A stretch of 64,000 bases of DNA. Origin: Candidatus Poribacteria bacterium (GTDB taxonomy: Bacteria; Poribacteria; WGA-4E; JAJDTR01). Below, piece after piece: positions 1-64,000 of the stretch. The translations under genes were made by a program, and so were the position numbers. Where the stretch lies: assembly GCA_965204085.1 (NCBI GenBank), contig CBDBEE010000002.1, positions 840,913-904,912 on the forward strand. Direction: 5' to 3'. The notes under the pieces were generated by a model that was not told where the DNA came from, did not search any database, and was given only the letters and a program-made list of their open reading frames with translations. Numbering within the stretch: the stretch's first letter is position 1; the number at the start of each line of letters is the position of its first letter.

Positions 1-94
1 AGCGGCTAGTTTCAGGTGTGTTTGTGCTGCTTCAAATACAAGTTGATAGACCGGCAGCGTGCTGTCTAAACCATAGTACGAGGACCAAAAATAA

Positions 95-1543
95 ATGGCA
101 TATTCAAGCCTAAGGGATTTTGTCAAAGCTTTAGAAAGTGCTGGCGAGTTAAAACGAATCAAAGCCAAGGTGTCGCCTGATCTTGAAATCACCGAGATTA
201 CCGACAGAGTGAGCAAATCAGGGGGACCGGCGCTGCTGTTCCAAAATGTAGAGGGGAGTGAGATGCCACTCCTAATCAATGCTTTCGGCTCTAATCGGCG
301 GATGGCGATGGCGCTCGGAGTGGACACGCTGGATGAAGTCGCCGATGAAATCGAAGGCATGATTAAGCTTGGTGCCCCAGAGTCCCTTCTAGACAAGGTG
401 AAAATCCTGGGTGTTCTCGCCAAACTAACCAACTTTCCTCCCAAGACCGTTAGGCGTGGGGTGTGTCAGGAAGTTGTATTGACGGGCGACCAAGTATCCC
501 TAACTGCCTTGCCAATCATCAAGTGTTGGCCCATGGATGCGGACAAATACATCACGCTTCCGCAGGTTTTCACACACAGCCTGAAGACAGGACAGCGCAA
601 CGTCGGAACATATCGTCTGCAAAGACTCGACGACCAAACGCTCGCTATGCACTGGCAGATTCATCACGATGGTGCCGCGCATTATCGTGAATATCAGGAA
701 GCGGGAGAGCGGATGCCGGTCGCGGTTGCTATCGGAGGAGACCCGGTGATGTCATACATCGGAACTGCTCCACTGCCAACGGGGATTGACGAACTCCTGT
801 TTGCAGGTTTCCTCCGAAAATCGAATGTACCCATGGTGCAGTGTAAAACTATCGACATGAGTGTGCCTGCAGACGCCGATATTGTTCTTGAGGGATATAT
901 CGAGCCCGGTGAAACCTGTGTTGAAGGCCCGTTCGGAGATCACACAGGCTTCTATTCACTTGCTGATGAATACCCAGTATTCCACCTCACCGCCATCGCA
1001 CACCGAAAGAACCCTATCTATCAGACGATTATTGTCGGCAAACCACCAATGGAAGATTGCTACATGGGGAAGGCAACCGAGCGTATATTTTTGCCGTTGA
1101 TTCGAACTCAACTACCAGAGGTCGTAGATATGAACCTCCCGCTGTTTGGCGTGTTTCATAATTTTTGCCTCATTTCAATTGACAAACGCTACCCATTCCA
1201 CGCTAAGAAAATCATGCATAGCATATGGGGGCTCGGACAACTCATGTTCAGCAAGACCATCATTGTCGTTGATAAGCATGTTGATGTGCAAAATGTGGAG
1301 GAGGTGTTCTTTTACGTAGGGAGTAATGTGGACGCGAAGCGGGATGTAACCATCGTGGAAGGACCTGTCGATGTGTTGGATCATGCCGCTCCGCTAATCG
1401 GGGCGGGATCCAAAATGGGCATTGACGCAACGACAAAGTGGCGGGAGGAAGGCTACGAGCGCGAATGGCCCGACGAGATTGAGATGTCTCGGGAAACCCA
1501 AGATCTTGTGACTAGCCGTTGGAAAACGTATGGACTCGGATAA
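95..1543 (+). CDS. UbiD-family decarboxylase (3-octaprenyl-4-hydroxybenzoate carboxy-lyase-like)
   Basis: 482 aa. The N-terminus MAYSSLRDFVKALESAGELKRI matches the conserved UbiD N-terminus, and the length is typical. Confidence 0.85.
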   Translation: MAYSSLRDFVKALESAGELKRIKAKVSPDLEITEITDRVSKSGGPALLFQNVEGSEMPLLINAFGSNRRMAMALGVDTLDEVADEIEGMIKLGAPESLLDKVKILGVLAKLTNFPPKTVRRGVCQEVVLTGDQVSLTALPIIKCWPMDADKYITLPQVFTHSLKTGQRNVGTYRLQRLDDQTLAMHWQIHHDGAAHYREYQEAGERMPVAVAIGGDPVMSYIGTAPLPTGIDELLFAGFLRKSNVPMVQCKTIDMSVPADADIVLEGYIEPGETCVEGPFGDHTGFYSLADEYPVFHLTAIAHRKNPIYQTIIVGKPPMEDCYMGKATERIFLPLIRTQLPEVVDMNLPLFGVFHNFCLISIDKRYPFHAKKIMHSIWGLGQLMFSKTIIVVDKHVDVQNVEEVFFYVGSNVDAKRDVTIVEGPVDVLDHAAPLIGAGSKMGIDATTKWREEGYEREWPDEIEMSRETQDLVTSRWKTYGLG

Positions 1544-1703
1544 AATCAAGAATCGAAAAAGGTACAGTGCCTCAAAAGCTCAGCGGAATACCTTCACTGT
1601 ACCAATTACGGTGGTTTCCTTTACGCTTCGTGGTCAGCAAGAGATGGTGGCACAGGACGGACGAGACAAGCAAGGTTAGGTATGGCAAGAGGACTGGCAA
1701 TCA

Positions 1704-2054
1704 TTAGCCATCTTCGGCGGCTGTGGCACCCGACGCTTCGGGCGCGCTCGGTGGCGTTGCGGCTGGGGGATTTTGTGCCACACGGACATAAATCATCCTG
1801 AGATTGTACAGTGTACCTTCTAGAAATTCCCCCTCAGAAGCGGTAAGATTGCCCTGCGTTTTTTCCTTAAGCAGTTCAATTGTATCAATCATGCGTTTCG
1901 CCATGCTAAGATCGACTGTTGCATCGTCTACCTCGGAGGTGCGCAGTTGGCCCAATTGGGCAGAAGCCGCCAGTGCAAATTCGGAAATCAGGGAGGTGAA
2001 ATTAACTGGGGGCAATTGTGGTATTTCTTCCTGAATTGTCTCTTTTTCTTCCAT
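1704..2054 (-). CDS. hypothetical conserved small protein (possibly DUF1844-like)
   Basis: 116-aa ORF, acidic, with an Ala/Pro-rich C-terminal tail. I recognise no catalytic motif. Confidence 0.4.
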   Translation of the reverse strand: MEEKETIQEEIPQLPPVNFTSLISEFALAASAQLGQLRTSEVDDATVDLSMAKRMIDTIELLKEKTQGNLTASEGEFLEGTLYNLRMIYVRVAQNPPAATPPSAPEASGATAAEDG

Positions 2055-2190
2055 GGTCTATGGTTTCTTTAATGGTTAAGCGCGAGACTAACAGGGCATC
2101 TTGAATGCCATACGCTGAAAATCGGTGATAACTCGTTTACAGGTTATACCTCCTCGCTCCCTCAAGAGAACTTAGGATTTTTCATGGCGC

Positions 2191-2580
2191 TCAATCATCA
2201 CCAAATACAATGATTTGCGTCATCAAAGCCCCTGCCTGATTATTGTTTTCCGAATTTTCATTCATTGCAAGGAAGATTACCCCGTCGGCGGGAGAAGGGT
2301 TGTCATATCGCGAACCCACGGCAAAAATAACATCGTCGATTTTGGCAAGGAGAGCGCCAATGTTTGCACCGGGGAAGAGATAACCCTCTCCACCAGGGGA
2401 ATTGGCAACTCCCTCTCCCCCACACCACCCGATCCGATTTCCCAAATCGGGTGACCATGCCCCCTCTGTATCAATGACAAGTCGCTGTCCTTTTTTGATG
2501 CGAACGTATGATTCTTGCCACTCAGGGCTTGGACGTGCTGTCCGAATTACTGTTAATGCCACTAAAACCTCCTTATACAA
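2191..2580 (-). CDS. PA-IL/LecA-like lectin-fold domain protein
   Basis: 129 aa. It has a GAWSPDLG...GALLAKID...AMNENSENNNQAG pattern resembling the LecA galactophilic lectin (GWASYGP...GALVMKIG...IYNDVPGTYGNNSG). No signal peptide. Confidence 0.45.
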   Translation of the reverse strand: MYKEVLVALTVIRTARPSPEWQESYVRIKKGQRLVIDTEGAWSPDLGNRIGWCGGEGVANSPGGEGYLFPGANIGALLAKIDDVIFAVGSRYDNPSPADGVIFLAMNENSENNNQAGALMTQIIVFGDD

Positions 2581-2685
2581 TCTCTTAGATTACGCAATTT
2601 ACTAAGCCACACTTCTGAATTGGCGCGCGCATTACCAAATGTTGCTAGCGATTATGCGCAAAGTTAGAAAACGATGACCAAACAT

Positions 2686-3282
2686 CTATTCTTTCGGGCG
2701 GAGGGTTGCGGACACAATTTTATCATTCTGCTCAATTTTGTCTAATACTTCAAGTCCGTTGACAACTCGCCCAAAGATGGTGTGTGGTTCGTCGGTCTCT
2801 AGAGTGTCAAGACAGATATAAAACTCGGACGCATGAGATTCTGCGCCATCTCCTGCCATTGCAACCGCCCCTCTTTTATATTGCTGATTGCTCGTCTCCA
2901 ACGGCATGGTTTCATTTAGCCGTGCGGAGCCTGCTTGGATGAGTTGACCTGCCTCGACACGATGAAAGGGTTCATCATCGTAGAATTTCAGCCGCACGTT
3001 CTTAGCGAAGTTTTTAGCCGTTTGGGGGGCATCGTCGGCATAAAACTCTATCTCAATATCTCCTTTGTCGGTCTTGAGAAGAGCCGTGAGATTCCGAACA
3101 TCAGCCTGTTGCGGTTTTTCTTGTGGAGCTGATTGAACTCTAGTCGTACGCGCTCTGGGCTTCGGCGCTTCTTTCCGCTCCTGTGTGCAGCCCGTCAAGA
3201 ATAGTGGAGCTATAAACACAATGACACAAATGACAGAAAGGTAGATTGTACCGCTCGTGTGTTTGCTATTCAGATTTGACAT
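2686..3282 (-). CDS. peptidyl-prolyl cis-trans isomerase, cyclophilin type, lipoprotein
   Basis: Signal peptide with LTGC lipobox. Cyclophilin motifs FHRV, GAVAMAG and EFYICL are present. Confidence 0.85.
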   Translation of the reverse strand: MSNLNSKHTSGTIYLSVICVIVFIAPLFLTGCTQERKEAPKPRARTTRVQSAPQEKPQQADVRNLTALLKTDKGDIEIEFYADDAPQTAKNFAKNVRLKFYDDEPFHRVEAGQLIQAGSARLNETMPLETSNQQYKRGAVAMAGDGAESHASEFYICLDTLETDEPHTIFGRVVNGLEVLDKIEQNDKIVSATLRPKE

Positions 3283-3844
3283 ATTCTGATCTCGCCTCCA
3301 ATTTTACGGTCTTCATTACATCGCCGACTCTAAGTTTGTCGACGACATCCATGCCTTTAATCACTTGCCCAAATGTTGTGTACCGACCGTCGAGAAATGA
3401 CTGTGGTTTCAGACAGATGTAGAACTGACTCCCCGCGGAATTCGGTGCACCTGTTCGTGCCATCGCAACTGTTCCTCTGAGATGGGGACGTTGATTCGGG
3501 TTGGTATACTCATCAATGATGGTATAACCGGGGCCGCCCGTGCCATCTCCGTCTGGATCACCTCCTTGAATTATACTCAAGCTCTCTGTGTTTTCCCTAC
3601 GATGAAAAGTGAGACCATCATAAAACCGTTTTCCAACCAAGTTTGTGAAATTCTCGACCGCTACCGGAGCGGAATCGGGGAAGAATTCAATTACGAATTT
3701 TCCCTGCCGAGTTTGGACCACGGCTACCTGTTCTTCCTGCTCGTCAATTGGTTCGTCGGTGGCTTTGCGGATAGCACATCCTATCAAGGCGTAGCAGGAT
3801 ATTACTACCAACATGAAACTCGCTGTCCTAAAATGTCTTTGCAT
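3266..3844 (-). CDS. peptidyl-prolyl cis-trans isomerase, cyclophilin type (tandem paralog)
   Basis: Signal peptide with IGC lipobox. Motifs FHRRE, GTVAMARTG and QFYICL are present. It overlaps the downstream paralog by 17 nt. Confidence 0.85.
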   Translation of the reverse strand: MQRHFRTASFMLVVISCYALIGCAIRKATDEPIDEQEEQVAVVQTRQGKFVIEFFPDSAPVAVENFTNLVGKRFYDGLTFHRRENTESLSIIQGGDPDGDGTGGPGYTIIDEYTNPNQRPHLRGTVAMARTGAPNSAGSQFYICLKPQSFLDGRYTTFGQVIKGMDVVDKLRVGDVMKTVKLEARSEYVKSE

Positions 3845-3901
3845 ACACTTTCCGTCTTACTTAGAATATTTGTTGCTCGCCATTTACCTAATTGCGCTAT
3901 A

Positions 3902-4798
3902 CTAGAGATTAACAGTGCCACCATTTTCCATTACAAGAGGGAAAACCGCACCGGTCAATTTTTCCCCGTCTGGGATGTTGACAAAAGGCTTCATTGGATG
4001 GTCGCCGTTAGCATCATATCGCGTTTCGTCTGTCATATAATGAATCCCAATTGCGCGGCGCGGATTCCCGCTCGTGTTTGCGTGGGAAGCGTGCCAAGTT
4101 AAGGAGTGGTGATAATGGACATGACCTTTACGCACAGGGCACAACTTAACCTCAATAGCATTGCCTTCAAAACTGGAAGGCATGGCATCTAACTCCTTGA
4201 CCGTATGCAAAAACTCAATTTGATTTCCCCACTGGTATGATTGCGCAGCCATGCGCATGCAACCATTTGATTCGTCAACATCATCTAAAGCGACCCATGC
4301 TGTTACCTGGCTTGTCTTTGGGCTTAAGATTGGCCAATATGGCGAGTCTTGGTGCCATGAATTGACCCCGCCTACTTCGGCAGGTTTGTACTGAATCTGA
4401 TCGTGCCAAATGCGTAGTTCCTCTGCTCCAGTCAACTGCGCAATTTCTTCAACTATTTTTGGATTATGGGCCAACTGGCGAAAGTGCTCGCTCGCTTGCC
4501 AAATATTTACTATTTGCCAGACAGGAGCCATTTCATCACGAGAGAGATTAACGATTCTCACAGGCTGCGGAACAGGTGCGTCTTGATCCTTAATCACTCG
4601 GTTAAGCTCTTCTTGCAGAACCCCAACTTCATTGGCCTCCAGAATCCTTTCGCCAAGCAGAAAACCGTTTAAGCGAAACTCCTCAACTTGAGCCTTTCTG
4701 AGCACTTCTCTCTCCTTCTGCAGATAGCATTTAACTATACTAGCACACAATTTGCGTGTGGTAAAGCAAAATCTACCGCTAGTCAAGAAAAGCCCCAT
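3902..4798 (-). CDS. phytanoyl-CoA dioxygenase (PhyH) family protein
   Basis: The WHQDSPYWP iron-binding motif is typical of PhyH-like 2OG-Fe(II) oxygenases. Confidence 0.8.
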   Translation of the reverse strand: MGLFLTSGRFCFTTRKLCASIVKCYLQKEREVLRKAQVEEFRLNGFLLGERILEANEVGVLQEELNRVIKDQDAPVPQPVRIVNLSRDEMAPVWQIVNIWQASEHFRQLAHNPKIVEEIAQLTGAEELRIWHDQIQYKPAEVGGVNSWHQDSPYWPILSPKTSQVTAWVALDDVDESNGCMRMAAQSYQWGNQIEFLHTVKELDAMPSSFEGNAIEVKLCPVRKGHVHYHHSLTWHASHANTSGNPRRAIGIHYMTDETRYDANGDHPMKPFVNIPDGEKLTGAVFPLVMENGGTVNL

Positions 4799-4807
4799 TA
4801 AAATTGG

Positions 4808-4836
4808 TTGACATTGAACTTTCAGCGAAGTATAAT
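4808..4836 (+). promoter_or_regulatory. perfect consensus sigma70 promoter, TTGACA(4808-4813)-17 nt-TATAAT(4831-4836)
   Basis: Read directly from the sequence. It lies in the divergent intergenic region and points toward trpS. Confidence 0.7.
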
Positions 4837-5005
4837 GACGAGGCTATCATCATTGCATTTTGAAGGTTGTCAACTCCCCATGTCGCATATTTGGCAGTAC
4901 AATTATGTGGACGCATCTAATACTTTGCCTTGGCGTTTTGGCTGCGGGGTGGAGGTGCGACTAGAGCATTGAAACTAAATCTATAGTTCGCAAAGCCTTC
5001 TAAAA

Positions 5006-5038
5006 GCCGCAGGTGAAACCAATGCCCGCGGCTTTTTT
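5006..5038 (+). terminator. GC-rich hairpin plus U-tract (intrinsic terminator or attenuator) inside the trpS leader
   Basis: The sequence is gccgcagg-tgaaaccaat-gcccgcggc followed by tttttt. It lies about 60 nt upstream of the trpS ATG and about 165 nt downstream of the predicted transcription start. Confidence 0.55.
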
Positions 5039-5098
5039 GTTTTCAATGAACCGAATGTACGTGGAACAGGACTAGGATTTCATGGCAAGGAGAACAAA

Positions 5099-6094
5099 AT
5101 GAATCGTATTGCTTTAACGGGTATTAAGCCAACGGGACCGCCACATATCGGTAACTACCTTGGGATGATTAAACCTGCGCTGGAATTGGCTGAGGACCAT
5201 CAAGCGCTCTATTTCTTGGCTGATTACCACGCGCTCACGACTGTGAAGGATCGAGAGCAGTTGATTCAGCTAACCTACGAGGTTGTGGCTGCGTGGATAG
5301 CTTTAGGATTAAATCCTGATGAGGTCATATTTTACCGTCAGTCAGACATCATCGAAGTATTTGAGTTGACGTGGATTCTGAACTGTTTCGCCGCTAAGGG
5401 TTTGCTCAATCGAGCACACGCATACAAAGCTGTTGTAGACGAAAATCTTAAAGCCGGACGCGATCCCGACAAGCAAATCAACATGGGGTTATTTAACTAT
5501 CCTGTGCTTATGGCCGCGGACATTTTGCTATACGGGAGCCACGTAGTCCCGGTTGGATTAGATCAGAAGCAGCATCTTGAAATGACACGGGATATTGCAA
5601 CAGCTTTTAACAAGAATTACGGCGAGATCCTAGTACTTCCTGAAGCGTCAATCAAAGAGGAGGTCATGACTATTCCGGGAACTGACGGACGCAAGATGAG
5701 TGCAAGCTACAACAACACGCTGCCTGTTTTTGCGTCTCCGAAAGAGTTGCGCAAACGAGTGATGCGGATCGTTACAGATTCCAAGCGACCGGAAGATCCG
5801 AAGGATCCAGAGTCGTGTAATGTATTTGCAATCTATCGTCATTTTGCTGCACCGAACGCCGTAGAATCTACACGGAAGCGGTATTTCCAAGGTGGTCTGG
5901 CGTATGGGGAGATTAAAGCAGAATTGTACGAATTACTAGAATCCACCTTTGGAAGCGCCCGCGAGAAATATAGCGAGTTACTGATGGATCGGGATGAAAT
6001 TGACCGAATTTTGATGAAAGGTGCAGAAGAAGCACGCGCCATTTCCATGCCGATTATTGAGAGGGTGCGTGAAGCCGTTGGAGTTGCAAAGTAG
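5099..6094 (+). CDS. trpS: tryptophan--tRNA ligase
   Basis: HIGH motif (TGPPHIGNY), KMSAS motif, 331 aa, and an AGGAG ribosome-binding site. Confidence 0.95.
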   Translation: MNRIALTGIKPTGPPHIGNYLGMIKPALELAEDHQALYFLADYHALTTVKDREQLIQLTYEVVAAWIALGLNPDEVIFYRQSDIIEVFELTWILNCFAAKGLLNRAHAYKAVVDENLKAGRDPDKQINMGLFNYPVLMAADILLYGSHVVPVGLDQKQHLEMTRDIATAFNKNYGEILVLPEASIKEEVMTIPGTDGRKMSASYNNTLPVFASPKELRKRVMRIVTDSKRPEDPKDPESCNVFAIYRHFAAPNAVESTRKRYFQGGLAYGEIKAELYELLESTFGSAREKYSELLMDRDEIDRILMKGAEEARAISMPIIERVREAVGVAK

Positions 6095-6222
6095 ATTTCA
6101 CGTGCCAGTTGGTGTACGACATCATGAATGCATATCTGGCGATTGGAATACACGAGGCAATCGAGCGGCACTTGCGAGCAACTTGGAATTGACCAAGGTA
6201 AACCCCGACCGAAGGTAGTGAC

Positions 6223-6990
6223 ATGGTTGCACTGATCACGAAAGAGTTACGTTACTATGCAAGTCAGCGAAGGTACAGGCGAATTCAACTAATCATAATC
6301 GGCTTGCTTTCCCTGATACTTGTTGGCGCAGCAATCGAGTTATTTGCGTATACACAAACAGGCGGACGAATCAATGTTGGCTACGGGATTTACTCGATAT
6401 TGGTGGTGGCTCTTTTCATATTACTACTGTGTTTTGTTGTTCCATTTCAAGCAATCGAAGCATTTCAGATTGAGTTTCGAAGTTCTAATCTCGATCTTCT
6501 CAAAATGAGTCCTCTTAGCCCTTTGATGTTAATGGCAGTAAAACTCCTGGGTTCGGTTATCGCGGCCCTTTGGACGATATGGCTCGTTGTGCCGCTGTTT
6601 TGTCTGTCAATCTACGCAGGCGGTTTAACCCTAAATCAATTGCTTACATGTGGTTTGATATTCATCGCTTGCATATCGCTTTTTTCGATGATTGGCATAT
6701 ACTTTGTGCTTTCGTCGAACTCTATTCAGGCAAGGACGCGGAGTGTCGCAACGATTTTGCTCATTACCTTCCTTCCACTAATTTCATCTCGTACACTTCC
6801 CGTTGATGATGTCCTCGTAAACTTGCTAAATTCCCTGAGCCCTCTGAGTGTCCTGTTATCGATTATTGGAAAGCATCGGGACGCATTAATAATAGGTCTC
6901 CCGCTGTGGTCATGGATGGTGTGCCTCTATTTTTTGGCATCGACTATTCTGTTTTGGCTCACAGCGAAACGGCATATGGGCACGGTTTAA
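6223..6990 (+). CDS. polytopic membrane protein (ABC-2-type permease-like), unknown function
   Basis: About six hydrophobic segments. No adjacent ATPase gene. Confidence 0.5.
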   Translation: MVALITKELRYYASQRRYRRIQLIIIGLLSLILVGAAIELFAYTQTGGRINVGYGIYSILVVALFILLLCFVVPFQAIEAFQIEFRSSNLDLLKMSPLSPLMLMAVKLLGSVIAALWTIWLVVPLFCLSIYAGGLTLNQLLTCGLIFIACISLFSMIGIYFVLSSNSIQARTRSVATILLITFLPLISSRTLPVDDVLVNLLNSLSPLSVLLSIIGKHRDALIIGLPLWSWMVCLYFLASTILFWLTAKRHMGTV

Positions 6991-7234
6991 TTCTCCACAC
7001 AGGTCTAGAGGTCAGCGAAATTGCCTTCTACTGCCACCCAATCAGTTGCAGCATCTTCAACTGTTTATCTCCGTCTTTACCACGCCGTTTCAAGACAATA
7101 ATTGACAATCCATCAGGATTGAACATGCACCGATTTCAAACCCCTTCGATTTCGTTCTTGTTGGACGAGTGACTTTCCAAGTCACCGAATCTCCTACGTT
7201 GATGAAGTCATCCGTACGGACATCTGAGAATATC

Positions 7235-7263
7235 TTGCAATCATTTTAACCGGCAAGTATAAT
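7235..7263 (+). promoter_or_regulatory. candidate sigma70 promoter, TTGCAA-17-TATAAT
   Basis: Seen in the sequence about 170 nt upstream of the 7433 ORF. Confidence 0.45.
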
Positions 7264-7432
7264 GATGCCTGTTTCCGCACCATCAGTAGTTTGACGTAGA
7301 TCGGATGACTTTATCCACGATTCTGACCCAATTGTTACCTCGCTTGAGGACACACGTCATCGTCCGTAAAACACCAATCCAGTACCTGACGGTCCGAGTC
7401 CGTAACTCATTGGATTCACGAAGATTTGTATA

Positions 7433-8671
7433 ATGTCTCGAATTTTTTTCGCAATACTCGTAGTTGCTATTATTTATCCACGGTCGATAGAGTCTTCAAA
7501 GGATGGGATCAAACTATCAGGACAATTCCGAACGCGGGGAGAATTAGGCTCCACCGATTTCAATAATGATACCCCTATCGATCGGAATACTCAATTGCGA
7601 GTTCGTCTCAATGCAGCCTTTCAGCCAGCAGAGAGTATCTCAACATTTGTGCAATTTCAAGATTCTCGAATTTACGGTACCGAACCCAACACATTCACGA
7701 ATATTCGCAACGTTGACCTGCATCAAGCATATCTGCAAGTAGACAATTTTATTGCCAAAAAGCTGTCGCTCAAGATGGGACGTATGGAGATGGCGTATGC
7801 AAAAGAACGTCTAGTTGGTACCGTGGATTGGCACAATGTTGGACGCGCTTTTGATGGCACACTGCTGCGTTATGCCCTCAACCAACGGTCCACCTTAGAC
7901 GTTTTTGGAACGAAAATAGTCCAACGTGCAGATTATGAAAATCCCGCAGACACAGGCTTTTATTTTGGCGGACTATATGCTTCCCATCGACCTAAGGAGT
8001 CCTACCGTGTTGACCTCTACATTCTAGGTGAGTTGAATCGACGAGAGACCGGGAATCATGGAGCAGATCTCCAGCGAGTCACAATCGGAACGTACGACAC
8101 GGGAAATTTCAATATGATTGATTATGATATAGAAGCCGCTGTTCAATTCGGCACACGCTATAATGCGTCAACTGAAGAGCGTCAGCGCATATCTGCATTT
8201 ATGTTGACAGGTGCGATCGGTTATACTGTTGATATCGCCTTTAAGCCCTGTATCAAGCTCGGATACGATTACTTATCTGGCGGAGAACCCACGGACGAAA
8301 ATTACAGAGCCTTCGACACGCCGTTTGCCACGAATCACAGATTTTACGGATTGATGGATTACTTCGTGAGTATTCCATTTCATACAGAGGGCAGAGGTCT
8401 GCAGGATATAATGATGAAATTGGAAATTGCACCGAACAGAAAGCTATCAGTCAGAGCAGATGTACATCAATTTATGCCCGCCAAAAGGATAGTGAATGGC
8501 GACAGCTATGGACAAGAGGTGGATGTAACCGCTCTCTATCGTTATCATGAAGTTCTTCGTTTCACGCTTGGTGCCTCTTTATTCATACCAGACGAATTAA
8601 TGCAAACAAGGTTCCGGGGAAATGACAATTTAGCATTTTGGGCATACCTGATGACCACGGCGAATTTCTAG
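7433..8671 (+). CDS. putative outer-membrane beta-barrel protein (alginate-export-like)
   Basis: N-terminal signal peptide. It is rich in alternating aromatic and polar beta-strand patterns and ends in an aromatic residue. The family assignment is tentative. Confidence 0.4.
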   Translation: MSRIFFAILVVAIIYPRSIESSKDGIKLSGQFRTRGELGSTDFNNDTPIDRNTQLRVRLNAAFQPAESISTFVQFQDSRIYGTEPNTFTNIRNVDLHQAYLQVDNFIAKKLSLKMGRMEMAYAKERLVGTVDWHNVGRAFDGTLLRYALNQRSTLDVFGTKIVQRADYENPADTGFYFGGLYASHRPKESYRVDLYILGELNRRETGNHGADLQRVTIGTYDTGNFNMIDYDIEAAVQFGTRYNASTEERQRISAFMLTGAIGYTVDIAFKPCIKLGYDYLSGGEPTDENYRAFDTPFATNHRFYGLMDYFVSIPFHTEGRGLQDIMMKLEIAPNRKLSVRADVHQFMPAKRIVNGDSYGQEVDVTALYRYHEVLRFTLGASLFIPDELMQTRFRGNDNLAFWAYLMTTANF

Positions 8672-8755
8672 AGCCTGTAGCGCCCATTGGCAATTTGGCC
8701 TATCCTGAAAACATCGTCCCCGCCGCATAATGTCTCTTCTAGACAGAACCAACCC

Positions 8756-9963
8756 ATGGAATTCGAGCAATCGGAAAAACACGAAACTGTCCAACAACAG
8801 GTTTACGGATTTTCGCGTGATGAAATCATACCTATTATCGTAGAACATGATAGAAGAGCCGAATTTCCGCATGGATTACTGCCAAAGCTAGCTGCCCACG
8901 GTTTTCTAGGGGTGTGCCTACCAGTACGCTATGGTGGGGCGGGTATGGATTACGGCGCGCTTGCTGTGGTATCGGAGGGATTAGAATGGGCAGATTCTTC
9001 CGTACGTGAAACGATTGCTGTCCACCTTGGACTACACGCTTTACCGATTTTTCAATGGGGAACGACCGCTCAGAAGCAGCATTTCCTGCCTTCGCTAGCC
9101 CATGGCGAAAATATCGGTTGTTTCGGTTTAACAGAGTCAGGATGTGGCTCGGATGTATCTGGATTGAGTTGCCGTGCTCGTAAGGAAGGTGACTACTATA
9201 TATTGACGGGCAAAAAAACCTGGGTTACCCTCGCTAACGTCGCCAACCGCATGTTGGTTTTCGCCAAAACGGATCCTAGCCAAGGGACACGCGGAATTAC
9301 CGCGTTCATTCTAGAACGCGGTTGGGAGGGGATAACTACGGGGACCATTGCGGGCAAGATGGGAGTAAGAGCTAGTGATACAGGCTGGATCAAAATGGAA
9401 AATGTAGCCGTGCCGGAAAGCCATCGATTGGGTGAAGAGGGAGAGGGCTTCAAGATCGCCATGAGTGCACTGGATAATGGTCGTTATACCGTCGCTGCCG
9501 GAGCAGTCGGATTGATGAAATCTTGCCTGCAGGAATCTGTTCGATACGCTCGCAGCCGCAAAACCTTTGGAAAACCCATTGCCGAACACCAACTCGTTCA
9601 ACAAATGATTGCTCTAATGCAGCAGCGCATCGATCTGGGCGAATTGCTAGTGCAAAAAGTGGCATATCTGAAAATCGTGGTATGCGCAACACCCGCGAAA
9701 CGAGCATGGCAAAATGGTACTGCACAGAATCTGCGAACGCTACAGCCAATGATGCCGTGCAAATTCACGGAGCATACGGTTATTCTGATGAGTGCAGCGT
9801 CGAACGCCACCTCCGGAACAGCAAAAGTGCAACGATTTATGAGGGCACCTCTCAGATTCATCAACTGATGCAGGCTGGTTATGTCTTTGGGTTTAGGGAG
9901 GATAAACCGTTGCGCTGCGAATTACCTGCCTACGATTCCGATTTCTGGCAAGTTGATGCATAG
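8756..9963 (+). CDS. acyl-CoA dehydrogenase, interrupted by a frameshift near 9671
   Basis: The N-terminal and middle ACAD domains sit in frame 2, in the ORF ending 9868. The C-terminal ACAD part ([11 protein letters not shown]...[10 protein letters not shown]) is in frame 1, ORF 9523-9963. The switch happens at an A4 run, where an A5 run would restore [17 protein letters not shown]. Confidence 0.8.
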
Positions 9964-10092
9964 TTAATCAATTCAATGCAGTCGGGAAGAACTACCATCC
10001 CATTGAACGGATCTCACCTCACACGTTAGATATTGCCTGATGATTGGTTTAGAGGTTCCGGTTTTGCCAGCTTGCGTTCACGAGGTCTTTTA

Positions 10093-11490
10093 ATGCTTCA
10101 TGTAACCATCATCGGTGGCGGGATTTCGGGGTTGGCGACCGCATTCTATCTTCAAGAAAAGTCTCGGGAGCACAACAGAGAGGTCCGCTATACTCTGGTC
10201 GAAAGTGCTCCACATCTCGGCGGAAAGATTGCCACAGAAAGAGTGGGAGATTTCGTGATAGAAGGCGGGCCGGATTTGATGTTGACCCAAAAGCCGTGGG
10301 GCGTGCAACTGTGCCAGGATCTCGGTTTGGACGACCGACTCATTTCTACAAACGATGACCAACGACATACCTTCCTGCTCCAGAAAGGCAAACTCGTACC
10401 GTTTCCCAACGACTTTACACTTCTTCCCACACGACTGACTTCATTTGTCCGTTCGCCCATGTTTTCCCTCTGGGGAAAACTGCGAATAGGGATGGACTTG
10501 ATTATCCCGCGGCGTAAGGAACTAGGAGACGAAAGCCTCGCTGATTTCATCCGTCGTCGGTTCGGACAAGAGACGGTCGATAAAATCGGGGGACCGCTGC
10601 TCGCGGCAATTCACCAAGCGGATCCCGAACGGCTGAGCCTTTTATCAACGTTCCCCCGTTTTGCCACTATGGAACGGGAACACGGGAGCCTAATTCGTGC
10701 AATGCGGGTGCAAAAAAGAAAGCAGCCACCGTCGCAAGGCAAACCACCAGCGATGTTCAAGAGCCTAAAATTTGGATTAGGTGAGATGGTGGAGGCCTTG
10801 GCAAAACGTCTAAACGGAGATTTGCGAACGGGGAGCCCTGTGACCCGTGTACGACCTTGCGACGAAGGATTTGAAGTGACCGTGCGCGATGAGATTTTTC
10901 CCACCCATGTGTTAGTGTTGGCGGTACCAGCCTATGTAGCATCCGAGTTGGTAAACCCTTTTGCGTCCGAGCTTGCGAAAATCCTTGGAACAATTCGCTA
11001 CGTGTCTTCAGGCACCGTGTCGTTGGGATATAAAAAGGCTGAAGTTGAAAACCAACACGAGCTAAACGGTTTCGGATTCCTAGTGCCCAAGTCGGAAGGG
11101 AGATTTATTTCAGGATGTACGTGGTCATCTTCTAAGCTACAGTACCGTGCGCCAGATGATTGTGTGTTGATTCGGGCTTTTGTCGGTGGTTCCGATCGAG
11201 AGGACATAGTTTCCTTAGATGATAACGATTTAGTGCAGGTAGTCCGCCGCGAAATCGGAGACATTATGGGATTTACAGCCGATCCTATTGTTCAGCGAAT
11301 TCATCGCTGGCGTCAAGGTCGTCCGCAGTATGATGTTGGGCATCTGGATCGCGTCGCCAAGATGGAGGCACTTGCCGACACAATCCCGGGTCTGTTTCTT
11401 ACGGGTAGTGCCTACCGCGGTTCGGGAATTTCGGATTGCGTAAAGGAGGCACTTAATACAGTGGACAGCATTCTAGGACTGAAAGTGTGA
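10093..11490 (+). CDS. protoporphyrinogen/coproporphyrinogen oxidase family FAD oxidoreductase (HemY-like)
   Basis: Rossmann motif IIGGGISGLATA, about 465 aa, and HemY-like overall conservation. Confidence 0.7.
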   Translation: MLHVTIIGGGISGLATAFYLQEKSREHNREVRYTLVESAPHLGGKIATERVGDFVIEGGPDLMLTQKPWGVQLCQDLGLDDRLISTNDDQRHTFLLQKGKLVPFPNDFTLLPTRLTSFVRSPMFSLWGKLRIGMDLIIPRRKELGDESLADFIRRRFGQETVDKIGGPLLAAIHQADPERLSLLSTFPRFATMEREHGSLIRAMRVQKRKQPPSQGKPPAMFKSLKFGLGEMVEALAKRLNGDLRTGSPVTRVRPCDEGFEVTVRDEIFPTHVLVLAVPAYVASELVNPFASELAKILGTIRYVSSGTVSLGYKKAEVENQHELNGFGFLVPKSEGRFISGCTWSSSKLQYRAPDDCVLIRAFVGGSDREDIVSLDDNDLVQVVRREIGDIMGFTADPIVQRIHRWRQGRPQYDVGHLDRVAKMEALADTIPGLFLTGSAYRGSGISDCVKEALNTVDSILGLKV

Positions 11491-11518
11491 AGATAACGAC
11501 AAGGGAAGGATTCAACTA

Positions 11519-12328
11519 ATGGATTTCGTCAAACTAACAGATAAACAACGTCATGACTTTGAGACGGATGGATTCTTGGTTGTTCCACAAGCAATTGATT
11601 TGAAAACTGTCAAACACTTGATTGAAACCTCTGACCGATTGATGAAAACAACCACGGATGACCCACATCCGGATAACGTCTATGCTTATCGGCGTGAAGG
11701 CGTTGTCCGAGACTCTACTTTCGATCCGCTGATTTCCAATTCACGCGTCGTTCCCCTTATTGTACAGCTTCTGAGTAGCAACATACATCTTCATACAGCG
11801 ACGATCATCTACAAAAAACCTCACAAAACAATCCCTGCACGGGCGTGGCACCGTGACATCGGTATCTCAAACGACCTTGGCCACGCCGGTTTGCCTCGGG
11901 TTGGGATAAAGGCATGCTACTGTCTAACGGATTTTCTCGAACTAAACTCAGGCATGACATTGATGGCACGGGGCAGTCATCATCATAATGAATCCCCGAC
12001 TCTTCCCGACGGAGAGGTTGATCCGCCGAATGTGTTTGAGCCGCGTCTTCGCGCGGGTGATGCCATTTTATTTGAGAATCGAGTATTCCACACTGCGGCG
12101 CCCAATTTGAGCAGCCGAATATCTAAAGTAGTTATTTACGGCTATGCCTACCGATGGATGAAGCCGGATGTCTATCTTGATGTGCCAGATCGGGAAGCCT
12201 TAAGCCGGGCATCCGACGAGATAGAGCGACAGTTGTTGGGGGCGTACCGCAAAGTTGATGCGCCACCGCATGCACTTAGCAGTTGGGTGGAGCAACACGG
12301 AATCAAGCGAACACCTACCCTCGGGTAA
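11519..12328 (+). CDS. phytanoyl-CoA dioxygenase (PhyH) family protein
   Basis: WHRD motif, 269 aa, 2OG-Fe(II) oxygenase fold. Confidence 0.8.
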   Translation: MDFVKLTDKQRHDFETDGFLVVPQAIDLKTVKHLIETSDRLMKTTTDDPHPDNVYAYRREGVVRDSTFDPLISNSRVVPLIVQLLSSNIHLHTATIIYKKPHKTIPARAWHRDIGISNDLGHAGLPRVGIKACYCLTDFLELNSGMTLMARGSHHHNESPTLPDGEVDPPNVFEPRLRAGDAILFENRVFHTAAPNLSSRISKVVIYGYAYRWMKPDVYLDVPDREALSRASDEIERQLLGAYRKVDAPPHALSSWVEQHGIKRTPTLG

Positions 12329-12644
12329 ATCGGGATTAAACAATATGAACAGAACTCGACCAGCATCAGAACCCCTGTGTTGGCAAGATATCCGCTAAGA
12401 GAGCGTGCCGCCAACGGTAGAAAGAGATTCTCTTTTCAGCGGCGTAAGAGGAGCCTCTGAAGGAGCGGAAGAGCCCTTTCGGGTGTTTGATTGAAGTAGG
12501 CTCAGACAATGCTGATAAGGCGGGTTCGGAGACTACTTTCGCAGAACACGGGAACTGTCCACCATCCAACTGCTTCAATCCCTTTTGAAGGGTTGAAACT
12601 CGATTAAAAATTCACTCCCAATACTAATTAGCGTAATGTACAGG

Positions 12645-14012
12645 TCACGCGGCGTTTTTCACAACCCTATCTATCTGAACGACAGTTCTAAGAGTCGATT
12701 CCAGCTGTTCCAAGTTCACCATATTCGGACCGTCGCACAATGCATCGTCGGGACGATTGTGTACCTCCATAAATAGTGCGTCAATGCCCACCGCCGCCGC
12801 GGCTCTTGCGAGATGTCCCACAAATGCCCTCCGTCCTCCGGAATTTTTTCCTAAGCTACCGGGTTGCTGAACGCTGTGGGTGGCGTCGAAAACCACAGGA
12901 TAGCCTGTCTCCTTCAAAACCGGGAGAGCTGTCATGTCAACCGCCAGATTATTATAGCCGAATGAACTTCCCCGCTCGGTCAACAGGATTTGCTCGTTTC
13001 CTGTAGATGCTATCTTCTCGATTGCGTTCGTCATGTCCCACGGCGCCATGAATTGTCCCTTCTTCACCTTGACCGGTTTACCGGTTTTTCCGACCGAAAC
13101 AAGCAAGTCAGTTTGCCGACATAGAAAAGCAGGAATCTGGAGAACGTCGAGAATTGATGCCGCGGGCTCAACTTCGTTGACACAGTGGACATCCGACAAT
13201 ACCGGCACGCCGACTTCTCTTTGAACTTCTTCAAGAGTCCGAAGTCCCTGCTCGAGTCCAGGGCCACGGTAGGAGTCGATTGAAGAGCGGTTCGCTTTGT
13301 CATAGGAAGACTTGAATATGAAACGCACGCCGATTGTATCAGAAATCTTCTTGATGGCTTCTGCCATTTGAAGTGCGTGGTCATGACTTTCGATGACACA
13401 AGGTCCAGCAAACAGTACCAGCGGGAGTACGCCTCCTATCTTAATATCTTGGACCTGAACGATTTTTCCCGTCACCCTTGTTCCTTCGGATGGTACTTCG
13501 TTTTCCGATATAATCAAATCACAGATTTCTCTAACTGCCCCAGCACCACCGGGTTTGGCTGTCACATAATCAGCAACACATTTCACTTGGTCATGGGCAT
13601 CAGCGACAGCGACACGCAGACCAACTGATGAGAGAACGCCGAGATCCCCAACATCATCGCCAATATATAATGTCTCTTCTGCCGATATTGCGCAAGCTCC
13701 AAGAATCTCTTTCAGTACCTTGGGTTTGTCACTTACGCCCATGTATACATCGTCTATAGCCAATTCTCGGGCTCGCCTTCGGAGCGATTCACTGCTTCTT
13801 CCCGATATAATGGCAGTTCTAATTCCGTGCCGCTTAATCTGTTTAAGCCCTTCTCCATCCCGGACATTGAACGCTTTTATCTCCTCTCCTCTGTCAGAGT
13901 AGTAGAGTTGTCCATTTGTCAATACACCGTCAACGTCAGTCACTAAGAGTCGGACTTGCGGGAGTTTCCGTATGAAGTTCATCATAATGCCGTCCGCCTT
14001 TTTGCATGACAT
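12645..14012 (-). CDS. bifunctional fusion: KDO-8-phosphate phosphatase (KdsC, N-terminal) plus 2-dehydro-3-deoxyphosphooctonate aldolase (KdsA, C-terminal)
   Basis: The N-terminal ~170 aa carry the HAD motifs [10 protein letters not shown] and GDDVGD, as in KdsC. The C-terminal ~280 aa match KdsA closely ([37 protein letters not shown]). Confidence 0.85.
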
Positions 14013-14065
14013 TATAGCGGTACTATTGAATCAAAGTCAAACTCAAAAGATAATAGCGATTACCG

Positions 14066-14094
14066 TTGACATCAGTTTAAGGGTCATCTATAAT
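14066..14094 (+). promoter_or_regulatory. perfect consensus sigma70 promoter, TTGACA-17-TATAAT
   Basis: Seen in the sequence about 290 nt upstream of the RRM protein gene. Confidence 0.6.
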
Positions 14095-14383
14095 TATGTT
14101 TACGGGGAAGCGCGAACACCAGCGCTTGATACAAATGCGTGCACCGGATATGTGACTAGTTGCTCCAATTTTAATGACTCGATTGATTTCATTCGATCCC
14201 AAGGCTGCATTCTAAAGTCGAGCGCCGTATCTGGTTCAGCACATGGTGATTTCTGATCGTGGGGGACGTACCATGACTTTGGACGGTTAAATGTTGTCAA
14301 GCATTTGATAATCGCGCGGAAATATGAACCAAGCCAATTTTTCCGATCTTTTCACACAATGGTAACGACATGAGGAGACTTCC

Positions 14384-14683
14384 ATGAATATCTACGTCGG
14401 CAATTTATCATTTGATGCGACGGACGAGGACTTGCGTGAAGTTTTTGAACAACACGGTCGGGTCGAATCCGCAAAAATTATCATGGATAGTTACAGTGGT
14501 AGGTCCAGGGGTTTTGGATTTGTCGAAATGCCCGACGAATCCGAAGGTCGAGCGGCAATTTCTGGGCTAGATGGGCAAGAATTTATGGGACGGGCATTGA
14601 GAGTGGATGAGGCTCGCCCCCGTCGACAGGGTGGAGGTGGACGAGGTGGCGGCTTCGATAGACGCGATGATGATTCTTGGTAG
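14384..14683 (+). CDS. RRM-type RNA-binding protein with Gly/Arg-rich tail
   Basis: RNP-2 (IYVGNL) and RNP-1 (RGFGFVEM) motifs are present, with a GGGGRGGG tail. A GAGGAG ribosome-binding site precedes the start. Confidence 0.9.
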   Translation: MNIYVGNLSFDATDEDLREVFEQHGRVESAKIIMDSYSGRSRGFGFVEMPDESEGRAAISGLDGQEFMGRALRVDEARPRRQGGGGRGGGFDRRDDDSW

Positions 14684-15010
14684 ACGCTGTTCGGGCGTGT
14701 AGATAGCCAACTTAGCGCCGATGTAAACTCAATTGGCGTTCTTTCTTGATGGTTAACATCGTAAGATTCGCGCGCAGCCCGAGAACTTGAAGGAGACTTG
14801 ATCCACAGAAAGTAGAATCTAATTTAAAAAAGTATCGTGTCGAAGTTTCTCTTGAAGGCAATGGATTTGTGCGGCAAATCGGAAAAACTGAGAGAAGCCT
14901 CTTTGCTTGGATTGCCAAATCCGTACAGATTGTGGAAAACTCGCACATGCCTAAGATGCGCTAATCGAGACGGAAACTAGCCGGCTGACCAAGGAGGGTA
15001 ACGCGTATCT

Positions 15011-15104
15011 ATACCGTGCGCTGTCAGAAATTGCGCTTTTCAAGATTTAAGGCTTGCTTCGCCGATTTTAGAGGCAGCACCAAGCGAACGAATATTGAAT
15101 GGGG
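15011..15104 (+). repeat. conserved 94-nt noncoding element, copy 1
   Basis: About 90% identical to 29586-29679. Both copies are in noncoding contexts. Confidence 0.6.
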
Positions 15105-15274
15105 AAACGTGCGTAGTTTCCACCTGTCGCCCCTCTGGGGCTTTGCTGTAGGTCGAATCAATGTTTCTATACACCTTCCGCCCCTCTGGGGCTACCAAGA
15201 TTTAAATGGGTCGCGACCTGGAGATCGCTCCTACAAAATAAGCACTTCTCAGCAGCGTGGAGTATAAACCTATA

Positions 15275-15688
15275 TTACTTTGCCAAGTTAGCGCAAACTA
15301 GCTCTCTATCATTCCGTACGAAAACATGCTTGGCTGCAAACGCCGGGTGTGTCCAACATACACCCCCACGTTGGTTCAGTTGGTCACGAGTAGGCTCAAT
15401 TAGTTTTGCCCGACTGATGATGTTCAACCCGTCCGGCGACAGACTCGTGATAAGTAACTCTCCACGTTCGTTGAACATCCAAACTTTATCCGAGTTTTTT
15501 ACGAAGTGAATCGTGCTCCAACGCGCCTTCGGAACTGCTGACAAATCCTCCCAGATACGCTCGCCGGTGTGAGAATCCAAACAACGCAATTCGCCATAAC
15601 TGTCTACCCCGTAGATGTAATCATCCAAGATAATTGGGGTTGAAATGATAGGTTGGGGGCTTATATACTTTAGTACCATAATCCCCAT
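15275..15688 (-). pseudogene. PQQ-like beta-propeller repeat protein, C-terminal fragment of a gene split by IS insertion
   Basis: It is continuous in frame with the 18607-19560 ORF once the 15656-18642 element and one copy of the target-site duplication are removed. That junction reads ...DGIQP|IISTPIILDD... Confidence 0.8.
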
Positions 15689-15931
15689 TGTTGCAGGATT
15701 TCAGGCAATTGAAAATTACTGCTTGCCCTTATCCCGCTTTTTTCGCTTAATCCCGAATAACGCACGGGCTACGTTCTCCGGCGTATCCGGGATGGATTCT
15801 GCGCTCCGTTTAGAACGCTCTGGAGGGGACTTCGTGTCCCGTTTTTTCTTCTTACTCATTATTCAGGATTGCTTTGCTTAGTCAGTATTCCTTCTCTATT
15901 GAACAGGGACAAAAAAAGTCAACAAAAAAAC

Positions 15932-16495
15932 TTACTCTGACGATCCACCTCTTGAGAACATTTGTTCCTTCCCATCCGACGTTGTTAATAGAATATGTCC
16001 CCCTTCGGTTTCAGAATGTATTCCCAGTATTGCCGCACCTCCCTTTTTTGATCGTGCCATGAAACTATATTTCCCATCTGAGGCAATAATACCTGACATG
16101 CTGTCTCCTTCCCCATTTGTCAGTGCTAATGACCCGCCAGTTTCACTATTAACTCCCAATGCAGCTACGCCCATTGACGCTTTTATAGCAGTTATTAGAT
16201 AAACTTCATTGGGTAAGTAAAATCCTACTGAACTATCGTTAGAATCAATTACATACATTCCGAAATCCGCATTACCTGGGTTCCCTTTTAAGAGTGGGAT
16301 ATGTTTCATCGCATCTCCCACTGAACCCAGAAGAATCATATTCCCACTGTTGTCATCAACTAGGATTCTTTTGCACTTTATAGTATCATACTCAACATTC
16401 CCTGGTATTTTTACGGCATTGATAGGAGTTAGAAACACGCCAACATAAGCCAGAATACCAAATACCACCGTGCACCTACGAACACTGCCTTTCAT
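15932..16495 (-). CDS. hypothetical secreted protein (passenger gene of the IS element)
   Basis: 187 aa with a signal peptide and Gly/Ser-rich repeated beta-like segments. No known motif. Confidence 0.5.
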   Translation of the reverse strand: MKGSVRRCTVVFGILAYVGVFLTPINAVKIPGNVEYDTIKCKRILVDDNSGNMILLGSVGDAMKHIPLLKGNPGNADFGMYVIDSNDSSVGFYLPNEVYLITAIKASMGVAALGVNSETGGSLALTNGEGDSMSGIIASDGKYSFMARSKKGGAAILGIHSETEGGHILLTTSDGKEQMFSRGGSSE

Positions 16496-16740
16496 TGTAA
16501 ATCCTCCTTGATAGGTTGAAGTGAGTTAAAACCACTGCTAAACCATTACGATCAAAATGATCTAACATCTTCAACCAAATGTCAAGGGGAATTTACAACT
16601 AGATCGATTTTTCTTGACTTATAGAGATTTCACGATATACTAATGAGGTAACGTTGTCACAAGGACAACGTTACCCTGCGGTTGTTACCAGCAACCGCTT
16701 CCTACTGTTCTCTCAATCAAATTGAGGAAAGGCTATAGTC

Positions 16741-17205
16741 ATGAAAAAGACAACAGCAGAAATTCTTTTAGAACGATCGAAATATATAATTTCAGCAGAC
16801 CTTCCAAGTTTGTCATACCAATCAAAATCAGTTACAATTGATTATGCGGCAAACGCCCTTAACCAATCTGCATGTTATTCTGGAAAACAATACCGGGAGG
16901 AGAACATTGACTTCGATCAATTGCATCACAACTCCAAGAAATTGTTTGCCCAAATTATATCCTCACAAATACAACTTGTACCATCACAAATACAACGATT
17001 ACACAATGAACTGACGCACATCAAAAACTCCCTAGATTTTTCCCAAAAGTTCAGACAACACCTTGATTATACCTTGAAAGTTCGCAAAACGTTACGCATA
17101 CATAAGCGTGATATTTTGATGTATCGGAATACGTTATCCCAAATTGCAAATGAGGCGTTACTGAAAGCCAAAGGCCTAAACCAGGCTGTTGTAAGGGGGA
17201 AGTAA
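16741..17205 (+). CDS. hypothetical protein (passenger gene of the IS element)
   Basis: 154 aa, probably alpha-helical. Its 5' region has a TTGACT-16-TATACT promoter and a perfect 12-bp hairpin at 16652-16680. Confidence 0.4.
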   Translation: MKKTTAEILLERSKYIISADLPSLSYQSKSVTIDYAANALNQSACYSGKQYREENIDFDQLHHNSKKLFAQIISSQIQLVPSQIQRLHNELTHIKNSLDFSQKFRQHLDYTLKVRKTLRIHKRDILMYRNTLSQIANEALLKAKGLNQAVVRGK

Positions 17206-17215
17206 ATTCAGTTCC

Positions 17216-18181
17216 TTAAACCGCCGGAGGATTATTCTCCGGCGGCTTTGCTGTTAGTTGTTCGTACTTCAACTGTTTCCCGACAGTGTTCTTGGCAACA
17301 TCAGCCATTTGTTTACCGGTATCCTCACGCCTAACGTTATGGCGCCCTTCAAACTCATTGACGTAACGGTGTAGGTGTTTCTTACTCATTTTGTGATACG
17401 TGCCGGTAAAGCCACGTTTCATCAATGACCAGAAACTTTCCATCCCATTGGTATGTGCTTGCTCCCGCACATATTCGCCAATGGAGTGTTTAACCGAGAG
17501 ATGCTTGCGTTGAAGCCCTTTATACGCCTTAGCTTCATCAGTATAAACCGTTGCATCTTCTCCCGTCTTATCTTCTACAAACCCCTGAAGTGTTTTACTG
17601 TCCGTGCTTTCTACCACTTCAGCAGTCACCTTTTTGGTTTCTCTGTTCTTCGCGCCGACAACGGCAACCTTCCCTACAGTACCACGACCGGCGTGTAACT
17701 TCTTACTCGCGTGCTTGTTCTTCTCTTTACCGCCAATATAGGTTTCGTCAACCTCAACTTCGCCGCCAAATGCGTTGTTAGTCGATTCCCACGCCTCCCG
17801 AATCCGGTGTGCCATGTACCAAGCGGATTTCTGGGTGATTCCCAAGTCACGGTGCAGTTTCATTGACGAAACCCCTTTGATTCCAGTGGTCATCAGGTAA
17901 ATGGCAATAGCCCATTTCTGATAGCCAATGTTGCTCCCGTGCATCACGGAGTTCGTTTTCACCGAAAACCGTTTCTTGCAGTCATTACACCTGTGAGGCA
18001 TTGTGGGGTGCTTAGTATGCTCTTTAACGTTCTCACTTTCGCAGTAAGCACAACGGATTCCGTCCTCCCACCTACACGTCTCAAACCACTGTTCCGCCGT
18101 CACGTCATCAGGGAACATTTGAAAAAGTTCCACCAATGTAATACCCTTCCTGTAATGCTGTCCTGGGGCATTCTTAGCCAT
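17216..18181 (-). CDS. IS1595-family transposase (N-terminal zinc ribbon plus DDE domain)
   Basis: Zinc-ribbon motif CAYCES...CNDCKKRF, followed by the ISXO2-like DDE transposase region (YKGL...HSIGEYV...TNGMESFWS). Confidence 0.85.
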   Translation of the reverse strand: MAKNAPGQHYRKGITLVELFQMFPDDVTAEQWFETCRWEDGIRCAYCESENVKEHTKHPTMPHRCNDCKKRFSVKTNSVMHGSNIGYQKWAIAIYLMTTGIKGVSSMKLHRDLGITQKSAWYMAHRIREAWESTNNAFGGEVEVDETYIGGKEKNKHASKKLHAGRGTVGKVAVVGAKNRETKKVTAEVVESTDSKTLQGFVEDKTGEDATVYTDEAKAYKGLQRKHLSVKHSIGEYVREQAHTNGMESFWSLMKRGFTGTYHKMSKKHLHRYVNEFEGRHNVRREDTGKQMADVAKNTVGKQLKYEQLTAKPPENNPPAV

Positions 18182-18606
18182 TTTTCTTTCTCCTTTCTAT
18201 GACATATATTATACTATTTTCGCCCAAAAGTCAACGAAAATCCAGTCATAGCAAGGGTTCAAGGGGTTTCGACGAATTTCGTAATTACCAGAATTAGTAT
18301 TGGCGAAATTAAAAAAGTTCGATATAATTTGAGCGGGGAGCAGTCCACTTACTCCCCGAAAGGAGGTATTCAACTATGAATACCTCAAAAAGTCGGTATC
18401 CCCAAACGGATACCATCCTTGAGCGAAAACGCCTTTCGCGTACCAAGTCTGTTTTAACATGGTACAACGCCCAAACGGGCGAAAAGGTGTTTTGGATGAC
18501 GGTTGAAATAACCGGATTCTTCGCTTAAACCAGTGCGGGCGTTCACCCCAAAATGGACGCCCCACTTCCCACTTTTCTCAAATTACACCGAAATCCAAAA
18601 AAACTG

Positions 18607-19560
18607 CTAAATTAAGAAAATGGTATTAAGGTATATAAGCCCCATAGGTTGAATGCCATCAGTATTCTTTTCATCGGCGCCTCGCCGCCACCATATCTCT
18701 TCAACGGCTAAACGCTCAGAGGCGACTTTGAGCATTAACGAACCCTCAAAAAAACCAGCCATGAACAGCCGGTCTTTGTAAAGCACCGGAGTCGCGACGG
18801 CGAGGATTACTCCTTTCGGCGGGAACGCGTGTACCCAGTACAACTCACCACTTTGCGGGTTTAGACCAACCACGTTATCCCCAGTCCAGCACACCAGTAC
18901 GCGTTTACCGGCTTGGTCAATCATAATGGGTGCAGCATATGAGGCGCGATCATCCAACGCTTTCCACCTTTCTTCTCCGGTGCTCCGATCAAACGCAACA
19001 ATGCAAGCGCCGGGCGACCCACCGACCTGAACTATCAGAAGGTCATTTTCTACGAGGGGAGCACTGGCAATGCCCCAGACGGGCATCTGTATGTTGTATT
19101 CGGCGTTGAGCTCCCTTTTCCAGCGCAGATCGCCGTTGGCGGCATTTAAGCAGTGTAGATGCCCCATCGTTCCGAGCGCATAGGCAAGTCCATCGTGTAC
19201 AGTAACGGAAGCTCGCGGTCCAGCCATATAACCGACATTCCTGTATTCACAATCGTAAGAAGTAGACCAAATCTTGTCGCCAGATTCCGCGTCGAAACAA
19301 TGAACCCGCTCAATCTGCTTGGGAGTTGTGACGCGATCAGTCACGAATACGCGACCGTCCACGACCGTTGGACCACTATAACCACTTGACACGGGGACAC
19401 GCCACCGAACGCTCACCTCGGGCGCATCGAATTTCTCAATGATACCGGTTTCGTTCCATACTCCGTCGCGGTTAACGCCTCGCCACTGAGGCCAATCGTC
19501 CGCAGATGTTGGCGGCGCAATGATTAAAATAACGAACAATCCGAACAGAACAATCTTCAT
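18607..19560 (-). pseudogene. PQQ-like beta-propeller repeat protein, N-terminal part with signal peptide, truncated by IS insertion
   Basis: Signal peptide and PQQ-type repeats. The reading frame runs into the IS right end. Confidence 0.8.
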
Positions 19561-19636
19561 AACAATCTCCTGTCAATAGGTACAAATGGAATCGATTCTC
19601 AACGGTTCTCTAAGTGCTAACTACGGTCTATTTTGT

Positions 19637-20647
19637 CTACTCCCACGGTAGCGGGATTCCCAAGCGTTTGCTAACTTGCCTCAAGTCGGCTTGCTCCGGT
19701 TCTCCGTACCGAATGCCTTCACGCCGGTGCAATTCAAACAATTCTTGCTCAATGGCACCGGGAAGCAAAGCGCGGTCATACCCCGGCATCGGTTGGTAGG
19801 TCTCGCGCACATCACGCACCATCCGATCTACCTCGGCACGGAAAACCGTCTGGGGTACCACTGCATTAATGTCAATGGCTAAGACCGTGCCACCGAAGCT
19901 AGCGCCGGGCCAACGTTTGATCAGATCATCCGACTCGGGGAGCATGAAACCGGTAAGTGCGCCGCCCATGAGGCTCGCTACCGCGGTGTAACCCATGCTC
20001 TTGAAAAAGGCTGCCGGAATTCTGCGAAGGAGCATTTCTCGCTCAGCCGTATCGAGATTATCATAGCCGGATACGATGTTCGTGGCAGCGTCTAGCACCA
20101 CGGGTGGCTCATTCCCCGCCGGAATAGCAAAGCTAATCGGGGGATTTCCGTAAAAGCCGACTTGCGGCTTAGGCTCTCGACCGGCGGCGTTTCCCATGTT
20201 ACGATGCCCCTGCGATGAGAATCCGATGCAACCTGCCTCCATGCACATCCGAGAATAGTGACCGGCCGAGCCGTAGTGATCGATATGCCGAACCAGACCG
20301 ATACCAATTCCAACCGCTTTCGCTTTAGCAATTGCGCCTTCCGCCGCACGGGTCATGGGCATATAGCCGATTGTCCCATCTCCATCAAGCACTATGGAGG
20401 TCGGGGTTTCATGCATCACCTGTATTTCAGGTCGAGGATTGGTTGTGCCTCTTTCGAATCCGTCGCAGTATATGTCTACCGTCCGCGAGCCGTGACTACG
20501 TACGCCGCGCAAATCGTTATTTACGAGCAAGCGGCTTACCAGCGCAGCGTGTTCGCGTTCCAGTCCTATCTTCTCGAAACACGCAGTGACAAACGCAATC
20601 AGTCGAATTTCTTGTACCTGAACAAAGGATTTGGGCGGTTGATTCAT
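19637..20647 (-). CDS. Ldh_2 family malate/L-lactate/sulfolactate dehydrogenase
   Basis: GVRSHGS motif and overall Ldh_2 similarity. The start is taken at the ATG giving MNQPPKS. Confidence 0.75.
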   Translation of the reverse strand: MNQPPKSFVQVQEIRLIAFVTACFEKIGLEREHAALVSRLLVNNDLRGVRSHGSRTVDIYCDGFERGTTNPRPEIQVMHETPTSIVLDGDGTIGYMPMTRAAEGAIAKAKAVGIGIGLVRHIDHYGSAGHYSRMCMEAGCIGFSSQGHRNMGNAAGREPKPQVGFYGNPPISFAIPAGNEPPVVLDAATNIVSGYDNLDTAEREMLLRRIPAAFFKSMGYTAVASLMGGALTGFMLPESDDLIKRWPGASFGGTVLAIDINAVVPQTVFRAEVDRMVRDVRETYQPMPGYDRALLPGAIEQELFELHRREGIRYGEPEQADLRQVSKRLGIPLPWE

Positions 20648-20698
20648 AGGAGTAGGAGGCACTTAGTGCGCCACCCGCTTTGATGGCAATTGCGATTG

Positions 20699-21496
20699 CT
20701 ATTCTCGATAATCTTCCGCGGCGCTCGCGGGTACGTAACCGATGACATTACGAGCGTGTTCAAGATCGCGGTAACCCCAGCGGTTGTCCGACAGCGCGTA
20801 GAAGATGTCGTACTTGAGGTCAACGGGCGCATCAAGACAACATTCGACGATTCGGGCAATGTCAACCTTGCTACAGTAGATTGCGAACTGTCGGGGCCTA
20901 GACGGCTTGTCTTCTTGAACCACATTGCCCATACGCAAACAGAGGATGGAAAGATCGGTCGAATCCGCGTAGTGTCGTCCGAGTGCTTCGCCGAAAACCT
21001 TGCTGCAACCGTACAATCCTCTGGGCCAAACGGCAGACTGATGCGTCAATTTCTCCCAAGTTTCCGGCGCCTCGTCGTAGCGACCTTCGGCTAGCGCTTT
21101 ATACGGCATCACACTTTCCCAACCCGCAACTGCCATTCCGCTACTGGCGAATACGATTCGTTTGACACCCGCGCGACGAGAGGCTTCAAAAACATTGTAT
21201 GTGCCAATGATGTTGTCGTTGAGAATCGCATCCCACGTTTCGCCCGACCTCGCAAATGCGGCCATGTGAACTACCGCGTCAATGCCTTCAAATGCCGGCT
21301 GAATCGCGTCTAAATCGCCAATATCGGCGGTGTGGCACGGTACACCCGGGACGTCGCGGCGATTCAGCGCGCTCAATTCAAAACGGTTCTGCAGATGATC
21401 GCGTAAAACGCCACCCACCAAGCCGCTCATTCCCGTGATTAAAACTTTCTTCATAAGGATAATCTCACTCTTTTGCTCGTAGGACTTACACCACAA
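20699..21496 (-). CDS. NAD-dependent epimerase/dehydratase (extended SDR)
   Basis: N-terminal GxxGxxG motif ITGMSGLVGG. 265 aa. Confidence 0.8.
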   Translation of the reverse strand: MWCKSYEQKSEIILMKKVLITGMSGLVGGVLRDHLQNRFELSALNRRDVPGVPCHTADIGDLDAIQPAFEGIDAVVHMAAFARSGETWDAILNDNIIGTYNVFEASRRAGVKRIVFASSGMAVAGWESVMPYKALAEGRYDEAPETWEKLTHQSAVWPRGLYGCSKVFGEALGRHYADSTDLSILCLRMGNVVQEDKPSRPRQFAIYCSKVDIARIVECCLDAPVDLKYDIFYALSDNRWGYRDLEHARNVIGYVPASAAEDYRE

Positions 21497-21580
21497 TAGG
21501 AGGTAGCGATTCTGAGATCGCTCCTACAGTTCGGTTGTTAGAAGCGGGTTACGGCACACGGCGTGTGCCTACTACTATTG

Positions 21581-24500
21581 TCACTTCCTTATCAGCATCT
21601 TGCGCGTCGCCGTGAACTCGTCTGCTCTCAATGTGTAAAAGTATAAACCACTGGCGACTGGCTCACCATCCTGATTCCTGCCGTCCCAATACGCCGCACG
21701 GCTGCGACTGTGATACATGCCTGCCGGTCGATGTCCAATCTCTATACGGCGAACCGTAACCCCATTCATGTCGTAGACTGTCAGCGTTACCTGTGAGGGC
21801 ACCGCCAACTGATACGGTATCCAGGTTTCAGGATTAAATGGATTCGGGTAGTTGGGGTGCAGCGCGGATTCACCGGGAATGATCAGTGAGGTTAACAGGT
21901 TTTCGAGATTCGCGATGCCCTGTCGAAAGGTGATCGAACCGTCGTCTACCAGCCGTGCCTGTGAAATCCATGTCTCTATCAAATCCCTATCGCGCTCGTT
22001 ATCCACTCGCTTGATCGAAGGCGCGGCGGCTCCTCCAATGCCCTGTGCCACAAGTGTGAGGTCGAAGATGTTGATAATCCCGTCGCCGTTGATGTCCTCC
22101 GGCGAGTTGGGGGGTAGGCGTTTCCCCAACTGCTGTGCGACGAGGATCAGATCCAGAATGTCGACGCCACCGTCACGATTCACATCTCCGGTCAGTAGGC
22201 GTTCCTCCACTGTGAGAAAGATTTCATGAGGCCCCGCCGGGATGTTTTCCCCGGTACTAGAGCCGAACTTGAAGTTACCCAACGCCAAGCGCGTCTCGCC
22301 ATGCGATTTCGCGGTGAACTGTACTTGAAGTACTGTACCGGCACCACGGACTCCGCCGCCAGAGAGTCGTGCAGATTTGAGCCCCGTGATTTTACCCACT
22401 GCGTTGTCAATCCGCCCACTCTGGAAGAAAGTTGTTCCACCGTCCGCCATCAGGAAGTCGCCTTCGCTTACGTCAATCGCTTCAAGAATGGCTGGGTCGA
22501 AGGCGATATCAAACTGCCACCCTGCCAAGTCGGCAACATTTTCTGCACGCACGTCGAAGGTAAAGGTATCGCCGAGGTGGATTGGCGTATCGGAAAATGC
22601 GTAGCCTATGCCGGTTCCCACTGCGTATTCGGTGTCTGATTCAAATCCGAAAAAGGCGTTAGCCCCGCGGTTGACATCGGTGGCAACGGCGACCAACAGC
22701 ACATTCCTCCCCTGTTGCAGCGTCACCGGAAAGAAGTCATTGTAATCCTCTCCTTCGCGACGGTCGTAGTGCCCGCGGAGGAAATCGCCGTTGAGCCAGA
22801 TCTTCAAACCAGCTAGTGCCCCCACGTACATCGTTGTGTCCTGTTCGCGCGGGGAATAGAGAGAAACCGAGCCGTAGATAACGCCGTCCGGGAGACGCTG
22901 TCCCACCATGTCCCAAATGTTGTTCCGCCCCGTCGGCGGGAGCTTATCGGAAGTCCATACCTCATCGCCGACCGAATTCCCCTCGGTTGCACCATGCGTA
23001 GCGACCGCTTCCTCTGTCACTATGCCCTGGCTCGCTGCCGCAAGGAAGTCCATGTTCAGATGTTTTCCCATCGGGAAATAGACCCAAAGCCAAGGACCTT
23101 CTATCTTGGAACCTCCTATAGGGAACCCCGGATTGTTGTGCCATTCGATTTTTGTGTTTGCACGCAACCCATCCAAGGGCGAAAAGTCGGAAATATTGTT
23201 GTTGCCCACCCCCAACCATATCAGGTTTGTTAGCCCTGCCAGTGCCGAAATATTCGATATCCGGTTTTCGGACACATTCAGGCGCTCAAGCCCGGTTAAA
23301 CTCGCAAGCGGCGATATGTCCGATATTCCGTTCGAGACGAGATATAGCCTTTTTAGCTTGGGCAGGTTCATCAAAGGCGAAAGGTCTGACAAATCCGCAC
23401 CGCAAATATCTATGCTTTCCATGTTTGTTAATCCGGCTAGTGGCGACAAATCGGAGAAGCGGTTGCCCCAAGTACCAATGCCTTTCAAGTTATGTAATCC
23501 CGCAAGCGGGGATATATCAGATACGCTGTTTCCGGTAAATCCCAATACCTCCAGATTGATCAAGCCAGCTACAGGAGAAAGGTTGGAAATCAGATTACCT
23601 AATAATTCTAACCGAATCAGATTGGTTAATCCCGCAAGTGGTGACAGGTCGGAAATCTTATTCTCTCTGACATTTAATCTATCCAGATTGATTAATCCCG
23701 CAAGTGGTGACAGATCTGAGATCGCATTACCTCCAAGCTGTAACTCTCTCAACCTGGTTAATCCCGCTATCGGAGAAAGGTCGGAAATCTGTGTGCGAAA
23801 AGCGTCCAGCCTACTGAGATTTCTCAATCCATTCAGCGGAGATAGATCGGATACAGGGTTGTTGCTAATCCTGAGTTCATACATTTCAATTAAGCCTGCT
23901 ATAGGTGAAAGGTCAGAAATCTGATTGTCCGTGACAAGCAATTCTCTCAGATTGGTAGCAAATTGCAGTCCAGTCAAATCGCGGATATCCCTGTTACTCG
24001 GCTTAATTTTACTCAATGTTTTCATCTCCTCCGCGGTAATGGGGGTATTGGCGCTTTTGCCAAGCGCTTCCGCAACGGCGGCACGCAAGTTGGAATCAGG
24101 GAAATGAACCTGCCCACCAGGCAACACATCGGGCTGTGTTATGACCGGAGGCTCTCCGACTAACTGCGGGTAGTCCAGCGCAGAAATTATATCTCGAAAA
24201 CTAGATGTCCAAGTATCTCGCTTCACACTCCCGTTTTCATTGTCTAGCGCCAGCAACCCAACGTTTTGCAGTCCGGTGTTCTCACGTATCCTTTCGAGAA
24301 AGGTTTCGGTCTCCAACCCGACCACAGCAGCAGCGTATGCCACGTCTATCGGCGCCTGAAACGCTTCATGAAAACGTGAAACCGGCTCAATACCGTCAAA
24401 CGTACCGCCCGTGGCTTCAAGCGCTACTCTGTATGTTTCCATGTCTTCACCCACACGGGCATCCATGTCTGACTGTTCCACATAGAGTCGCAGCGCCTGC

Positions 24501-25810
24501 GCTTTGTTATAGGGTGGACTGGGGTTGCTCTCAATTGCGGCACGCACCTCGTCTTCAAAGGTCTTCATGCCCTCCGTATGGCAACCGATGCAGGAGATGC
24601 CGTTGCGCACCGTGGGGTCGCTGGTAGCGGGATTGGAAACGATGTTTATCGGGGCTTCATCCAACCGGAAACCGGACGCATTGGCAAGGTAGTATCCTTG
24701 CAACCCGTTTGGCAGATTGAAGATAGCTTCTCCCCCATCGTGCGTGAAGTTAAGCGGGTGGGTAAAGATGTTTTGTGTACCCACACTCCCTGCAAAGTCG
24801 TAGCTCTTCCAATAGGCTCCATAGCGTGAGGTGTGTCGTTCCACGACACGGTTGTGGTTTGAGACACCCGAGTTGTTGAATCCCGCACGCCAGACACGGA
24901 CCCCTGGTGCGTTAACCAGATTGCCTGCAACATCAACCTCCAGCCGGGTTTCCAAGTCCCTGTCCGTCAACGGCAGCGACAGTAGTTCGTGATATAGTGG
25001 CGGAGTAGATGCGGTTGCAATAAACCAGTCGATATGCACTGACGGAACATCGGTCTTCATCTGTGTTTGCAAGCGCCCCAGTTGTGACCGGAGTGTAGTG
25101 TCGGTTGGAGCGTCAAACGCGATGTGGTAGGGATAGGCTTCCTCTATCTTTGTCCAGCCGTCATTCCGATCCCACTCGTAGTGACGGAGGTCGATGTAGA
25201 AGATAGTGACTTGCGGGTCGATGGGTTGTGGGTTGGTGATTCCGCTTCCCCATGAGAGGCTATTGACCAGTTTGTTGAGCGCTTTGCGGTATTCAGCAAG
25301 TATCTCCGCTGTTTCGCCAGCATTATAGAGGTGGGTGAGAGTGAAGTAACGGGCAAAAGCGCGGTCAAACGACGAGAGCGAGCTGAGGTGTGTCTCAATG
25401 CTAGTGAGCACTTCGCTGGGGGGAATGAAACGATGATCTGGCGCACTAGTTGCCGCCCAATCGGGTGCGCCAGCTAGAATCCAGCGTCGAACCGTCTCAA
25501 TGGATTGGGCGGGCAATTGAGGCAGTCCAAACGGCATCTGCGCGCCGTTTTCGGTGGGACCGAGGAGGCGTTTGTACAATTCGGATGCATCTGGATTTCC
25601 AAGTACAACAGTGCCACCATCAATGAGTTCGCTGTGCTCCATGAGGAGCGTTTCTCGAAAGGCGCCGTCGGGGCCATGGCAGTTCAGGCAACTCGCTTCA
25701 AAGATGGCGTAGGTGTCTTGGGCTAACTGCGATTGGGCAGATAGATTTTCAGAACCTGCGCTGAGAGACAGTAGGCATATCAAAGCAAAAATGAAATGAC
25801 GTTTATACAT
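21581..25810 (-). CDS. giant secreted multidomain protein: N-terminal cytochrome-c-like CxxCH region, about 14 leucine-rich repeats, dockerin-like repeats, and a T9SS/FlgD-type C-terminal sorting domain
   Basis: Signal peptide. CLNCHG motif. 22-residue LRR units (LxxLxLxxNxISDLSPLAGL). Repeats DVNRDGGVDILDL and DINGDGIINIFDL. C-terminus ...GLYFYTLRADEF...K. Confidence 0.8.
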   Translation of the reverse strand: MYKRHFIFALICLLSLSAGSENLSAQSQLAQDTYAIFEASCLNCHGPDGAFRETLLMEHSELIDGGTVVLGNPDASELYKRLLGPTENGAQMPFGLPQLPAQSIETVRRWILAGAPDWAATSAPDHRFIPPSEVLTSIETHLSSLSSFDRAFARYFTLTHLYNAGETAEILAEYRKALNKLVNSLSWGSGITNPQPIDPQVTIFYIDLRHYEWDRNDGWTKIEEAYPYHIAFDAPTDTTLRSQLGRLQTQMKTDVPSVHIDWFIATASTPPLYHELLSLPLTDRDLETRLEVDVAGNLVNAPGVRVWRAGFNNSGVSNHNRVVERHTSRYGAYWKSYDFAGSVGTQNIFTHPLNFTHDGGEAIFNLPNGLQGYYLANASGFRLDEAPINIVSNPATSDPTVRNGISCIGCHTEGMKTFEDEVRAAIESNPSPPYNKAQALRLYVEQSDMDARVGEDMETYRVALEATGGTFDGIEPVSRFHEAFQAPIDVAYAAAVVGLETETFLERIRENTGLQNVGLLALDNENGSVKRDTWTSSFRDIISALDYPQLVGEPPVITQPDVLPGGQVHFPDSNLRAAVAEALGKSANTPITAEEMKTLSKIKPSNRDIRDLTGLQFATNLRELLVTDNQISDLSPIAGLIEMYELRISNNPVSDLSPLNGLRNLSRLDAFRTQISDLSPIAGLTRLRELQLGGNAISDLSPLAGLINLDRLNVRENKISDLSPLAGLTNLIRLELLGNLISNLSPVAGLINLEVLGFTGNSVSDISPLAGLHNLKGIGTWGNRFSDLSPLAGLTNMESIDICGADLSDLSPLMNLPKLKRLYLVSNGISDISPLASLTGLERLNVSENRISNISALAGLTNLIWLGVGNNNISDFSPLDGLRANTKIEWHNNPGFPIGGSKIEGPWLWVYFPMGKHLNMDFLAAASQGIVTEEAVATHGATEGNSVGDEVWTSDKLPPTGRNNIWDMVGQRLPDGVIYGSVSLYSPREQDTTMYVGALAGLKIWLNGDFLRGHYDRREGEDYNDFFPVTLQQGRNVLLVAVATDVNRGANAFFGFESDTEYAVGTGIGYAFSDTPIHLGDTFTFDVRAENVADLAGWQFDIAFDPAILEAIDVSEGDFLMADGGTTFFQSGRIDNAVGKITGLKSARLSGGGVRGAGTVLQVQFTAKSHGETRLALGNFKFGSSTGENIPAGPHEIFLTVEERLLTGDVNRDGGVDILDLILVAQQLGKRLPPNSPEDINGDGIINIFDLTLVAQGIGGAAAPSIKRVDNERDRDLIETWISQARLVDDGSITFRQGIANLENLLTSLIIPGESALHPNYPNPFNPETWIPYQLAVPSQVTLTVYDMNGVTVRRIEIGHRPAGMYHSRSRAAYWDGRNQDGEPVASGLYFYTLRADEFTATRKMLIRK

Positions 25811-26252
25811 AGAAAATGTCCCCTTTATGTATGGATAACCAATTTTGGTAATTGTTTAGATCAGTCCAGAACTTACGCGTCAACAGGAAATCGCGACCTG
25901 GAGATCGCTCCTACATTACGCTCAGGGATCTCTATGGGAATTCTATCGCATTCGCTATCCGCTCATTTGATCGCTCACTATCCGTTCGCTTGATGGTGTA
26001 GGAACGGGGATTAAACTGCAGCACGACGAACCAACATTCCCAAAACAGATTGATATACTCAGCACCGGTTAATTTTGGGCAATTGTGCACCGAAGGTTTG
26101 TAGGAGCGATCTCCGAATCGCGACTGTCGGGAATCGGTGGGAACTCCTCCTACCGCCTGCAAAACTCATGCTCCATTTCTTGACTCTTAAAAACGCAACT
26201 TCCAACAGCGTAGAGTATAGACTAAACAATTACCAATCGCGCATAGCCCAAC

Positions 26253-27053
26253 CTAGACGCACTTGCAGGTCAAGCCGCCGTCAACAACAAGTTCGGTACC
26301 CGTGATATATTTCGCTTCATCCGACGCCAGAAATAGTGCGGCATACGCCACGTCCCAGGCATCGCCCATTTTTCCGGTAGGACAAAGGTTGTTGCGAATC
26401 TCAATCATCTTCTCGACATCACCATCGGCGTATGCATCTGCAAGCCCCTCGACTACCATCGGCGTGTTCATGAAACCGGGAAGAATAGCGTTGGCGCGGA
26501 TATTCTTTTTCGCGTACTGTATGGCAATGCTCTTGGTTATCTGGTTTATGCCTCCCTTGGTTGCGCTGTAAGAAACGTAGGGCACTCCCAGCCAACGTAT
26601 TGATGCAATAGACGAGATGTTGACAACTGCGCCTCCACCCTGCATCTCCATGTGCGGCAGCGCATATTTGCAGGTCAGAAACACACTCTTGAGATTGACA
26701 TCATTGACATGATTCCAACTCTCCTCACTTGCTTCGACGCAGCCTCCAACCTCAACGATTCCGACATTGTTGTGGAGTATGTCTATGCGACCGTACGTTT
26801 CAAGGCAACTATCCACCATACCTTCTACATCGGAAGCCTTGGAGACATCCGTTTCACGGACAGCACATTTTCCATCTTCCGCATCAATGACAGCCTTCGT
26901 TTCTTCCACAGCAGCACGATTGATATCAACGGCAAAAACTTTGGCGCCTTCGCGCGCGAAGAGCACGGCAGTAGCTTTTCCGTTACCCCAACCCGGACCA
27001 ATCGAGCCGGCACCGGTGACAATTGCAACTTTGTCTTTTAAGCGTCCTCCCAT
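26253..27053 (-). CDS. SDR family oxidoreductase
   Basis: TGAGSIG Rossmann motif and YSATK catalytic motif. The start is taken at MGGRLKDK to avoid overlapping the sulfatase gene. Confidence 0.85.
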   Translation of the reverse strand: MGGRLKDKVAIVTGAGSIGPGWGNGKATAVLFAREGAKVFAVDINRAAVEETKAVIDAEDGKCAVRETDVSKASDVEGMVDSCLETYGRIDILHNNVGIVEVGGCVEASEESWNHVNDVNLKSVFLTCKYALPHMEMQGGGAVVNISSIASIRWLGVPYVSYSATKGGINQITKSIAIQYAKKNIRANAILPGFMNTPMVVEGLADAYADGDVEKMIEIRNNLCPTGKMGDAWDVAYAALFLASDEAKYITGTELVVDGGLTCKCV

Positions 27054-27076
27054 TTCCCTCCCTCGGTAGTTACTAT

Positions 27077-28483
27077 CTATCCAGACGACATCGGAAAACC
27101 GGCGGGGCGTGTATAAGGCAGATACTTTGTCTGTCCCCACGACATTCCATCTTGGCTCAAGCCATCCCGCCGCGGATCTACGAACCGGGAAAACCAGTCA
27201 TCCAACATTCCGTCCAGTTCCTTGATTCGGTCGCTTTGCGCCTCATCTTCTGCCAGATTCTGCCGCTCATCGGGATCGGACACAAGGTGGTACAGCTCGT
27301 GGGGGCCGTGACTGTGTCGGTAGGTGTATTTCCACTCTTGAGTGCGAACCATCCGCACGGGGCCATATTCGTCGTAGACCACTACCTGTTCGGCGCCATC
27401 AGATGGTCTGCCTTCCAATGCTGGTAGAAAGCTGCTGCCAGGTAGATTTCGATCTTCCGGTACGGGCAGGTCGAGGTATTCCAAGAGTGTCGGCATGAAG
27501 TCGTAGGAGCTAATCATCGAGTCGTTGACATCCCCTAGAGGGATGCGACCGGGGTGGCTGAAGATAGCGGGAACTTTAATGGAATTCTCGTACATGTTGC
27601 GCGGCATCGTCGCGTTCCCTTTTCCCCAAAATCCGTGATGTCCACACGAAAAGCCGTTATCGCTTAGGAACACAACAAGCGTATTATCGCGTAAACCGAG
27701 TTCCTCTAGTCTGTCGAGGATACGACCGATGTTTTGGTCCATAGCAGTCACTGCGGCAAAGTAACCCTTCAGCGCCTCTCGGTTGCCGAGCGCATCGTCC
27801 GTAAAGACATTACTGCCTACCCCAGCCCATGGATGACGCGGCTCTTGCGGACAGGTCTCGAACAGGCAATCGTCATAAGAGTCGACGATAGATTGAGGGT
27901 GTTCATTCACCCACGGATCGTGGGGGGCAGTGTAATGAACACTCAAGTAGAACGGATGACCGTGATCGGCATATCTGTCCAGTATCTCCAGTCCCTCGTC
28001 GGTAATAGCATCCGTTAGGTACCTCGGCTCGTTTAGGAGTTGACCGTTTTTCACCATGGGCGCATCGTGGTAGTGCCCGCCACCCAACTGATGAGCATAC
28101 CAATCGGTGAAACCGTGTTGCGGTATCTGGCTGTCACCCAAATGCCACTTGCCGGATAGACCACAAGTCCAGCCGTGTCGCGCCATGATGTCCGTGTACC
28201 CTACCTCACCCTCTAAATAACGGATGGCGTCAGGACCGACATTTCCATCCCGAATCCAGTCGTGCACGCCGTGTTGAGACGGAATACGCCCTGTCAACAG
28301 GGTCGCGCGACTCGCCGAGCAGACAGGAGATGCAACGAAAAAATTGCTGAACCTGATCCCCGAATTGGCTAAGCGGTCGAGATTGGGCGTGCGTATTTCA
28401 GGATTGCCGCAGCAACCCGCCGCCCATGATCCCTGGTCGTCGCTCAGAATAAAGAGAACGTTCGTTTTGTCTGCGTTACTCAA
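27077..28483 (-). CDS. arylsulfatase (formylglycine-dependent sulfatase family)
   Basis: Sulfatase signature SPVCSASRATLLTGR (C-x-A-S-R). 468 aa. Confidence 0.9.
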   Translation of the reverse strand: MSNADKTNVLFILSDDQGSWAAGCCGNPEIRTPNLDRLANSGIRFSNFFVASPVCSASRATLLTGRIPSQHGVHDWIRDGNVGPDAIRYLEGEVGYTDIMARHGWTCGLSGKWHLGDSQIPQHGFTDWYAHQLGGGHYHDAPMVKNGQLLNEPRYLTDAITDEGLEILDRYADHGHPFYLSVHYTAPHDPWVNEHPQSIVDSYDDCLFETCPQEPRHPWAGVGSNVFTDDALGNREALKGYFAAVTAMDQNIGRILDRLEELGLRDNTLVVFLSDNGFSCGHHGFWGKGNATMPRNMYENSIKVPAIFSHPGRIPLGDVNDSMISSYDFMPTLLEYLDLPVPEDRNLPGSSFLPALEGRPSDGAEQVVVYDEYGPVRMVRTQEWKYTYRHSHGPHELYHLVSDPDERQNLAEDEAQSDRIKELDGMLDDWFSRFVDPRRDGLSQDGMSWGQTKYLPYTRPAGFPMSSG

Positions 28484-29585
28484 ATTGCCACCTCGTGGTT
28501 AACAGCTAGCGGTTAGTGAATCCTTCATAAGAATCACGTAATTGTTTAGTCCATCGGTCTGGATTTGCCAATCCAGACCGAGCGGGGCAGGGAACGCGCC
28601 GAGTAGGGAAGTACAATGCTAATTCCGGCTAATCGGGGCTTACATGCCCAGACCGGACGTGCAACGAACTGTAATACTACGAACCAAACGATGCACTAAA
28701 CAGTTACAGAATCATGTTGCCGTTAAAAGCGAAATCGGAAAATCGACTGGTTTCTTAGGGCTTGTTTGAAAGTTCTCGGTACGACCCAAAAACGTCATTA
28801 GGTCATCTTGAGAAATTTCATACTTTTCATACCAAATCGAGGTTTTCAGTAGACGTGGAATAAGGGCTTGACACCTTGCTATGACTGGATTTTAAGTGGT
28901 TTTGTCACTATAGCTATTTAAGCAGAGGTATGAAATCCTAGATGTTATCCAAGACAATTTCAGTTGACACATTGGCGCTATTCTCATTAGATAAGTTGGC
29001 TCTCCAAAGAGGTGCCAAAGAGGTGCTAGAATACTGAACATTTGTATTAAGACTAAAGTAACGTATTTGCTAAACGGGGAAGGGTTTCGTACACTTGTCA
29101 TGGTAGCTTAAAGCTACAATCAATCAACAACGTCTTTACCGTTTAAAATTAACGCAAGTTGACACCTAATCGTTAATAGTTGGATTTGCATTTTTCTGGG
29201 TGTTGTATCGCAGTCCCGCTCGGCTTGGATAGACATATCCAAGCCGTACCTGCATGTGTGCAGTGGATTTGTCAATCCACTGCGAGCAAGTTGAGTAGAT
29301 TTTGCTTACATTGCCCCGATTTGCGACGTATCCCATTAGACGGTCGGGCTAGAAGCCTGGGGGATTTCTATCGCGCTCCTTATTCAGTCAGTTGATCACT
29401 CATTGTTCACTCGCTTGATCCCCGCTGGGGCTTAGGCACGGGGCTTCGGAGTTTCTACACACCTTCAAGATCTCCCCTCGGTCGCGAGTTCTTATCACGA
29501 GTAGAACTTGCTTCTACAAAAGATACGCAGCAAACAGTGTTTCGACAGATGGAACTGTCTAGTCCCAAATGTAAAATCCCTAGCT

Positions 29586-29679
29586 ATACCGTACGCTGTT
29601 AGAAATTGCGCTTTTCAAGATTTAAGGTTTGCTTCGCCGATTGTAGAAACTGTGCCAAGGGAACGAATATTGAATGGGG
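29586..29679 (+). repeat. conserved 94-nt noncoding element, copy 2
   Basis: About 90% identical to 15011-15104. Confidence 0.6.
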
Positions 29680-29716
29680 TAATGTCGGCAGTGAGATCTC
29701 TATCGATCAACCGATA

Positions 29717-29800
29717 ACACTCGACATTGCGCTCCGCTGGAGCGCGGAGATTGGGCGCATCACGATTCTATTGACATTGCACTCCTCCGGAGTGCAAGAG
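29717..29800 (+). repeat. hairpin-pair module (gcgctccgctggagcgc ... ttgacat ... gcactcctccggagtgc)
   Basis: It is homologous to the two units at 63434-63806, and the hairpin stems show compensatory substitutions. Confidence 0.55.
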
Positions 29801-30379
29801 CTTGATCTCCTTATTCAGTCACTTGATTTATTCGCTGGTTTGATGGGATTTCTATCGCCTTGGGATCTCTATCGCAGTCACTGTTCGTTCCATTGATCCT
29901 ACAAAATAAGCAATTCTCAGCAGCGTGGAGTATAATGGGCTATAGAAAACAAAATTGGCTCTTCAGAGTTAAGTGTGGAAAATGAAATTATCTTGGGGCA
30001 TGTTGACATTTATGTAAGGCGTATCCATAATTCGCCGATAAGTCCCTATCGTAGGGGCGAGGTTTCCTCGCCCAACGGGTTGGGGAACCCAACCCCTACG
30101 GAAATTGCCTCAATGTAGGGGCAACCACAAGGGTTGCCCAACATACTGCCTCAAGTGAATCAATATTGGCTTAATTTTCAAATGTCAACAGAACCTAGGA
30201 CTTACGCAGTCGAGTGCTCAAATGCACCTTCGTGTAGCAAGTTCCATTCCCACACTTGACCCTGAAGAACCACAAAATTTACATTACGTGTCAAGGACGG
30301 CGTAAAACGAAATCTCCTGCCATTCCAATCCTTCTCATCCCAGTCGCCTTAGACGAAAAACTTTAATGCTAAAACGTGC

Positions 30380-31546
30380 TCAAAACCTCCCTGCACCTAT
30401 TTGGCGGAGGGCATCCCAAAACATGGCTTCCGACATTACATGTTCATCGGTGTATATTCCAAAACCGTCCGAACCCGCTTCGATCATCGCCTTCGCCGCG
30501 TCGACAGTTTTCTTCACCAGGTCTCGCACCGGTATTCCGCCGCCGCCGTTCTTCCCGAGCACGGTGCCGTAAATCTCGCATCTCTCCCCGACAACTTCTT
30601 TCACCGCGGCAATCTCTTTCTTGATTCTAGCCGAATCCACGTACCATGATCCGGTGTCGCTGTTCGGGTAGCTTAGCGGATAATGCGGATCTATAATCCA
30701 AAACCTTGGGTGTAATGCGTCAACCAACCCCTCGTCAACCCAGGTGGTCCAGTCTAACATCAGTTTGTAAGCACCGTCCGGGTCAGCCCAAACCCCTTCG
30801 GTGGCAACCGAGATTTCAACCTTTCTGCCCAGACCTGAAAGCTCCTCCCTCAGTTCTCTCATAAGTTGAGTGTAGTAGCTCGCACGCAAGCGCGTCCACG
30901 CTTTGTCGTCATTGTCAATTTTGCGCGGGTCGACTCCATGGGCTTCGGTGTAGTCTGAAATAGCGGGGGCGTCATATCCCAATGGCCACACCTCCTCGCC
31001 CTCCGCCAAAACGTGCACAAATTCCAACTGCACGCCGTCTGCACCAAATTCTCGCGAATATGTCACTAGGGCGGCTATGACATATTCTCGAACCTCGGGA
31101 TAAGCCAGAGACATGTAGCCAATGTCGTAGCCCAAAACCTGTTCCCCGACCTCCCAGTCAAGCCAGCTTCTTCCGTCTCGCCCTTTGGACATATACTCCG
31201 GATTTTCAGCCGCAAATCGGGGTATCCTGCCATCGGGAATGATGCGTCGCGGTACCGTTCGACGTGAACCCGTCCACACGCCTGCGATAGCCACAAGCGT
31301 GTACGGATGTACTTCAACACCCACTTGATGCGCCTCTTGGCAGAGATTTCGAAGCAGTTCTCGCGACTCACCGCCCGGATATTTCCCGTAGAATTCAATA
31401 TCCGCCGCCCCCGGAGGTCTGCGGCACCGTATCCACTCATGGCTTTTCAGCACCCCTTCGTAGAAGGTGGAAATGATTTGGTGTACCCCGATCTCTGCAC
31501 ATTTCGCGGGCGGCCAACTTGGGTTAACGATGGCTATATCAATCAT
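30380..31546 (-). CDS. hypothetical protein, possibly a glycoside-hydrolase-like TIM-barrel (GHL-type)
   Basis: 388 aa with no signal peptide and only weak family resemblance. Confidence 0.35.
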   Translation of the reverse strand: MIDIAIVNPSWPPAKCAEIGVHQIISTFYEGVLKSHEWIRCRRPPGAADIEFYGKYPGGESRELLRNLCQEAHQVGVEVHPYTLVAIAGVWTGSRRTVPRRIIPDGRIPRFAAENPEYMSKGRDGRSWLDWEVGEQVLGYDIGYMSLAYPEVREYVIAALVTYSREFGADGVQLEFVHVLAEGEEVWPLGYDAPAISDYTEAHGVDPRKIDNDDKAWTRLRASYYTQLMRELREELSGLGRKVEISVATEGVWADPDGAYKLMLDWTTWVDEGLVDALHPRFWIIDPHYPLSYPNSDTGSWYVDSARIKKEIAAVKEVVGERCEIYGTVLGKNGGGGIPVRDLVKKTVDAAKAMIEAGSDGFGIYTDEHVMSEAMFWDALRQIGAGRF

Positions 31547-31614
31547 CTGACAATTCGTCTCAACCCATCACCGCCCCACATGCTGCGTGTCGGCATTTTA
31601 TCCTGCATTTGCGC

Positions 31615-32472
31615 TCAAGCCTTCAACGGCAAAGGTGTATAGACGTTTGAGCCGCCGGTGCGGTCCTTCCCGCGCAAGAGATAGATGTGATGATTGGGAT
31701 TCAGCACGGGATCGTTGCAACGCACAGTCGCCGGCATATAACGCATCGTGTAGCCGCATCGTCGATTTTGGGAAGTGTTGGGGTTGGATCCGTGAATGGT
31801 AAAACCGTCATGGAAGTGGCATTCTCCGATTTGTAACTCCAAGTCCACGATTTTTGACGGATCGATGTCATCCGCGACCACCTCGTGATGAAACAGCTTT
31901 TCGTCGCGGTTGTCCACCTCTTCATATCGCCGATCCCTAAGTTTGTGGCTTCCGGCGATTACTCGCATACACCCGTTGGTAACTAGGGACTCGTCGACCG
32001 CCAGCCACATGGTGATAACGCGCATTGGCTCCAGCCGCTTTCCCCAATAAACCCCGTCCTGATGCCAAGGCACCGCCAAGCCGTCACCGGAACGTTTGCT
32101 GATAAAATGACTCGACCACAGCACGATGTCCGGACCGATGAACCTTTCGATGACATCCAATACATGTGGATGCGTCAGGTATTTGAACAGGAACGGATTT
32201 TCGAAATGCGGCACATCCATCTGCTCCGGACGTTTGTCCTCGGGCAGCGAGGCAATCATACCATCGACATATTCGCGCAATGCGCTCAATTCCGGCTTCG
32301 CGAAAATCCTTCCGAACTTCAGGTAACCGTGCTCTCGGTAGAAATCTACCTGCTCATCGCTAACAGTGGTTTCAATCTCCCAATCTGGATCTGTTATTGG
32401 GCTACTCATCTGTGCATTCCGCCTTGCATTTATTAGCTGGATTGCCGCAGCAGCAATTGAGGATATTGCCAA
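31615..32472 (-). CDS. phytanoyl-CoA dioxygenase (PhyH) family protein
   Basis: VPWHQDGVYWG motif. 285 aa. Confidence 0.8.
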   Translation of the reverse strand: MAISSIAAAAIQLINARRNAQMSSPITDPDWEIETTVSDEQVDFYREHGYLKFGRIFAKPELSALREYVDGMIASLPEDKRPEQMDVPHFENPFLFKYLTHPHVLDVIERFIGPDIVLWSSHFISKRSGDGLAVPWHQDGVYWGKRLEPMRVITMWLAVDESLVTNGCMRVIAGSHKLRDRRYEEVDNRDEKLFHHEVVADDIDPSKIVDLELQIGECHFHDGFTIHGSNPNTSQNRRCGYTMRYMPATVRCNDPVLNPNHHIYLLRGKDRTGGSNVYTPLPLKA

Positions 32473-32751
32473 TCATGCAGTTCGATATAGTTCAGTGGTT
32501 GCCTAGCCAAGAGATTATGTAATCGGATTGAATTAGTACGCACACGCTGTGTGCCGTCAACTGCCTTACGTCGACTAGTAGGAACAATCTCCAGGTCGCG
32601 ACCACGTCCTTACTTCATTTTAATGCAATCAAAGAGTTCGCGACCGGGAGGTCGCTCCTACCTATACTCGGGTGGTACAGTGTGGTTTACGGCACACGGC
32701 GTGTGCCTACTACTTTGAAACGATGCCATAGACTCTTAGCGAGCGAACCAT

Positions 32752-34527
32752 TTAGCTTCCTAGCGATTCACCTTCACCTTGCCGAACCGTCACAACCCGG
32801 TCAACACCGGGAACCGAGAAACGCTCCCGATCTCCGTCAGGCCACACGACGTCAATCGCCTCGATGGTCTCAATCTCTCCCAAACCGAAATGCGCTTTGA
32901 AGTCACTACTGCTCAGATAGCTATAGGCTGGCAGCACTAGCCCGACGAACTTGGTGCCCTCTGCGACAACAGTCACCCGCGCGCCAATCGCGTCACGCTT
33001 GCCGGTCATTGCCCGGATTGACAGCCAATGTGTCCCGGGCGCGGGCGCATCATTCCTGAATACTCGAGGTGCTCCCCAGATGTTTCCAACGACGAAGTCG
33101 AGGTCCCCATCGCGGTCGATATCACCAAAAGCCAGTCCACGACTAATCTCGACTTGGGAGGTGAACTTTCCGCCGCGTGCGCCTACGTTGCTGAACTGCC
33201 CGTGTCCATTATTCTCAAATAGCAGGTTCGGTTCCGCGTAGGCATCCCAGAATGTGCCGATGTTGGCTCCCGGCAGGACGGGACCGCGCATCACTCGTCC
33301 ATTCACTAGCGCGATATCAAGGTCGGCATCATTATCGAAATCGAAAAACCCGCATCCGAACCCGGTAAACGGCAAATCTATTCCCGCGAAACCGGAGCTA
33401 TCGGTGGCATCGCTGAACATCCCATACGACGAGGCAACGTAGAGAGTATTGGTCTCCCTATGAAAGTGCGTCATAAATAGGTCAAGCTCGCCATCACGAT
33501 CCACATCTCCAACAGTGACTCCCATGCTCGCTTCCGCTTTGCCGTGCGTGTTGAACGCCAAACCCCGCATAATCGCTTCATCGTAAAAAGTGCCTGATCC
33601 CGAGTTGACCCAGAGCCGATTTGGCTCTCCATCGTTGGCAACATAGAGATCTACCCAGCCATCCGAGGTGAAGTCTGTGCACACAACGCCCAACCCCTTA
33701 TCCGACGAGATGATTCCGACTTCGGCAGTCACATCGCTAAAAGTGCCGTTACCGTTATTCCGATAGAGCGAGTCCGGTATGCCGTCAAAACTCTGAGGGC
33801 CGCAATAGTCGCGCGCATCGCTTAACCTTTGGCAGGATACCGCAGGATCAAACCGGAGATAGCGAGCTACGTAAAGATCAAGATAGCCGTCTGCATCATA
33901 GTCCAAATACGCCGCAGATGTGCTCCAACCTCCCTCAGAAAATCCGGCAGCGTCCGTCGCATTCACAAAAGTTCCATCGCCGTTGTTTCGATAAAAGGTA
34001 TCGGGGCCATAATTCGTCACATAGAGGTCCAAGTCGCCGTCATTATCCGTGTCTCCAATAGCCACCCCCTGTCCATAGCCGGCATCGTTCAAACCGCTGC
34101 CATCAGTAACATCGGAAAACGAACCATCTGCCTGCTGCTGAAAGAGGCGGAAATGCGTCCAGAAAAGACCTGCCCAGTGTTCGCCCGAGATCTCCTTAGC
34201 ACGTCCCTCCGTCTCAGCGGTTGGTTCGCGGAAAAGCAAGGATCGGATCTGAAGAAGATCGAGGTCGTTATCGCAGTCATAGTCAAACAGCGCAACCCCG
34301 CCTCCCATGATCTCCGGCAAAGTATAAGTCCCGTCAGAAGGCCACCGTTCCGAAGTATCCTCTAACCCCACCGCAGATGTAATTTCGGTAAACAGCGGCT
34401 TACCCCCGTCTGTGGTACCTGAGGCCACAAAAGGGGCAACTGTAAGTAGACAGACGAGACCAATGGCTACACTTCTAGGAATACTTTCAATCTGCCGAAA
34501 CATAAATAAGGGCGATTCGGAAATCAA
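32752..34527 (-). CDS. FG-GAP/VCBS repeat protein with ASPIC/UnbV C-terminal domain (CRTAC1-like)
   Basis: Signal peptide. Repeated DxDxDGxxDL motifs (FDYDCDNDLDLL, GDTDNDGDLDLYVTN). C-terminal UnbV-like region. Confidence 0.8.
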   Translation of the reverse strand: MISESPLFMFRQIESIPRSVAIGLVCLLTVAPFVASGTTDGGKPLFTEITSAVGLEDTSERWPSDGTYTLPEIMGGGVALFDYDCDNDLDLLQIRSLLFREPTAETEGRAKEISGEHWAGLFWTHFRLFQQQADGSFSDVTDGSGLNDAGYGQGVAIGDTDNDGDLDLYVTNYGPDTFYRNNGDGTFVNATDAAGFSEGGWSTSAAYLDYDADGYLDLYVARYLRFDPAVSCQRLSDARDYCGPQSFDGIPDSLYRNNGNGTFSDVTAEVGIISSDKGLGVVCTDFTSDGWVDLYVANDGEPNRLWVNSGSGTFYDEAIMRGLAFNTHGKAEASMGVTVGDVDRDGELDLFMTHFHRETNTLYVASSYGMFSDATDSSGFAGIDLPFTGFGCGFFDFDNDADLDIALVNGRVMRGPVLPGANIGTFWDAYAEPNLLFENNGHGQFSNVGARGGKFTSQVEISRGLAFGDIDRDGDLDFVVGNIWGAPRVFRNDAPAPGTHWLSIRAMTGKRDAIGARVTVVAEGTKFVGLVLPAYSYLSSSDFKAHFGLGEIETIEAIDVVWPDGDRERFSVPGVDRVVTVRQGEGESLGS

Positions 34528-35702
34528 TTGTGAACGTTGCCAAAATTTGGATTATACACCGATCTGTGCACCTTGTAAAGCGATTTCAGCAGCAATCCAT
34601 CGCACCCGGTCCCCGATAACCGACAGCACACGACTATCGATTTTCGTTCGCGGTCTCCCCTTTGCGTACCAGGCTCATAGTGCTAGAATGCGTTGTTCAG
34701 CCTCTCTGTCGGAGCGACCTCCTGGTCGCGACAAAACCGAGTTTTTTCCTCGCCCGCGCAGTTCCACCTTCGGTCATCAAATCGAAGATGCAATTTCCAA
34801 GTCTTGAATATTGAATTGCTAGGGGAAACGCATCTATACCTTGCGTTGGGTAATATTGCGCTTGTTTTCGCAGCACTAACGTCTCGCGATTCGGAGATCG
34901 GAGGGATCTCAATCAGGATCTACTATGGGATAGCTATCAGGATTGGCTATGGGATCCCTATCGTCCTCGTTATTCACTCACTTGATCGCTCATTATCCAT
35001 TCGCTTGAGGGATCTCTATGGGATTTCTATCGCCCTCGTTATTCACTCGGTTGATCCTTCCTTATCCAGTCAGTTGATCCTGCCGTTTATGGGGTGTTTT
35101 GGTGATTGTCTGAATCACGGATTTTCACTGATTAAACGGATTACACGGATTACGGGATCTCTATCGCGCTCCTTATCCAGTCGCTTGATCCTTCTGTTGA
35201 GTAAAATTGAGCTTGTTTCCTCGACAATTATGGTTTTTAATACGACTTACGCGGCGCCAGCAGGTCGCGATTGGGAGATGGGATCTCTATGGTCGTATAG
35301 AGGCGATCACAATCTAACAGATTGTGGTACAGAAATCTATGATCCCACTTGATCGTGGCTGCTACTCTACCAGACGCTCGAAAACACGCAATTTTCAGCA
35401 GCGTGAAGTATAATTATAGAGGATGTCTCATGGCGGTAGAATGTACGATTAATGTTGGGTTTCACTCGAATTTTGGCACGTTCAGGCAAAGCGGGAACTC
35501 GAAAACTCCTCTAAGATTGGCGATTATTAACGAATTCCGTTCAACCCAACCTACGACTGCGATGCGATTTCCAAGTCTTGATGATTGAATTGCCTTGACG
35601 CACTTCATCACTCCTTGATAAAATGCGAACTTAACGCGCTGCTCTGGAGCAACTTGCCCATTGGGGGCGCAGTAAAATCAACGGCGAGAAAAGAGAAAAA
35701 CT
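34528..35702. repeat. 1.2-kb repeat-rich noncoding island
   Basis: It contains arrays of 12-nt GGATCTCTATCG-like units and 22-nt ...TTATCCAGTCGCTTGATCC-like units, the gatgcRatttccaagtcttga repeat (two copies), and the ttcagcagcgtgaagtataa motif. Confidence 0.5.
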
Positions 35703-36410
35703 ATGGAAATCCTAATGATACCCATCCACGCGAAAGAACAACACGTGGACGATGTCATCCGCGAGGCAATACTCAATGCCAAGACTACGGTTGAAACTGA
35801 ACCCGGATGTCGGCGATACGATGTCATTCAAGATGAAAACGACCCTACAAAACTTGGTCTGTGCCAAGTCTACAACGATATAGGCGCATTCTACGAGCAT
35901 CTGAGCCTTCCCCACTACCAACGGTTTTCACAGACCACAAAGACCTGGACAACCGCGCCCCCGGAGTATGCAAAGTATCGCCCTGTATTCCCTCTTGGTG
36001 ACGCATGTTGGGATTCACAACGTCCCTCCGCAGTGGAAGACGATGCCTTCAACAGGGGTCTGTTCGTAATTCATGCACCCATAAAAGTCAAAGACGACCA
36101 TGTGTCCGATTTCATTGAGTCCTTGCGCCGTGACGCAATCGGATCGGTCAACGAAGAACCGGGATGCCTAAGATTCGACATCTACCAAAACCAGGAAGAC
36201 CGATCTGCGCTCTATCTTTATGAGGTTTATGTAAACAAAGCCGCCTTCGAATATCACAGGGCTACCCCGCACATTAAACGATGGGTTGAAGAAGTCAAAA
36301 ACTGGTACGCCCCCGGCTTTTCGCTGGCGGACAACAAGGATAAAGTCGTCGGCACTAACGTTTGGCCTCCCGACAATTGGCACTGGAGCTCCGGAAAACC
36401 CAGCCGCTAA
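35703..36410 (+). CDS. tandem ABM (antibiotic-biosynthesis-monooxygenase-like) domain protein
   Basis: Two repeats of an ABM-like pattern (HV..DVIREA...EPGCRRYDV, and HVSDFIESL...EPGCLRFDIYQ). Confidence 0.65.
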   Translation: MEILMIPIHAKEQHVDDVIREAILNAKTTVETEPGCRRYDVIQDENDPTKLGLCQVYNDIGAFYEHLSLPHYQRFSQTTKTWTTAPPEYAKYRPVFPLGDACWDSQRPSAVEDDAFNRGLFVIHAPIKVKDDHVSDFIESLRRDAIGSVNEEPGCLRFDIYQNQEDRSALYLYEVYVNKAAFEYHRATPHIKRWVEEVKNWYAPGFSLADNKDKVVGTNVWPPDNWHWSSGKPSR

Positions 36411-36470
36411 TTTGCCCCGAACCCACGTTTTTTCGTGAAAACCTGGGTTCTTAACCCTAGGATCCCCAAA

Positions 36471-37553
36471 ATGAAAACTTACCGCACAGGCATCGTCGGG
36501 ATAACACATCTGAGTTCCCACATCTCCGCGTTGAACGCCGCGCCGCGGGTCGAATTGGTTGCTGCCGCCGCTCATACCGATACCGAAAAAGCCATGTTCC
36601 AAGAGGGCGGCATTTCTACAATCTATTCAAGCTATGAAGAAATGTTAGCCAACGCCGATCTGGACATCGTTGAAATTGATACCGATCCCATCGAACGCTA
36701 CGACATGACGCTTGCGGCGGCGGATCGGCGTATCCACGTCTTGGGCGAAAAGCCTATCGCCACTTCACTTGAGCACGCGGACGAGATGGTCGCCGCATGT
36801 GACAGAGCGGGAGTTCAACTGGCTATCCACCATATCAGACGATGCGACCCCTACCATGTCCGCGCGAAAACGCTCCTGGAGGAAGGATTCATCGGCAATC
36901 TCCTATCGATTCGAGCGACGCTGCGCAATTCGTTTCCGTCGGGACACAGCCTAATCAATCTCGGCACCCACCTTTTTGACACCGCTCGTTTCTTCGCCGG
37001 GGACGTGGAGTGGCTTGATGGTTACGTGACAACAGACGGCAAACCGGCGTCCCCGCAAGATGTCCAACCCCATCCCGGCGGAATGGGACCCATGGCAGGC
37101 GACAAAGCCACGACCATTCTAGGATTCAAGAACGGCGTTACCGCGACCGTCGAGTTCTGGAGAGCGGAACCCGAGTATTTCGGTATCGAGTTAATTGGAA
37201 CAAACGGAGCCTTGGCTGTACGAGTCCCTGAATCCCCTTGCCCGCTGATGCATCGTTCGGACGCGCTCTGGTCGGCTAACCCCGAGGATAACATCTGGCG
37301 ACCGATAGAACTATCCGTGACTGAACTCGCCGGTCGAGGTCCCGGCAGTTGGGACGCGGTCTACCGTATTGCCGTTGAAGAATTTATCCGGTGTATAGAA
37401 ACGGGCGACGAGCATCCGCTAAGCGGCGTCCAAGCTGTAAAAGCACTGGAACTCATTCTGGGCACCTACGAATCCCATCGACTCGGCGCGAGAGTGTCGA
37501 TTCCTTTAGCGGAACGCCGACACCCTTTGGACCTGTGGACAGAGGAATTGTGA
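36471..37553 (+). CDS. Gfo/Idh/MocA family oxidoreductase
   Basis: N-terminal Rossmann region (YRTGIVGI) and C-terminal GFO_IDH_MocA-like domain. The start is taken at MKTYRTG. Confidence 0.85.
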   Translation: MKTYRTGIVGITHLSSHISALNAAPRVELVAAAAHTDTEKAMFQEGGISTIYSSYEEMLANADLDIVEIDTDPIERYDMTLAAADRRIHVLGEKPIATSLEHADEMVAACDRAGVQLAIHHIRRCDPYHVRAKTLLEEGFIGNLLSIRATLRNSFPSGHSLINLGTHLFDTARFFAGDVEWLDGYVTTDGKPASPQDVQPHPGGMGPMAGDKATTILGFKNGVTATVEFWRAEPEYFGIELIGTNGALAVRVPESPCPLMHRSDALWSANPEDNIWRPIELSVTELAGRGPGSWDAVYRIAVEEFIRCIETGDEHPLSGVQAVKALELILGTYESHRLGARVSIPLAERRHPLDLWTEEL

Positions 37554-37612
37554 GTTGCGTTAAGAAACCGATTTGCGGAAAAACCCGTGTCATCTAAACC
37601 GAGAGTCGTCTG

Positions 37613-40600
37613 ATGAAAAAATCCCTGTTTGTCATGTTTATCCATTTATTCATTTCTGTCCTGTTTTTGCAGAACAGTTTCGCGCAGGAATATACACGAT
37701 GGGGGCTGCCGGAGGGCGCTACGGCGCGCCTGGGAAAAGGTGGAATAAATGAAATCGCGTTTTCGCCGGACGGGTCACAGTTTGCAGTGGCAAGTAGTAT
37801 CGGCATCTGGCTCTATGACCCGAACACCGGCACTGAAGTCACCCTCCTCACCGGGCATACGTCCTCTGTCAATTGTGTAGCCTTCAGTCCAGATGGGAAG
37901 ACTATCGCCAGTGGGAGTTCCGACGATACCATCCGTTTGTGGGATGCTACCACTGGAGTTCATAGGCAATCACTTACCGTCCATAACTCTATTGTCAATA
38001 GCCTAGCCTTCAGCCCGGATGGGAAAACTATTGCCAGTGGGAATGGTTCCATCACAGGTGAAGATAACACAATCCGTATGTGGGACGCCGTTACTGGAAA
38101 ACTTAAGCAGACAATCTCCGGGCACGCAGACATAGTTACTAGTGTCGTCTTTAGTTCCGATGGCAGTGCACTTGCAAGTCAGACTTTCGGTTTCGACAAA
38201 CAGATTCATATCTGGAATGCTTACACAGCCGACCTCAAGTGGAGGTCAAGCTTGCCTGAGTATTCGGTCCGTAGCATCGCTATAAGCCCCGATTGGTACA
38301 CAGTTGCAAGCGGGAGTAGTGACGGAACAATCCGTCTGTGGGATGTTGTCACGGGAGCACATAAGACGACGCTTGCCGGGCATACGGATCCGGTCAATAT
38401 CATTGTCTATAGCCCGGATGGACTTACAATCGCCAGTGGCGGTTTCGACGGTACAATCAGGCTGTGGAATGTCGCCACGGGAGCACAAAAGGCGACGCTT
38501 GCCGGGCATACGAGTTGGATTGACCACATCGCCTTCAGCCCGGACAGTAATACGATTGCTAGTGGAAGTGACGACAGAACCATGCGGCTGTGGGATGTTA
38601 CCACTGGAGCACAAAAATGGATCGTCCACGAGCATACGGATTCGATAAACAGCATCGCCTATAACCCGGATGGACGTACAATCGCCAGTGGTGGTTTCGA
38701 CGGCACCATCCGGTTATGGAAAGTTGCTATGGGCGAGGTCAAGCGAAGTTTCGGGTTTGGGTACGGAGTCGCTCTGAGCCCAGACGGGCGCACAATTGCA
38801 AGTCAAGTTATTGACGAGATTTTTCTGTGGGACGCAAGCACAGGAGCACAAAAGCAAGTTCTCACCGGGCATACAGATCGCGTTCAAAGCATCGCATTCA
38901 GCACGGATGGGCGCACAATCGCCAGCGGGAGTCAGGATAAAACCATCCGGCTATGGGATGTCGCCACGGGAGTACAAAAGCGAGTTCTCACCGGGCATAC
39001 AGATCACGTTCAAAGTATCGCATTCAGTCCCGATGGGAATATGCTTGCCAGTGGGAGTTGGGACCATACCATCCGCCTATGGAATGTCCTGACGGGCAGA
39101 AACAAGCACACGCTCACAGGTCATACAGCTTTCGTCAACTGTGTCGCATTCAGTCCCGATGGGATCGTGCTTGCCAGTGGGAGTGACGACATTCGCCTAT
39201 GGGAGGCCGACACGGGGGCGCACAAGCGAACGCTCACCGGGACGAGATCGGTCGGGAGCCTAGCTTTCAGCCCGGATGGGGATACAATCGCTAGTGGAGG
39301 TTCGGGCGGTACTATCCAACTGTGGGATGCTCTTACATGTACTAAGAAGCGCACATTCACTGGTCATACATATCGGGTCAACAGTGTGGTTTTCAGTCCA
39401 GATGGAAACACAATTGCCAGCGGGAGTGAAGACGGGACAATTCTGATGTGGAACCCGCTTCCTGATCCAAGTGTAATCGTTACGGAGCGCGGGTTTGACA
39501 ACTATAGTCTGGGGCCCGCTCAGCAGGGACTGCCTGATGGTGCTAAGGCGCGGCTTGGTAAGGGTTCGGCATCTAAGATTGCATATTCTCCAGATGGAAC
39601 ACGTCTTGCTGTCGCGAGTAGCATTGGGATTTGGCTCTATGATGTCCACAGCGAGAGCGAAGTCGACCTTCTGACCGGGCATACACATCGTGTCTCTAGC
39701 GTAGCGTTCAGCCCGGATGGGAGCACAATCGCTAGCAGCAGTAATGGGATTCGTGACAATACCATCCGTCTATGGGATGCTGTCACGGGGGAACACAAGC
39801 TGACACTAGTCGGGCATACAGATGCGGTCATTAGTGTTGCTTTCAACCCGGACGGTGGTACGATTGCCAGTGGAAGTGATGACAATACCATTAGGATGTG
39901 GGACACTATCACAGGCGTACACAAGCTGACGCTCACGGGGCATTCTAGCAACGTTAGCAGCGTAACGTTCAGCCCAGATGGAAGGACCATTGCCAGTGGA
40001 AGTGATGACAAGACCATTAGAATGTGGGACACTATCACAGGCGCACACAAGTTGAGACTCACCGGTCATACGGATTGGGTGACTAGTGTCCTCTTCAGCC
40101 TAGACGGTAGCACAATTATCAGCGCCAGTAGAGACAAGACAATCCGTCTGTGGGATGCTACCTCAGGCGCACACAAGCTAACACTAGCCGGGCATACAGA
40201 CCCAGTCATTTGTGTCGCCTTCAACCCGGATGGGAGTATGATCGCCAGTGGGGGTTTGGACAAGACCCTCCGACTGTGGGATGCTACCTCAGGCGCACAC
40301 AAGTTGACACTCACCGGCCATACGGATTGGGTGACTAGTGTCCTCTTCAGCCCAGACGGTAGCACAATTATCAGCGCCAGTAGAGACAGGACAATCCGTC
40401 TGTGGGATCTTCTCAAAGGCACCGATAAGATATTCGCTCGGGACAAGATGAAGGCCAATAGTGTTACCTTCAGCCCAGATGGGAGAACACTTGCCACTGG
40501 AAATCACGACAATACAGTCCGATTGTGGGATACCGTCACAGGCGGACACAAACAGACGCTCACCTGGCACACCGATGAGGTCACTAGTCTCGCCTATAGC

Positions 40601-41299
40601 CCAGACGGCGACACGCTTGCCAGTGGTAGTAAGGATTATACCATCTGTCTGTGGGATGCCGTCACAGGCAAACATAAGCGGACACTTACTGGACATACGT
40701 TTAATGTAAATAGCATTGCGTTTAGCCCGGATGGCAGGATTCTGGCTAGCACGAGTAATGATAATACTATCTATTTGTGGGACGTTCCGACAGGTACACT
40801 CAAGCACACTCTTATTGGGCATACGAATTGGGTTACTGCCGTTGCGTTCAGCCCAGATGAGAAAACACTTGCCAGTGCGAGCTACGACACCACCGTGCGG
40901 CTGTGGGACTCCGTCATGGGCAAATTCAAGCGGACATTCACCGGTTATAATCTTGCAGTCCGGAGTGTTGCCTTCAGTCCAGATGGGAGAACACTTGCCA
41001 CTGGAAGTGGCGACAATGTCCGATTGTGCGACGCCATTACGGGCATGCACAAGCGGATCCTCGCCGGACATACGAATTGGATCGATAGTGTCGCGTACAG
41101 CCCTGATGGGCATACGCTCGCCAGTGGCAGTTGGGACCATACCATCCGACTATGGGACACCATCACAGGTACTCACAAGCAGACCCTCGCCGGACACACA
41201 GATTCGGTTGTGGGGCTCGCATTCAGCCCGGATGGAACCACGCTCGCCAGTTGTAGTGAGGATGGTACGATTCTATTGTGGGATGTGACCGCCGAATAA
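37613..41299 (+). CDS. WD40 repeat protein (about 28 repeats, two homologous halves), secreted
   Basis: Signal peptide. Reiterated GHTxxVxSVAFSPDGxTIASGSxDxTIRLWD units. The N-terminal block GLPEGATARLGKGGINEIAFSPDG reappears at about residue 630. Confidence 0.9.
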   Translation: MKKSLFVMFIHLFISVLFLQNSFAQEYTRWGLPEGATARLGKGGINEIAFSPDGSQFAVASSIGIWLYDPNTGTEVTLLTGHTSSVNCVAFSPDGKTIASGSSDDTIRLWDATTGVHRQSLTVHNSIVNSLAFSPDGKTIASGNGSITGEDNTIRMWDAVTGKLKQTISGHADIVTSVVFSSDGSALASQTFGFDKQIHIWNAYTADLKWRSSLPEYSVRSIAISPDWYTVASGSSDGTIRLWDVVTGAHKTTLAGHTDPVNIIVYSPDGLTIASGGFDGTIRLWNVATGAQKATLAGHTSWIDHIAFSPDSNTIASGSDDRTMRLWDVTTGAQKWIVHEHTDSINSIAYNPDGRTIASGGFDGTIRLWKVAMGEVKRSFGFGYGVALSPDGRTIASQVIDEIFLWDASTGAQKQVLTGHTDRVQSIAFSTDGRTIASGSQDKTIRLWDVATGVQKRVLTGHTDHVQSIAFSPDGNMLASGSWDHTIRLWNVLTGRNKHTLTGHTAFVNCVAFSPDGIVLASGSDDIRLWEADTGAHKRTLTGTRSVGSLAFSPDGDTIASGGSGGTIQLWDALTCTKKRTFTGHTYRVNSVVFSPDGNTIASGSEDGTILMWNPLPDPSVIVTERGFDNYSLGPAQQGLPDGAKARLGKGSASKIAYSPDGTRLAVASSIGIWLYDVHSESEVDLLTGHTHRVSSVAFSPDGSTIASSSNGIRDNTIRLWDAVTGEHKLTLVGHTDAVISVAFNPDGGTIASGSDDNTIRMWDTITGVHKLTLTGHSSNVSSVTFSPDGRTIASGSDDKTIRMWDTITGAHKLRLTGHTDWVTSVLFSLDGSTIISASRDKTIRLWDATSGAHKLTLAGHTDPVICVAFNPDGSMIASGGLDKTLRLWDATSGAHKLTLTGHTDWVTSVLFSPDGSTIISASRDRTIRLWDLLKGTDKIFARDKMKANSVTFSPDGRTLATGNHDNTVRLWDTVTGGHKQTLTWHTDEVTSLAYSPDGDTLASGSKDYTICLWDAVTGKHKRTLTGHTFNVNSIAFSPDGRILASTSNDNTIYLWDVPTGTLKHTLIGHTNWVTAVAFSPDEKTLASASYDTTVRLWDSVMGKFKRTFTGYNLAVRSVAFSPDGRTLATGSGDNVRLCDAITGMHKRILAGHTNWIDSVAYSPDGHTLASGSWDHTIRLWDTITGTHKQTLAGHTDSVVGLAFSPDGTTLASCSEDGTILLWDVTAE

Positions 41300-41369
41300 C
41301 TTACGGGACAGAGTTAGGAGCTAAGCATGGCACATTTCTCGGTCGTTTATTAACGGAGGTCTCGTCAGT

Positions 41370-42335
41370 GTGCTAATCGGGATAACCATGGGAGACGCCT
41401 GCGGACTGGGCCCCGAACTCCTCTTGAGGTCGGTTGTAAGTAAAGGGTTGACCCAGCCATTCGTCCTGTTCGGCGATATGGAGGTGTTGGAATTTGCCCG
41501 GGACATACTTAATCTTAATCTCGATTTTCATCCGATTACATCCGTCGATGAAGTCAAACCGGAACGAGTGAATGTCTTCGACTGCCGACAACTTGGACGA
41601 ACGGATATCACAATAGGCAAAGTCTCGGCGAAAGCCGGCCGCGCCGCCGTCAACTACGTTCAGGTCGCCGCCGAACACGCCCTAAAGAATAAAATTGACG
41701 CCATTGTCACGCTGCCAATCAACAAGGCTGCCTGCCGTCTTACATTTCCGAATTTTCAAGGTCACACGGAGTTCATCGCCGACATGTGCGGCGTCGCCGA
41801 TTACGTTCTAAGCCTGGTCGCGCCCAAATTGATTGTCACCCACGTATCGACCCACGTTTCATTGAAGGACGCCGCAAACCTCGTGAAACGTGAGCATGTG
41901 CTTTCCGTGATTAAAATGACACACGAATCTGCCGGAAAGCTATTTCCCCGCGCTAAGATTGCCGTCGCCGGACTTAATCCCCATGCGGGGGAGGACGGCG
42001 CTTTTGGCAACGAGGAGATTGACGAGATTGTTCCCGCTATCCAAGAAGCACAGCGCCAAGGCATTGATGCCCACGGTCCCATTTCGCCAGACACACTCTT
42101 CATGAAAGCCCTGGCGGGCGATTACGACGCCGTGGTGTGCATGTACCACGACCAAGGTCACATCCCAATGAAACTGCACGGCTTCCACAACACGGTGAAC
42201 GTGACGCTTGGGTTGCCGATAATCAGGACATCCGTCGATCACGGCACCGGGTTTGACATTGCCTATAAAGGAATCGCCTCCACGCAGAATTTTCTATGCG
42301 CATTTAACCTAGCCACCAAATTAGTAGCGGGATAA
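41370..42335 (+). CDS. PdxA-family 4-hydroxythreonine-4-phosphate dehydrogenase
   Basis: ITMGDACGLGPE N-terminus, GLNPHAGEDG motif and HGTGFDIA motif. Confidence 0.85.
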   Translation: MLIGITMGDACGLGPELLLRSVVSKGLTQPFVLFGDMEVLEFARDILNLNLDFHPITSVDEVKPERVNVFDCRQLGRTDITIGKVSAKAGRAAVNYVQVAAEHALKNKIDAIVTLPINKAACRLTFPNFQGHTEFIADMCGVADYVLSLVAPKLIVTHVSTHVSLKDAANLVKREHVLSVIKMTHESAGKLFPRAKIAVAGLNPHAGEDGAFGNEEIDEIVPAIQEAQRQGIDAHGPISPDTLFMKALAGDYDAVVCMYHDQGHIPMKLHGFHNTVNVTLGLPIIRTSVDHGTGFDIAYKGIASTQNFLCAFNLATKLVAG

Positions 42336-42410
42336 CTTCAGTAGGGTGGGCACTGCCCGCCATTTCTTGTGGAATGTAATTAACTAACGCGAGTTGCTAC
42401 CTATAACAAA

Positions 42411-42505
42411 GAAACCGAGTTTTTGGTTCGCGTGCGCTAAATCATAGGTAAATTTGGCTGATTTCCGTAAATTTTGAGTTTCCACGTTGGAAAAAACTCG
42501 GTTTC
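42411..42505. repeat. long hairpin with conserved arms gaaaccgagttttt / aaaaactcggtttc and a variable loop of about 65 nt, copy 1
   Basis: Inverted repeat seen directly in the sequence. The same arms recur at 45604-45635 and 56638-56731. Confidence 0.6.
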
Positions 42506-42626
42506 TGCGCTTCGTCGGACAAACGTGGCAACTTGGGTTAACTATCATCACATCCCCGACTCGTTTTCTACTGAAATCAAGCAAAAATTCGTTGAATTTC
42601 ATCACACGGCTACGGAGGAATCTACC

Positions 42627-45587
42627 TTGACAACAGAAATCGTATGCACCACCATATTCATGGCGACATTTCTCGCTACCAACAACATAACCTGGAGCGA
42701 GGATAAGGAGATTGTCGGTGAACGCCCCTACGAAATGGAATGGGCAAACCGCACCGAAGACACCTACCCACCTCTAATTGATTTTGAAGACTTGGCAGGA
42801 TGGCGCGTTGAGACCTCTAATGCGACCGCAACTTTCCAACGCTCGCGAGAACAGCAACTCTGGGGGAAATACGTTGCCAAACTCACCTACCGCGCGACGG
42901 AAGCCAATCCCGAAATCCGCATCAGTCCTCCAGCCCCCATACCGATTCAAAACGGCTTTGAGGTGGTCTCCTGCTGGATCTTCGGCAAAGAACGCCATCG
43001 CCCGAAGATTTCCGCGCTGTTCAAAACTTCCGATGGACGCGAGATGCTGTTTTCCATGCGCGCGGATTGGGATAACTGGGGATGGTTTCAATCTTACTAC
43101 CGATTGTCTCCCGATCAAATTGATCTCGTCGCGGACGGTTCCACTTTCACCGGGTTCATCATTCGTGATTCCAACGAACCGGAAGATCGCCTGATCTGCT
43201 TTGACAATCTAGCCGTCTTCACTGAAGACTTCAAACCGCTGTATTTCAAGCCGCGTCCTCGACGCGGCATCCCGATGTTCCCCGGACAAGGAACGGGGAC
43301 GAACACCGGTCCCGGCAAACTCCCGTTTCCAACGCGGAAGGAAACCATTTTGCCCGACAACCTGACAGACGAATTCACGACACACATACAAGCCGAGGGC
43401 GGTGGTTTTACCTTTCGCTATGAGGGCGTGGACGGCACTCTGATTTACCGGCTTGAGCCTCGTACCGGCACGTTGAGTGACATCAGCGCCGAGTGGGTGG
43501 GGCTAGGCGGTCCGATTCAGCCGTGCGTCGGCGGTGGCGTGTATCTGGCGACCAAGGCGGATTCCCCCTCTCCACCTGAGTCCACCGAGCATTTAGGCAC
43601 GGACCTCCAAGATGAGAAGGTCGTCTCGCGATGGCGGCTAAAGGCTAAAGGAGTGACGCAGGACGTAATTTATGTATATCGACTCTGGAACAAATCGCTT
43701 GCAATTGACACGCTTGCCCCCGGTGGGGACGTTGCCGAAGTAAGATACGGAAAGGCTGTCGGCGTGGAGAATCCGCGCCTGGTCGACAATCCGTTTTACA
43801 CCTACAACGGCTACATTCCCGACGGACGTCCGGCGGTTGTCGTCGCCGGTTCGCAAGACGCGCCGCTGTTCCTGACCGGAAACACCGACTGGTACCTATC
43901 CAATGCCTCAATGCTGCTGCCCTCGCCTTCCCTGACGCCCGATGGAGTTGTCTACAACACCGGCACGCGGTATATTCCCAAAACCAACGGCGCGCGGGTT
44001 GATTGTTACGAGCGATTTTTCATCACCGTTTCCCCGCGTTACGAGGAGATGTTGCCCACTATTCCGAATCCAAAGTCCCCGTGGCTGAGTCATGTGGGCA
44101 CCCGGCTCTGGAAAGCGCATCAGTCCGAAAATCCGCGAGCAGACGGGATACGCTTTTTCAGAAAACTGCACCGGTACGGGATAACCGAAATGACAATCAC
44201 CGACCATGAAGGCGGATGGCGCGACGGAGGTGAAAGTTTTACGTTTCGAACCCGCGGCGCACCTGAAAAGGGGGGCGACGAAGGATGGGCGGAATATTCC
44301 CGCGTTCTACGGGACGACATCGGTTACATTTACGGTCCTTACACGCAGTTCCTTGATATCGCAGCCGTCAATGAATACTGGGACACCGACATCATCACGC
44401 GAACCCCCGACAATCGGATGCACGGGGGCTGGCGCCGTTGTTACCGAGCCAAGCCCGCCCGATCCCCGGAATATTGCGAGTTGCTGTCGCCAATCATCAA
44501 AGAAAATTTCGGATTCAACGCGAGCTACCTAGACGTGCATACACTCCACACCCTGGATTTTGTAGATTACGACTACCGTGTGCCCGGCGCCGCGACCTTT
44601 GCTGCAACCTTCTACGCCTACGGAGAAACCATGCTGATTCAAAAGCAAATATACAACGGACCGGTATTCTCGGAGGGTGGTCACCAATTCATCTTTAGCG
44701 GCCTGATTGATGGGAACTACGCTCAGGACCGTGCGGGCAAAGTGAAGTTGGCTTGGGGACCGTGGTTGGTGGATTTTGAACTTCGGAAAACTCACGATTT
44801 GTGTGCCAATATCGCAATGGGAGAGTACGGCATGTTCTACCGGGGAGAGGAGCCGGAACCAAGTGGTCGCTCGGGTGAAGATCCGCGTAGTGACCGGCAC
44901 ATTGCCGCGACCATCGCGTTCGGTCACGTCGGCATCCTCCAATACGAAGACCCGCTTCCGCGCATGATGCGAATCTACTACATGCTACAGCAATTGCAGA
45001 GCCGCTATGCGATGTCTAGCGTGGCGGAAATACGGTATGCGGACGCGGACGGAAATCTCTTGGATACCACTGCCGCCGTGGCATCCGGCGCCTACAAACG
45101 CTCACAGATCGTGACCCGTTACCGGAGCGGGTGCATCACCGTGGTAAACGGCAATGCAAATGACGAATACATGGCGGTAAACGCCTACGGAAGGCGCGTA
45201 ACACTGCCTCCGAACGGTTATGCTGGCTGGACCGAAGATGGAGCGATTGAGATTTTTAGCGGCGAGATTCACGGTCACCGCGCTGATTACGCAGTGACAC
45301 CCGAATATATCTTCATTGATGGGCGTAGTAAATCAACGCGATTCCCCAAAGCGGAAGGAAATGGAGTAGGAATCTGCCGCATTCGTCCGGATTGGAAATA
45401 CGAGGTAATTCTGTTTGACGGCTCCGATTGCGGTTTCGCGATCGAAGCAAATCAAGCCGTGGCGCTAGACGAAGAAAGAAATGAGATTGGAACGACAACA
45501 CTGCGCGAGTCTGACCGTTTCATCTACGTAGAGCAAGTGCCGGGCGCCTTCAGCTACTTGCTCAGCACCGACAACTCCTCAAAATAA
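42627..45587 (+). CDS. large hypothetical protein of unknown function (about 986 aa)
   Basis: A long ORF with no recognisable motif. The likely TTG start at 42627 is preceded by GGAGG, since the annotated upstream portion overlaps the hairpin element. The N-terminus is hydrophobic. Confidence 0.5.
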   Translation: MTTEIVCTTIFMATFLATNNITWSEDKEIVGERPYEMEWANRTEDTYPPLIDFEDLAGWRVETSNATATFQRSREQQLWGKYVAKLTYRATEANPEIRISPPAPIPIQNGFEVVSCWIFGKERHRPKISALFKTSDGREMLFSMRADWDNWGWFQSYYRLSPDQIDLVADGSTFTGFIIRDSNEPEDRLICFDNLAVFTEDFKPLYFKPRPRRGIPMFPGQGTGTNTGPGKLPFPTRKETILPDNLTDEFTTHIQAEGGGFTFRYEGVDGTLIYRLEPRTGTLSDISAEWVGLGGPIQPCVGGGVYLATKADSPSPPESTEHLGTDLQDEKVVSRWRLKAKGVTQDVIYVYRLWNKSLAIDTLAPGGDVAEVRYGKAVGVENPRLVDNPFYTYNGYIPDGRPAVVVAGSQDAPLFLTGNTDWYLSNASMLLPSPSLTPDGVVYNTGTRYIPKTNGARVDCYERFFITVSPRYEEMLPTIPNPKSPWLSHVGTRLWKAHQSENPRADGIRFFRKLHRYGITEMTITDHEGGWRDGGESFTFRTRGAPEKGGDEGWAEYSRVLRDDIGYIYGPYTQFLDIAAVNEYWDTDIITRTPDNRMHGGWRRCYRAKPARSPEYCELLSPIIKENFGFNASYLDVHTLHTLDFVDYDYRVPGAATFAATFYAYGETMLIQKQIYNGPVFSEGGHQFIFSGLIDGNYAQDRAGKVKLAWGPWLVDFELRKTHDLCANIAMGEYGMFYRGEEPEPSGRSGEDPRSDRHIAATIAFGHVGILQYEDPLPRMMRIYYMLQQLQSRYAMSSVAEIRYADADGNLLDTTAAVASGAYKRSQIVTRYRSGCITVVNGNANDEYMAVNAYGRRVTLPPNGYAGWTEDGAIEIFSGEIHGHRADYAVTPEYIFIDGRSKSTRFPKAEGNGVGICRIRPDWKYEVILFDGSDCGFAIEANQAVALDEERNEIGTTTLRESDRFIYVEQVPGAFSYLLSTDNSSK

Positions 45588-45603
45588 CCTAAGAATCACT
45601 GTA

Positions 45604-45635
45604 GAAACCGAGTTTTTCCCCCAAAACTCGGTTTC
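45604..45635. terminator. hairpin gaaaccgagtttt-loop-aaaactcggtttc immediately after the stop of the large unknown ORF
   Basis: 13-bp stem with a 7-nt loop. It is a short-loop member of the same inverted-repeat family. Confidence 0.5.
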
Positions 45636-45871
45636 TTGAAATATCCCCACTAACTTATTTTACCATTTCTATAAAATGGAAGTGCATTGATTACGTGGAT
45701 TAAGTAAAGAAACTTGCTTGGAACTGAACAACAAGCCTCGTCTCTGCGCGAAGTCCGCGGGGCAAGGGGATCTCTATCGCATTCGCTATTCGCTCATTTG
45801 ATTCCCGCCTACGGAAAAAGTGGACGATACCATTCAGACATCATATGCACTATTATTCAAGCGAAATGGTA

Positions 45872-46333
45872 TTACCTGTACTCACCACCGTAAAATATCA
45901 ACGGCTCTCCATCGCGTACCTCTCCGGCGACCGGCTCGCCAACGAACATGTCGTGATCGCCGCCGGAAAGAATTTCAACCAGTTTGCAATCCACAAAAGC
46001 AATCGCATCAACCAAAATGGGGGCGCCGGTTTCTGCCGCGGTTATCGATAATCCGGAAAAATCTTTTGGGCCTGAGATAGCGAATCGACGCGAAATCTCT
46101 TCCTGGTCTGCGCGCAACATATTCAGAGCAAAGCACTTGCCTTGAATCAGGCACTCGTGCATGGAGTTCTTCTTGTCAACGGAGACAACAACAAGAGGCG
46201 GCTCGAGCGAAAGAGACATCACGGCGTTCGCCGTCATACCCAAAACTCCTTCGTCAAACCGCGTCGTCAGCAATGTGACGCCAGTTGCAAAACGACCCAT
46301 GACCTGCCGTTGCAGCATTGAATCAATCGCCAT
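45872..46333 (-). CDS. flavin reductase-like (FMN-binding split-barrel) protein
   Basis: GMTANAVMSLSLEPPLVVVSV pattern typical of Flavin_Reduct domains. Confidence 0.8.
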   Translation of the reverse strand: MAIDSMLQRQVMGRFATGVTLLTTRFDEGVLGMTANAVMSLSLEPPLVVVSVDKKNSMHECLIQGKCFALNMLRADQEEISRRFAISGPKDFSGLSITAAETGAPILVDAIAFVDCKLVEILSGGDHDMFVGEPVAGEVRDGEPLIFYGGEYR

Positions 46334-46932
46334 AATTAGTCTCCTAACTCACGCGTTTCAACCGAGGCGATCTCCCAAAACCGGCTAGCAATTTCCCATG
46401 AATTTCCCAAGCGGCGCGATGCATGCCCATGCACACATCAGAGGCAATTGCTTTGTTTTAGAGAAGTGTTGCATCCAATTCCATAACAGTATATCATATT
46501 ATCTCAAATTGATCGAGAACTTCATTTGCGAGCGAAAGTTCAGATTGTCCCAGTCCTGTAGGGTGCGCGCCGCGCACCAGCCTCTTTTGTACAATACACG
46601 CACTGTACGACCCACACGGTACGTAGCCCTGCACGTGGTAATCGACTGGAGAGTAGGTTGGGTTGAGTGGCCAAATACGTATCGCTGCCAAGCACTATGA
46701 AACTCTGTCTTTCAATGGGGCCGACTAAAAACGAAATTGAACGAAACCCAACAACCAATCCAAGCGACGTGTTGATTTGTAAATTCGGTTTCTCTAGTTT
46801 GTAGAGTGTGCACGGCGGTCAAGTGACCGGATAGGATTAACCGAACGGATAGTAAGTGCGATAGAAGATCCTGCGCGACATTAACCCCTAGGAATCCTCT
46901 TCTATTCACGACATAAACTTTCCTTTGACAAA

Positions 46933-48204
46933 ATGACCAAACCCATCTTTGACACCCATCATTCCACGGCTCCGTACCCACGCCGACGATTTCTCGCAAC
47001 CGCGGGAAAAGTTGCCGCGCTCGCTAGCTGCGGAATCTTCGGTACAACGTTAGACACTGTCCTCGGAGAATCGCTCGGTCAAGGTTCTGTCTCCGGCGCC
47101 ATGGCGGATGTTCAAGCGGAGACGTTGCCAAAACCGGATATGATCGTCCACTCCGAAAACCCCTTTAATGCCGAATTTCCACCCCATCTGCTTCACCCTC
47201 CCGTTACCCCTACTTCTCGACATTTCGTGCGCAATAACAGTAGCATACCGGAACGAGCGAAGAGAAAAGACTTACAGGGTTGGAAGTTAACCATTGATGG
47301 CGCAGTTGACAGAAATCTCGAACTTTCGATGGATGATCTGCTCCGTTTCCCGCAGGTCAGCCTGAAGGTCGTGTTGGAATGTGCCGGTAATGGAAGAAGT
47401 CTTTTTGATCCGAAAGTTAGTGGTACGCCGTGGATTCGGGGTGCTGTCGGATGCAGTGAATGGACAGGCGTGCGTTTACGCGACGTTTTGAAACATGCCG
47501 GCTTAAAACCGAATGCCGTTTATCTGGGAAACTACGGAGAAGACGTACCGGTTAATTCGGGCGAGGCTTTTTCGAGGGGCATTCCAATCGAAAAAGCCAT
47601 GGCTGAGCATACACTAATCGCCTTCAAGATGAATGGAGAAGACTTGCCTGCCGCCCACGGTTTTCCTGCAAGGCTGATTGTTCCCGGTTGGATCGGCAGC
47701 TCAATGCAGAAATGGCTCAATCGGATTTGGGTGAGAGATCGAGTTCACGATTCGGAAAAGATGAGTGGGTATTCCTATCGTATACCGTCATATCCTGCGG
47801 TACCGGGAAACAAACCGGCAAATCGGGATATGGAAATCGCTACATCGTGGATTGTGAAGTCGCTTATTACGGCACCCCAATCAGGCGCAGAAGTCAAATC
47901 GGGAGTTCCTGTAACAGTCGGCGGACATGCTTGGGCAGGGGAGAATGAGGTTGCTAAGGTCGAGATCTCCGAGGACTACGGAGTCCGCTGGCAAGAGGCG
48001 CGCTTGACCTCCCCCGTGAATCGTTATGCTTGGTACAATTGGGAAACCGAACTCGCTCTCGGAAACAGGGGATACTATGAAATATGGGCGCGAGCATTTG
48101 ACGATAAAGGGAACGCACAGCCCTTTCGCCAACCATGGAATCCCAAAGGCTACCTCGGAAACGTCATTCACAGAGTGCCGGTCGTAGTCGACTCTCAAGG
48201 TTAG
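46933..48204 (+). CDS. sulfite-oxidase-family molybdopterin oxidoreductase with Tat signal
   Basis: RRRFLATAG twin-arginine signal. Moco-binding and dimerisation-domain similarity. 423 aa. Confidence 0.85.
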   Translation: MTKPIFDTHHSTAPYPRRRFLATAGKVAALASCGIFGTTLDTVLGESLGQGSVSGAMADVQAETLPKPDMIVHSENPFNAEFPPHLLHPPVTPTSRHFVRNNSSIPERAKRKDLQGWKLTIDGAVDRNLELSMDDLLRFPQVSLKVVLECAGNGRSLFDPKVSGTPWIRGAVGCSEWTGVRLRDVLKHAGLKPNAVYLGNYGEDVPVNSGEAFSRGIPIEKAMAEHTLIAFKMNGEDLPAAHGFPARLIVPGWIGSSMQKWLNRIWVRDRVHDSEKMSGYSYRIPSYPAVPGNKPANRDMEIATSWIVKSLITAPQSGAEVKSGVPVTVGGHAWAGENEVAKVEISEDYGVRWQEARLTSPVNRYAWYNWETELALGNRGYYEIWARAFDDKGNAQPFRQPWNPKGYLGNVIHRVPVVVDSQG

Positions 48205-48442
48205 CATATCACCGGGGAGTGCACTGATGAATTAAAGTAGAGTTCCTAGCGGAAGCGATTACGGCACTTGGTTGTGCAACCGTCGGTATTATCTGCAGCG
48301 ATATTCCCGATTGGATTTCAGCGTTTGAAAACTTTTCCTATGATTAGATTGATTGCTTCCCCCTCAATACTGTAGGAGCGATCTCCGAATCGCGACTCCA
48401 GCGCGCAATTTCCAATAAGAAATAAAAAGGAGGAACTACAAA

Positions 48443-50330
48443 TTGCCACAATCACAAGAAACCATTCGTTTGACATTGGCACAGGCGCTCGTCAAATACC
48501 TGCAAGTACAATTCAGTGAACGCGATGGCAATACCCGACGACTGATACCGTCCATGTTCGGCATTTTCGGACACGGCAACGTGGCCGGTCTCGGTCAAGC
48601 GCTGTACGAATATGGTGCAGACCTGCCGTACCGCCAACCGCGAAACGAGCAGTCCATGGTACACACCGCACTCGGCTTTGCAAAGGCTAACCATCGACTC
48701 GCTACACTCGCTTGCACCTCGTCCATCGGCCCAGGCGCGGACGAACATGATTAGCGGAGCAGCCACCGCTGCCACCAACCGACTCCCCGTTCTGCTGTTA
48801 CCGTCCGATTACTACGCCACGCGACATCAGGGCGTCGTGTTGCAACAACTTGAACACCCCGTCTCGGCTGATGTCAGTGTCAACGACTGCTTTCGACCTG
48901 TGAGCCGTTTTTTTGATCGCATTACCCGCCCCGAACAACTCCTGACGGCGCTGCCCGAAGCCATGCGGGTACTGACGGATCCCGCCGACACGGGCCCCGT
49001 TACCCTTTCATTGCCACAGGATGTGCAGGTTCATGCATACGACTATCCGATAGATTTCTTTGAAAAACGCGCATGGCGAGTGGAGCGGAGAATTCCGGAC
49101 CCGCAGCGCATTGCCGATGCTGTGCGATTGTTAAAGGCAGCGGGACGCCCGATGATAATTTCCGGTGGCGGTGTCCACTATTCGGAGGCATGGGAGGCGC
49201 TTCAAGAGTTCTCCTCCATGTTCGGTATCCCTGTCAGCGAAACGTTCGCCGGAAAAGGGTCGATTCGCGAACCATCCCCGTTGCTTCTCGGAGGACAGGG
49301 AGTCAGCGGAACGCCCGCCGCAGCCAAGATCTCTAGTCAATCCGATCTGGTTATCGGCGTCGGTTGTCGCATGATGGATTTCGCGACCGGCTCCCAATCG
49401 GCGTTCAATAACCCGCAGGTGAAATTTGTCAACATCAATATTGGAGGGCACGACGCCTACAAGCAGAGCGGCGTGCCGATCATTGCGGATGCGCGAGAGG
49501 CGCTCGTTGCACTGACGCAAGCCGCTGAAGGCGCGGGGATTCAACCAAATGCGGCGTACACGGGTGAAATCGAACGCTTGAATCGGGAGTGGGCGGAGCA
49601 ACTTGGCGCTGCCGTGTCGGAGGAGGTCCCCGGCGGGGCTATGAGCCAAGGCAAGTTAATCCGAGTGATTAACGAGGAGGCCCAGCCGGGGGACACGATT
49701 GTAGCCGCCGCCGGAACGCCGCCGGGCGATTTGGTGAAGATGTGGGATGCTACGCGAAATCGGAAGTGTCATATTGAATTTGGCTTTTCGTGCATGGGCT
49801 ATGAAATACCTGCGGGACTAGGAGTCCGAATGACACAGGCGGAAGGCGAAGTTTATGTGTTTATCGGTGACGGCACCTATCTGATGAACCCAACAGAACT
49901 GGTAACGGCGATGCAAGAGGGGTTGAAACTCACCGTGATTGTGTCCGAAAATCACGGCTTTCAATCCATCAGTGCCCTGCAAATGCTCCGCGCCGGACGC
50001 CGATTTGGGAATGAGTTCCGAGCGAGAGATAGCGAGGTAAACCGGCTTGAGGGCGAATACATGAAGATAGACTTCGCGCAGAACGCAGCCAGTTTTGGCG
50101 CGCGCTCATGGCATGAAACAACACCGGATGGCGTGCGCAATGCCTTGCGGGACGCCCGCGCCGAGAGTGGAACCTGCGTGATTGTCGCCGATGTCGAACC
50201 GCATCACTACCTGCCGGATTCCGGTGTCTGGTGGGACATCGCGGCCGCGGAGGTGAGCGACGATCCGGAGACGCAAGGTCGACGGCGTGAGTATGAAGAG
50301 GGATTGCGTACGCAGCGCTTCCATTATTAG
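48443..50330 (+). CDS. ThDP-dependent enzyme, IolD/acetolactate-synthase-like, interrupted by a frameshift near 48739
   Basis: The N-terminus (FGIFGHGNVAGLGQAL...CTSSIGPGA) is in frame 2, ORF 48443-48754. The continuation (TNMISGAATAATNRLPVLLLPSD...) is in frame 3, ORF 48612-50330. An extra g in ggcgcGGacg accounts for the shift. Confidence 0.75.
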
Positions 50331-50490
50331 GGTGTATTCACATTTACCGGGAAATCCACCTATACGTACACCACACCCGACAGATTGGGAACCCAACCCC
50401 TACGATTTGTAATTCGTCCCTAGTCATAGGAGTGTATTTCCGTAGGGGCGGGGTTGCCCCACCCGCAATTTCGACTTAAAGGAGAATATA

Positions 50491-51357
50491 ATGACACCTG
50501 AACAACGCTACGTGTTCGATGCGACAGGTTACCTCCATCTAAGAAATGTATTATCCGGTGACGAATTGCAAGCAGCGCAGGACGCTGCCGACCGCTATAT
50601 TAACACCCCGCACGACGAATTTCCGGATGGATTCCGCTACATGCACACGCCCGTCTTCCACCATCATAGCCGTGGGTTTGCATACGACAAGGCGTTAGAA
50701 CGACTGCTGACCCATGACACCACCTGGCCAATAATTAAGGAGTTGACGGCGGATAAACCGGGGCTTCTCAGGGGGAGCCTGATGCTTGATACGCACGACT
50801 GTGAGTACCTATACCTTCACTCCATCCGGGAACAAGATCGAGACGGTGTCGGCTTCTCGCGAGACATCCATTGGACCCACCCTTACAGCGATGTGGTGTA
50901 TTGCGACTTCTTCAACATCTTTTGGTATTTTGATGATGTCTACCCAGGAGATGGTGGTCTGCTCCTAATCCCAGGCTCCCACAAGAGCAAATTGAAATGG
51001 CCCGACACCATCACCGAAACTATGGAAAAAAATGGTTATGAATATGAAAAATGTTGCATTGATGGTAGTTTCCCATATGGGATTATCAACATTACACCGC
51101 GAGCGGGAGATGTCGTAATCGCTTCCGACCAAGTCGTTCACGGCGCGTTGAAGTGGAAGCCAAAGGACCGAGGACGTCGCTTCTTGGTATTTCGATATGC
51201 CCCGCAGTACATGTTGGCGTGGATGAACTCGCAGGACATCGACCTCCCACAGGAGATTTTGGATCGGTTATCACCGGAAACAAAAGAACTGCTATCGAAG
51301 GAATATGTCACTCACACCAAAGAAATCGTCGACCGCCCCTCCGTTTCTATAAGTTAG
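50491..51357 (+). CDS. phytanoyl-CoA dioxygenase (PhyH)-like protein
   Basis: PhyH-like N-terminus (RYVFDATGYLHLRNVL), 288 aa, and a strong AAAGGAG ribosome-binding site. Confidence 0.7.
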   Translation: MTPEQRYVFDATGYLHLRNVLSGDELQAAQDAADRYINTPHDEFPDGFRYMHTPVFHHHSRGFAYDKALERLLTHDTTWPIIKELTADKPGLLRGSLMLDTHDCEYLYLHSIREQDRDGVGFSRDIHWTHPYSDVVYCDFFNIFWYFDDVYPGDGGLLLIPGSHKSKLKWPDTITETMEKNGYEYEKCCIDGSFPYGIINITPRAGDVVIASDQVVHGALKWKPKDRGRRFLVFRYAPQYMLAWMNSQDIDLPQEILDRLSPETKELLSKEYVTHTKEIVDRPSVSIS

Positions 51358-51497
51358 CGTCACTAGGAACTTTCAAGCGCCAGTAAGTCTCTAGTTTGTA
51401 GGGTGCGCACTGCGCACCAGTCTCTAAAGGCCCTAGATGGACGGAAGGTTTTTAAAAACGGCAAAATCTTGCCTACTCGAGCCCCATGAATCACAGT

Positions 51498-52012
51498 TCA
51501 GAAAATGTCAGCCAGCGACACGCAACACTTTACTTCATATGCTAACAATTGAATTCTGCGCGGCGTATAATCCTGATTTTCAACGCTAACGCCCATCCAC
51601 ACATTGTCTGGCCAGTCAATTTCAGGACTGAGTTTCTCAAGACGTTCTGCACGTTTGGTCAACACTTGAAAATGGTGCCAGTTGGAACGTTTCATAACAT
51701 CAAAATCTGTCGAATATAGTGAGGAGACACAGCCTCATGGAACAGATCGCTCATGGAATTGACGAAAATCAATTTAGGTTTTTTCCATTTCAACGGCTGT
51801 TCTAACAGGTGTGGCACAGGTCTAATGCGATTTGTCCAACGCGGTCCGGCCTTCGTTTGAATGGCAAGCCCCTCATAAGCTAAACCCTTGCCAGCGAATC
51901 GTTGGGCGATACGTTCCGCGTAGCAGAAACGGCAGCCTTCCGAGACACGAGCACAGCCGCGTACCGGATTCCATGTTGATTCGGTCCACTCTATCTTTGA
52001 TTCCGATGCCAT
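51498..52012 (-). pseudogene. phage Gp37/Gp68-family (DUF5131) gene remnant, frameshifted and C-terminally truncated
   Basis: TEWTESTWNPVRGCARVSEGCRFCYAE is the three-Cys N-terminus of DUF5131. The HHFQVLTKR continuation lies in another frame, in ORF 51498-51695. Confidence 0.6.
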
Positions 52013-52018
52013 TTTCTA

Positions 52019-52444
52019 TCACGCTTTCAGAATGTCTTGAGCAATTTTTACAGCAGTTGAAGCTCCCTTTGGGTTCCCCGCCGCAAAGCAGAGTAGGTAC
52101 AGTGGATTATTCCGGCTATTGTATAAACGCAGGGGATTCTCCGCAACTTCGGTAAAGATCGATCCTAGACGCCTGATGAAATAAGCCTCAATTGAGTCGA
52201 AATCTGCAACCTTTTGTTGCCCTGGAAGGTTCTCAAAAAGGGAGGGTGTTTCATCCTTCTCGTAGAACTCATCAACCCAATCCCCACTTCCAAAAAATTC
52301 GTTAAGGGTATTCTCTATAGCCCGATTAATCTGACCGTCTTTTCTTAGTAGTCTGTTTACTGCAATGCCGAGTGGAAAAAGTAACCACAAATCAATAGCT
52401 TGAGTATCTGCAATTGCTTCTATTGTTTTCCACTTAACCTCCAT
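52019..52444 (-). CDS. hypothetical protein, possible partner of the Gp37/Gp68-family gene (TcmP-like?)
   Basis: 141 aa, immediately upstream of the DUF5131 remnant on the same strand. The family assignment comes from memory of a known gene pairing, not from a motif. Confidence 0.3.
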   Translation of the reverse strand: MEVKWKTIEAIADTQAIDLWLLFPLGIAVNRLLRKDGQINRAIENTLNEFFGSGDWVDEFYEKDETPSLFENLPGQQKVADFDSIEAYFIRRLGSIFTEVAENPLRLYNSRNNPLYLLCFAAGNPKGASTAVKIAQDILKA

Positions 52445-52470
52445 TCCATATAGGCAATTGCCTCGTCCAT

Positions 52471-53067
52471 TTACTCCGCCATTTTCCGAATCTCAGGACT
52501 GGAAGACATCTGCCGTATCACATCGTCTCCAAGATTTCGGATGGCATCCTTCACAGAGTCGGCAAACGCCTTCCCCTTTGCGCTAAAAAGAACACCTTTA
52601 GCCGAAGCGTGTCCTTTGCCTAACGCCGTAACAGCGGCAATTTCTGTCATTTCGGGACTGTAACAGGTCAGTTTCGCAGTTAGAGAGTTGCTCGATTCGC
52701 TACTGTCTCCGATATAGACGAAGGTTCCTACCTCGTACCTAACCTGTGCAGTGACGACAAGGTTTAGCTGGCTATCGGCTATAGATTCTAATGTCGGGTA
52801 CGAATCTAACGCCTCAACGGAAGCGAAAACGCGCCGAGTCGCTCTGGTAAGGGTCGAAACAAGGTCTTTACCTATTCGCAAATCATACTTCTTTTCGTCA
52901 TCTTTGAGGATTTCGTATCTGGGCTCAAAGGAGGTTATTAGAGACAGGGTGTCTTCAGTGAAAAAAAGGCCGACCCTCAAATCCATGCGATCCGAGTTGT
53001 CGGAACACCCGATGACACCAATCGCAACAGTTATGAGTAAAATGCTGCGGCAATAATCAAACATCAT
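52471..53067 (-). CDS. lipoprotein, paralog 1 of a tandem triplicated family
   Basis: Lipobox IGCSDNSD. Conserved N-terminus MMFDYCRSILLI and C-terminus NLGDDVIRQMSSSPEIRKMAE. Confidence 0.7.
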   Translation of the reverse strand: MMFDYCRSILLITVAIGVIGCSDNSDRMDLRVGLFFTEDTLSLITSFEPRYEILKDDEKKYDLRIGKDLVSTLTRATRRVFASVEALDSYPTLESIADSQLNLVVTAQVRYEVGTFVYIGDSSESSNSLTAKLTCYSPEMTEIAAVTALGKGHASAKGVLFSAKGKAFADSVKDAIRNLGDDVIRQMSSSPEIRKMAE

Positions 53068-53238
53068 TCTTCATCGTCTTTCGAGTGTGAAAATTGAGAT
53101 TGGATACCGGAAAAATTCCCGATTCCACTATCTGAGAAAGACCAGCTTAAGAGTCTATTTGAAAATCCATTTCCAGTAGAACTATGAAACCGAGCCTCTC
53201 TATTGCCCTCATTTGACGACCTCCTTTTCTGGCTTGAA

Positions 53239-53835
53239 CTATGGAGTAATTGTCGCGTTAACTTTCTCCGCCATGTTCCGAATCTCAGGATTGGAAGACA
53301 TTTGCAGTGCCACGTCGTCTCCAAGATTGCGGATGGCAGACTTTGCTGATTTGACACGAGCTCTCCTCTCCGAGCTAAACACAATGCCCTGAGCCGAAGC
53401 GTTTCCTCGTCCAGACGCCTTAATCACTGCGATTTCTACCATTTCGGGATTGTAACAAATAAGTTCAACGCTTATGGTGCGGCTTGCTTCACTCTGATTC
53501 AGCAAACCATTTCCTTGATAGCTGCCGCTGCCACCCATAGACCCAAATTGCACAACGACAGCAAGTTTTAGCTTTCCATTGGCTATTGACTCTTGTGTCG
53601 GATCTGATTCTAACTCTTCAACAGACCTGAAGATGCTCTGAGTCGATCTAATAAGCGTTGATACAACGTCTTCGCCCAACTGTAAATCACCTTCACTATC
53701 CGCAAGCATCAGATTTCGCGTGTTTTCAGCGAAAAAAATGCCGACCTTCAAATCCATCCGATCCGAATTGTCGGCACACCCAACGACAACAAACGTAGTA
53801 GCAATGAGCAATACGCCACGGCAAAAATCAAACAC
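53239..53835 (-). CDS. lipoprotein, paralog 2 of a tandem triplicated family
   Basis: Lipobox VGCADNSD. Termini conserved and central about 100 aa divergent. Confidence 0.7.
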   Translation of the reverse strand: MFDFCRGVLLIATTFVVVGCADNSDRMDLKVGIFFAENTRNLMLADSEGDLQLGEDVVSTLIRSTQSIFRSVEELESDPTQESIANGKLKLAVVVQFGSMGGSGSYQGNGLLNQSEASRTISVELICYNPEMVEIAVIKASGRGNASAQGIVFSSERRARVKSAKSAIRNLGDDVALQMSSNPEIRNMAEKVNATITP

Positions 53836-54009
53836 AATTCTCCATCTCCTTTCAAGTTTGAAAATTGAGTTTGAGTATCGGAAAAATTCCTGATTCCACT
53901 ATCTGAGAAAGACCAGCTTAAGAACCTATTTGAAAATCCATTTCCAGTAGAACTATGAAGCCCAGCCGCTCTATTACCTTCATTTGACGACCTCTTTTTC
54001 TTGCTTGAA

Positions 54010-54633
54010 CTACGGAGTAATTGTCGCGTTAACTTTCTCAGCCATGTTCCGAATCTCAGGATTGGAAGACATTTGTAGTGCCACGTCGTCTCCAAGATTG
54101 CGAATAGCAACCTTCACTGCACCGACAAAAGCTCTCCTTCTTGAGTCAAACAGAATGCCTTTCGCCGTAGCATTCCCTTCCCCTGACACAGTAACCGCGG
54201 CGACTTCTATCATTTCAAGATTGAAACAAGTCAGTTCAGCGGTCAGGGCCCTGCTTGCTTCGCTACTATTCTGGATACTGTTTCCCTCATAGCCGAGGGA
54301 GCCTCCAGCCGGTCTAACCTGTACAACAACGACAACATTTAGCCGTCTGTCGGCTATAGACTCCTTTGTCGGATAAGAGTCTAACACCTCGACAAAAGCG
54401 AAAACGCGTCGAGCCGCTTTGGAAAACGTCGATACAATGTCTTTATCTACCCGCAAGTCGTCTTTTGCATCAAAGACGGGATAGTGATGGGGTTCAAAGG
54501 ACATTGTTAGACGCTGCGTGTCTTCCGTGAAAAAAATGCCGACCTTCAAATCCATGCGATCCGAATTGTCGGCACACCCGATGAGGACAGTCGCAACGAT
54601 AATGAGCAGATTACCACGGCAAAAATCAAACAC
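54010..54633 (-). CDS. lipoprotein, paralog 3 of a tandem triplicated family
   Basis: Lipobox IGCADNSD. Termini conserved and central region divergent. Confidence 0.7.
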   Translation of the reverse strand: MFDFCRGNLLIIVATVLIGCADNSDRMDLKVGIFFTEDTQRLTMSFEPHHYPVFDAKDDLRVDKDIVSTFSKAARRVFAFVEVLDSYPTKESIADRRLNVVVVVQVRPAGGSLGYEGNSIQNSSEASRALTAELTCFNLEMIEVAAVTVSGEGNATAKGILFDSRRRAFVGAVKVAIRNLGDDVALQMSSNPEIRNMAEKVNATITP

Positions 54634-54702
54634 AATCCCACATCTCCCTTCGGGGTCGAAAATTGAGTTTGAGTTCTACAACCGGAATCTTACCGTTCGC
54701 GG

Positions 54703-55257
54703 TTACGCTTTCCGAGAACGTAAGAGAATACCATCCAAATGCAAATGCGTCGCATACCCAATTAAACTCGCCGTGTAGAACGGGAGTCCGGACAGAACAA
54801 GTTCCAAATGATCGGCTGACTTCAAGCTGTCGAAATTAATCGGAGTGCCGTCGAAATAAAATGGTAGCGCGAAGAATACGGCAGGCAAGAGCAGCATCGT
54901 CACTCGCGAATGCGTCCAGCCGCGGTGTTTGCCCAAGAGCGGTAGCATGGCAAAAATCCCCAAGACCGCCGATTGGAGGTACTGCTTTCGAGCAATCAGT
55001 ATGACGCTAAATATAAGGAAAATTCGATAAAAGATCTGCTGACTCCGGCTCTTGATGTCCACGTCGGGCCAAAGTCCCGAGAGCACCGCAACCACAAAAC
55101 ACGCTCCAATGCTCCACGGATCTCCGGGAATGGTGGGATTTCGCTCAAGCGGTACATGCATCGTAAACTGCCCGAAAAGCGAAGCGCCCAACGAAAGTAC
55201 GAAAAACAGCGTGTACGCAACCAAACCGCCGATGTAGTGCTCGCGGAACATGCTCAT
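54703..55257 (-). CDS. membrane-bound metal-dependent hydrolase, YdjM/DUF457-like
   Basis: Polytopic membrane protein with the HRGWTHS motif. Confidence 0.5.
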   Translation of the reverse strand: MSMFREHYIGGLVAYTLFFVLSLGASLFGQFTMHVPLERNPTIPGDPWSIGACFVVAVLSGLWPDVDIKSRSQQIFYRIFLIFSVILIARKQYLQSAVLGIFAMLPLLGKHRGWTHSRVTMLLLPAVFFALPFYFDGTPINFDSLKSADHLELVLSGLPFYTASLIGYATHLHLDGILLRSRKA

Positions 55258-55266
55258 AATCGCGTC

Positions 55267-55620
55267 CTAACCATCGGTAGTATCTCCCGGGAAGAGTTTT
55301 GTGTTCTCCCTATGTCGAATCTTGTCCCGCGTGGTTTTCTTGTCAATCGATTTACGGAACGCCTCTTCCAAATCCACCCCCGTTTGATTCGCCAAACAGA
55401 CGAGCACGAACAGCACATCCGCCATCTCCTCATCCAAGTTAACCGACTTGTCAGACTCTTTGTAGCTCTGATCGCCGTACTCACGTGCCATGACTCGCGC
55501 CAACTCGCCTACCTCCTCCATCAAGATGGCAACATTCGTCAACTCGGAGAAATATCTGATGCCGACAGTTTGGATCCATTCATCTACTAATTCTTGGCAA
55601 TTCTTGAGTGTATACTCCAT
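55267..55620 (-). CDS. MazG-like nucleotide pyrophosphohydrolase (small all-alpha NTP-PPase)
   Basis: EEVGELARV...EEMADVLFVLVCLAN pattern. The start is taken at MEYTLKN. Confidence 0.7.
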   Translation of the reverse strand: MEYTLKNCQELVDEWIQTVGIRYFSELTNVAILMEEVGELARVMAREYGDQSYKESDKSVNLDEEMADVLFVLVCLANQTGVDLEEAFRKSIDKKTTRDKIRHRENTKLFPGDTTDG

Positions 55621-55704
55621 TCCATCCTCTATGAAACTAGAATCGTAAAATCCGCTCTCTATAAACACTCCTCCCCTAGCGAATCATATCACCGAGTCCC
55701 TAGC

Positions 55705-55730
55705 CTGTCAAAGGTTTTCCGACTTGACAG
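55705..55730. promoter_or_regulatory. palindrome CTGTCAA-N12-TTGACAG forming overlapping divergent -35 elements
   Basis: It lies in the 128-nt divergent region between the MazG-like gene (minus strand) and mazG (plus strand). Candidate -10 elements are TAAACT at 55747-55752 (plus strand) and TATGAT at 55683-55688 (minus strand). Confidence 0.4.
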
Positions 55731-55795
55731 ACACTGGTGGCAGTAGTAAACTAACCCCGCAATTCTCAACACTCAATTCATAAGGATAGTTCATT

Positions 55796-56578
55796 ATGCA
55801 CAAGGAACTCTTCAATCAACTGGTGCAAATCTTTGCCACGCTGCGAAGTGAAAACGGATGTGCCTGGGACCGTGAACAGACTCACGAATCAATAAAGCCC
55901 GACCTCATCGAAGAAGCCTACGAAGTTATTGAAGCCATTGACGCCGGAGATTCAACGAAACTCCGAGAAGAGCTAGGCGACCTCCTCGGCAATATCATGC
56001 TGCACGCACAAATCGCAAGCGATGAAGGAGAGTTTGACATCAACGACATCATCAAGATACTTACGGAAAAACTCATCCGCCGCCACCCCCATGTTTTCGG
56101 CGACCAAATTGCAGACGACGCGGGTCAGGTCCTCAGGAACTGGGAACAAATTAAACGAAGCGAGTCGGGCTACGAAGATCGTGAATCCGTCCTTGACGGC
56201 GTTCCAGACCACCTGCCGAGCCTGCAGCGCGCACAAAAACTTCAGCGCAAAGCCGCCCGTGTGGGATTTGACTGGAATGAGGTTTCAGATGTGCTCCCGA
56301 AAATCGATGAAGAAATTGCCGAATTGAAGGCGAGCATCCAAGAGAATGACCGCGAAGAAATTGAGTTGGAGATTGGCGATCTACTGTTTTCGATTGTCAA
56401 TCTGTGTCGATTTCTGGATGTGCGTTCGGAGGAGGCGCTCCGTAAGGCAAATCGTAAATTTGTCCGTCGATTCAAGGCGATGGAGAAGGAATTGGAACGT
56501 CGCGGCGATTCATTCAAAGATTACGATTTGGCAGGCCTCGACGAAATTTGGAAGAGGGCGAAGGAGAGTGAGGCGTAG
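55796..56578 (+). CDS. mazG: nucleoside triphosphate pyrophosphohydrolase MazG (tandem MazG domains)
   Basis: Two EExGDLLxxxxxL MazG motifs. 260 aa. Confidence 0.85.
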   Translation: MHKELFNQLVQIFATLRSENGCAWDREQTHESIKPDLIEEAYEVIEAIDAGDSTKLREELGDLLGNIMLHAQIASDEGEFDINDIIKILTEKLIRRHPHVFGDQIADDAGQVLRNWEQIKRSESGYEDRESVLDGVPDHLPSLQRAQKLQRKAARVGFDWNEVSDVLPKIDEEIAELKASIQENDREEIELEIGDLLFSIVNLCRFLDVRSEEALRKANRKFVRRFKAMEKELERRGDSFKDYDLAGLDEIWKRAKESEA

Positions 56579-56637
56579 TCTGGTCAATTGGTTTGCCGAA
56601 TTGACTCAAGTTAACGACTTGACTCGAAAAGGGCACA

Positions 56638-56731
56638 GAAACCGAGTTTTTTCGTCGCGGACACACAAGTTCGACAAAAATCTACCATATTCTATCATAA
56701 TTCGGCACGGGTGAACCAAAAACTCGGTTTC
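56638..56731. repeat. long hairpin with gaaaccgagtttttt / ccaaaaactcggtttc arms and a variable loop, copy 3
   Basis: Seen in the sequence between mazG and the methyltransferase gene. Confidence 0.6.
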
Positions 56732-56787
56732 TCTGTTACTGGTAACAGCTTGAAGAAAGTATTTAACCATATTATCGGAAGCCAAGC

Positions 56788-57750
56788 ATGTTGAACCGAT
56801 TCCTAGATCGGATTATCGTGGGCGATTGCCTCGAAGTCCTTCGCCAGATTCCGGATGACAGTGTTGATGCCTGCTTTGCGGACCCTCCATTTAACCTCAA
56901 GAAAAAGTACACCTCGTACGATGATAAAAAGGCGCTCGAAGGCTATCTTTCGTGGTGCGAAAAATGGCTGTCGGAGTTGGTGCGAGTCACGAAACCGGAT
57001 GGCTCAATCTTTGTCCACAACATTCCGAAATGGCTGACCTATTTTGCCGACCATCTGAACCAGATTGCCGTTTTCCGCCACTGGATTAGCTGGGATTCAA
57101 TGAGCGTGCCGCTTGGCAAGACGCTGCTCCCTGCCCATTACGGCATTCTCTATTATACAAAACGAGCGAAAGGCTTCAAATTCTACGACGTGCGTATTCC
57201 GCACAAAAAATGCCGGCTTTGTGATGGATATCTCAAAGATTATGGCGGGAAAAAGGCGCAGATGCATCCGTTCGGCACGTTGGCAAGCGATGTTTGGACT
57301 GACATCCATCGCATTCGTCACAATAAACGTAGAGATGAACACCCATGTCAACTGCCGGTTCACCTTCTGGAGCGAATCATCCTGATGAGTAGCGATCCGG
57401 GGGATGTTATCCTAGACCCCTTTATTGGCACCGGAACAACCGCAGTTGCAGCAAAACGGTTGGGACGCCATTACATCGGAATTGACATTGACGAGAAATA
57501 CGCAAAGATTGCCAGCGAGAACATTGCAAAAGAAGAGCCTTCGGTTGTTGACGGCAAATACGTATCAATTTTTCTGGAGCGAATCATGTCGATTCGCGAG
57601 GTTGATTGTGCGGAGTTATTCGAGGAACATCAAGAGGATGCGCCCATAGTTCCAGTACCGTCAAACGCCGCCCAGTTGAGACTTTATCAAACCGCCGTCC
57701 AGTATGATGAATCCGGTGGCGAGGAGGAAGAGGTTGCGGTCAATTCATAA
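56788..57750 (+). CDS. DNA methyltransferase (N6-adenine/N4-cytosine, beta class), apparently orphan
   Basis: Motif IV DPPF (CFADPPFN) near the N-terminus and motif I FIGTGTTAVAA near the C-terminus. A Cys/His-containing insert is present (HKKCRLCDGY...HPCQ). No restriction endonuclease gene is nearby. Confidence 0.85.
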   Translation: MLNRFLDRIIVGDCLEVLRQIPDDSVDACFADPPFNLKKKYTSYDDKKALEGYLSWCEKWLSELVRVTKPDGSIFVHNIPKWLTYFADHLNQIAVFRHWISWDSMSVPLGKTLLPAHYGILYYTKRAKGFKFYDVRIPHKKCRLCDGYLKDYGGKKAQMHPFGTLASDVWTDIHRIRHNKRRDEHPCQLPVHLLERIILMSSDPGDVILDPFIGTGTTAVAAKRLGRHYIGIDIDEKYAKIASENIAKEEPSVVDGKYVSIFLERIMSIREVDCAELFEEHQEDAPIVPVPSNAAQLRLYQTAVQYDESGGEEEEVAVNS

Positions 57751-58369
57751 CAATTCCGAATGCGCATCACGACGACCGGTCTATCAACGCAGAATCCTTC
57801 GGGGGTGGTTAGCTCTCGTTATTATCGTACTATCAACCCCGTTGGAAGCAACCTCCGAAAACCTCCTCTCGCGTTCGGATCGAGAGATTTTCGATGCTAT
57901 CTACGATGCCCCGCCGCAACGTCAACCCCTCGGCACTGCCATGGAAGTGGTTACTGAATTCGGAGACCCCAAGACGATGATGGGGCTTTCGATTCTTCTC
58001 ATGGCCTACGGCGACGACAAACCGCGAGACACCGGTAGGTTACTGTCCTCGACATTTATTGCGGGCGGCCTGGTAGTGCTCGGAATAAAGCAGTCAGTCC
58101 GCCGGAAAAGACCACTGGAAGATGAACTTGGCGACCCGTCCTTCCCATCTGGGCACTCCTCAATTGCTTTTTCTATGGCAACGATTCTTGGGCACCAATA
58201 TCCAAGATGGCGGATTCCGCTTTATGTTGGCGCCGGTTTGGTCGGGCTGTCTCGAATCTACTTGGGCAGGCACTACGCCTCCGACGTGTTAATGGGTGCC
58301 GCCGTTGGAACAATCTCGGGAACAATTGTCTGGCGCAACCGAATGACACTGCTCAGTTGGGAATTTTAG
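57704..58369 (+). CDS. PAP2-family phosphatase
   Basis: PAP2 motifs [14 protein letters not shown] and [12 protein letters not shown]. The start is uncertain because it overlaps the methyltransferase gene's 3' end. Confidence 0.75.
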
Positions 58370-58403
58370 ATTAGAATTAATTCTGCGAAAGGGACGCCTC
58401 CTT

Positions 58404-59846
58404 GTGAATACCCCTAACTCCAATATTCGACCGGAGCCAGACCGACTACTGGTTGACATTGCGGAATATGCGGCAAATAGCGCAATTGAAAGCGATCTCG
58501 CGTATGAAACGGCTCGACATTGCTTGATGGACACCCTCGGATGCGGTGTGCTCGCCCTCGTTTACCCCGAATGTACGAAGCACCTTGGACCGGTTGCGCC
58601 GGGCACCATTGTCCCCAACGGCGCTCGCGTGCCCGGAACCCAGTACGTGTTGGACCCGGTTCAAGCCGCGTTCAATATTGGGTGCATGATTCGCTGGCTG
58701 GACTACAACGATACGTGGCTCGCGGCAGAATGGGGACACCCGTCCGATAACCTCGGAGGAATCCTCGCGGTGGCGGATTATTTGAGTCTCAGAAACGTTG
58801 CTATTGGACACTCTCCGTTTGTGATGCGCGATGTATTGACCGCCATGATCAAAGCGCACGAAATTCAAGGTGTGCTCGCGTTGGAAAACAGTCTCAACCG
58901 AGTTGGACTGGACCATGTTCACTTTGTGAAAGTCGCTTCAACAGCCGTTATAACCAAAATGCTAGGCGGCAGTGTTGATGAAATCGTCAACGCACTTTCC
59001 AACGCATTCGCTGACGGCGGCAGTTTGCGGGTCTATCGACACGCTCCGAATACCGGAACGCGAAAATCATGGGCGGCAGGCGATGCGACAAGCCGCGCTG
59101 TAAGGTTGGGGTTAATGTCAATCAAGGGAGAAATGGGATATCCTTCAGCCCTTTCAGCGGATACCTGGGGATTCGAGGACGTGCTTTTCAAAGGAAATAC
59201 TCTTGTCTGCAAGCAACCTTACGCCTCATACGTAATGGAGAACGTGCTTTTCAAGATCTCATTTCCTGCCGAATTCCATGCTCAGACAGCCGTTGAATGC
59301 GCTTTCAAGCTACATGAGCAAGTTGGCAATCGTCTGGATGAAGTCGAAAAAATCACGATTACGACACATGAATCGGCAATTCGCATTATTGATAAAACCG
59401 GTCCGCTGCATAACCCGGCGGATCGAGATCACTGTATTCAATACATGGTGGCGATAGGATTGATATTCGGGGAATTAACGGCGGAACACTATGAGGATGA
59501 CGTGGCGGCAGATCCGCGTATTGACGCACTGAGAGAGAAGATGGTTACCGTCGAAGATCCGCGGTACAGTCAAGACTATCTTGACCCCGATAAACGATCC
59601 ATTGCCAACGCGCTTCAGGTTCATTTCACAGATGGATCCGCTAGCGAGCAAATTGCTGTGGAGTATCCGATCGGTCACCGCCGACGCCGCGCCGAAGGAG
59701 TACCGCTGCTCGAAGAAAAGTTCGCCAAGAATCTGACATCTCGATTTCCGGTAAGACAGGTAAAAGCGATTATAGAACTTTGTAACGACCAAAAACTGCT
59801 GGAAGCAACCCCTGTCAATGAATTTATGGAGATGTTGGTCATCTAA
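58404..59846 (+). CDS. MmgE/PrpD family protein (2-methylcitrate dehydratase-like)
   Basis: 480 aa with PrpD-family conservation across the length. Confidence 0.8.
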
Positions 59847-59851
59847 TCCAC

Positions 59852-60658
59852 TTGAAGGAGATAATATCCATGGAAAACTTTGAACTCCAGTCGGGCCACA
59901 CGATGCCCGCTTTGGGATTGGGCACGTGGGAACTGCGTAACGGACAATGCAAAACCGTGGTCAAACAAGCCGTTGATATGGGATACACTCATATTGACAC
60001 GGCATGGATGTACGCGAATCAGCGCGAGATTGGTGAAGCTCTTCAAGAGATTGGGGCAGAACGGGATGAGCTGTTCATAACTTCAAAGATTTGGCATACG
60101 CACATGGAACACGACAGCGTGCTTTCCCAATTCGATGAATGCTTAGATCAACTCCGGATGGATTACGTAGACCTTTTACTCATCCACACACCAAACCATA
60201 ATGTGCCATTTGAAGAAACACTCGGCGCCTTCAATGAGATTTTTGGTGCGGGCAAAGCCAAGAGTATCGGAATCAGCAACTTCAATAGTGACGAAGTGGA
60301 TGAAGCGCGGAGCGTCTCTACGGTGCCTATCAGCGCAAACCAAGTGGAATATAACGTTCACCACAACCGAGAGGAACTGTTGCAACACTGCACGAAATAC
60401 CGCATTCATGTCACCGCACATCGCCCCTTGGCGAAAGGAGAAATCGGAAACGAACGCCTTCTGAACGAAATCGCAAAGGGACACGGCAAGACAGCGGCTC
60501 AAGTCGCCATGCGGTGGCTGTTGCAGAAGGGAATCAGCGTCATACCCAAGTCCGGTTCCAAGGAACACTTGGAAGAAAATCTAGACCTGTTCGATTGGGA
60601 CCTTAGTGATGCGGAGATGAAACAAATCGATAATCTTAGTGATCAAACGAGTGGATAA
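59852..60658 (+). CDS. aldo/keto reductase
   Basis: AKR N-terminus LGLGTWE, catalytic tetrad context (D, Y, K, H), and the motif IGISNF. Confidence 0.9.
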   Translation: MKEIISMENFELQSGHTMPALGLGTWELRNGQCKTVVKQAVDMGYTHIDTAWMYANQREIGEALQEIGAERDELFITSKIWHTHMEHDSVLSQFDECLDQLRMDYVDLLLIHTPNHNVPFEETLGAFNEIFGAGKAKSIGISNFNSDEVDEARSVSTVPISANQVEYNVHHNREELLQHCTKYRIHVTAHRPLAKGEIGNERLLNEIAKGHGKTAAQVAMRWLLQKGISVIPKSGSKEHLEENLDLFDWDLSDAEMKQIDNLSDQTSG

Positions 60659-60793
60659 CGAGTGCGATAGGAAATTCCGCGCGATAGAGCTCCCATAGAG
60701 ATCCCACAGGTAGGTAGCAGCCGAGAATGAAACATGGAATAAATTTCTACAAATGAACAAAAATGGCTGTGCCACCGATTATTCAAACAGGCT

Positions 60794-61843
60794 CTAAGCC
60801 CCGCAAAACTCCGCAAGCGTACCTTCCAATTTCGTCCCCGCAGGCACATACGCAAGAATCAACCCATCAATGACCTTGTTCGGATCCGGCACCACCCCTG
60901 TACACCGCTCAGCCGTCACTCCTTTGGAAAGCAGCAGATAGAACGTATCGCGCTTTAGCCCCTGCGTTGTGTAGAAATTCCCCTGCCCTTTTGAGATAAC
61001 GAGATCGGCATCGAGCAACAGGTTTACAAACGAGGGCGTCGCCTGATAAAGATTCGTCCCTGTGGTCTTGGAGCCGGAAGAACACAACGAAACATCACCG
61101 CCGTTGACCGCACTCCGAAGATCTCGAAACTGCGGCAGATTGATTATATCCTCTAAATCTGTCAGAGTTGCGTCATTGCTCGCCGGAGTTGCTTTGCCGA
61201 CAATCGTTATCTGGTGACCAACATCAAGAAGCATTTGAATCAACCACAGGTCAAACACCGCTTCTCCATCGTTGTCAATCAGCCAAACTAAGCGTTTGGG
61301 ACTGCCTTCAATCACGGCTGACTGAAACTGTTCAACACAGTCAATAGCAAGCGGAGCATGAACGGATTCCAGCAAAACTCGGCTGAAGTAATCAGGCTGT
61401 TCCGCGAGTTTGGCAACGACCTTTGCGCTGCTATAGTCTATGATATTCGCTGCAATAATGAGTTTCAAGCGTTCCGTCCAACCACAATCGGGACTCTGGT
61501 CGAGCAAGTTTAGCGCAGTCTGTCTAGCTTTCAGTTTATCTTTTCGGTACGGGTCCGGATTGCCGGTAACGAGTGACACAACTTCAAAAATGACTCCCCA
61601 TATCTCTTCCGGTGTTAATTCATCTGTGACATGTGTGCCATCCCCTGTCCGCATTTCCAGCAGGTCGTCGACTGCCTTTGAAGCCACGCGCTCTAGAATG
61701 GGATTGCTAGTTGCGCGGTTGATGAGTTCCGCTATAGAATGCCGTCGGACGTGCTGGTGCAGGTTTTCCCAATCCGGCTTGTCACGCATCTCACCGAACG
61801 TGTAGAATCCCTGGACAATACCCTGACAGCACGAGTTGATCAA
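60794..61843 (-). CDS. DUF89 (ARMT1-like damage-control phosphatase) family protein
   Basis: Motifs WLIDNDGEAVFDLWL and ISKGQGNFYT match the DUF89 signatures. Confidence 0.55.
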   Translation of the reverse strand: MINSCCQGIVQGFYTFGEMRDKPDWENLHQHVRRHSIAELINRATSNPILERVASKAVDDLLEMRTGDGTHVTDELTPEEIWGVIFEVVSLVTGNPDPYRKDKLKARQTALNLLDQSPDCGWTERLKLIIAANIIDYSSAKVVAKLAEQPDYFSRVLLESVHAPLAIDCVEQFQSAVIEGSPKRLVWLIDNDGEAVFDLWLIQMLLDVGHQITIVGKATPASNDATLTDLEDIINLPQFRDLRSAVNGGDVSLCSSGSKTTGTNLYQATPSFVNLLLDADLVISKGQGNFYTTQGLKRDTFYLLLSKGVTAERCTGVVPDPNKVIDGLILAYVPAGTKLEGTLAEFCGA

Positions 61844-62425
61844 GAGCGTTTGAACTGCTGTCTGTCACGCCCAATTTCTCGTCCGACAGAAACAAGGGGA
61901 TGCCTAAATCCGCGGAACTAGGTACTCCCAATTCCCGACTATCAATTGACATCCCAGCCGGGACTACGGTTGCCGCCGCCTCCACGAATTTGAGACTTAC
62001 CGCTCTTCCAACTCTGACTCGATCAAATCGGCAGTATTCAATCTCACTTGACACTCCCAAACCGGCAATCGGCGATCCAATCTCCGTGGATAAGGGATTC
62101 GATTCGAAGACCGTGTCCGCTGCTTTCACATCCGTCAAGCCGACGAGATCCCCAACCACGGTGTTTCCTGACAACTCGACATTCTCCAACCGACAATAGT
62201 TACCAATCTTCACTCCCTCTCCTAGATGGATTCGCCCCAAAAAATAGCATCCAGTCCCGATTTGGATGTCGTCGTTTGTCAGCGTAATCTGAGCGGCAGG
62301 GTCAACCCGAACGCCTTTCTGAGCCAGCTTTACCCTCGTCCTCGTGAATAGGGCCTCCTCTCCCGTGAGGAGATTCGACCACCGATTGATGCCGGAAATT
62401 GCCCCCTCCGGATAGATATAGGCAT
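61791..62425 (-). CDS. left-handed beta-helix (hexapeptide-repeat) domain, C-terminal part of a frameshifted sugar-phosphate nucleotidyltransferase
   Basis: The ORF 61791-62240, extended upstream in the same frame without a stop to about 62425, reads YIYPEGAISGINRW...IQIGTGCYFLGRIHLGEGVKIGNYCRLENV, which is hexapeptide-repeat character. Confidence 0.55.
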
Positions 62426-62431
62426 GTGTTT

Positions 62432-63349
62432 TTAACCCATCTTCATAGCAGTTTTCCGAATCAAATCGACATGATGAAGTTCCGATTTGCCGCCATGCGG
62501 TTGTAACCGGTCTATTCTGTCAATTGCCGCGCTGCTGCGAATGAGAGTAATGCCTGTATTTGTGTAGCCCTCTCCGCAATCCAGTCGTCGCGACATCTCG
62601 TTTTTCTCTCCGTCCGTCATTTCGTTCCACTCTTTCGTGCCCATAAATCTACCGTTTTGGTCGAAGAACAGCCCTCCTTTGTCGACCACCGTTTCAGGCA
62701 CTTTGCCGCAAAGCGTAACTTCTGCCCCTTCGATGAAATGTGAAACGAGTGTCCGCAGATAAATGGCTTGGTTGAGAAACGGCTCATCTCCAAACGCGAT
62801 ACCAATCCACTCAGCACCGGATTCCTGAACGGCGGGAATTGCCGCTTGTAGCGCACCTCCGGTACCGTTCTGTTCAGGTTGCACACAGAGGATAACATTT
62901 GGGCCGCACAACCGATTGACTGCGTCCATGTCAAGCGCGGATGAAGAAATGATGCCATCAAGTGTTATTCTGGTCGTCACTAGACGCTCCGCCATCATGG
63001 GATTAATGACAATGATATGCGGACGAGTGCCGGGGAGATAGCTGCGAGATACTTGCAACGTATTGTATTCACCGAACCACAGATCCAGTGTCTTGTTAAG
63101 TCGCCCTGAGGGATCAATTCGAGTACCTTGTCCGCCCGCCAGAATCACCCACTGCGGATCGAGCCACTGTGCAAGATCGTGCTCAACGTCTTGATTCGCA
63201 ACTGTGTCCAGAAACTGGTCAATTCGTCTTTCGGCCCGCCCTTTGTCCGAAATGCCGAGAGCAGTCGCCAGATTACATCGAAGAATCGTTTCAACGGCGC
63301 GACGGATAGTAGTGAGATTGTTGTGCATTCTATTTGAGTGACCAACCAA
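62432..63349 (-). CDS. sugar-phosphate nucleotidyltransferase domain (NTP_transferase), N-terminal part of a split bifunctional gene
   Basis: ILAGGQGTRI nucleotide-binding motif. It stops at 62432 directly beside an A5 run, and the hexapeptide-repeat domain continues downstream in a different frame. Confidence 0.65.
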   Translation of the reverse strand: MVGHSNRMHNNLTTIRRAVETILRCNLATALGISDKGRAERRIDQFLDTVANQDVEHDLAQWLDPQWVILAGGQGTRIDPSGRLNKTLDLWFGEYNTLQVSRSYLPGTRPHIIVINPMMAERLVTTRITLDGIISSSALDMDAVNRLCGPNVILCVQPEQNGTGGALQAAIPAVQESGAEWIGIAFGDEPFLNQAIYLRTLVSHFIEGAEVTLCGKVPETVVDKGGLFFDQNGRFMGTKEWNEMTDGEKNEMSRRLDCGEGYTNTGITLIRSSAAIDRIDRLQPHGGKSELHHVDLIRKTAMKMG

Positions 63350-63433
63350 ATATTCCAGATTTTTAAGATTATGGACTGTCTGAATCTCTATAGCACACCA
63401 TTAGTCCCGTCGGAATGATTTTTTCATCAAATG

Positions 63434-63806
63434 ACACTCGACATTGCGCTCCGCTGGAGCGCGGAGATTAGGCGCATCACGATTCTATTGACATAGCACT
63501 CCGCTGGAGTGAAAACCCTTCTACGAAGGAACACCTTCTCAAAACCTGTCATAGAGCGAAAAATGAGTGTTACTTGCTGAAAGAATCATTCCGACAGGGA
63601 TAATGGGGTGCTTTCAAGTAACACTCGACATTGCACTCCTCTGGAGTGCAGACGCGGGGAGGGATCGTGTTCTATTGACATCTCACTCCTCTGGAGTGAA
63701 TCCATTCTACGAAGGAACGCTTTTTCAAAACCTGTCATAGAGCGAAAAATGAGTGTTACTTGCTGAAAGAATTATTCCGACAGGGATAATGGCGTGCTAT
63801 ACACCT
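63434..63806 (+). repeat. tandem direct repeat, two copies of about 187 bp, each holding a hairpin-pair module plus a 12-bp-stem stem-loop
   Basis: Unit A runs 63434-63620 and unit B 63621-63806. The hairpins gcgctccgctggagcgc and gcactcctctggagtgc differ by compensatory changes. The stem arms are gagtgttacttg and caagtaacactc. Confidence 0.7.
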
Positions 63807-64000
63807 TCAAGATCTCTATCGCACTAGGAACTCTATCGCCTTCGCTATCCGCTCAGTTGATCTATTCGCTCGTTTGATCCCCTCTGGGGCTTATGATGCT
63901 CATACACATAGAAGAGAGAAAATTGGTGATTAGGTGATTGCAGAGAAGATTCCTTCACTTCTAGAATCAGGTGCGATTGCCCTAATGAGCATCCTTTTGC

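Follow-up and report, generated by a model that had tools for sequence, protein, structure and literature searches.

A gene-free intergenic island carrying miniature mobile elements and REP-type hairpins in Candidatus Poribacteria

The 1.9-kb gene-free island at positions 28484-30379 (1896 bp) of a 64-kb stretch of Candidatus Poribacteria DNA, hereafter the window, is very probably an intergenic junction that accumulates miniature non-autonomous mobile elements, and neither a gene nor an RNA locus. Identifiable miniature mobile elements make up over half of the island, and sister strains have empty sites for some of them; the term "repeat graveyard", offered in an earlier note on this DNA, is therefore apt. 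At least seven repeat families are present, including those for which the earlier note had given a minimum of five, and these lie where it had placed them. A pile-up of small mobile elements is an ordinary kind of feature, and the elements described here are new members of known element kinds. Read from the GHL10 stop codon to the sulfatase start codon, the proposed order is about 100 bp of GHL10 3' flank, MITE-2, MITE-3, an older MITE-3-like remnant, a MITE-1-related hairpin doublet, about 300 bp of sulfatase upstream region, and MITE-1. The features, in ascending coordinates, are:

27077-28483, minus strand: sulfatase gene, one flank of the island, with a TTG start at 28483
28484-28537, minus strand: proximal leader of the sulfatase gene with ribosome-binding site GAGGTGG, conserved in loci L003, L140 and L141 (GTTAACCAAGAGGTGGnAATTTGAG)
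28538-28707, minus strand: MITE-1, 170 bp, with 19-bp terminal inverted repeats GTAACTGTTTAGTGCATCG / GTAATTGTTTAGTCCATCG
28716-29020 (about 300 bp), minus strand: the sulfatase gene's own upstream region, with inverted TTTCATACC / GGTATGAAA repeats
29021-29350, no strand assigned: spacer specific to the lineage, shared only with L003 (90%) and containing two perfect hairpins (29222-29245 and 29260-29283)
29351-29583, plus strand: putative older, truncated MITE-3-like remnant with two 37-nt-type units (29361-29420) and hairpin CCCCGCTGGGGC
29585-29934, plus strand: MITE-3, a 350-bp composite with imperfect inverted repeats TATACCGTACGCTGTTAGAAATTGC ... GCAATTCTCAGCAGCGTGGAGTATA, comprising a 94-nt arm (29585-29679), A-box (29693-29706), hairpin-pair module (29717-29797), GATC units (29800-29898) and right end (29897-29934)
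29957-30271, minus strand: MITE-2, a 315-bp ISL3-type MITE with terminal repeats GGTTCTTCAGGGTCAAGTGTGGGAATGGAAC / GGCTCTTCAGAGTTAAGTGTGGAAAATGAAAT
30003-30031, plus strand: promoter-like site TTGACA-17-CATAAT, an 11/12 match inside MITE-2
30051-30073 (plus), 30077-30099 (minus) and 30115-30139 (plus): three REP-type hairpins in MITE-2, each with a G+C-rich palindrome behind a GTAG head
30280-30379, minus strand: native 3' flank of the GHL10 gene, 92-97% identical in L003, L004, L007 and L008
30380-31546, minus strand: GHL10 glycosyl hydrolase gene, the other flank of the island

Gene content and genomic setting

The earlier note saw no plausible coding sequence between the two flanking genes, and none was found. 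The longest overlapping ORF encodes 96 aa, and Pfam returned nothing above threshold for ten island ORFs (41-96 aa); the sole sub-threshold match was Myb-like (E = 0.03, 14.9 bits, cut-off 22.9). Locus L003 shares the window's gene order, and its genes are about 96% identical in nucleotide sequence; its island is 1435 bp long, against 1896 bp. The two islands are separated by at least four insertion/deletion differences. L003 is without MITE-1 at the 28538-28707 site, MITE-2 and MITE-3, and carries a 340-bp insert of its own that includes a MITE-1 copy. The sites are empty for all three elements in L003, and for MITE-2 and MITE-3 in L004, L007 and L008. Downstream of GHL10, a sulfatase gene is found only in the window and L003; the place is taken by Lactamase_B_3 in L001, L002, L005 and L143-L145, and by tRNA-Thr_ED/CopD in L142. 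The island lies at a synteny breakpoint. It varies among related genomes in length, insertions and neighbouring gene, the outcome of a synteny comparison that the earlier note had proposed, and its suggestion of a recombination hotspot is supported by the changing gene downstream of GHL10 and by the two island lengths. The elements may have piled up at this site because the GHL10 and sulfatase blocks, which are not neighbours in most relatives, are joined here, and insertions are probably tolerated.

Two other origins were considered, decay of a protein-coding gene and an error of assembly through a chimeric join or a collapsed repeat. Lactamase_B_3 does occupy this position in relatives, and assemblers can be misled by repeats. 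However, tblastn with all neighbouring genes of L001 and L002 left no trace in the island, whose ORFs, as noted, are without Pfam support. An ORF running through similar repeats in L002 has 68% amino acid identity at 88.7% nucleotide identity, and since 68% is 0.887 cubed, this is the value expected of non-coding DNA. As to an artefact, the portions in common and the precise empty sites recur in L003, L004, L007 and L008, which were assembled independently from other samples. The gene-remnant or artefact reading is thus largely refuted already, and its probability is minimal.

MITE-1, MITE-2 and MITE-3

All three elements have the size and lack of coding capacity of MITEs (170, 315 and 350 bp; no ORF with an above-threshold Pfam match), and all genome hits are Poribacteria MAGs, in line with homologues that bear the name Candidatus Poribacteria. 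MITE-1 is inserted 54 bp 5' of the sulfatase start codon. Its 19-nt terminal repeats are 89% identical (inverted repeat I4), its inner hairpin has the core TGGATTGGCAAATCCA, and its 8-bp target duplication, AGAATCAC (28530-28537) and AGAATCAT (28708-28715), matches at 7/8 positions. Four copies with 8-bp duplications are known at 94-96% identity, and MITE-1 end sequences occur at 13 places across the sampled loci. L003, empty at this site, has its own copy elsewhere (3385-3556; duplication 7/8), while L015 has one at 96% identity, flanked by a perfect GATTTTTT duplication, and the copy in L011 represents subfamily 1b with a perfect GAAATTTT duplication. MITE-1 would be mobilised by a transposase that also generates 8-bp duplications. 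No autonomous partner was present in the sampled loci, and a viral-contig scan for the MITE-1 end was empty. Terminal inverted repeats of the IS66 family begin GTAAGCG and are accompanied by an 8-bp duplication (PMC11946415). MITE-1 shares the GTAA start and the 8-bp duplications, but it has CTGTTTAG or TTGTTTAG after GTAA instead of GCG, and no full-length partner was found for it in loci or viral contigs. Kinship with IS66, suggested by these ends, is only a lead.

The MITE-1 inner hairpin has homologues in the spacer at 29021-29350, which inverted repeat I1 connects with the interior of MITE-1; here hairpins 29222-29245 and 29260-29283 form a doublet with a fold z of -7.5. The earlier note had pointed to perfect hairpins in the island, for example at about 29262-29285, and the hairpins are real. 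The family is also found in L001, L002, L005, L012, L035, L105 and L140, and the homology suggests that the spacer is probably a decayed MITE-1-like element.

Between this spacer and MITE-1 lies the roughly 300-bp upstream region of the sulfatase gene, conserved over about 28725-29019 and missed in the earlier note. It is 69-74% identical upstream of the L140 and L141 orthologues, despite different upstream neighbours, and contains the conserved blocks CCAGTCATAGCAAGG and GTCTACTGAAAACC and a weak promoter-like site (28934->28907). This conservation suggests a regulatory role. A 27-nt stretch of the region (28867-28893) matches 18237-18263, upstream of an IS1595 transposase gene, and the match extends no further. 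In L140 an independent MITE-like insert lies at nearly the same spot upstream of the sulfatase gene.

MITE-2 carries 34-nt terminal repeats that are 79% identical (inverted repeat I2) and are flanked by a perfect 8-bp target duplication, ACAAAATT (also given as AATTTTGT), at 29949-29956 and 30272-30279. The empty site, gtaAATTTTGTtttctatagcc, is found in four related contigs (L003, L004, L007 and L008). ISL3 ends begin GGCTCTTCG, with 8-nt duplications (PMC11448079). MITE-2 has GGCTCTT ends, the 8-bp duplication and full-length relatives encoding DDE_Tnp_ISL3. Its 35-nt end, plus up to 72 nt of subterminal sequence, matches full-length PF01610-encoding elements; one of these, a 1.33-kb IS at 13000-14327 of L041 with MITE-2 terminal repeats, encodes an ISL3 transposase (PF01610, E = 1.4e-47) that also matches PF13542 and PF14690. 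The 22-nt end pattern occurs in at least 120 metagenome stretches. Among the matches listed, nine end pairs have a spacing of about 1.3 kb and six a spacing of 156-271 bp; an ISL3 transposase is carried by 13 loci with MITE-2-type ends. As in ISL3 ISs and their MITEs, such as the 187-nt MITE of Microcystis, the ends of MITE-2 begin GGCTCTTCAG / GGTTCTTCAG, the duplication is 8-bp and A+T-rich, and coding capacity is lacking (PMC11448079). Unlike these elements, MITE-2 has a promoter-like site and three REP-type hairpins as its cargo, has one copy so far in Poribacteria, and has its full-length matches in metagenome contigs. These contigs are without the Poribacteria repeat families. In the roughly 280 kb of Poribacteria DNA sampled, one MITE-2 copy and no ISL3 transposase were seen, and the status of MITE-2 as a repeated family in Poribacteria is therefore unproven. 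The proposed agent of MITE-2 movement is an ISL3 DDE transposase acting in trans, either by cut-and-paste or by copy-out, with an 8-bp staggered cut of the target.

MITE-3 and the 37-nt units discussed below would have spread too. The 94-nt arm and the CAGCAGCGTGGAGTATAA motif (29897-29934) belong together as the opposite, inverted ends of MITE-3, whose imperfect inverted repeats (about 25-35 nt) are conserved across 12 copies. Two parts of it had been recognised in the earlier note as separate repeats, and both are present: the 94-nt element placed at 29586-29679 (29584-29679 is 90% identical to 15009-15104) and the hairpin-pair module at 29717-29800 (29717-29794 is 95% identical to 63434-63511). 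The window and the Poribacteria genomes together contain 12 full copies of 208-427 bp, all intergenic. Three copies or derivatives lie within the window, and at least eight exact-core matches are found on OZ244829.1, a chromosome of 6.15 Mb. Across the genomes scanned, MITE-3 is specific to Poribacteria. It is missing in L003, L004, L007 and L008, where its place is taken by 15-16 nt (aattcaactaagaatc in L003/L004, aattagctaagaatt in L007/L008) that do not match the filled allele; the orthologous spacers of L140 and L141 are also without MITE-3. None of three filled/empty comparisons gave a clean target duplication, with only TA at each end, inseparable from the element. Transposition of MITE-3 is not demonstrated, because there is no clear target duplication and the empty sites are not clean; recombination between copies could have placed it. 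No autonomous partner was seen in the sampled loci. A possible outward promoter in MITE-3 was considered and rejected, orientation relative to genes being inconsistent among the 12 full copies. Adjacent to MITE-3, the segment at 29351-29583 resembles its inner modules, with a linker ending TACACACCTTCAAGATCTC and a degenerate right end, and is 92-95% identical in L003, L004, L007 and L008; the resemblance points to a MITE-3-like remnant.

The stability of the hairpins, the promoter-like match and the high conservation of the 94-nt arm across genomes would all suit structured non-coding RNAs driven by TTGACA-17-CATAAT or by a GAGTATAAT motif, and a non-coding RNA locus was among the readings of the earlier note. 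This reading is not supported. An Rfam scan, which that note had recommended, gave 0 matches both at gathering score and at E <= 1, and a tRNA scan was empty. Among 14 copies of the 94-nt arm, compensatory pairs number 0/31 on one strand and 2/20 on the other, and covariation is about 0. Strains differ in whether they carry the elements, and the promoter and the hairpins lie inside MITE-2, which is missing from sister strains. Promoter-like sites in the island are at chance (3 vs 3.1 expected). The earlier note had described the site at 30003-30031 as a candidate promoter pointing into the hairpins; the 11/12 match stands, and yet, with site numbers at chance and the site carried by MITE-2, it gives no grounds for placing a transcription unit here. 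An RNA locus here is very improbable.

REP-type hairpins, the 37-nt unit and M3b

Island hairpins are far more stable than shuffled sequence (z = -6.5, -7.5 and -3.3), the first of these values belonging to the REP-type hairpins at 30051-30139 (-31.9 kcal/mol). The three are extragenic, with the GTAG head and short imperfect palindrome in the format of PMC2817692 Table 1, and those at 30051-30073 and 30077-30099 form an inverted doublet. The earlier note reported a multi-hairpin REP-like element recurring at 50383-50480, and 30083-30100 is indeed 100% identical to 50387-50404; relatives are found at 50384-50467, at 6519-6617 of L001, and in L009 and L005. Like the REP/BIME/REPIN sequences associated with RAYT tyrosine transposases, the hairpins have a GTAG head and a 20-25-nt G+C-rich imperfect palindrome, and occur extragenically, singly or as inverted doublets, in mosaic arrays with linkers (PMC2817692; PMC3333891); TGTAGGAGCGATCTCCGAATCGCGAC of the window may be compared with the P. 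putida REP TGTAGGAGCGGCCTTGcGTCGCGAA (PMC2817692). They differ in belonging to another phylum, in that some of the island REPs lie inside DDE-type MITEs, and in that many carry a 37-nt unit in the loop. REP families often exceed 100 copies in a genome and have a cognate RAYT gene.

This unit has the form RGGATYTCTATCGC-N-TATTCAYTCGYTTGATC. GATC-containing short repeats occur at 29361-29420 and 29800-29898; the earlier note had located these tandem blocks correctly and assigned them periods of 12 and 22 nt, whereas the periods are 11 and 23 nt within the 37-nt unit. A/B-box motifs number 30 in the window vs 0-3 in shuffled sequence. The GATC units are unstructured (z = +0.55), and a viral-contig scan for the 37-nt unit was empty. 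A Dam/SeqA-type role of GATC was rejected: the tetramer is unenriched in the island (8 sites) and under-represented across the window. In REP-type hairpins the unit sits in the loop, or directly 5' of CC(CC)TCTGG or CCTAC, and filled and empty versions of the site exist among otherwise homologous hairpin copies. The use of one defined hairpin position is shared with REP-targeting ISs (IS1397, ISKpn1 and IS621), (PMC1525189), from which the 37-nt piece differs in that it is tiny, lacks both structure and coding capacity, and is often repeated in tandem with a sub-period of 11 nt. Counted by intergenic region, units favour one strand by 6 vs 1 in the window and by 24 to 1 in L002. This same-strand orientation is left unexplained by an accumulation of mobile elements. 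Tallied against local GC skew, unit orientations divide about 41 to 16, a ratio that supports no claim, being confounded by gene orientation, non-independent clusters and the C-richness of the unit. Near-uniform strand use over tens of kb would fit a replication-coupled, single-strand-DNA (HUH / RAYT-like) mechanism. We know of no enzyme that inserts the 37-nt unit.

A related 590-bp composite, M3b (34835-35412), is 86-89% identical to L002, with a unique inner part at about 93%. Flanking genes are only 61-71% identical at third codon positions, and the sequence just outside the M3b ends is unalignable. This difference hints that some such elements may be constrained rather than junk, and conservation so far above synonymous sites is not accounted for by the accumulation of mobile elements. 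One reading, doubtful at present, would make the 37-nt unit a new ultra-small insertion module placed in the loop or 5' side of REP hairpins and would put M3b-type composites under purifying selection as functional non-coding elements. Another, decidedly unlikely and compatible with a mobile origin, takes the repeats as domesticated BIME-like functional modules and the island as a selected regulatory or architectural region; the roles could include nucleoid-protein binding, transcription termination or insulation, and mRNA stabilisation. M3b conservation, the known REP format of the hairpins, the strand bias of the 37-nt units and the fact that two lineages have MITEs at a matching position ahead of the sulfatase start would all be in keeping with such modules. 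Against them, M3b is missing from five other related genomes and MITE-3 copies follow no orientation rule relative to genes; moreover, the island MITEs are not needed there, because MITE-1, MITE-2 and MITE-3 are missing from strains about 96% identical.

Meaning for Poribacteria genomes

No paper came up in a full-text literature search that combined Poribacteria with "miniature inverted-repeat", and the present account is the first sequence-level description found of MITE and REP-type families in these sponge symbionts. With mobile elements accumulating at a junction, a 1.9-kb gap becomes readable history, comprising three dated insertions, one apparent older remnant, a likely native promoter region and a rearrangement junction. 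The elements account for variability of intergenic spacers between Poribacteria strains and for spurious ORF calls within them, such as a 183-aa call through repeats in L002, and they could be used as strain markers. Should the 37-nt unit or M3b prove functional, the finding would bear on REP-like systems outside Proteobacteria.

Gene content and setting of the island

In the stretch between the sulfatase and GHL10 genes (28484-30379), miniature mobile elements form a nest beside a native promoter region, at a rearrangement junction. The earlier note had described this stretch as an ORF-free island of dispersed repeats, and both parts of this description hold: the longest ORF spans 96 aa, ten ORFs of 41-96 aa lack a Pfam match above threshold, and all of the listed repeats were found.

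Principal features of the island and its borders
27077-28483, minus strand, sulfatase (PF00884, E = 1.8e-50), flanking the island
28538-28707, MITE-1, with ends GTAACTGTTTAGTGCATCG / GTAATTGTTTAGTCCATCG and flanks AGAATCAC / AGAATCAT
29585-29934, MITE-3, with the 94-nt element and the CAGCAGCGTGGAGTATAA motif as inverted ends
29957-30271, MITE-2, with 34-nt ends and ACAAAATT perfectly duplicated at both sides
30380-31546, minus strand, GHL10 glycosyl hydrolase, flanking the island on the other side

The homologues of GHL10 carry the name Candidatus Poribacteria. Comparison loci (L numbers) sharing GHL10 comprise a close-strain set (L003, L004, L007, and L008; 95-96% GHL10 amino-acid identity) and a distant set (L001, L002, L005, and L142-L145; 81-88%), while L140 and L141 carry sulfatase orthologues (90-91%). 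The order ASPIC - PhyH - GHL10 is kept, and the next gene varies between genomes.

Gene following GHL10
Lactamase_B_3: six loci (L001, L002, L005, L143-L145)
tRNA-Thr_ED/CopD: L142
Sulfatase: the window and L003 only

The sulfatase - SDR - epimerase - Ldh_2 - PQQ - RRM - DAHP synthase block is collinear with L140 and L141, save for extra insertions in the window. Since the gene after GHL10 differs and the sulfatase block is collinear with these two loci, the island is the joint of two blocks, in agreement with the earlier suggestion of a recombination hotspot. In the window, SDR and epimerase are separated by a gene (21581-25810) whose 1409-aa product contains LRR, cohesin, dockerin, and FlgD-Ig domains and which has repeat-rich spacers on either side; as SDR and epimerase are adjacent in L140 and L141, this gene is an insertion into the sulfatase block.

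Several hairpins of the island are far more stable than shuffled sequences (z = -6.5 at 30045-30145, -7.5 at 29205-29290, and -3.3 at 29715-29800). The non-coding RNA locus proposed earlier is nevertheless unsupported, as an Rfam scan of the island gave no match at the gathering score or at E <= 1 and the 94-nt arm lacked covariation among 14 copies. Neighbor-gene and Pfam searches of the island found no trace of a decayed gene, and an assembly artifact is very unlikely because four independent assemblies (the close strains) give the same shared parts and exact empty sites. A scan of the island found no terminator-like site. The candidate promoter TTGACA-17-CATAAT does match at 11/12 positions, but the island's promoter-like sites number 3 versus 3.1 by chance and this one lies inside MITE-2.

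Three insertions and the native sequence between them

Gene order in the close strain L003 is that of the window (PhyH - GHL10 - island - sulfatase - SDR, with genes at ~96% nucleotide identity), and its island measures only 1435 bp. Read side by side, the window shows three insertions, MITE-1, MITE-2, and MITE-3, so that the term repeat graveyard used earlier is apt.

Judged by sequence, MITE-2 is ISL3-derived. Alignment places its empty site as gtaAATTTTGTtttctatagcc in all four close strains. At least 120 metagenome stretches matched its 22-nt end pattern; in one of these loci, L041, two inverted copies 1.33 kb apart enclose a transposase gene matching DDE_Tnp_ISL3 (E = 1.4e-47), HTH_Tnp_ISL3, and Zn_ribbon_ISL3. 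The MITE-2 end is 91-94% identical to these ISL3 elements over 35 nt, and 76% identical over at most 72 nt. Among the metagenome stretches fetched, nine end pairs are ~1.3 kb apart and six are spaced at 156-271 bp. For ISL3, a study of Microcystis (PMC11448079) reported ends that start with GGCTCTTCG, direct repeats of 8 nt, and a MITE derived from the element. The REP-like hairpins and candidate promoter noticed earlier are cargo of MITE-2.

The MITE-1 site is uninterrupted in L003, whose island holds a 94% identical copy at another place. The window, L003, and L015 copies share 94-96% identity, a subfamily in L011 shares the ends with a different interior, and MITE-1 ends also enclose the repeat-rich spacer 25848-26233. 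Two duplications are perfect (GATTTTTT and GAAATTTT) and two more agree at 7/8 positions. GTAA ends and 8-bp duplications resemble IS66 (PMC11946415), although the end match stops after 4 bases; because of this short match, and because no full-length partner of MITE-1 was found, the IS66 link is only a lead. Nearly at the MITE-1 position upstream of the sulfatase start, L140 carries an independent MITE-like insert of ~180 bp (7790-7975), which has the TGGATTGCCAAATCCA hairpin core in common with MITE-1.

The start of the 94-nt element, reverse-complemented, equals the CAGCAGCGTGGAGTATAA motif, so that the two form the inverted ends of a single element, MITE-3. Its place is taken in the close strains by a stretch of 16 nt (L003, L004) or 15 nt (L007, L008). 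Scanning genomes with its conserved core returned 11 stretches, all in Poribacteria MAGs; a single 6.15-Mb chromosome accounts for 8. The 12 full copies (208-427 bp) are all intergenic, and their orientation bears no fixed relation to that of genes; L140 and L141 lack the 15010-15266 copy in the orthologous spacer. Neither a target duplication beyond TA nor a clean empty site was found, so MITE-3 is called MITE-like only. In L003 a 427-bp copy (1325-1753) fills the PhyH-GHL10 spacer (69 bp in the window) and stops 2 bp short of the GHL10 start codon (ATG); element sequence thereby replaces the native ribosome-binding region.

Between the insertions, 28725-29019 is 69-74% identical to the sulfatase upstream region of L140 and L141, despite other upstream neighbors there, and carries several invariant blocks along with inverted TTTCATACC / GGTATGAAA repeats. 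It is probably the sulfatase gene's own control region. An 11-nt tandem duplication at 29004-29026 (CCAAAGAGGTG, 2.1 copies) is window-specific relative to L003, which for its part has one extra copy each of GTATGAAAA and TTTCATACC upstream of the sulfatase. Segment 29021-29350 contains a hairpin doublet akin to the MITE-1 interior, and segment 29351-29583, common to the close strains, looks like an older, truncated MITE-3.

Nested modules and other features of the window

A GATC-containing 37-nt unit (GGGATYYCTATCGC...TATTCAYTCGYTTGATC) is present in some MITE-3 copies and absent from others, lying directly 5' of CCCCTCTGGGGC, CCTCTGGAG, or CCTAC. It is unstructured when its fold is compared with shuffles, is often tandemly expanded, and very often sits between REP-type hairpin arms, as in GGCGGGGcaag[unit]CCCGCCtacgg (74 clusters). 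Nearly all of its boxes share one strand, 27 versus 3 in the window (21999-63879) and 1 versus 24 across the L002 locus, which is oriented opposite to the window. To our knowledge, no REP-targeting insert as small as 37 nt has been described. The REP-type hairpins of the window have the layout of published REPs, in which a palindrome follows a GTAG head (PMC2817692), and IS elements targeting REPs have been reported (PMC1525189). A repeat of ~187 nt includes the hairpin-pair module; it consists of a 91-nt hairpin pair plus a 100-nt spacer that contains a separate 12-bp stem, with two tandem copies at the window end (63424-63800) and several in L002 (15300-16050), two of which hold the 37-nt unit inside the first hairpin.

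A 590-bp MITE-3-type composite beside the ASPIC gene (34835-35412) is 86-89% identical to L002 6394-6903. Third codon positions of the adjacent genes are only 61-71% identical between window and L002, and sequence just outside the composite ends is unalignable. Five other related genomes lack the composite; its conservation could reflect constraint or later acquisition.

Elsewhere in the window, a ~3-kb IS1595-family element (15659-18640; ends GCTTATATACYTTARTACCAT) encodes a transposase (17216-18181, PF12762) and 2-3 extra ORFs lacking a Pfam match, with GC content down to 0.39. It splits a PQQ beta-propeller gene into an N-terminal part (18607-19560) and a C-terminal fragment (15275-15688); the gene is intact in L140 and L141 (429 aa). 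At 52471-54633, three paralogous ORFs in tandem (198-207 aa) form a DNA repeat with a period of 771-804 nt and 65-85% identity, and the one ORF tested had no Pfam match. Restriction-modification pressure is suggested by tetramer counts across the window: GGCC is strongly depleted (64 observed versus 225 expected, ratio 0.28), and AGCT (0.59) and GATC (0.62) are likewise under-represented.

The kinds of element found in the island, namely an ISL3-type MITE, other MITEs, and REP-type hairpins, are already known, and a literature search (Poribacteria with "miniature inverted-repeat") indicates that its element families are undescribed for Poribacteria. Of all these parts, only two might lead to something new: the conserved composite at 34835-35412 and the 37-nt unit.

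Follow-up and report, generated by a model that had tools for sequence, protein, structure and literature searches.

A MITE family of sponge-symbiont Poribacteria with one copy beside a resident gene for a putative glycoside-hydrolase-like protein

In a window of 64,000 nucleotides from a Candidatus Poribacteria contig (the whole stretch of DNA analysed here), two long hairpins, one upstream of a gene for a 986-aa protein and one between mazG and a DNA methyltransferase gene, are the inner part of one element of ~152 bp present in opposite orientations, and this element is a MITE. The overall explanation that fits best, and in which we have high confidence, comprises two MITE copies, a resident and unconnected 986-aa gene, and a solo terminator-like palindrome. 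The hairpins beside the gene represent copies, or the remains of copies, of a small non-coding mobile element widespread among sponge-symbiont Poribacteria genomes, and the gene has not been moved by them.

The original prediction of three hairpins with common arms was borne out, with GAAACCGAGTTTTT / AAAAACTCGGTTTC present at all three sites: at 42411-42424 / 42492-42505 in the first hairpin, at 45604-45617 / 45622-45635 (1 mismatch) in a short hairpin after the gene, and at 56638-56651 / 56718-56731 in the third, which is the reverse orientation of the first. The window holds 9 arm matches with at most 2 mismatches against 0.87 expected from shuffles (9 or more in 0/100 shuffles), and all three hairpins fold stably, with z-scores from -2.5 to -7. 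The loops had been described as unrelated, which proved wrong for the two long hairpins, whose loops align with 43/68 positions identical (63% identity; score 15 vs -9.3 +/- 4.3 for shuffles, 0/2000). Nor are these hairpins the entire feature, since conservation extends 23-24 nt beyond each 15-nt arm and then ends abruptly, giving a unit of ~152 bp. Within this unit the inner hairpin occupies 42410-42506 in copy 1 (arms 42410-42424 and 42492-42506, core 67 nt) and 56637-56732 in copy 2. A further arm match on the plus strand at 34733-34760, also flagged as an inverted repeat, consists of a truncated arm and the start of a core (AAAACCGAGTTTTTTCCTCGCCCGCGC); it falls below nhmmer detection at E<1e-3 and is probably a fragment of another MITE copy.

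Copy 1 is a full-length member of the main family, F1, and lies at 42387-42538 on the minus strand with respect to the consensus (nhmmer, with a model of 158 positions built from 75 copies: 42385-42539(-), 152 bits, E 3.6e-45). Its outer terminal inverted repeats (TIRs) are ACGCGAGTTGCTACC and GGCAACTTGGGT, and it is bordered by a target-site duplication (TSD), the hexamer TAACTA being found on the left at 42381-42386 and again on the right at 42539-42544. Upstream of this element, pdxA has a terminator-like hairpin of its own (42344-42361, plus strand), which is conserved in a related Poribacteria chromosome, L002. Copy 2, at about 56604-56755 on the plus strand (nhmmer 56603-56752(+), 111 bits, E 1.3e-32), takes up most of the spacer between mazG and the DNA methyltransferase gene, and is degenerate and older, with eroded outer TIRs and no recognisable TSD. 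The two copies align over their full length with 109/156 positions identical (70%), and nhmmer detects these two full copies in the window and no others; no ORF of at least 100 aa starts inside either of them. When copy 1 and one TSD are excised in silico, the resulting sequence GTAATTAACTATCATCACATCCCC is collinear with GCGGTTAACAATCATCAAATCCCC of L002, and the upstream element is also missing from the spacer between pdxA and the 986-aa gene in two other relatives, L001 and L003. The insertion of copy 1 would postdate the separation of this lineage from its relatives.

A scan of GTDB species genomes placed the element at 100 or more loci in about 17 genomes, nearly all of them Ca. Poribacteria MAGs, with inner-hairpin lengths peaking at 94-97 nt among the matches listed, and nhmmer returned 119 non-redundant matches. 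When 75 copies were aligned together with flanks of 150 nt, conservation proved to have sharp limits, which define a non-coding unit of ~152 bp (modal length 152-153 bp) with outer TIRs ACCCAAGTTGCCACC / GGTAGCAACTTGCGT. Pairing between the TIRs holds in 83% of cells over 16 positions in 49 copies. Perfect 6-bp direct repeats flank 17/47 copies, where 0.96 would be expected with shuffled partners, imperfect ones are found in 30/47, and the TSD logo reads T-A-n-y-T-A (TAnyTA). The anatomy runs from a 15-nt outer TIR through a 9-19-nt spacer and a 15-nt inner arm to a core of ~65 nt, followed by the mirror image of arm, spacer and outer repeat, and a DDE-type transposase acting in trans would cut TAnyTA targets with a 6-bp stagger. 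Some copies are themselves interrupted by insertions of ~200-225 bp (L077, L044), and in one (L085) the end is truncated by another F1 copy. Among the matches listed, 0/78 F1 copies lie within ORFs and all 78 are intergenic, and copies would persist only in such positions; in spacers between tandem genes their orientation relative to the genes is unbiased (28 vs 30, p = 0.9). Small size, the absence of coding content, TIRs, TSDs, dispersed copies and presence/absence polymorphism, the features by which a MITE is recognised, are all found in this family. As what would speak against it, the original prediction had named arms that match a known abundant REP or terminator family of the lineage with no association to gene boundaries. 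Half of this applies: the arms belong to an abundant repeat family of the whole lineage, and the link to boundaries is only the generic intergenic location. Since the copies were collected through exact arms, the invariance of the arms is in part an ascertainment effect, and bystander copies carry 1-4 arm mismatches.

No transposase gene was found in the window, neighbouring ORFs included, and no autonomous partner with F1 TIRs was found in 8-kb samples around the copies (933 kb in all), where TIR pairs at IS-like distances amounted to noise. We also considered as a partner the IS1595 transposase of L002, which was rejected, F1-like ends being absent nearby. A possible parent is suggested by the ends of the element. 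IS982-family inverted repeats follow the logo AC(N)6T(N)5TT and their direct repeats vary in length (PMC7335449); each F1 end starts with AC and has a T as its ninth base, and a 6-bp TSD is compatible with that family (PMC7335449). However, the TT in the F1 ends is displaced by one position, and the sampled loci yielded no IS982-type transposase that has such ends, so that we regard IS982 as a possible source of F1, a lead offered by the end sequences and not a membership. A small side family of five copies (L029, L047, L060, L064 and L087) has TIRs that start with GTAAGCG, and 8-bp direct repeats flank 2/4 testable copies; such TIR starts and 8-bp repeats are hallmarks of the IS66 family (PMC11946415). 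In contrast to IS66 itself, these elements are only ~145 bp long and non-coding, and they carry the internal palindrome of F1. The side family is absent from the window, and no copies beyond the five were found.

The 986-aa gene itself (42627-45587, plus strand) has a TTG start and a GGAGG ribosome-binding site at 42613-42617, and lies outside the mobile element. A 1037-aa ORF at 42474 is the same gene overextended upstream to the first in-frame TTG, which falls inside copy 1. Three related Poribacteria chromosomes (L001-L003) share the gene order ABM, GFO/IDH, a 562-660-aa gene, pdxA, the 986-aa gene and flavin reductase, with the start codon and ribosome-binding site of the 986-aa gene conserved in all three; the 562-660-aa gene, which has no Pfam match, replaces the WD40 gene of the window. 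The upstream element is present in 0/3 of these relatives, with synteny intact. Because the gene has the same neighbours in three relatives that have no upstream element, it is not a cassette: between genomes the repeat varies and the gene stays. The idea of a mobile cassette therefore failed when taken to the relatives, where presence polymorphism concerns the repeat only, and the 986-aa gene would be a resident, vertically inherited gene with no functional connection to MITE copy 1. Precise flanking of the ORF had also been proposed, which is a loose description: the downstream hairpin begins 16 nt past the stop codon, and the upstream inner hairpin ends 107 nt before the ribosome-binding site.

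That the hairpins might be integron attC-like recombination sites, or ends of a cassette through which the 986-aa gene is mobilised, has some superficial appeal, as this one gene does have two hairpin copies, one on each side, and arms with variable centres look attC-like. Integron attC sites, in turn, have RYYYAAC and GTTRRRY core ends and form a cassette array beside an integrase, and their genes are gained and lost along with the sites. The arms here, AGAAAC...GTTTCT, are unlike these core sites, no integrase or cassette array is found in the window, and the copies show no bias in orientation relative to genes. Moreover, the units on the two sides differ in kind, a 152-bp element with TSD upstream and a 34-bp solo palindrome downstream, and the gene stays put in the three relatives without the upstream copy. 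We consider such a role extremely improbable, which removes a false lead, there being no gene cassette or recombination system at this locus. What stands of the original prediction, which offered a MITE-like mobile cassette or a recombination site, is the MITE-like character of the two long copies, supported by TIRs, TSDs, copy number and the empty site.

The protein had also been described as having no recognisable family, and at the level of sequence this is correct, with no match in Pfam, in a phmmer search of the PDB or in a profile search of the PDB; it does not extend to the predicted fold, which resembles GH129 and GH101. More than 760 homologues were found, most with ~460 additional residues, and they form a family that lacks a Pfam model and is common in Planctomycetota, Verrucomicrobiota and Poribacteria. 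Residues D526, E528, D636, E683, D695 and D716 are invariant. The AF2 model (pLDDT 82, pTM 0.81) predicts a beta-sandwich, a (beta/alpha)8 barrel and a further beta-sandwich, and Foldseek ranks GH129 and GH101 highest (E 6e-13 to 1e-11, probability 1.0), with TM of 0.54-0.62 when normalised to the GH129 targets and 10-13% identity. The likeness to these enzymes lies in a common domain order of N-terminal beta-sandwiches, (beta/alpha)8 barrel and C-terminal beta-sandwiches, whereas the identity of just 10-13% does not amount to family membership at the sequence level. The protein is probably a secreted, sugar-cleaving, glycoside-hydrolase-like enzyme, and its predicted fold offers a starting point for assigning a function to this large family.

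The short hairpin after the gene, AGAAACCGAGTTTT-TCCCCC-AAAACTCGGTTTCT at 45603-45636, lies between the convergent 986-aa and flavin-reductase genes and has a 14-bp stem (-18 to -20 kcal/mol, z -6 to -7). It is a solo copy of the MITE-internal palindrome, without MITE ends and with no conservation in its outer flanks. A remnant, AGAAACCG, occurs at the orthologous position in L002, 14 nt past the stop and behind a homologous spacer, and the short hairpin is probably ancestral, older than the split from the L002 lineage. Intrinsic terminators have a G+C-rich stem-loop with a U tract immediately behind it, close to the end of a gene. A terminator consensus scan did not flag the short hairpin, because its U-rich tail is within the stem; UUUCUU follows the CCGAG core only when the A/U base of the stem is opened. 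Its stability and its position between convergent genes make a putative bidirectional intrinsic terminator the most likely role.

A terminator of this kind raises the question of whether the units in general are host regulatory modules, either mobile promoter/terminator cassettes or operators of a global regulator, kept site by site. The core contains the motif TTGACG-N19-TATAAT, with conservation of 90% or more at the TTGAC and AAT..ATTT positions, and copy 2 directs this motif at the DNA methyltransferase gene, where a promoter scan reports TCGACA-16-TATCAT. The short palindrome resembling a bidirectional terminator has probably persisted from before the L002 split, and there is precedent for MITEs with promoters and terminator-like elements (PMC10969869). 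However, the 19-nt spacer of the motif is outside the 16-18 nt range, in copy 1 the motif faces the pdxA 3' end, the presence of the element is polymorphic among relatives, and decayed copies indicate that the arms have no protection at individual loci. A directional promoter cassette, in particular, was rejected for lack of population-level support, orientation to genes being random (28 vs 30). We regard regulatory modules kept by the host as highly improbable; under the MITE explanation, the inner arms are probably retained for the propagation or tolerance of the element and not for a service that each copy performs for the host. As for RNA function, a scan of the whole window at Rfam gathering scores together with a tRNA scan gave 0 matches, and a conserved RNA structure was rejected, since the inner arms are all that RNAalifold retains, at a covariation term of 0, and the pair counts of the outer TIR, the inner arms and the CGTG-GAAA-CACG stem equal those of shuffles. 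Two further candidates were set aside: an IHF site in the core, whose consensus on inspection does not fit WATCAANNNNTTR, and a phage origin, with 0 IMG/VR matches for the short form and 0 for the long form.

The recurrence of the palindrome outside F1 invites a different reading, in which the palindrome is itself a REP-like mobile unit, moved by a single-strand transposase of RAYT/IS200 type, that nests in the apices of palindromes and in unique DNA, with the 152-bp units as its carriers. The arms are indeed central to five or more MITE-like repeat families that differ in their outer repeats, the IS66-type one included, they occur in solo copies too, and the 933 kb contained 36 short hairpins whose 6-nt loops recur. 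REPs are imperfect palindromes of 20-40 nt with a GTAG/CTAC head and no TSD, and a RAYT gene is itself flanked by REPs. The units described here share with REPs and REPINs that they are short extragenic palindromes in many copies, some of them larger hairpin-forming doublets, but outer TIRs and TSDs, features foreign to REPs, are present in the long units, the GTAG/CTAC motif is missing from the palindrome, and no direct repeats or conserved target lie beside the arms. In the copy neighbourhoods examined, no RAYT or other Y1 transposase gene was found near any copy. Since the arms are not themselves palindromic, the long form does not qualify as a REP doublet. Furthermore, the cores are constant in length from family to family and have islands of sequence in common, which argues for common descent of the whole 95-nt unit and not for repeated insertion, and a REP-like mobile palindrome seems to us very unlikely. 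A further thought, doubtful as it is, concerns the 13-15-nt arms as a cis-acting module of their own, retained in or spread into MITEs of unrelated transposases. The arms of the module are either adjacent or split by the length-constant core of ~65 nt, and its carriers would be the IS982-like family with 6-bp TSDs, the IS66-like family with 8-bp TSDs, and at least three other sets of ends. If this were true, the module might hold the two ends of an element together where it is too short to loop, might be a site for a host factor, or might be an independently mobile palindrome with the tips of other palindromes as its target. A palindrome common to families with different transposition signatures could teach how very short transposons are built.

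With defined ends, a target preference and a consensus, F1 appears to be an undescribed MITE family of an uncultured, sponge-restricted candidate phylum, and we found no link between Poribacteria and MITEs in the literature searched. The family should be useful for the annotation of Poribacteria MAGs, for strain-typing and for marking hotspots of assembly breaks. Among the small repeats already known, the Correia elements of Neisseria have a TA duplication, 26-bp TIRs and an IHF site. These elements (CREE/NEMIS) are ~100-200 bp long with TIRs, occur in hundreds of copies that are mostly intergenic and in either orientation, contain sigma-70-like promoter motifs and give rise to RNA hairpins (PMC10969869). 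The poribacterial element resembles them as a small, non-coding, intergenic element with TIRs, in both orientations and with a promoter-like motif, and differs from them in its 6-bp TSD (TAnyTA), its outer TIR of ~15 nt and its additional inverted repeat, internal and 15 nt long; the two share no sequence similarity, no IHF consensus is recognised here, and the phylum is a different one. SPRITE, RUP and BOX of Streptococcus pneumoniae and ERIC/IRU of enterobacteria are likewise small, intergenic and mutually inserting, and SPRITE resembles rho-independent terminators (PMC10969869), as does the solo palindrome described here. These repeats are unrelated in sequence and in host to the poribacterial ones, in which one palindrome is common to several families with different ends.

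Three hairpins lie in the window as predicted. Their arms, GAAACCGAGTTTTT and its complement, are at 42411/42492, 45604/45622 (one mismatch) and 56638/56718, and each hairpin forms a stable fold whichever strand is read. With up to two mismatches allowed, the arm 14-mer matches the window nine times, where dinucleotide shuffles predict 0.87. One more arm, which is truncated, is at 34733-34760. Originally described as unrelated, the loops of the long hairpins at 42411 and 56638 are in fact related, with 43 of 68 positions identical (score 15 versus -9.3 +/- 4.3 for shuffles, 0/2000), hairpin 56638 being in reverse complement orientation relative to hairpin 42411. The similarity runs 23-24 nt past the 15-nt arms on both sides, and the whole elements share 109 of 156 positions. 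When species-representative genomes were scanned for two arms 55-85 nt apart, at least 100 loci were found; among the matches listed, almost all were from Candidatus Poribacteria MAGs (about 17 genomes, with tens of loci on single chromosomes), and the unit length from arm to arm peaked sharply at 94-97 nt. One core sequence was common to 78 of 107 units. In an alignment of 75 units of this main family with 150-nt flanks, conservation starts and stops abruptly, delimiting a unit of modal length 152-153 bp with the consensus outer repeat and left spacer ACCCAAGTTGCCACC-TTTGTCCGACAGGGGCAC, left arm AGAAACCGAGTTTTT, 65-nt core, right arm AAAAACTCGGTTTCT, and right spacer and outer repeat CTGTTATA-GGTAGCAACTTGCGT. 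The unit thus ends in a second, outer pair of inverted repeats of about 15 nt, directly outside which perfect 6-bp direct repeats, with the logo T-A-n-y-T-A, were found in 17 of 47 copies (0.96 expected with shuffled partners).

An HMM of the unit gave 119 non-redundant matches in the sampled DNA. Within the window it identified exactly two full copies, copy 1 at 42385-42539 (minus strand, 152 bits) and copy 2 at 56603-56752 (plus strand, 111 bits). Copy 1 is flanked by the target-site duplication TAACTA (42381-42386 and 42539-42544), and removing the element with one hexamer leaves the sequence collinear with the empty orthologous spacer of L002, a related Poribacteria chromosome. Copy 2, which no longer has a duplication and whose outer repeats are eroded, is the older one. 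Outside the window, some copies are split by insertions of about 200-225 bp, and the end of one is truncated by another main-family copy. MITEs are small, non-coding, many-copy elements with terminal inverted repeats, target-site duplications and presence/absence polymorphism (PMC10969869), all of which this family shows; the two long hairpins are parts of MITE copies, and the MITE part of the original prediction is supported. Our literature search found no paper linking Poribacteria with MITEs, and this is apparently an undescribed family of a known kind of element. Units with the same arms also occur on contigs binned to Chloroflexota (L015, an Anaerolineales MAG; L027 and L090, a Chloroflexota MAG), a sign either that Poribacteria DNA was mis-binned or that sponge symbionts exchanged it.

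The idea that the hairpins bracket a gene cassette, or mark a recombination site, is refuted by the placement of the 986-aa gene. Its TTG start at 42627 and the GGAGG at 42613-42617 are conserved in relatives, and among more than 760 protein homologues the closest (85-90% identity) are in three Poribacteria chromosomes sharing the gene order ABM, GFO/IDH oxidoreductase, a 562-660-aa gene, pdxA, the 986-aa gene and a convergent flavin reductase. None of the three carries the MITE upstream of the orthologue; their pdxA-to-gene spacers measure 212-857 bp and contain other repeats. The variable part between genomes is therefore the repeat, and the 986-aa gene is an ordinary resident gene. Directly after pdxA (42344-42361, upstream of the MITE insertion; about 9738-9760 in L002) lies a conserved hairpin, GGGTGGGCACTGCCC, with a T tract; it is likely a terminator, in which case the 986-aa gene would be transcribed separately. 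The 562-660-aa gene, without a Pfam match, occupies the place of the window's 1228-aa WD40 protein (37613-41299, about 25 repeats, 126-nt DNA periodicity), so the length of this repeat array differs greatly between relatives.

That the protein has no recognisable family holds by sequence, with no match in Pfam or PDB, and fails by predicted fold. An AlphaFold model from 36 homologues (pLDDT 82, pTM 0.81) comprises beta-sandwich domains, a (beta/alpha)8 barrel and C-terminal beta-sandwiches, and in Foldseek is closest to GH129 (3,6-anhydro-D-galactosidase; alpha-N-acetylgalactosaminidase NagBb) and GH101, followed by GH97/GH31 (E 1e-12 to 1e-9). The hydrophobic N-terminus suggests export, and a neighbourhood encoding a sulfatase, a GHL10 protein, PhyH dioxygenases and FG-GAP proteins fits glycan breakdown. 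Most homologues, from Planctomycetota, Verrucomicrobiota, Kiritimatiellota and Armatimonadota, have about 1445 aa, some 460 residues more than the Poribacteria form.

The short hairpin (45603-45636) joins both MITE arms by a 6-nt loop, lacks the MITE outer sequence, and lies between convergent genes, starting 16 nt past the stop codon of the 986-aa gene. In L002 the homologous spacer ends at equal offset in AGAAACCG, followed by a deletion extending to the flavin reductase stop, and judging by this remnant the palindrome was probably already present before these lineages separated; in L001, another relative, the corresponding spacer also contains a short hairpin, 22 nt away from the stop of the other gene. 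Read as RNA, its CCGAG/CUCGG core, preceded by an A tract and followed by UUUCUU, resembles a bidirectional intrinsic terminator; it went uncalled in a consensus terminator scan, since the U-rich tail belongs to the full stem. The sampled 933 kb hold 36 short hairpins, 110 long pairs and 30 unpaired arms, and two short hairpins are still bordered on one side by the outer arm of the main MITE, so internal core deletion can generate short forms. Tandem arrays of short palindromes with a period of about 68 nt, each preceded by CGAGCGAGCAAAGGGCGCGACTCGGAA, occur at L019:3063-3162 and L024:3681-3779 and 7110-7235.

The window also contains other repeats. A separate short-unit family, GGGATCTCTATCGC...CTCGTTATYCACTCRCTTGATC, has at least 11 intergenic occurrences, often tandem (25922-25996, 29347-29421, 34937-35190, 45759-45803, 63818-63879 and others), and also fills the L001 spacers around the 986-aa orthologue. 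A second dispersed inverted-repeat family, TCGCGACCTGGAGATCGCTCCTAC, is found at 15209-15237, 21503-21530, 25891-25918, 26097-26124, 32578-32661, 34708-34731 and 48368-48396, one copy abutting the truncated arm at 34733. Three tandem paralogous ORFs (52471-54633, minus strand; 198-207 aa, 65-85% DNA identity) have no Pfam match.

With genes called as simple longest ORFs, none of 78 main-family copies falls inside an ORF; 58 lie between tandem, 9 between divergent and 5 between convergent genes. The core carries a TTGACG-N19-TATAAT motif in which conservation reaches 90% or more at TTGAC and AAT..ATTT; the motif is directed towards the DNA methyltransferase gene in copy 2 and the 3' end of pdxA in copy 1. 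The usual promoter spacer is 16-18 nt, shorter than this one, and a selected promoter role is unsupported since orientation in tandem spacers is random (28 to 30). Rfam gave no match, covariation was absent, since for each of the three helices explicit pair counts equalled those of shuffles, and RNAalifold keeps the invariant arms only, so the inverted repeats look like DNA-level features rather than RNA structure. In some decayed copies the arms have mutated independently, so arms are not protected at each locus; the apparent invariance in the sample arises partly because copies were searched with exact arms.

At least five families of repeats, each with its own outer repeats, have these arms at their centre. 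Between families the core sequence has drifted almost beyond recognition, leaving the islands TTGAC, AAATC and CAATT, and the unit length is still 93-97 nt. Elements of unrelated transposases would share no transposase-binding site, and the arms more likely have another role, acting via structure or a host factor, rendering insertions harmless, or being themselves mobile; of all the features here, only this shared internal palindrome might merit further study. At the ends of the main family, AC(N)6T agrees with the IS982 logo AC(N)6T(N)5TT (PMC7335449) and the TT is one position off, so IS982 is a possible parent; a side MITE family with the same palindrome (L029:2970-3133, L047:1517-1689, L060:863-1035, L064:4298-4468, L087:5759-5920) has ends starting with GTAAGCG and, in two of four testable copies, 8-bp duplications (ATGAAGTT, GTTCATGG), the hallmarks of IS66 (PMC11946415).

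Follow-up and report, generated by a model that had tools for sequence, protein, structure and literature searches.

Three lipoprotein genes, here called C, B, and A, stand in tandem in that order downstream of a ydjM-family gene in a Candidatus Poribacteria genome; the whole stretch of DNA that was analyzed (64,000 nt) is referred to below as the window. We regard it as probable that the three are old paralogs encoding envelope lipoproteins, whose middles are exchanged by recombination in conserved gene ends at a fixed slot and whose cores are under ordinary constraint. The array is not an antigenic-variation system, and the family is of a known kind. Coordinates are collected in Table 1.

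Table 1. Features of the lipoprotein array and its flanks (positions within the window)
Feature	Position (nt)	Strand	Description
TcmP / PDC-M41A gene, C-terminal half only	52019–52444	-	abuts gene A; profile positions 156–295 of 298; downstream edge of the array
Lipoprotein gene A	52471–53067	-	198 aa; ATG-ATG start; core type A; short C-terminus
Lipoprotein gene B	53239–53835	-	198 aa; GTG start; core type B
Lipoprotein gene C	54010–54633	-	207 aa; GTG start; first in the array, 69 nt past ydjM
5′ conserved block of gene C	54529–54579	-	lipobox Cys to DNSDRMDLKVGIFF, ~nt 55–105 of the gene; crossovers map to it
5′ conserved block of gene B	53731–53781	-	counterpart of the gene C block
5′ conserved block of gene A	52960–53010	-	counterpart of the gene C block
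3′ tract of gene C	54010–54109	-	AIRNLGDDV to stop; type B sequence; conversion or crossover tract
Spacer C/B	53836–54009	-	scar of illegitimate recombination
Spacer B/A	53068–53238	-	second copy of the C/B scar, 89% identical
Junction repeat, copy 1	52949–53345	-	3′ 107 nt of gene B, spacer, and 5′ 119 nt of gene A
Junction repeat, copy 2	53720–54116	-	3′ end of gene C, spacer, and 5′ end of gene B
Stub ORF in spacer C/B	53918–53983	-	21 codons, MKVIERLGFIVLLEMDFQIGS; Shine–Dalgarno-like AAGAGG before the start
Stub ORF in spacer B/A	53147–53212	-	21 codons, MRAIERLGFIVLLEMDFQIDS; Shine–Dalgarno AAGGAGG
Decamer CATAGTTCTA at the scar boundary	53177–53186	-	copy in spacer C/B at 53948–53957
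ydjM-family inner-membrane protein gene	54703–55257	-	directly upstream of the slot at all Poribacteria loci examined
Small MazG-like gene	55267–55668	-	heads the same-strand gene string
Promoter-like site	55683–55711		TTGACA-17-TATGAT, 11/12 matches; scan overall not above chance

The triplication is real: three consecutive minus-strand ORFs for lipoproteins of about 200 aa were found, as an earlier note on this DNA had described. All three genes are intact, each with its own Shine–Dalgarno sequence and start codon, and pairwise tblastn between the copies gave E-values of 1e-60 to 1e-76, so the repeat is not due to chance. The unit of ~0.77 kb proved to be a direct repeat with a 771-nt register, a period beyond the limit of Tandem Repeats Finder (500 nt), and was found by repeat search and fixed-offset comparison. 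At this offset, the two junction repeats are 87% identical, with identity rising to 90–97% over positions 53080–53320. The second ATG of gene A (53064) is the alignment counterpart of the GTG starts in B and C; gene A is without the KVNATITP tail, a TAA standing where B and C read AAA. The gene B product is identical to the database protein P0033, recorded on a 3.1-Mb contig (NCBI, ENA), and the gene A product shares 93% aa identity with P0032.

Each gene has a signal peptide and, as reported earlier, the motif (V/I)GC(A/S)DNSD. The lipoboxes (criterion [LVI][ASTVI][GAS]C) read ..ATVLIGC/ADNSD in C, ..FVVVGC/ADNSD in B, and ..IGVIGC/SDNSD in A, each behind an R-containing n-region. The positively charged n-region, hydrophobic h-region, and lipobox of bacterial lipoproteins were thus found in A, B, and C, lipidation itself being predicted, and the lipobox Cys is at least 90% conserved over 60 family members. 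Two long out-of-frame ORFs (53064–53384 and 53748–54110) were rejected as real genes. They are by-products of the repeat, as had been proposed, and represent another frame of a gene 3′ end plus spacer; in this frame, nearly all differences between the two copies are non-synonymous (translations read by eye).

Divergence along the unit was non-uniform, in agreement with the earlier note. Among A, B, and C, aa identity was 60–74% in the N-terminal 42 aa, 42–54% in the core (55–72% at the nt level), and 66–83% in the C-terminal 35 aa. The ends had been called near-identical, which overstates the case: truly close are only the tails of B and C, the one pair in which the last 32 aa are identical, and the spacers. 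The description of the core as strongly diverged holds as far as divergence goes; the core is not hypervariable. Entropy peaked only at a loop (aa 43–60) and a hairpin tip (aa 108–126) and was at its minimum in the 5′ conserved block. Between the array paralogs, dS was 0.3–0.5 at the ends versus 0.7–1.0 in the core. The dN/dS ratio was 0.36–0.44 between paralog cores, 0.23–0.73 within core types, and 0.12–0.39 in flanking genes, all from pairwise Nei–Gojobori counts, a method that could conceal positive selection confined to a few positions, such as some in the two variable loops. No 30-codon window had pN > pS. By these measures, the cores evolve under purifying selection or ordinary constraint rather than by hypervariation.

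At least four discrete core types (A–D) exist. The first three form clades of their own that also contain sequences from other genomes or metagenomes, and the core types of the window are 84–94% nt identical in other genomes; within type D, identity reaches 98%. The gene A core and that of L007_2 share 94% identity, and the gene B core is 93–94% identical to those of L007_1 and L009_1. For the gene C core, the values are 84–87% (L012_2, L010_1, and L004_1); most comparison loci are from metagenome assemblies, and L012 has 1x coverage and a frameshift. The core types are thus old and discrete.

In a set of 18 copies (12 loci), the type of the 5′ end is uncoupled from the core type. Gene C is itself a mosaic of a 'GNLL'-type 5′ end, a type C core, and a type B 3′ end. 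Its 5′ 105 nt are 97% identical to those of L009_1, which has a type B core and is only 64% identical in the core. The 5′ end of gene B is 89% identical to that of L004_1, a type C core gene, and the 5′ ends of L001_1 and L006_1, whose cores are of types D and B, respectively, share 94% identity. The switches are sharp and fall within the conserved blocks. In L009_1 and L007_1, C-like sequence gives way to B-like sequence between nt 54 and 78, L009_1 being C-like at 17/17 sites up to nt 54 and B-like thereafter (Fisher p = 4e-17). In gene C, 26/26 informative sites over nt 534–638 match gene B and not L010_1, a type C relative (Fisher p = 1e-15). The window and L007 differ by a dS of 0.08–0.14 in the cores, as against 0.44 in ydjM, which points to cassette transfer.

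Gene conversion at the ends had been suggested earlier, and recombination or gene conversion there is borne out by the lower end dS, the ~11% divergence of the spacers, the uncoupled 5′ ends, the sharp breakpoints, and the range of one to three copies. The mosaics and breakpoints support unequal crossover or gene conversion, and what is expected of tandem paralogs under such exchange was found on both counts: mosaics with low-dS exchanged tracts, and copy-number variation. Each core is flanked by two conserved blocks, the lipobox plus DNSDRMDLKVGIFF on one side and the C-terminal helix AIRNLGDDV..PEIR on the other. Homologous recombination in these blocks and in the conserved inter-gene scar yields unequal crossovers and conversion tracts, with copy-number change (1 to 3; gain or loss), chimeric genes, and core cassettes moving between lineages as the outcome.

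Across 15 loci with the syntenic slot, one copy was present in 10, two in four, and three in the window only. The neighbors of the slot over these loci are mazG, ydjM, a 296-aa repeat protein, DUF805, DUF5131/TcmP, and PhyH; a MazG-family gene is likewise found close to the distant homolog P0064. The array is probably co-transcribed with the mazG-like gene and ydjM, judging from one promoter-like match and no terminator-like sites in a scan that was, as a whole, at chance level. A type II methyltransferase gene in the neighborhood adjoins an ORF at the position of restriction-enzyme genes called at related loci.

The two spacers, which had been described as alike, do match each other closely, and both carry a 21-codon stub ORF, considered also as a possible functional small protein, whose copies differ by three synonymous and three non-synonymous changes. 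The first 12 codons of the C/B stub are the start of the 296-aa gene, which is found after the lipoprotein in L007, L009, and L017, and the spacer retains the ribosome-binding site of this gene together with these codons. Both parental sequences in L007 carry CATGGTTCTA, one at codons 9–12 of the 296-aa gene and the other 125 nt upstream of L007_2. The spacer is thus the scar of an illegitimate recombination, fully explained by the fusion of two known flanks. It goes back to a single ancestral junction at the decamer CATGGTTCTA, formed by duplication or deletion and copied later, in which the first 12 codons of the 296-aa gene meet the 125-nt upstream flank of a lipoprotein gene. We also considered the spacer as a functional RNA or regulatory element and rejected this: neither lipoproteins nor spacers had an Rfam match, the promoter and terminator scan was at chance level, and the fusion of two flanks suffices.

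It is unlikely that the array is a plain old tandem triplication that has since diverged, its ends conserved by functional constraint alone and not by gene conversion. Such a history would suit the position of the three copies in three old clades, the coincidence of the conserved blocks with the lipobox plus strand 1 and with the C-terminal helices, and the conservation of these blocks in distant homologs (22–30% identity), but protein constraint cannot account for the lower dS of the ends. Nor does it explain non-coding spacers that are 89% identical although core dS is 0.7–1.0, a 97%-identical 5′ end joined to cores that are 64% identical, or the sharp switches at informative sites.

The family is small and unannotated. 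No copy had a Pfam match at E ≤ 1, NCBIfam gave only chance-level matches, and the lipoproteins had no match in PADLOC or PHROG and no PDB profile match at E ≤ 10. At 50% identity, 25 representatives were found among 1.8 billion proteins; a second profile search in a set of 5.8 billion proteins returned no new close members, only two distant ones again. All close relatives that are named or confirmed by their locus come from Candidatus Poribacteria (MAGs), and a literature search on Poribacteria and lipoproteins returned nothing on the family.

The AlphaFold2 model (pLDDT 86, pTM 0.79) assigns the protein to the LptE/PelC/CsgG/LPP20-like fold by predicted structure, sequence profiles giving no such assignment; the fold neighbors LptE, PelC, CsgG, and HpaA share ~10% sequence identity with it, at TM-scores of only 0.3–0.46. 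From this model we infer an envelope lipoprotein with an LptE/PelC/CsgG/HpaA-like alpha/beta fold, in which the loop and hairpin tip with the entropy peaks would form the variable faces. Fold neighbors include both periplasm-facing outer-membrane lipoproteins (LptE and PelC; the majority) and surface-exposed ones (HpaA and TraT). With PelC, LptE, CsgG, HpaA, LPP20, and TolB-N, the family shares the lipobox and a predicted alpha/beta sandwich of long antiparallel strands on helices. It has no sequence-level relationship to these proteins, and it differs from LptE and PelC, which are known as single-copy components of fixed machines, in being multi-copy and varying between strains. No pel, lpt (including lptD), csg, or flagellar genes were found near the lipoproteins (15 loci for pel and lpt).

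Immunity arrays typically consist of divergent lipoprotein paralogs in tandem whose copy number varies between strains, and the copies could form an orphan array of this kind, broadening protection against envelope-acting toxins from competitors (of T6SS, CDI, or bacteriocin type). The surroundings would suit this explanation, the slot lying in a plastic, defense-rich neighborhood with PDC-M41 remnants and the type II methyltransferase, which is variably present at related loci. We nevertheless judge it quite unlikely. No toxin, Rhs, VgrG, CdiA, or T6SS gene occurs in the 15 loci, the Pfam, NCBIfam, PADLOC, and PHROG searches gave no immunity family, and we know of no toxin–immunity family with an LptE/PelC-like fold; the nearby toxin or delivery gene, or known immunity family, that would mark such an array is thus lacking. 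The constant linkage to the mazG-like gene and ydjM, with a MazG-family gene near P0064 as well, also argues against it.

The middle had been thought to diversify as in variable surface-lipoprotein families. Programmed phase or antigenic variation, with copies that alternate or recombine within a clone as in Mycoplasma Vlp/Vsa or Borrelia Vlp/Vsp/VlsE, is very unlikely here: dN/dS is below 1 everywhere, the core types of the window are stable across genomes, and neither silent cassettes nor a recombinase were found. All copies being intact with a Shine–Dalgarno sequence and start, there are therefore no silent cassettes. No recombinase or invertase is present among the ORFs examined within ~2 kb on either side, and no tandem or simple-sequence tract was seen except a T7 run coding for the conserved GIFF motif. 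No invertible promoter was seen in the 4.5-kb stretch around the array, as judged from its ORFs, a tandem-repeat search, and a promoter scan. Moreover, 10 of the 15 loci are single-copy. What the array does have in common with such systems is its membership in a multigene lipoprotein family, in which leader and 5′ ends are conserved and the interior is more variable, and the demonstrated recombination at the conserved ends; a switching device and diversifying selection (pairwise counts only) were not found.

The comparison with known families runs along the same lines. Like Mycoplasma Vlp/Vsa/Vsp and Borrelia Vlp/Vsp/OspC, the Poribacteria paralogs have a conserved leader and ends and form mosaics via conserved parts, and OspC likewise exists as discrete, old allele-like types common to several lineages. 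Unlike those families, the array is without an expression site, silent cassettes, invertase, slippage tract, or internal repeats, its dN/dS is 0.2–0.7, and most genomes have one copy. Conversion tracts bounded by conserved sequence, chimeras, copy-number variation, and low tract dS are shared with Neisseria opa, Helicobacter hop/bab, and tuf/rrn. In contrast to these, conversion in Poribacteria is confined to the ends, the cores stay 55–72% identical and are not homogenized, and the inter-gene junction is a scar with a stub of another gene.

An assembly artefact, by which strain variants of a single-copy gene were falsely joined in tandem, is highly improbable: the source is a metagenome-assembled genome and related strains hold different core types at the same slot, but the cores are too distant (55–72% nt identity) for assembler confusion, a two-copy array with the same scar spacer occurs in the independent assembly L009, the junctions are 89% and not 100% identical, and the array lies on the 3.1-Mb contig.

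Returning to old paralogs that exchange their middles at a fixed slot, the persistence of several old types together with strain differences in their presence may reflect balancing selection exerted by an outside partner. We tentatively raise, as a possible though rather doubtful extension, that an exposed envelope lipoprotein of sponge-associated Poribacteria has a balanced, multi-allelic cassette locus in the slot behind ydjM. Old types (A, B, C, D, and others) would be kept by frequency-dependent selection (phages or host recognition) and shuffled within and between lineages via the two blocks, with three types stacked in the window. If this were true, the locus would be a new, simple variable-envelope system with an LptE/PelC-like fold in an uncultivated symbiont phylum.

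No new mechanism is revealed by these data, and the hypervariable reading is unsupported. They define a previously unannotated lipoprotein family, so far almost only from Poribacteria, with a confidently predicted fold, and provide a clean natural case in which cassette exchange is confined to the ends of genes and the breakpoints are localized to within ~25 nt. Since 12 codons of the neighboring gene are preserved in the recombination scar, the scar can be dated. For sponge-symbiont biology, the array represents a strain-variable envelope component beside other strain-variable defense genes, which may matter for phage or host interaction.

Three consecutive minus-strand genes (A, B and C) downstream of ydjM encode lipoproteins, each with a signal peptide and a lipobox (C, VLIGC/ADNSD; B, VVVGC/ADNSD; A, GVIGC/SDNSD), confirming the tandem triplication described in the earlier note. 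Direct repeats spaced 771–804 nt were found in the array by repeat search; Tandem Repeats Finder reported none because the repeat period is above the program limit. No other family members were detected by tblastn elsewhere in the 64-kb window. Pairwise protein identity was 48–58% over the whole length, with 60–74% for the N-terminal 42 aa, 42–54% for the core (aa 43–166) and 66–83% for the C-terminal 35 aa. When the sequence was compared with itself at a constant 771-nt shift, 52949–53345 matched 53720–54116 at 87%, with 90–97% identity in 53080–53320. Given the non-uniform regional identities (ends 60–83% versus core 42–54%) and this offset comparison, the gradient between conserved ends and a diverged middle is real. 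The description of the ends as near-identical held for B and C at their 3' ends (last 32 aa, 100% identity) and for the two spacers (89% identity, i.e., ~11% non-coding divergence), but not for the other ends, and "hypervariable" was too strong for a core of 42–54% identity. The two out-of-frame ORFs are indeed by-products, namely a gene 3' end and spacer read in another frame; comparing the two translations, nearly every inter-copy difference alters an amino acid in this frame.

Features of the array, its surroundings and the comparison loci
Feature	Location	Strand	Remarks
Lipoprotein gene A	52471–53067	minus	198 aa ORF
Lipoprotein gene B	53239–53835	minus	198 aa ORF, GTG start
Lipoprotein gene C	54010–54633	minus	207 aa ORF, GTG start
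Out-of-frame ORF	53064–53384		
Out-of-frame ORF	53748–54110		
Stub ORF	53918–53983	minus	21 codons, behind Shine-Dalgarno-like sequence
Stub ORF	53147–53212	minus	21 codons, behind Shine-Dalgarno-like sequence
T7 homopolymers	~54529–54545, 53731–53747, 52960–52976		in conserved GIFF/GLFF codons
Candidate degraded defence pair	51498–52444	minus	just downstream of gene A
TcmP / PADLOC PDC-M41A	52019–52444	minus	C-terminal half only, profile positions 156–295/298
DUF5131 / PDC-M41B	51692–52012	minus	N-terminal 93 positions
Apparent DUF5131 continuation	51498–51695		post-frameshift
Promoter-like site	55683–55711		upstream of mazG-like, 11/12 matches
Type II N6/N4 methyltransferase gene	56788–57750	plus	between mazG and PAP2
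ORF after methyltransferase gene	57704–58369		
296/297-aa gene	L007 3321–4211		
296/297-aa gene	L009 6422–7315		
296/297-aa gene	L017 5645–6538		
Region around distant member P0064	L014 4049–6624		23% identical

The middle parts of the proteins were compared with those from other genomes. Neighbour-joining placed the three window copies in separate clades that each also contain relatives found in other genomes or metagenomes (identities were 93% between A and database protein P0032, 88% between B and P0035, and 82% between C and P0001). Core DNA (nt 160–480) from the window copies (winA–winC) and from copies at other loci (numbered by locus and order) fell into discrete types: A (winA and L007_2, 94%), B (winB, L007_1 and L009_1, 93–94%, plus L005_1 and L006_1), C (winC, L012_2, L010_1 and L004_1, 84–87%) and D (L001_1 with L012_1, 97%; L002_1 with L009_2, 98%; and L013_1). 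Identity between types was 60–75%.

Selection was estimated by the Nei–Gojobori method. For the window copies dN/dS was 0.38–0.45 over the whole gene and 0.36–0.44 in the core; within core types it was 0.23–0.73 (about 0.3 at deeper divergence), and for flanking ydjM and mazG-like it was 0.17–0.39 and 0.12–0.27, respectively. No 30-codon window had pN > pS. The lipoproteins are thus somewhat less constrained than their neighbours, and the proposed diversification of the middle was not borne out at this resolution, with ratios below 1 throughout. Across 51 Poribacteria members, entropy was lowest at aa 20–42 (0.65) and aa 165–199 (0.80) and highest in an indel-bearing loop (aa 43–60, 1.52) and a hairpin tip (aa 108–126, 1.30); the rest of the core (~1.0) resembled the signal peptide. 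The loop and hairpin tip probably form the type-specific faces. The cores represent cassette types that are old and constrained. Programmed antigenic variation is unlikely: the array has neither silent cassettes nor a slippage tract, no recombinase is encoded among the ORFs examined up to ~2 kb from it, and dN/dS below 1 also speaks against such a system.

The spacer that follows the B and C stop codons has the sequence TTCAAGC..AAGGAGG..ATG and 12 further codons, M(R/K)(A/V)IERLGFIVL. L007 and L009 carry this sequence as the ribosome-binding site and beginning of a 296/297-aa gene (MRAIERLGFMVLGGALVLVGMCF...), and in L017 the lipoprotein gene is directly succeeded by a 297-aa gene whose product is 79% identical to the L007 protein. 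From position 56 on, the remaining 125 nt of the spacer match the stretch upstream of L007_2 at 90% identity, and the last 75–100 nt recur upstream of many first copies. The decamer CATGGTTCTA is present in both parental sequences precisely at the switch point; the spacer is thus a single illegitimate-recombination junction at a 10-nt microhomology. This scar is either the joint of a tandem duplication or what was left when the 296-aa gene and DUF805 were deleted from between two lipoprotein genes. This junction also separates type B from a type D copy in L009; it therefore arose once and was later copied. Mis-assembly of the array is unlikely given this same scar in an independent assembly and a core identity of only 55–72% among the window copies.

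The two stub ORFs, which differ by three synonymous and three non-synonymous changes, are 5' remnants of the 296-aa secreted repeat-protein gene; if translated, they could couple translation between the lipoprotein genes. That gene had no tblastn match in the window, and no Rfam family was found in the array region. The 296/297-aa protein is secreted, carries many G-rich repeats of ~20 residues (..GG.V.VFGKDGKPRA.LG..) and matches no Pfam family. In L017 the start of this gene and the stop codon of the lipoprotein gene overlap, suggesting translational coupling and a functional link.

Recombination at the ends, as the earlier note had proposed, was supported by a dS gradient, uncoupled 5' ends, sharp breakpoints and cassette movement. 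Among the window copies, dS was 0.3–0.5 in the end blocks versus 0.7–1.0 in the core. The types of 5' ends were uncoupled from core types. The first 105 nt of winC were 97% and 93% identical to L009_1 and L007_1, whose type B cores are ~64% identical to that of winC, and 96% identical to L009_2, with a type D core. Likewise, the winB 5' end was 89% identical to L004_1 (type C core), and the 5' ends of L001_1 (type D) and L006_1 (type B) were 94% identical. L009_1 equalled winC at 17/17 informative sites to nt 54 and was winB-like almost throughout afterwards (Fisher p = 4e-17), placing the crossover between nt 54 and 78, within the lipobox-DNSDRMDL block. At the other end, winC tracked its type C relative L010_1 to ~nt 514 and was winB-like at 26/26 sites in nt 534–638 (p = 1e-15), with the crossover within the AIRNLGDDV block. 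Between the window and L007, core dS was 0.14 (type B) and 0.08 (type A), whereas ydjM of these two genomes gave 0.44, so cassettes have been passed from lineage to lineage. A T7 homopolymer lies inside the 5' recombination block of all three genes, too short and coding-constrained for a slippage tract.

These observations support exchange by unequal crossover or gene conversion that is limited to two conserved blocks and that accounts for both copy-number variation and chimeric genes. The array ends and junctions are substrates for homologous recombination, and old core cassettes have been exchanged through the conserved end blocks and inter-gene junctions. Simple divergence under constraint at the ends leaves the mosaics, the dS gradient and the spacer identity unexplained.

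The array was compared with 14 further syntenic Poribacteria loci (15 in total). All shared the gene string mazG, mazG-like, ydjM, lipoprotein(s), variable genes, and PhyH or a TPP enzyme. One copy was present in ten loci (L001–L006, L010 and L017–L019), two in four (L007, L009, L012 and L013) and three in the window only. A toxin context was absent in 15/15 loci, which argues against an orphan immunity-gene array. Promoter and terminator scans of the array region were at chance level overall, with a sole strong promoter-like site upstream of mazG-like; the lipoprotein genes are probably co-transcribed with mazG-like and ydjM.

What follows the lipoprotein genes differs among loci (296-aa secreted repeat protein with DUF805, TcmP with DUF5131, or a Rieske-type gene). 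Apparently full-length DUF5131 genes occupy the same slot in L017–L019. In the region covered upstream (window 56788–58369, L007, L010, L012 and L017), a DpnII/BanI-like restriction-enzyme gene was found in L007, L010 and L017, adjoining a methyltransferase gene in the latter two; L009, L018 and L019 lack both genes. Since the methyltransferase and restriction genes are variably present among relatives, the whole neighbourhood is a plasticity zone. It is also defence-rich, with a type II methyltransferase gene, an adjoining ORF at the DpnII/BanI-like position and PDC-M41 remnants.

The three lipoproteins matched no Pfam family at E <= 1, gave chance-level matches only in NCBIfam and had no family in the PADLOC and PHROG libraries; a 60-sequence profile found no PDB chain at E <= 10. 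A word-indexed search recovered 53 family proteins, including P0033, 100% identical to gene B, and an exhaustive profile search found only 25 members among 1.84 billion representatives. The search for relatives elsewhere, suggested earlier, led to Candidatus Poribacteria MAGs, from which come the sole source-named database match and all six genome loci. The family is undescribed and, among relatives of known source, confined to Poribacteria. The distant member P0064 is preceded by RelA/SpoT, a MazG-family gene and an unrelated 205-aa lipoprotein gene; the linkage to MazG may therefore reach past close Poribacteria relatives.

Prediction of C by AlphaFold2 from the family alignment gave a confident model (mean pLDDT 86.4, pTM 0.79). 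After the signal peptide the model comprises a strand, helix, strand, three antiparallel strands of 17–18 residues and a long C-terminal helix pair. Fold comparison scored PelC and DUF330 (XCC0632) at 10.3, LptE and the TolB N-domain at 9.5, HpaA and CsgG at 9.4, LPP20 at 9.0, PqiC at 7.9, LpoB at 7.8 and TraT at 7.5, all at ~10% sequence identity; Foldseek was concordant, with low TM-scores (0.3–0.46). On this model, the family is a new sequence family with a known lipoprotein fold, its predicted products being envelope lipoproteins of the LptE/PelC/CsgG/HpaA fold class.

The persistence of old types, the differences in types between strains and the plastic, defence-rich surroundings would fit balancing selection on the lipoprotein types, whether exerted by phage, host or competitors, although it is doubtful that the slot is a real balanced variable-envelope locus. 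The evolutionary behaviour seen here, tandem paralogs with end-limited gene conversion yielding a lipoprotein family with conserved ends, is already known; what is new is the previously undescribed protein family.

Follow-up and report, generated by a model that had tools for sequence, protein, structure and literature searches.

The hairpin units near the right-hand end of the DNA analysed here, a 64,000-nt stretch from a Candidatus Poribacteria bacterium (the window), are probably repeat DNA of the REP type, pairs of which also bracket the gene of an IS200-class Y1 transposase in related genomes, with the array in the window forming a mosaic cluster of such units. The array combines hairpin pair, conserved linker and 62-nt stem-loop in a mosaic, and its repeats would be selfish or domesticated REP-like DNA and not regulate the gene beside them.

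Two head-to-tail units of 187 nt (63427-63613 and 63614-63800) make up the array, with hairpin sites spaced 50, 137 and 50 nt start to start; all parts are given here on the plus strand. In unit 1 the first hairpin, H1 (63440-63462), reads GACAT-T-GCGCTCC-GCT-GGAGCGC, has its stem arms at 63446-63452 and 63456-63462, and is of a stem type also present in other genomes. It is followed by a spacer of type A (GGAGATTAGGCGCATCACGATT, 63463-63484) and by the second hairpin, H2 (63485-63512), in which the leader CTATTGACAT precedes AG-CACTCC-GCT-GGAGTG (stem arms at 63497-63502 and 63506-63511) and a conserved A-rich tail follows the stem. Linker module T (…CTTCTACGAAGGAAC…AAAACCTGTCATAGAGCGAAAAAT) occupies 63513-63564. 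The unit junction is spanned by the S module, a 62-nt stem-loop (63565-63626) with an outer stem of 12 bp (63565-63576 with 63615-63626, 100% complementary) and an inner hairpin (63585-63592 with 63597-63604); its 3' arm, CAAGTAACACTC, doubles as the left terminus of unit 2. Unit 2 then continues with H1 (63627-63650; GACAT-TGCACTCC-TCT-GGAGTGCA, stem arms at 63632-63639 and 63643-63650), a spacer of type B (GACGCGGGGAGGGATCGTGTT, 63651-63671) that is unlike spacer A (16/28 positions identical), H2 (63672-63699; leader CTATTGACAT, then C-TCACTCC-TCT-GGAGTGA, stem arms at 63683-63689 and 63693-63699), and a second T module (63700-63750) with 93% identity to the first. On the right the array closes with a terminal S module that lacks the 3' arm (63751-63800, …GGCGTGCTAT), and elements at other loci have their right ends at the same place.

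Over their right-hand 100 nt (63513-63612 and 63699-63798) the two units agree at 93% of positions with an offset of 186 nt, and the hairpin halves are identical at 56 of 74 positions. Because the latter amounts to only 76% identity, Tandem Repeats Finder did not call the 187-nt array when run over the window. The original prediction had described the array as a 187-bp tandem duplication. The period of 187 nt stands, but to speak of a duplication is misleading, as each hairpin pair comes from a subfamily of its own. The hairpin region of unit 1 is 97% identical to copies in L053, L040 and L099, and that of unit 2 is 98.6% identical to copies in L071 and L011, in genomes whose genes are only about 85% identical to those of the window. 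Since each unit is thus nearer to copies of other species, the units are two subfamily members set side by side and not a fresh duplication.

An inverted repeat of 48 to 59 nt, absent from the earlier description, is also present: 63381-63439 is complementary to 63565-63612 and to 63751-63809 (80% and 83%, respectively). Its left arm, 63381-63439, is a degenerate partial S module in inverted orientation, as judged from complementarity and folds, and terminates in CAAATGACACTC, which varies from CAAGTAACACTC, the left terminus usually seen. In minimum-energy folds, the pairing of this arm with the S module encloses the whole region. No inverted S pair was found at any other locus, and no inverted S modules were found flanking a gene. 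On the right, the array is abutted by a copy of another dispersed family of repeats (GATCTCTATCGC…TTGATCC, then a half hairpin CCCCTCTGGGGC; 63809-63893), which contains a 17-nt sub-repeat at 63845-63879 and is given for context only. As a different repeat family begins there, the array stops at about 63809, and the suggestion that it might run beyond the window edge was abandoned.

A third hairpin pair away from the array, also predicted, was located at 29717-29797; it is a solo pair without T or S modules and matches the hairpin region of unit 1 at 68 of 73 positions. It begins with AACACTC, followed by H1 (GACAT at 29723, then GCGCTCC-GCT-GGAGCGC) and a type A spacer; its H2 (site 29773) has the leader CTATTGACAT at 29768-29777, then TGCACTCC-TCC-GGAGTGCA. 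The leader reported to precede each second hairpin is present at both unit H2 sites and at the solo pair. The pattern GACATNNCRCTCCNCTGGAGYG has six matches in the window compared to 0.02 expected by chance.

Across copies, a hairpin site is composed of a 5' leader, a stem of 6 to 8 bp and a loop of 3 nt, about 23 to 28 nt in total. The leader is (C)TAT[A/T]GACAT or, in H1 of the composite, CACTCGACAT, with GACAT 1 to 2 nt from the stem, and sites mostly occur as direct pairs in which H2 follows H1 at a spacing of 50 nt. The two hairpins per unit and the G:C to A:T change compensated on both arms, as first noted, were confirmed in the window sequence; among copies, this position is A-T in 243, G-C in 71, G-T in 3 and mismatched in 4. 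When distinct sites were picked by their leader alone, 205 of 239 carried an intact hairpin. Covariation was analysed in 150 of these leader-selected sites, with 500 shuffles and slid controls for comparison. By this approach, 85.9% of cells were paired (75.9% in shuffles) and 104 cells were double changes (38 in shuffles), counts that far exceed the number of independent compensatory events, as the hairpin copies are related by descent. The covariation score was 0.258 compared to 0.145 in shuffles, none of the 500 reaching 0.258, and slid controls did not exceed 0.113. Changes on both sides were detected at 7/7 stem pairs of the leader-selected copies, often at three or more. Stem variants, each accompanied by its exact complement, include GCACTCC, GCGCTCC, TCACTCC, TCGCTCC and CCGCTCC as well as CGCCCC, TTGCTCC, GTGCTCC and GCACCCC. 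The emphasis placed earlier on the structure itself was thus upheld, pairing being kept in hundreds of copies that represent several variants of the stem: it is the hairpin structure, not the sequence alone, that is under constraint. For the S module, a few compensatory changes were found among copies in the inner hairpin, in which pair 25/34 is T·G in 51/81 copies. The outer stem has G·T at pair 7/54 in 18/51 copies, and no compensatory change was found when sought among its copies; the predicted 12-bp junction stem is therefore fully complementary in the window but without support from covariation.

The two-hairpin pattern was found in at least 114 stretches, nearly all from Candidatus Poribacteria among the matches listed, and chromosome OZ242354.1 holds 21 hairpin-pair loci, again among the matches listed. 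The sites are strongly extragenic: ORFs of 120 aa or longer contain only 22 of 340, though they cover 70% of the bases. Spacer types A and B are both common to many copies in other genomes, and spacer A, being conserved in this way, is therefore not a unique spacer. About half of the hairpin-pair copies carry module T (coverage of ~100 compared to ~200-240), and the S module was recovered in 91 copies spanning at least S positions 6-44, 90 of them distinct. Composite elements are higher-order mosaics of 187 to 238 nt. Both of their ends carry a similar CTMYCAAG motif, the two copies usually being non-identical within one element, and target-site duplications were looked for at element ends and not found. 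Gain or loss is seen at an orthologous intergenic region that has two composites in L053 and none in the window (45560-45900). As the repeats are 97 to 99% identical between genomes with genes about 85% identical, they are either still active or being homogenised.

A classical MITE of a DDE transposon, with terminal inverted repeats and target-site duplications, was rejected on the usually non-identical end motifs, the missing target-site duplication and the lack of inverted S pairs. The original prediction had reasoned that many copies with random, non-compensatory variation would indicate a plain MITE. Many copies were indeed detected, but their variation is compensatory, and this combination is therefore the signature of a REP-type repeat and not of a plain decaying MITE. 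The array had also been placed upstream of a nucleotidyltransferase gene. That gene label is acceptable (ORF 62432-63349, minus strand; Pfam NTP_transf_3, 29.6 bits with a cut-off of 27), but no link between gene and array was found, and the position of the array beside it appears incidental. Orthologues of this locus were sought in metagenome contigs, and no relative was found. In many genomes the module adjoins unrelated genes, and the one family that recurs beside it is a Y1 transposase; a role as a local cis-element of the nucleotidyltransferase gene is thus not supported.

Inverted hairpin pairs bracket the gene of this ~157-aa HUH/Y1 transposase at more than 10 loci in several genomes. 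Outward-facing pairs, inverted in orientation with their leaders pointing inward, flank an ORF of 155 to 160 aa in L002 (where gene and hairpins total ~670 bp), L033, L050, L052, L070, L092, L095 (twice) and L102; at L078, hairpin sites are found downstream of the gene only. Among 156 ORFs adjoining hairpins, the Y1 family alone was recurrent. In the reverse test, the genes of P0014 (in L115) and P0034 (in L119), which were picked by protein similarity alone, were likewise flanked by inverted hairpin arrays. Each genome clade has its own types of leader, stem and loop, and these track the Y1 identity groups in this small sample. The ORF matches Pfam Y1_Tnp (PF01797; E 1.5e-26) and NCBIfam transpos_IS200 (NF033573; 76 bits, cut-off 55), and scores 34.9 bits with NCBIfam REP_Tyr_transpos (NF047646), below the cut-off of 80. 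Among solved structures, the closest are those of the TnpA transposases of ISDra2 and IS608, with which the HUH and Tyr motifs align, DHIH and YI..Q falling on those of ISDra2 TnpA; no solved REP-associated transposase was matched at E ≤0.01. All Poribacteria copies read PDHIHIL, WQEGF and YI(E/D)(N/D)QE(K/I)HH, the Y motif of the protein being YIENQEKHH.

The 64-kb window has no Y1 gene. Both Y1 genes of L095 (CBDDPW01), a relative of ~85% identity, carry the hairpin type of the window (TATTGACAT leader; GCACTCC and TCACTCC stems), and for the genome of the window we assume a cognate enzyme like that of L095. The gene of P0034 is syntenic in six assemblies, and exact Y1 proteins are mostly limited to 1 to 4 contigs. 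Two to five Y1 copies or fragments cluster in L052/L102, L095, L050 and L115, including near-identical copies in L052 (100% and 99%) at a distance of 4 kb. The Y1 genes have no T or S modules beside them, and the spread of the composite is therefore not accounted for by a REP-type origin.

By analogy with other Y1 systems, the enzyme would bind and cut the hairpin and its leader on single-stranded DNA, with IS608, ISDra2 and E. coli TnpA(REP) as models. Its action would copy or move hairpin pairs, and the stems would stay paired through selection for recognition by the enzyme, accounting for the compensatory changes. Secondary effects on neighbouring transcripts, such as on stability or termination, may also occur.

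A conceivable, if rather doubtful, alternative is that the Y1 gene and its hairpins form an active IS200-family insertion sequence, of which the dispersed pairs and composites are non-autonomous deletion derivatives (palindrome-associated MITEs), in place of a domesticated REP system. The sole point of disagreement with the REP-type reading is whether the enzyme is still self-mobile. The NCBIfam name of the protein (IS200/IS605 family transposase), its nearest solved structures, the total length in L002, which is typical of IS200, and the neighbouring copies in L052 with more copies or fragments in L102, L095 and L050 are all in its favour; indeed, this clustering looks more like an insertion sequence than a REP system. 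REP_Tyr_transpos scoring under its cut-off and the missing match to a solved REP-associated enzyme likewise speak against the REP-type reading. By contrast, the hairpin flanks are inverted and symmetric and in L095, L115 and L119 are long arrays rather than single ends, while published IS200/IS605 ends are asymmetric, with hairpins on one strand. Nor do the synteny of P0034 in six assemblies and the few contigs per exact protein suit an active element, and the motif Y---Q--HH defines a subclass described as without insertion-sequence properties (PMC6006769).

The remaining alternatives concern the hairpins themselves. That the units are transcribed and act as RNA (a small RNA, a 3' stabilising or terminating structure, or a processing site), spread being secondary, is unlikely. 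Enterobacterial REPs affect mRNA stability, as published work has found, and many pairs of the S module, on the strand given here, are G·U-compatible; these frequent G·T pairs would suit a transcribed RNA too and count against the REP-type reading. As for the RNA fold that had been put forward, the region folds far better than shuffles (z = -9.6), but the fold is equally exceptional as single-stranded DNA (z = -7.95). Moreover, composites are oriented 13 sense and 13 antisense to flanking genes and pairs without S are mostly antisense (26, compared to 8 sense), promoter and terminator signals are at chance level, Rfam gave no match at gathering thresholds (a weak RAGATH-35 hit, E 8.8, is unrelated), and an RNA role would leave the association with the transposase unexplained. 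We regard as very improbable that the palindromes are double-stranded operators for a dimeric regulator of the nucleotidyltransferase gene and its divergent neighbour. The 17-bp palindromes do lie in a divergent intergenic region, and the H2 leader includes a perfect -35-like TTGACA, but no -10 element is found at the right distance, hundreds of copies lie beside unrelated genes, and only 3/37 composite arrays are between divergent genes. The earlier proposal of a palindromic protein-binding site is also made unlikely by the asymmetric leader and by the stem variants, which coexist in one genome and are always changed symmetrically, on both arms, as pairing needs and as a tolerant protein contact would not. 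A degenerate CRISPR-like array, with a 30-nt repeat ending in a palindrome and short spacers, would suit the regular ~50-nt period and the dozen or more sites in L052, L102 and L095, but the majority of sites form simple pairs, and Y1 is the one gene that recurs alongside; this reading is scarcely credible, and a CRISPR array proper, with unique spacers and usually cas genes nearby, is refuted by ~20-nt spacers that are conserved from copy to copy and from genome to genome (types A and B, and identical spacers in L033).

The REP-type reading of the units, if preferred as above, has consequences for annotation and for the study of these symbionts. The feature in the window is repeat DNA, to be masked in annotation, and not a riboswitch, operator or CRISPR. 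A partnership of REP-like repeats and a transposase is documented here in the uncultivated sponge-symbiont phylum Poribacteria, for which a literature search found no published description. That the enzyme is of the IS200 class and not the RAYT class bears on whether Y1 transposases were domesticated once or several times, the question raised by Bertels et al. 2017 (PMC5581495) and Quentin et al. 2018 (PMC6006769), and on what IS200-like, low-copy enzymes do. It may be, with the balance even, that an IS200-class Y1 enzyme of the subclass 1.2 signature drives a REPtron-type system in Poribacteria, the repeats of which are direct GACAT hairpin pairs built into mosaics. If true, the system would stand, as a living intermediate, between the IS200 transposons and the domesticated RAYT/REPIN systems, and subclass 1.2 enzymes of other phyla may have REP-like partners that were overlooked. 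The hairpin repeats could also serve as markers of genome dynamics in the Poribacteria symbionts.

BOX elements of pneumococci and Correia elements of Neisseria are intergenic mosaics of modules in variable number, with tandem inner modules and complementary ends that form stem-loops. The Poribacteria composites are like them in mosaic structure, part-complementary ends, intergenic site and tandem reiteration, but BOX and Correia are not known to have an associated Y1 transposase or leader-plus-hairpin sites. Compared to IS200/IS605 elements such as IS608 and ISDra2, the system shares the Y1 HUH class (Y1_Tnp domain, HUH and Y---Q), the best structural matches and small size, and, with these and palindrome-associated MITEs, subterminal hairpins that would in Poribacteria likewise be recognised as single-stranded DNA. 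It differs in that its ends are not asymmetric but form symmetric inverted flanks, often expanded into arrays, a tnpB gene is absent, copy numbers appear low instead of many identical copies being found, and the dispersed copies are hairpin pairs, not pairs of left and right ends.

The closest likeness in organisation is to the REP/BIME repeats and RAYT (TnpA-REP, REPtron) systems known from E. coli and Pseudomonas (PMC2817692, PMC3333891, PMC3116915, PMC6006769). Like REPs, the Poribacteria hairpins are short palindromic stem-loops (within the 20-40 nt of a REP unit) with a conserved 5' tag, high in copy number, extragenic, and kept paired by compensatory change; several subtypes occur per genome, clusters combine repeats with conserved linkers, and both kinds act as targets for other small insertions. 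The array in the window is comparable to a BIME of E. coli. As in a REPtron, an HUH/Y1 gene lies inside inverted repeats, in relatives of the window's genome and with L115 and L119, although not in the window, and one repeat type follows each enzyme clade, by Y1 identity groups in a small sample. The tag, by contrast, is GACAT (TATAGACAT or TATTGACAT), 1 to 2 nt from the stem, and not the classical GT[AG]G or CGTC at the foot, although atypical REPs without GTAG have been described for some subclasses (Quentin et al., PMC6006769). The unit is a direct hairpin pair of 50-nt spacing, whereas a REPIN is an inverted pair and BIME repeats alternate; the enzyme has the IS200-class Y---Q and lacks both the Y---NP motif of RAYTs and a match to REP_Tyr_transpos; and the host phylum is Poribacteria.

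By its motifs, compared with Table 1 of PMC6006769 alone, the enzyme resembles subclass 1.2, which is characterised by DH[IV]H, WQ, Y---Q--HH, a length of ~148 aa and a specific C-terminal tail, is listed as 'REP: no', and ranges over Cyanobacteria and Bacteroidetes (PMC6006769). The Poribacteria proteins share DH[IV]H, WQ and Y-I-x-x-Q-x-x-H-H, have ~150-160 aa and a short conserved C-terminal tail, and likewise appear low in copy number. We infer that subclass 1.2 is linked to Bertels's Group 3, which has abundant 16-mers alongside, without signs of duplication (PMC5581495). No REPs have been reported for this subclass (Quentin et al. 2018, PMC6006769), described as having no associated REP or terminal secondary structures; the Poribacteria genes differ from it in their host and in the hairpin arrays that flank them.

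Direct reading of positions 63000-64000 revealed hairpin sites composed of GACAT, 1-2 nt, a stem of 6-8 bp, a loop of 3 nt and the complementary stem. Four such sites (starting at 63440, 63490, 63627 and 63677) form the array, a solo pair starts at 29723 and 29773, and a degenerate site pattern gave 6 matches in the window compared to 0.02 expected. Start-to-start spacings in the array are 50, 137 and 50 nt and, thus, the period is 187 nt, with unit 1 at 63427-63613 and unit 2 at 63614-63800. The hairpin-rich repeated units of the original prediction are therefore present, as is the compensated G:C to A:T change it described: the stem of the first hairpin site of the pair (H1) is GCGCTCC…GGAGCGC in unit 1 and GCACTCC…GGAGTGC in unit 2, differing on both arms. 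An inverted repeat of 48-59 nt had escaped notice, by which 63381-63439 pairs with both copies of the 62-nt stem-loop module (S), at the unit junction and the array end. A weak sigma-70-like match (CTGAAA, 16 nt, GATAAT; 9/12) lies on the plus strand of each S module (63577-63604 and 63763-63790); the two matches found in the region, compared to 1.2 expected, are within chance.

The units had been taken for a tandem duplication. Their right-hand 100 nt are 93% identical, but their hairpin regions are only 76% identical, compared to 93% between unit 1 and the solo pair (29723) and 97-98.6% between the hairpin region of each unit and copies in other genomes. The two spacers of the array also represent two recurrent types. 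Based on these identities and spacer types, the array consists of two neighbouring subfamily members with common linker (T) and S modules and is not a fresh local duplication. Nor does it continue past the window edge, as had been thought possible; it stops at about 63809, an end not seen earlier, where another repeat family begins.

Stem pairing was analyzed across the collected relatives. At the purine/pyrimidine position of the compensated change, sites matching the fixed pattern included 243 A-T, 71 G-C and 3 G-T pairs and 4 mismatches. To guard against circularity, sites were also selected by leader only (CTAT[A/T]GACAT or CACTCGACAT), yielding 324 sites, 239 of them distinct. In 205 of the 239, no more than one of the 7 stem pairs was lost, and 17 more were visibly broken by another repeat. 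In a random sample of 150 distinct sites (alignment A1), 85.9% of cells were paired compared to 75.9% after shuffling, 104 cells were changed on both sides compared to 38, and the covariation score was 0.258 compared to 0.145, a value reached by 0 of 500 shuffles; no slid control exceeded 0.113. Stem variants with exact complements included GCACTCC, GCGCTCC, TCACTCC, TCGCTCC, CCGCTCC, CGCCCC, TTGCTCC, GTGCTCC and GCACCCC. The copies are related by descent, so independent compensatory events are fewer than these cell counts, yet several stem positions covary despite this common descent. Hairpin pairing is under constraint, which bears out the earlier view that the structure matters. The 12-bp stem at the unit junction (GAGTGTTACTTG/CAAGTAACACTC) fared less well: its pairing is perfect in the window, but this outer stem varied on one side only among S copies, with one pair G·T in 18 of 51 copies and mismatches elsewhere. 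The inner 8-bp hairpin of S displayed a few double changes.

The genome-wide search for the module that the original prediction called for was performed on one genome per species, using two hairpins 22-34 nt apart with the purine/pyrimidine pair and loop left free. By this approach, the pattern was detected in at least 114 stretches, chiefly of Candidatus Poribacteria; among the matches listed, nearly all hosts were Candidatus Poribacteria MAGs, a few were labelled Acidobacteriota or Blastocatellia, and chromosome OZ242354.1 carried 21 loci. The repeat family is extragenic, as only 22 of 340 hairpin sites in 954 kb of collected sequence fell within ORFs of 120 aa or longer, though such ORFs cover 70% of the bases. 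BLAST of unit 1 against these loci revealed a modular family, with about 200-240 copies of the hairpin pair, 100 of T and 140 of S. Composites (S-H1-H2-T-S, where H2 is the second hairpin site) recur as single elements or as short tandem series, for which the periods were 187, 238 or 324 nt. The module was also present at three loci of MAGs labelled Blastocatellia or Acidobacteriota (L022, L051 and L060, one scaffold being 340 kb), where no Y1 gene was found; these could reflect horizontal spread among sponge symbionts or mis-binning.

Loci with sites on both strands displayed a recurring layout of two minus-strand sites, a gap of 490-700 bp and two plus-strand sites. The gap codes for a protein of 155-160 aa that matched Pfam Y1_Tnp (E 1.5e-26) and NCBIfam transpos_IS200 (76 bits, cut-off 55) and scored under the REP_Tyr_transpos cut-off (35 vs 80 bits). 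Among solved structures, its nearest relatives were TnpA of ISDra2 and of IS608, and both the HUH motif (DHIH) and the catalytic tyrosine (YI..Q) aligned with theirs. At locus L002 the order is H2'-H1'-22 nt-ATG…TAA-H1-H2, and the leaders therefore face the gene from either side. The L095 genes are flanked by arrays that match the window type, in which CTATTGACAT precedes TGCACTCC or TCACTCC stems. The association is specific: of 156 ORFs located no more than 250 bp from a hairpin, only those for the Y1 protein (9 ORFs, 7 loci) formed a family recurring across genomes. In the reverse test, two homologues chosen by protein similarity alone were both flanked by sites, P0014 by eight on the minus strand and at least three on the plus strand, and P0034 by inverted-orientation arrays with a period of 51 nt, in a gene neighbourhood common to six assemblies. 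Leader, stem and loop types are clade-specific and vary in step with Y1 identity groups. No Y1 gene was found within the 64-kb window. One unusually large cluster (adjacent loci L052 and L102; CBDCUX010000005.1, 2424001-2440000) spans 16 kb. It includes about five Y1 genes, whole or fragmentary, one of which is interrupted by a 336-aa DDE-type transposase ORF, as well as long arrays that total over 50 hairpin sites and have spacings alternating between about 47-50 nt and 97 nt.

Presence and absence of the repeats differ between relatives. Window genes are about 85% identical to those of CBDDPW01 (L053), the genome bearing both Y1 genes of L095; in an orthologous intergenic region (window 45560-45900), two composites are present in L053 and none in the window and, thus, gains or losses of composites take place over periods comparable to those separating species. 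A CTMYCAAG-like motif occurs at both ends of single elements; these motifs are similar but do not form a true target duplication.

A second repeat family starts [A/G]GGAT[C/T]T[C/A]CTATCGC, ends TTGA, is 36-100 nt long and is built from CTATCGC and TATTC..TC..TTGATC sub-repeats. Copies lie in the window at 25925-25949, 29361-29430, 29845-29900, 34951-35033, 35154-35167, 35280-35293, 45767-45805, 60681-60705 (minus strand) and 63809-63893, and in loci L016, L031, L006 and L095 (3760-3870); its motif GGGATCTCTATCGC gave 16 window matches compared to 0.4 expected. Two window copies are each followed by half a hairpin (TCCCCGCTGGGGC and TCCCCTCTGGGGC). In other loci, GACAT hairpins carry this family within their 5' arm, where it separates CAC from TCC; it interrupts 17 of the 239 distinct leader-selected sites in this way, and it looks like a small element targeting these hairpins at a precise position. 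An unusually long ORF-poor stretch (28483-30380; 1.9 kb in which no ORF reaches 120 aa) contains the solo hairpin pair, two second-family copies and other inverted repeats (e.g., 28556-28580 and 29215-29245). Elsewhere, a 1228-aa ORF (37613-41299) contains extended tandem repetition (38321-40408) with a period of 126 nt (42 codons), as expected for WD40-type repeat proteins.

By analogy to the enzymes of IS608 and ISDra2 and to E. coli TnpA-REP, the Y1 enzyme would recognise single-stranded DNA at the hairpin and the leader 5' of it and cut near the hairpin, by which pairs would propagate; a need for hairpin recognition would account for the compensatory changes. The original prediction had instead proposed an RNA fold or palindromic protein-binding site upstream of the nucleotidyltransferase gene (62432-63349, minus strand; Pfam NTP_transf_3 match slightly over cut-off); a local role for that gene, as RNA or as operator, is unsupported given the dispersal of the module. 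Compared to shuffled sequence, the whole array region folds far better under both models (DNA, z = -7.95; RNA, z = -9.58), so folding alone cannot separate the two roles. Composite arrays were sense (13) and antisense (13) to flanking genes and only rarely, in 3 of 37 cases, had divergent genes on either side. Simple pairs were chiefly antisense (26 vs 8 sense), an excess that may reflect replication-strand bias.

Repetitive extragenic palindromes (REPs) with a Y1 transposase define the REPtron (PMC2817692, PMC3333891, PMC6006769), and the Poribacteria hairpins have this arrangement, since inverted hairpins flank the Y1 gene and repeat types follow Y1 groups. Literature searches located no account of REPs or MITEs in Poribacteria. 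Quentin et al. 2018 split Y1 proteins into classes, the classical REP-associated ones being class 2, with motif Y---NP and GT[AG]G-tagged REPs (PMC6006769). The Poribacteria motifs (DHIH, WQ, YIENQEKHH) agree, by motif comparison, with the signature reported for subclass 1.2 (DH[IV]H, WQ, YIKNQKEHH, about 148 aa), a group related to IS200, without insertion-sequence properties, listed as 'REP: no' and found in Cyanobacteria and Bacteroidetes (PMC6006769). We infer that subclass 1.2 corresponds to 'RAYT-like IS200 Group 3' of Bertels et al. 2017, which has abundant flanking 16-mers and is without duplication (PMC5581495). The findings are of modest general interest, of use to Y1 transposase specialists and for annotating Poribacteria genomes. 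The window feature is a REP/BIME-like cluster of repeats, and the variant differs from known kinds in enzyme class (subclass 1.2 motifs, not class 2), in its tag (GACAT, compared to GT[AG]G), in a basic unit that is a direct hairpin pair with a 50-nt phase, in higher-order mosaics and in its host phylum, Poribacteria.
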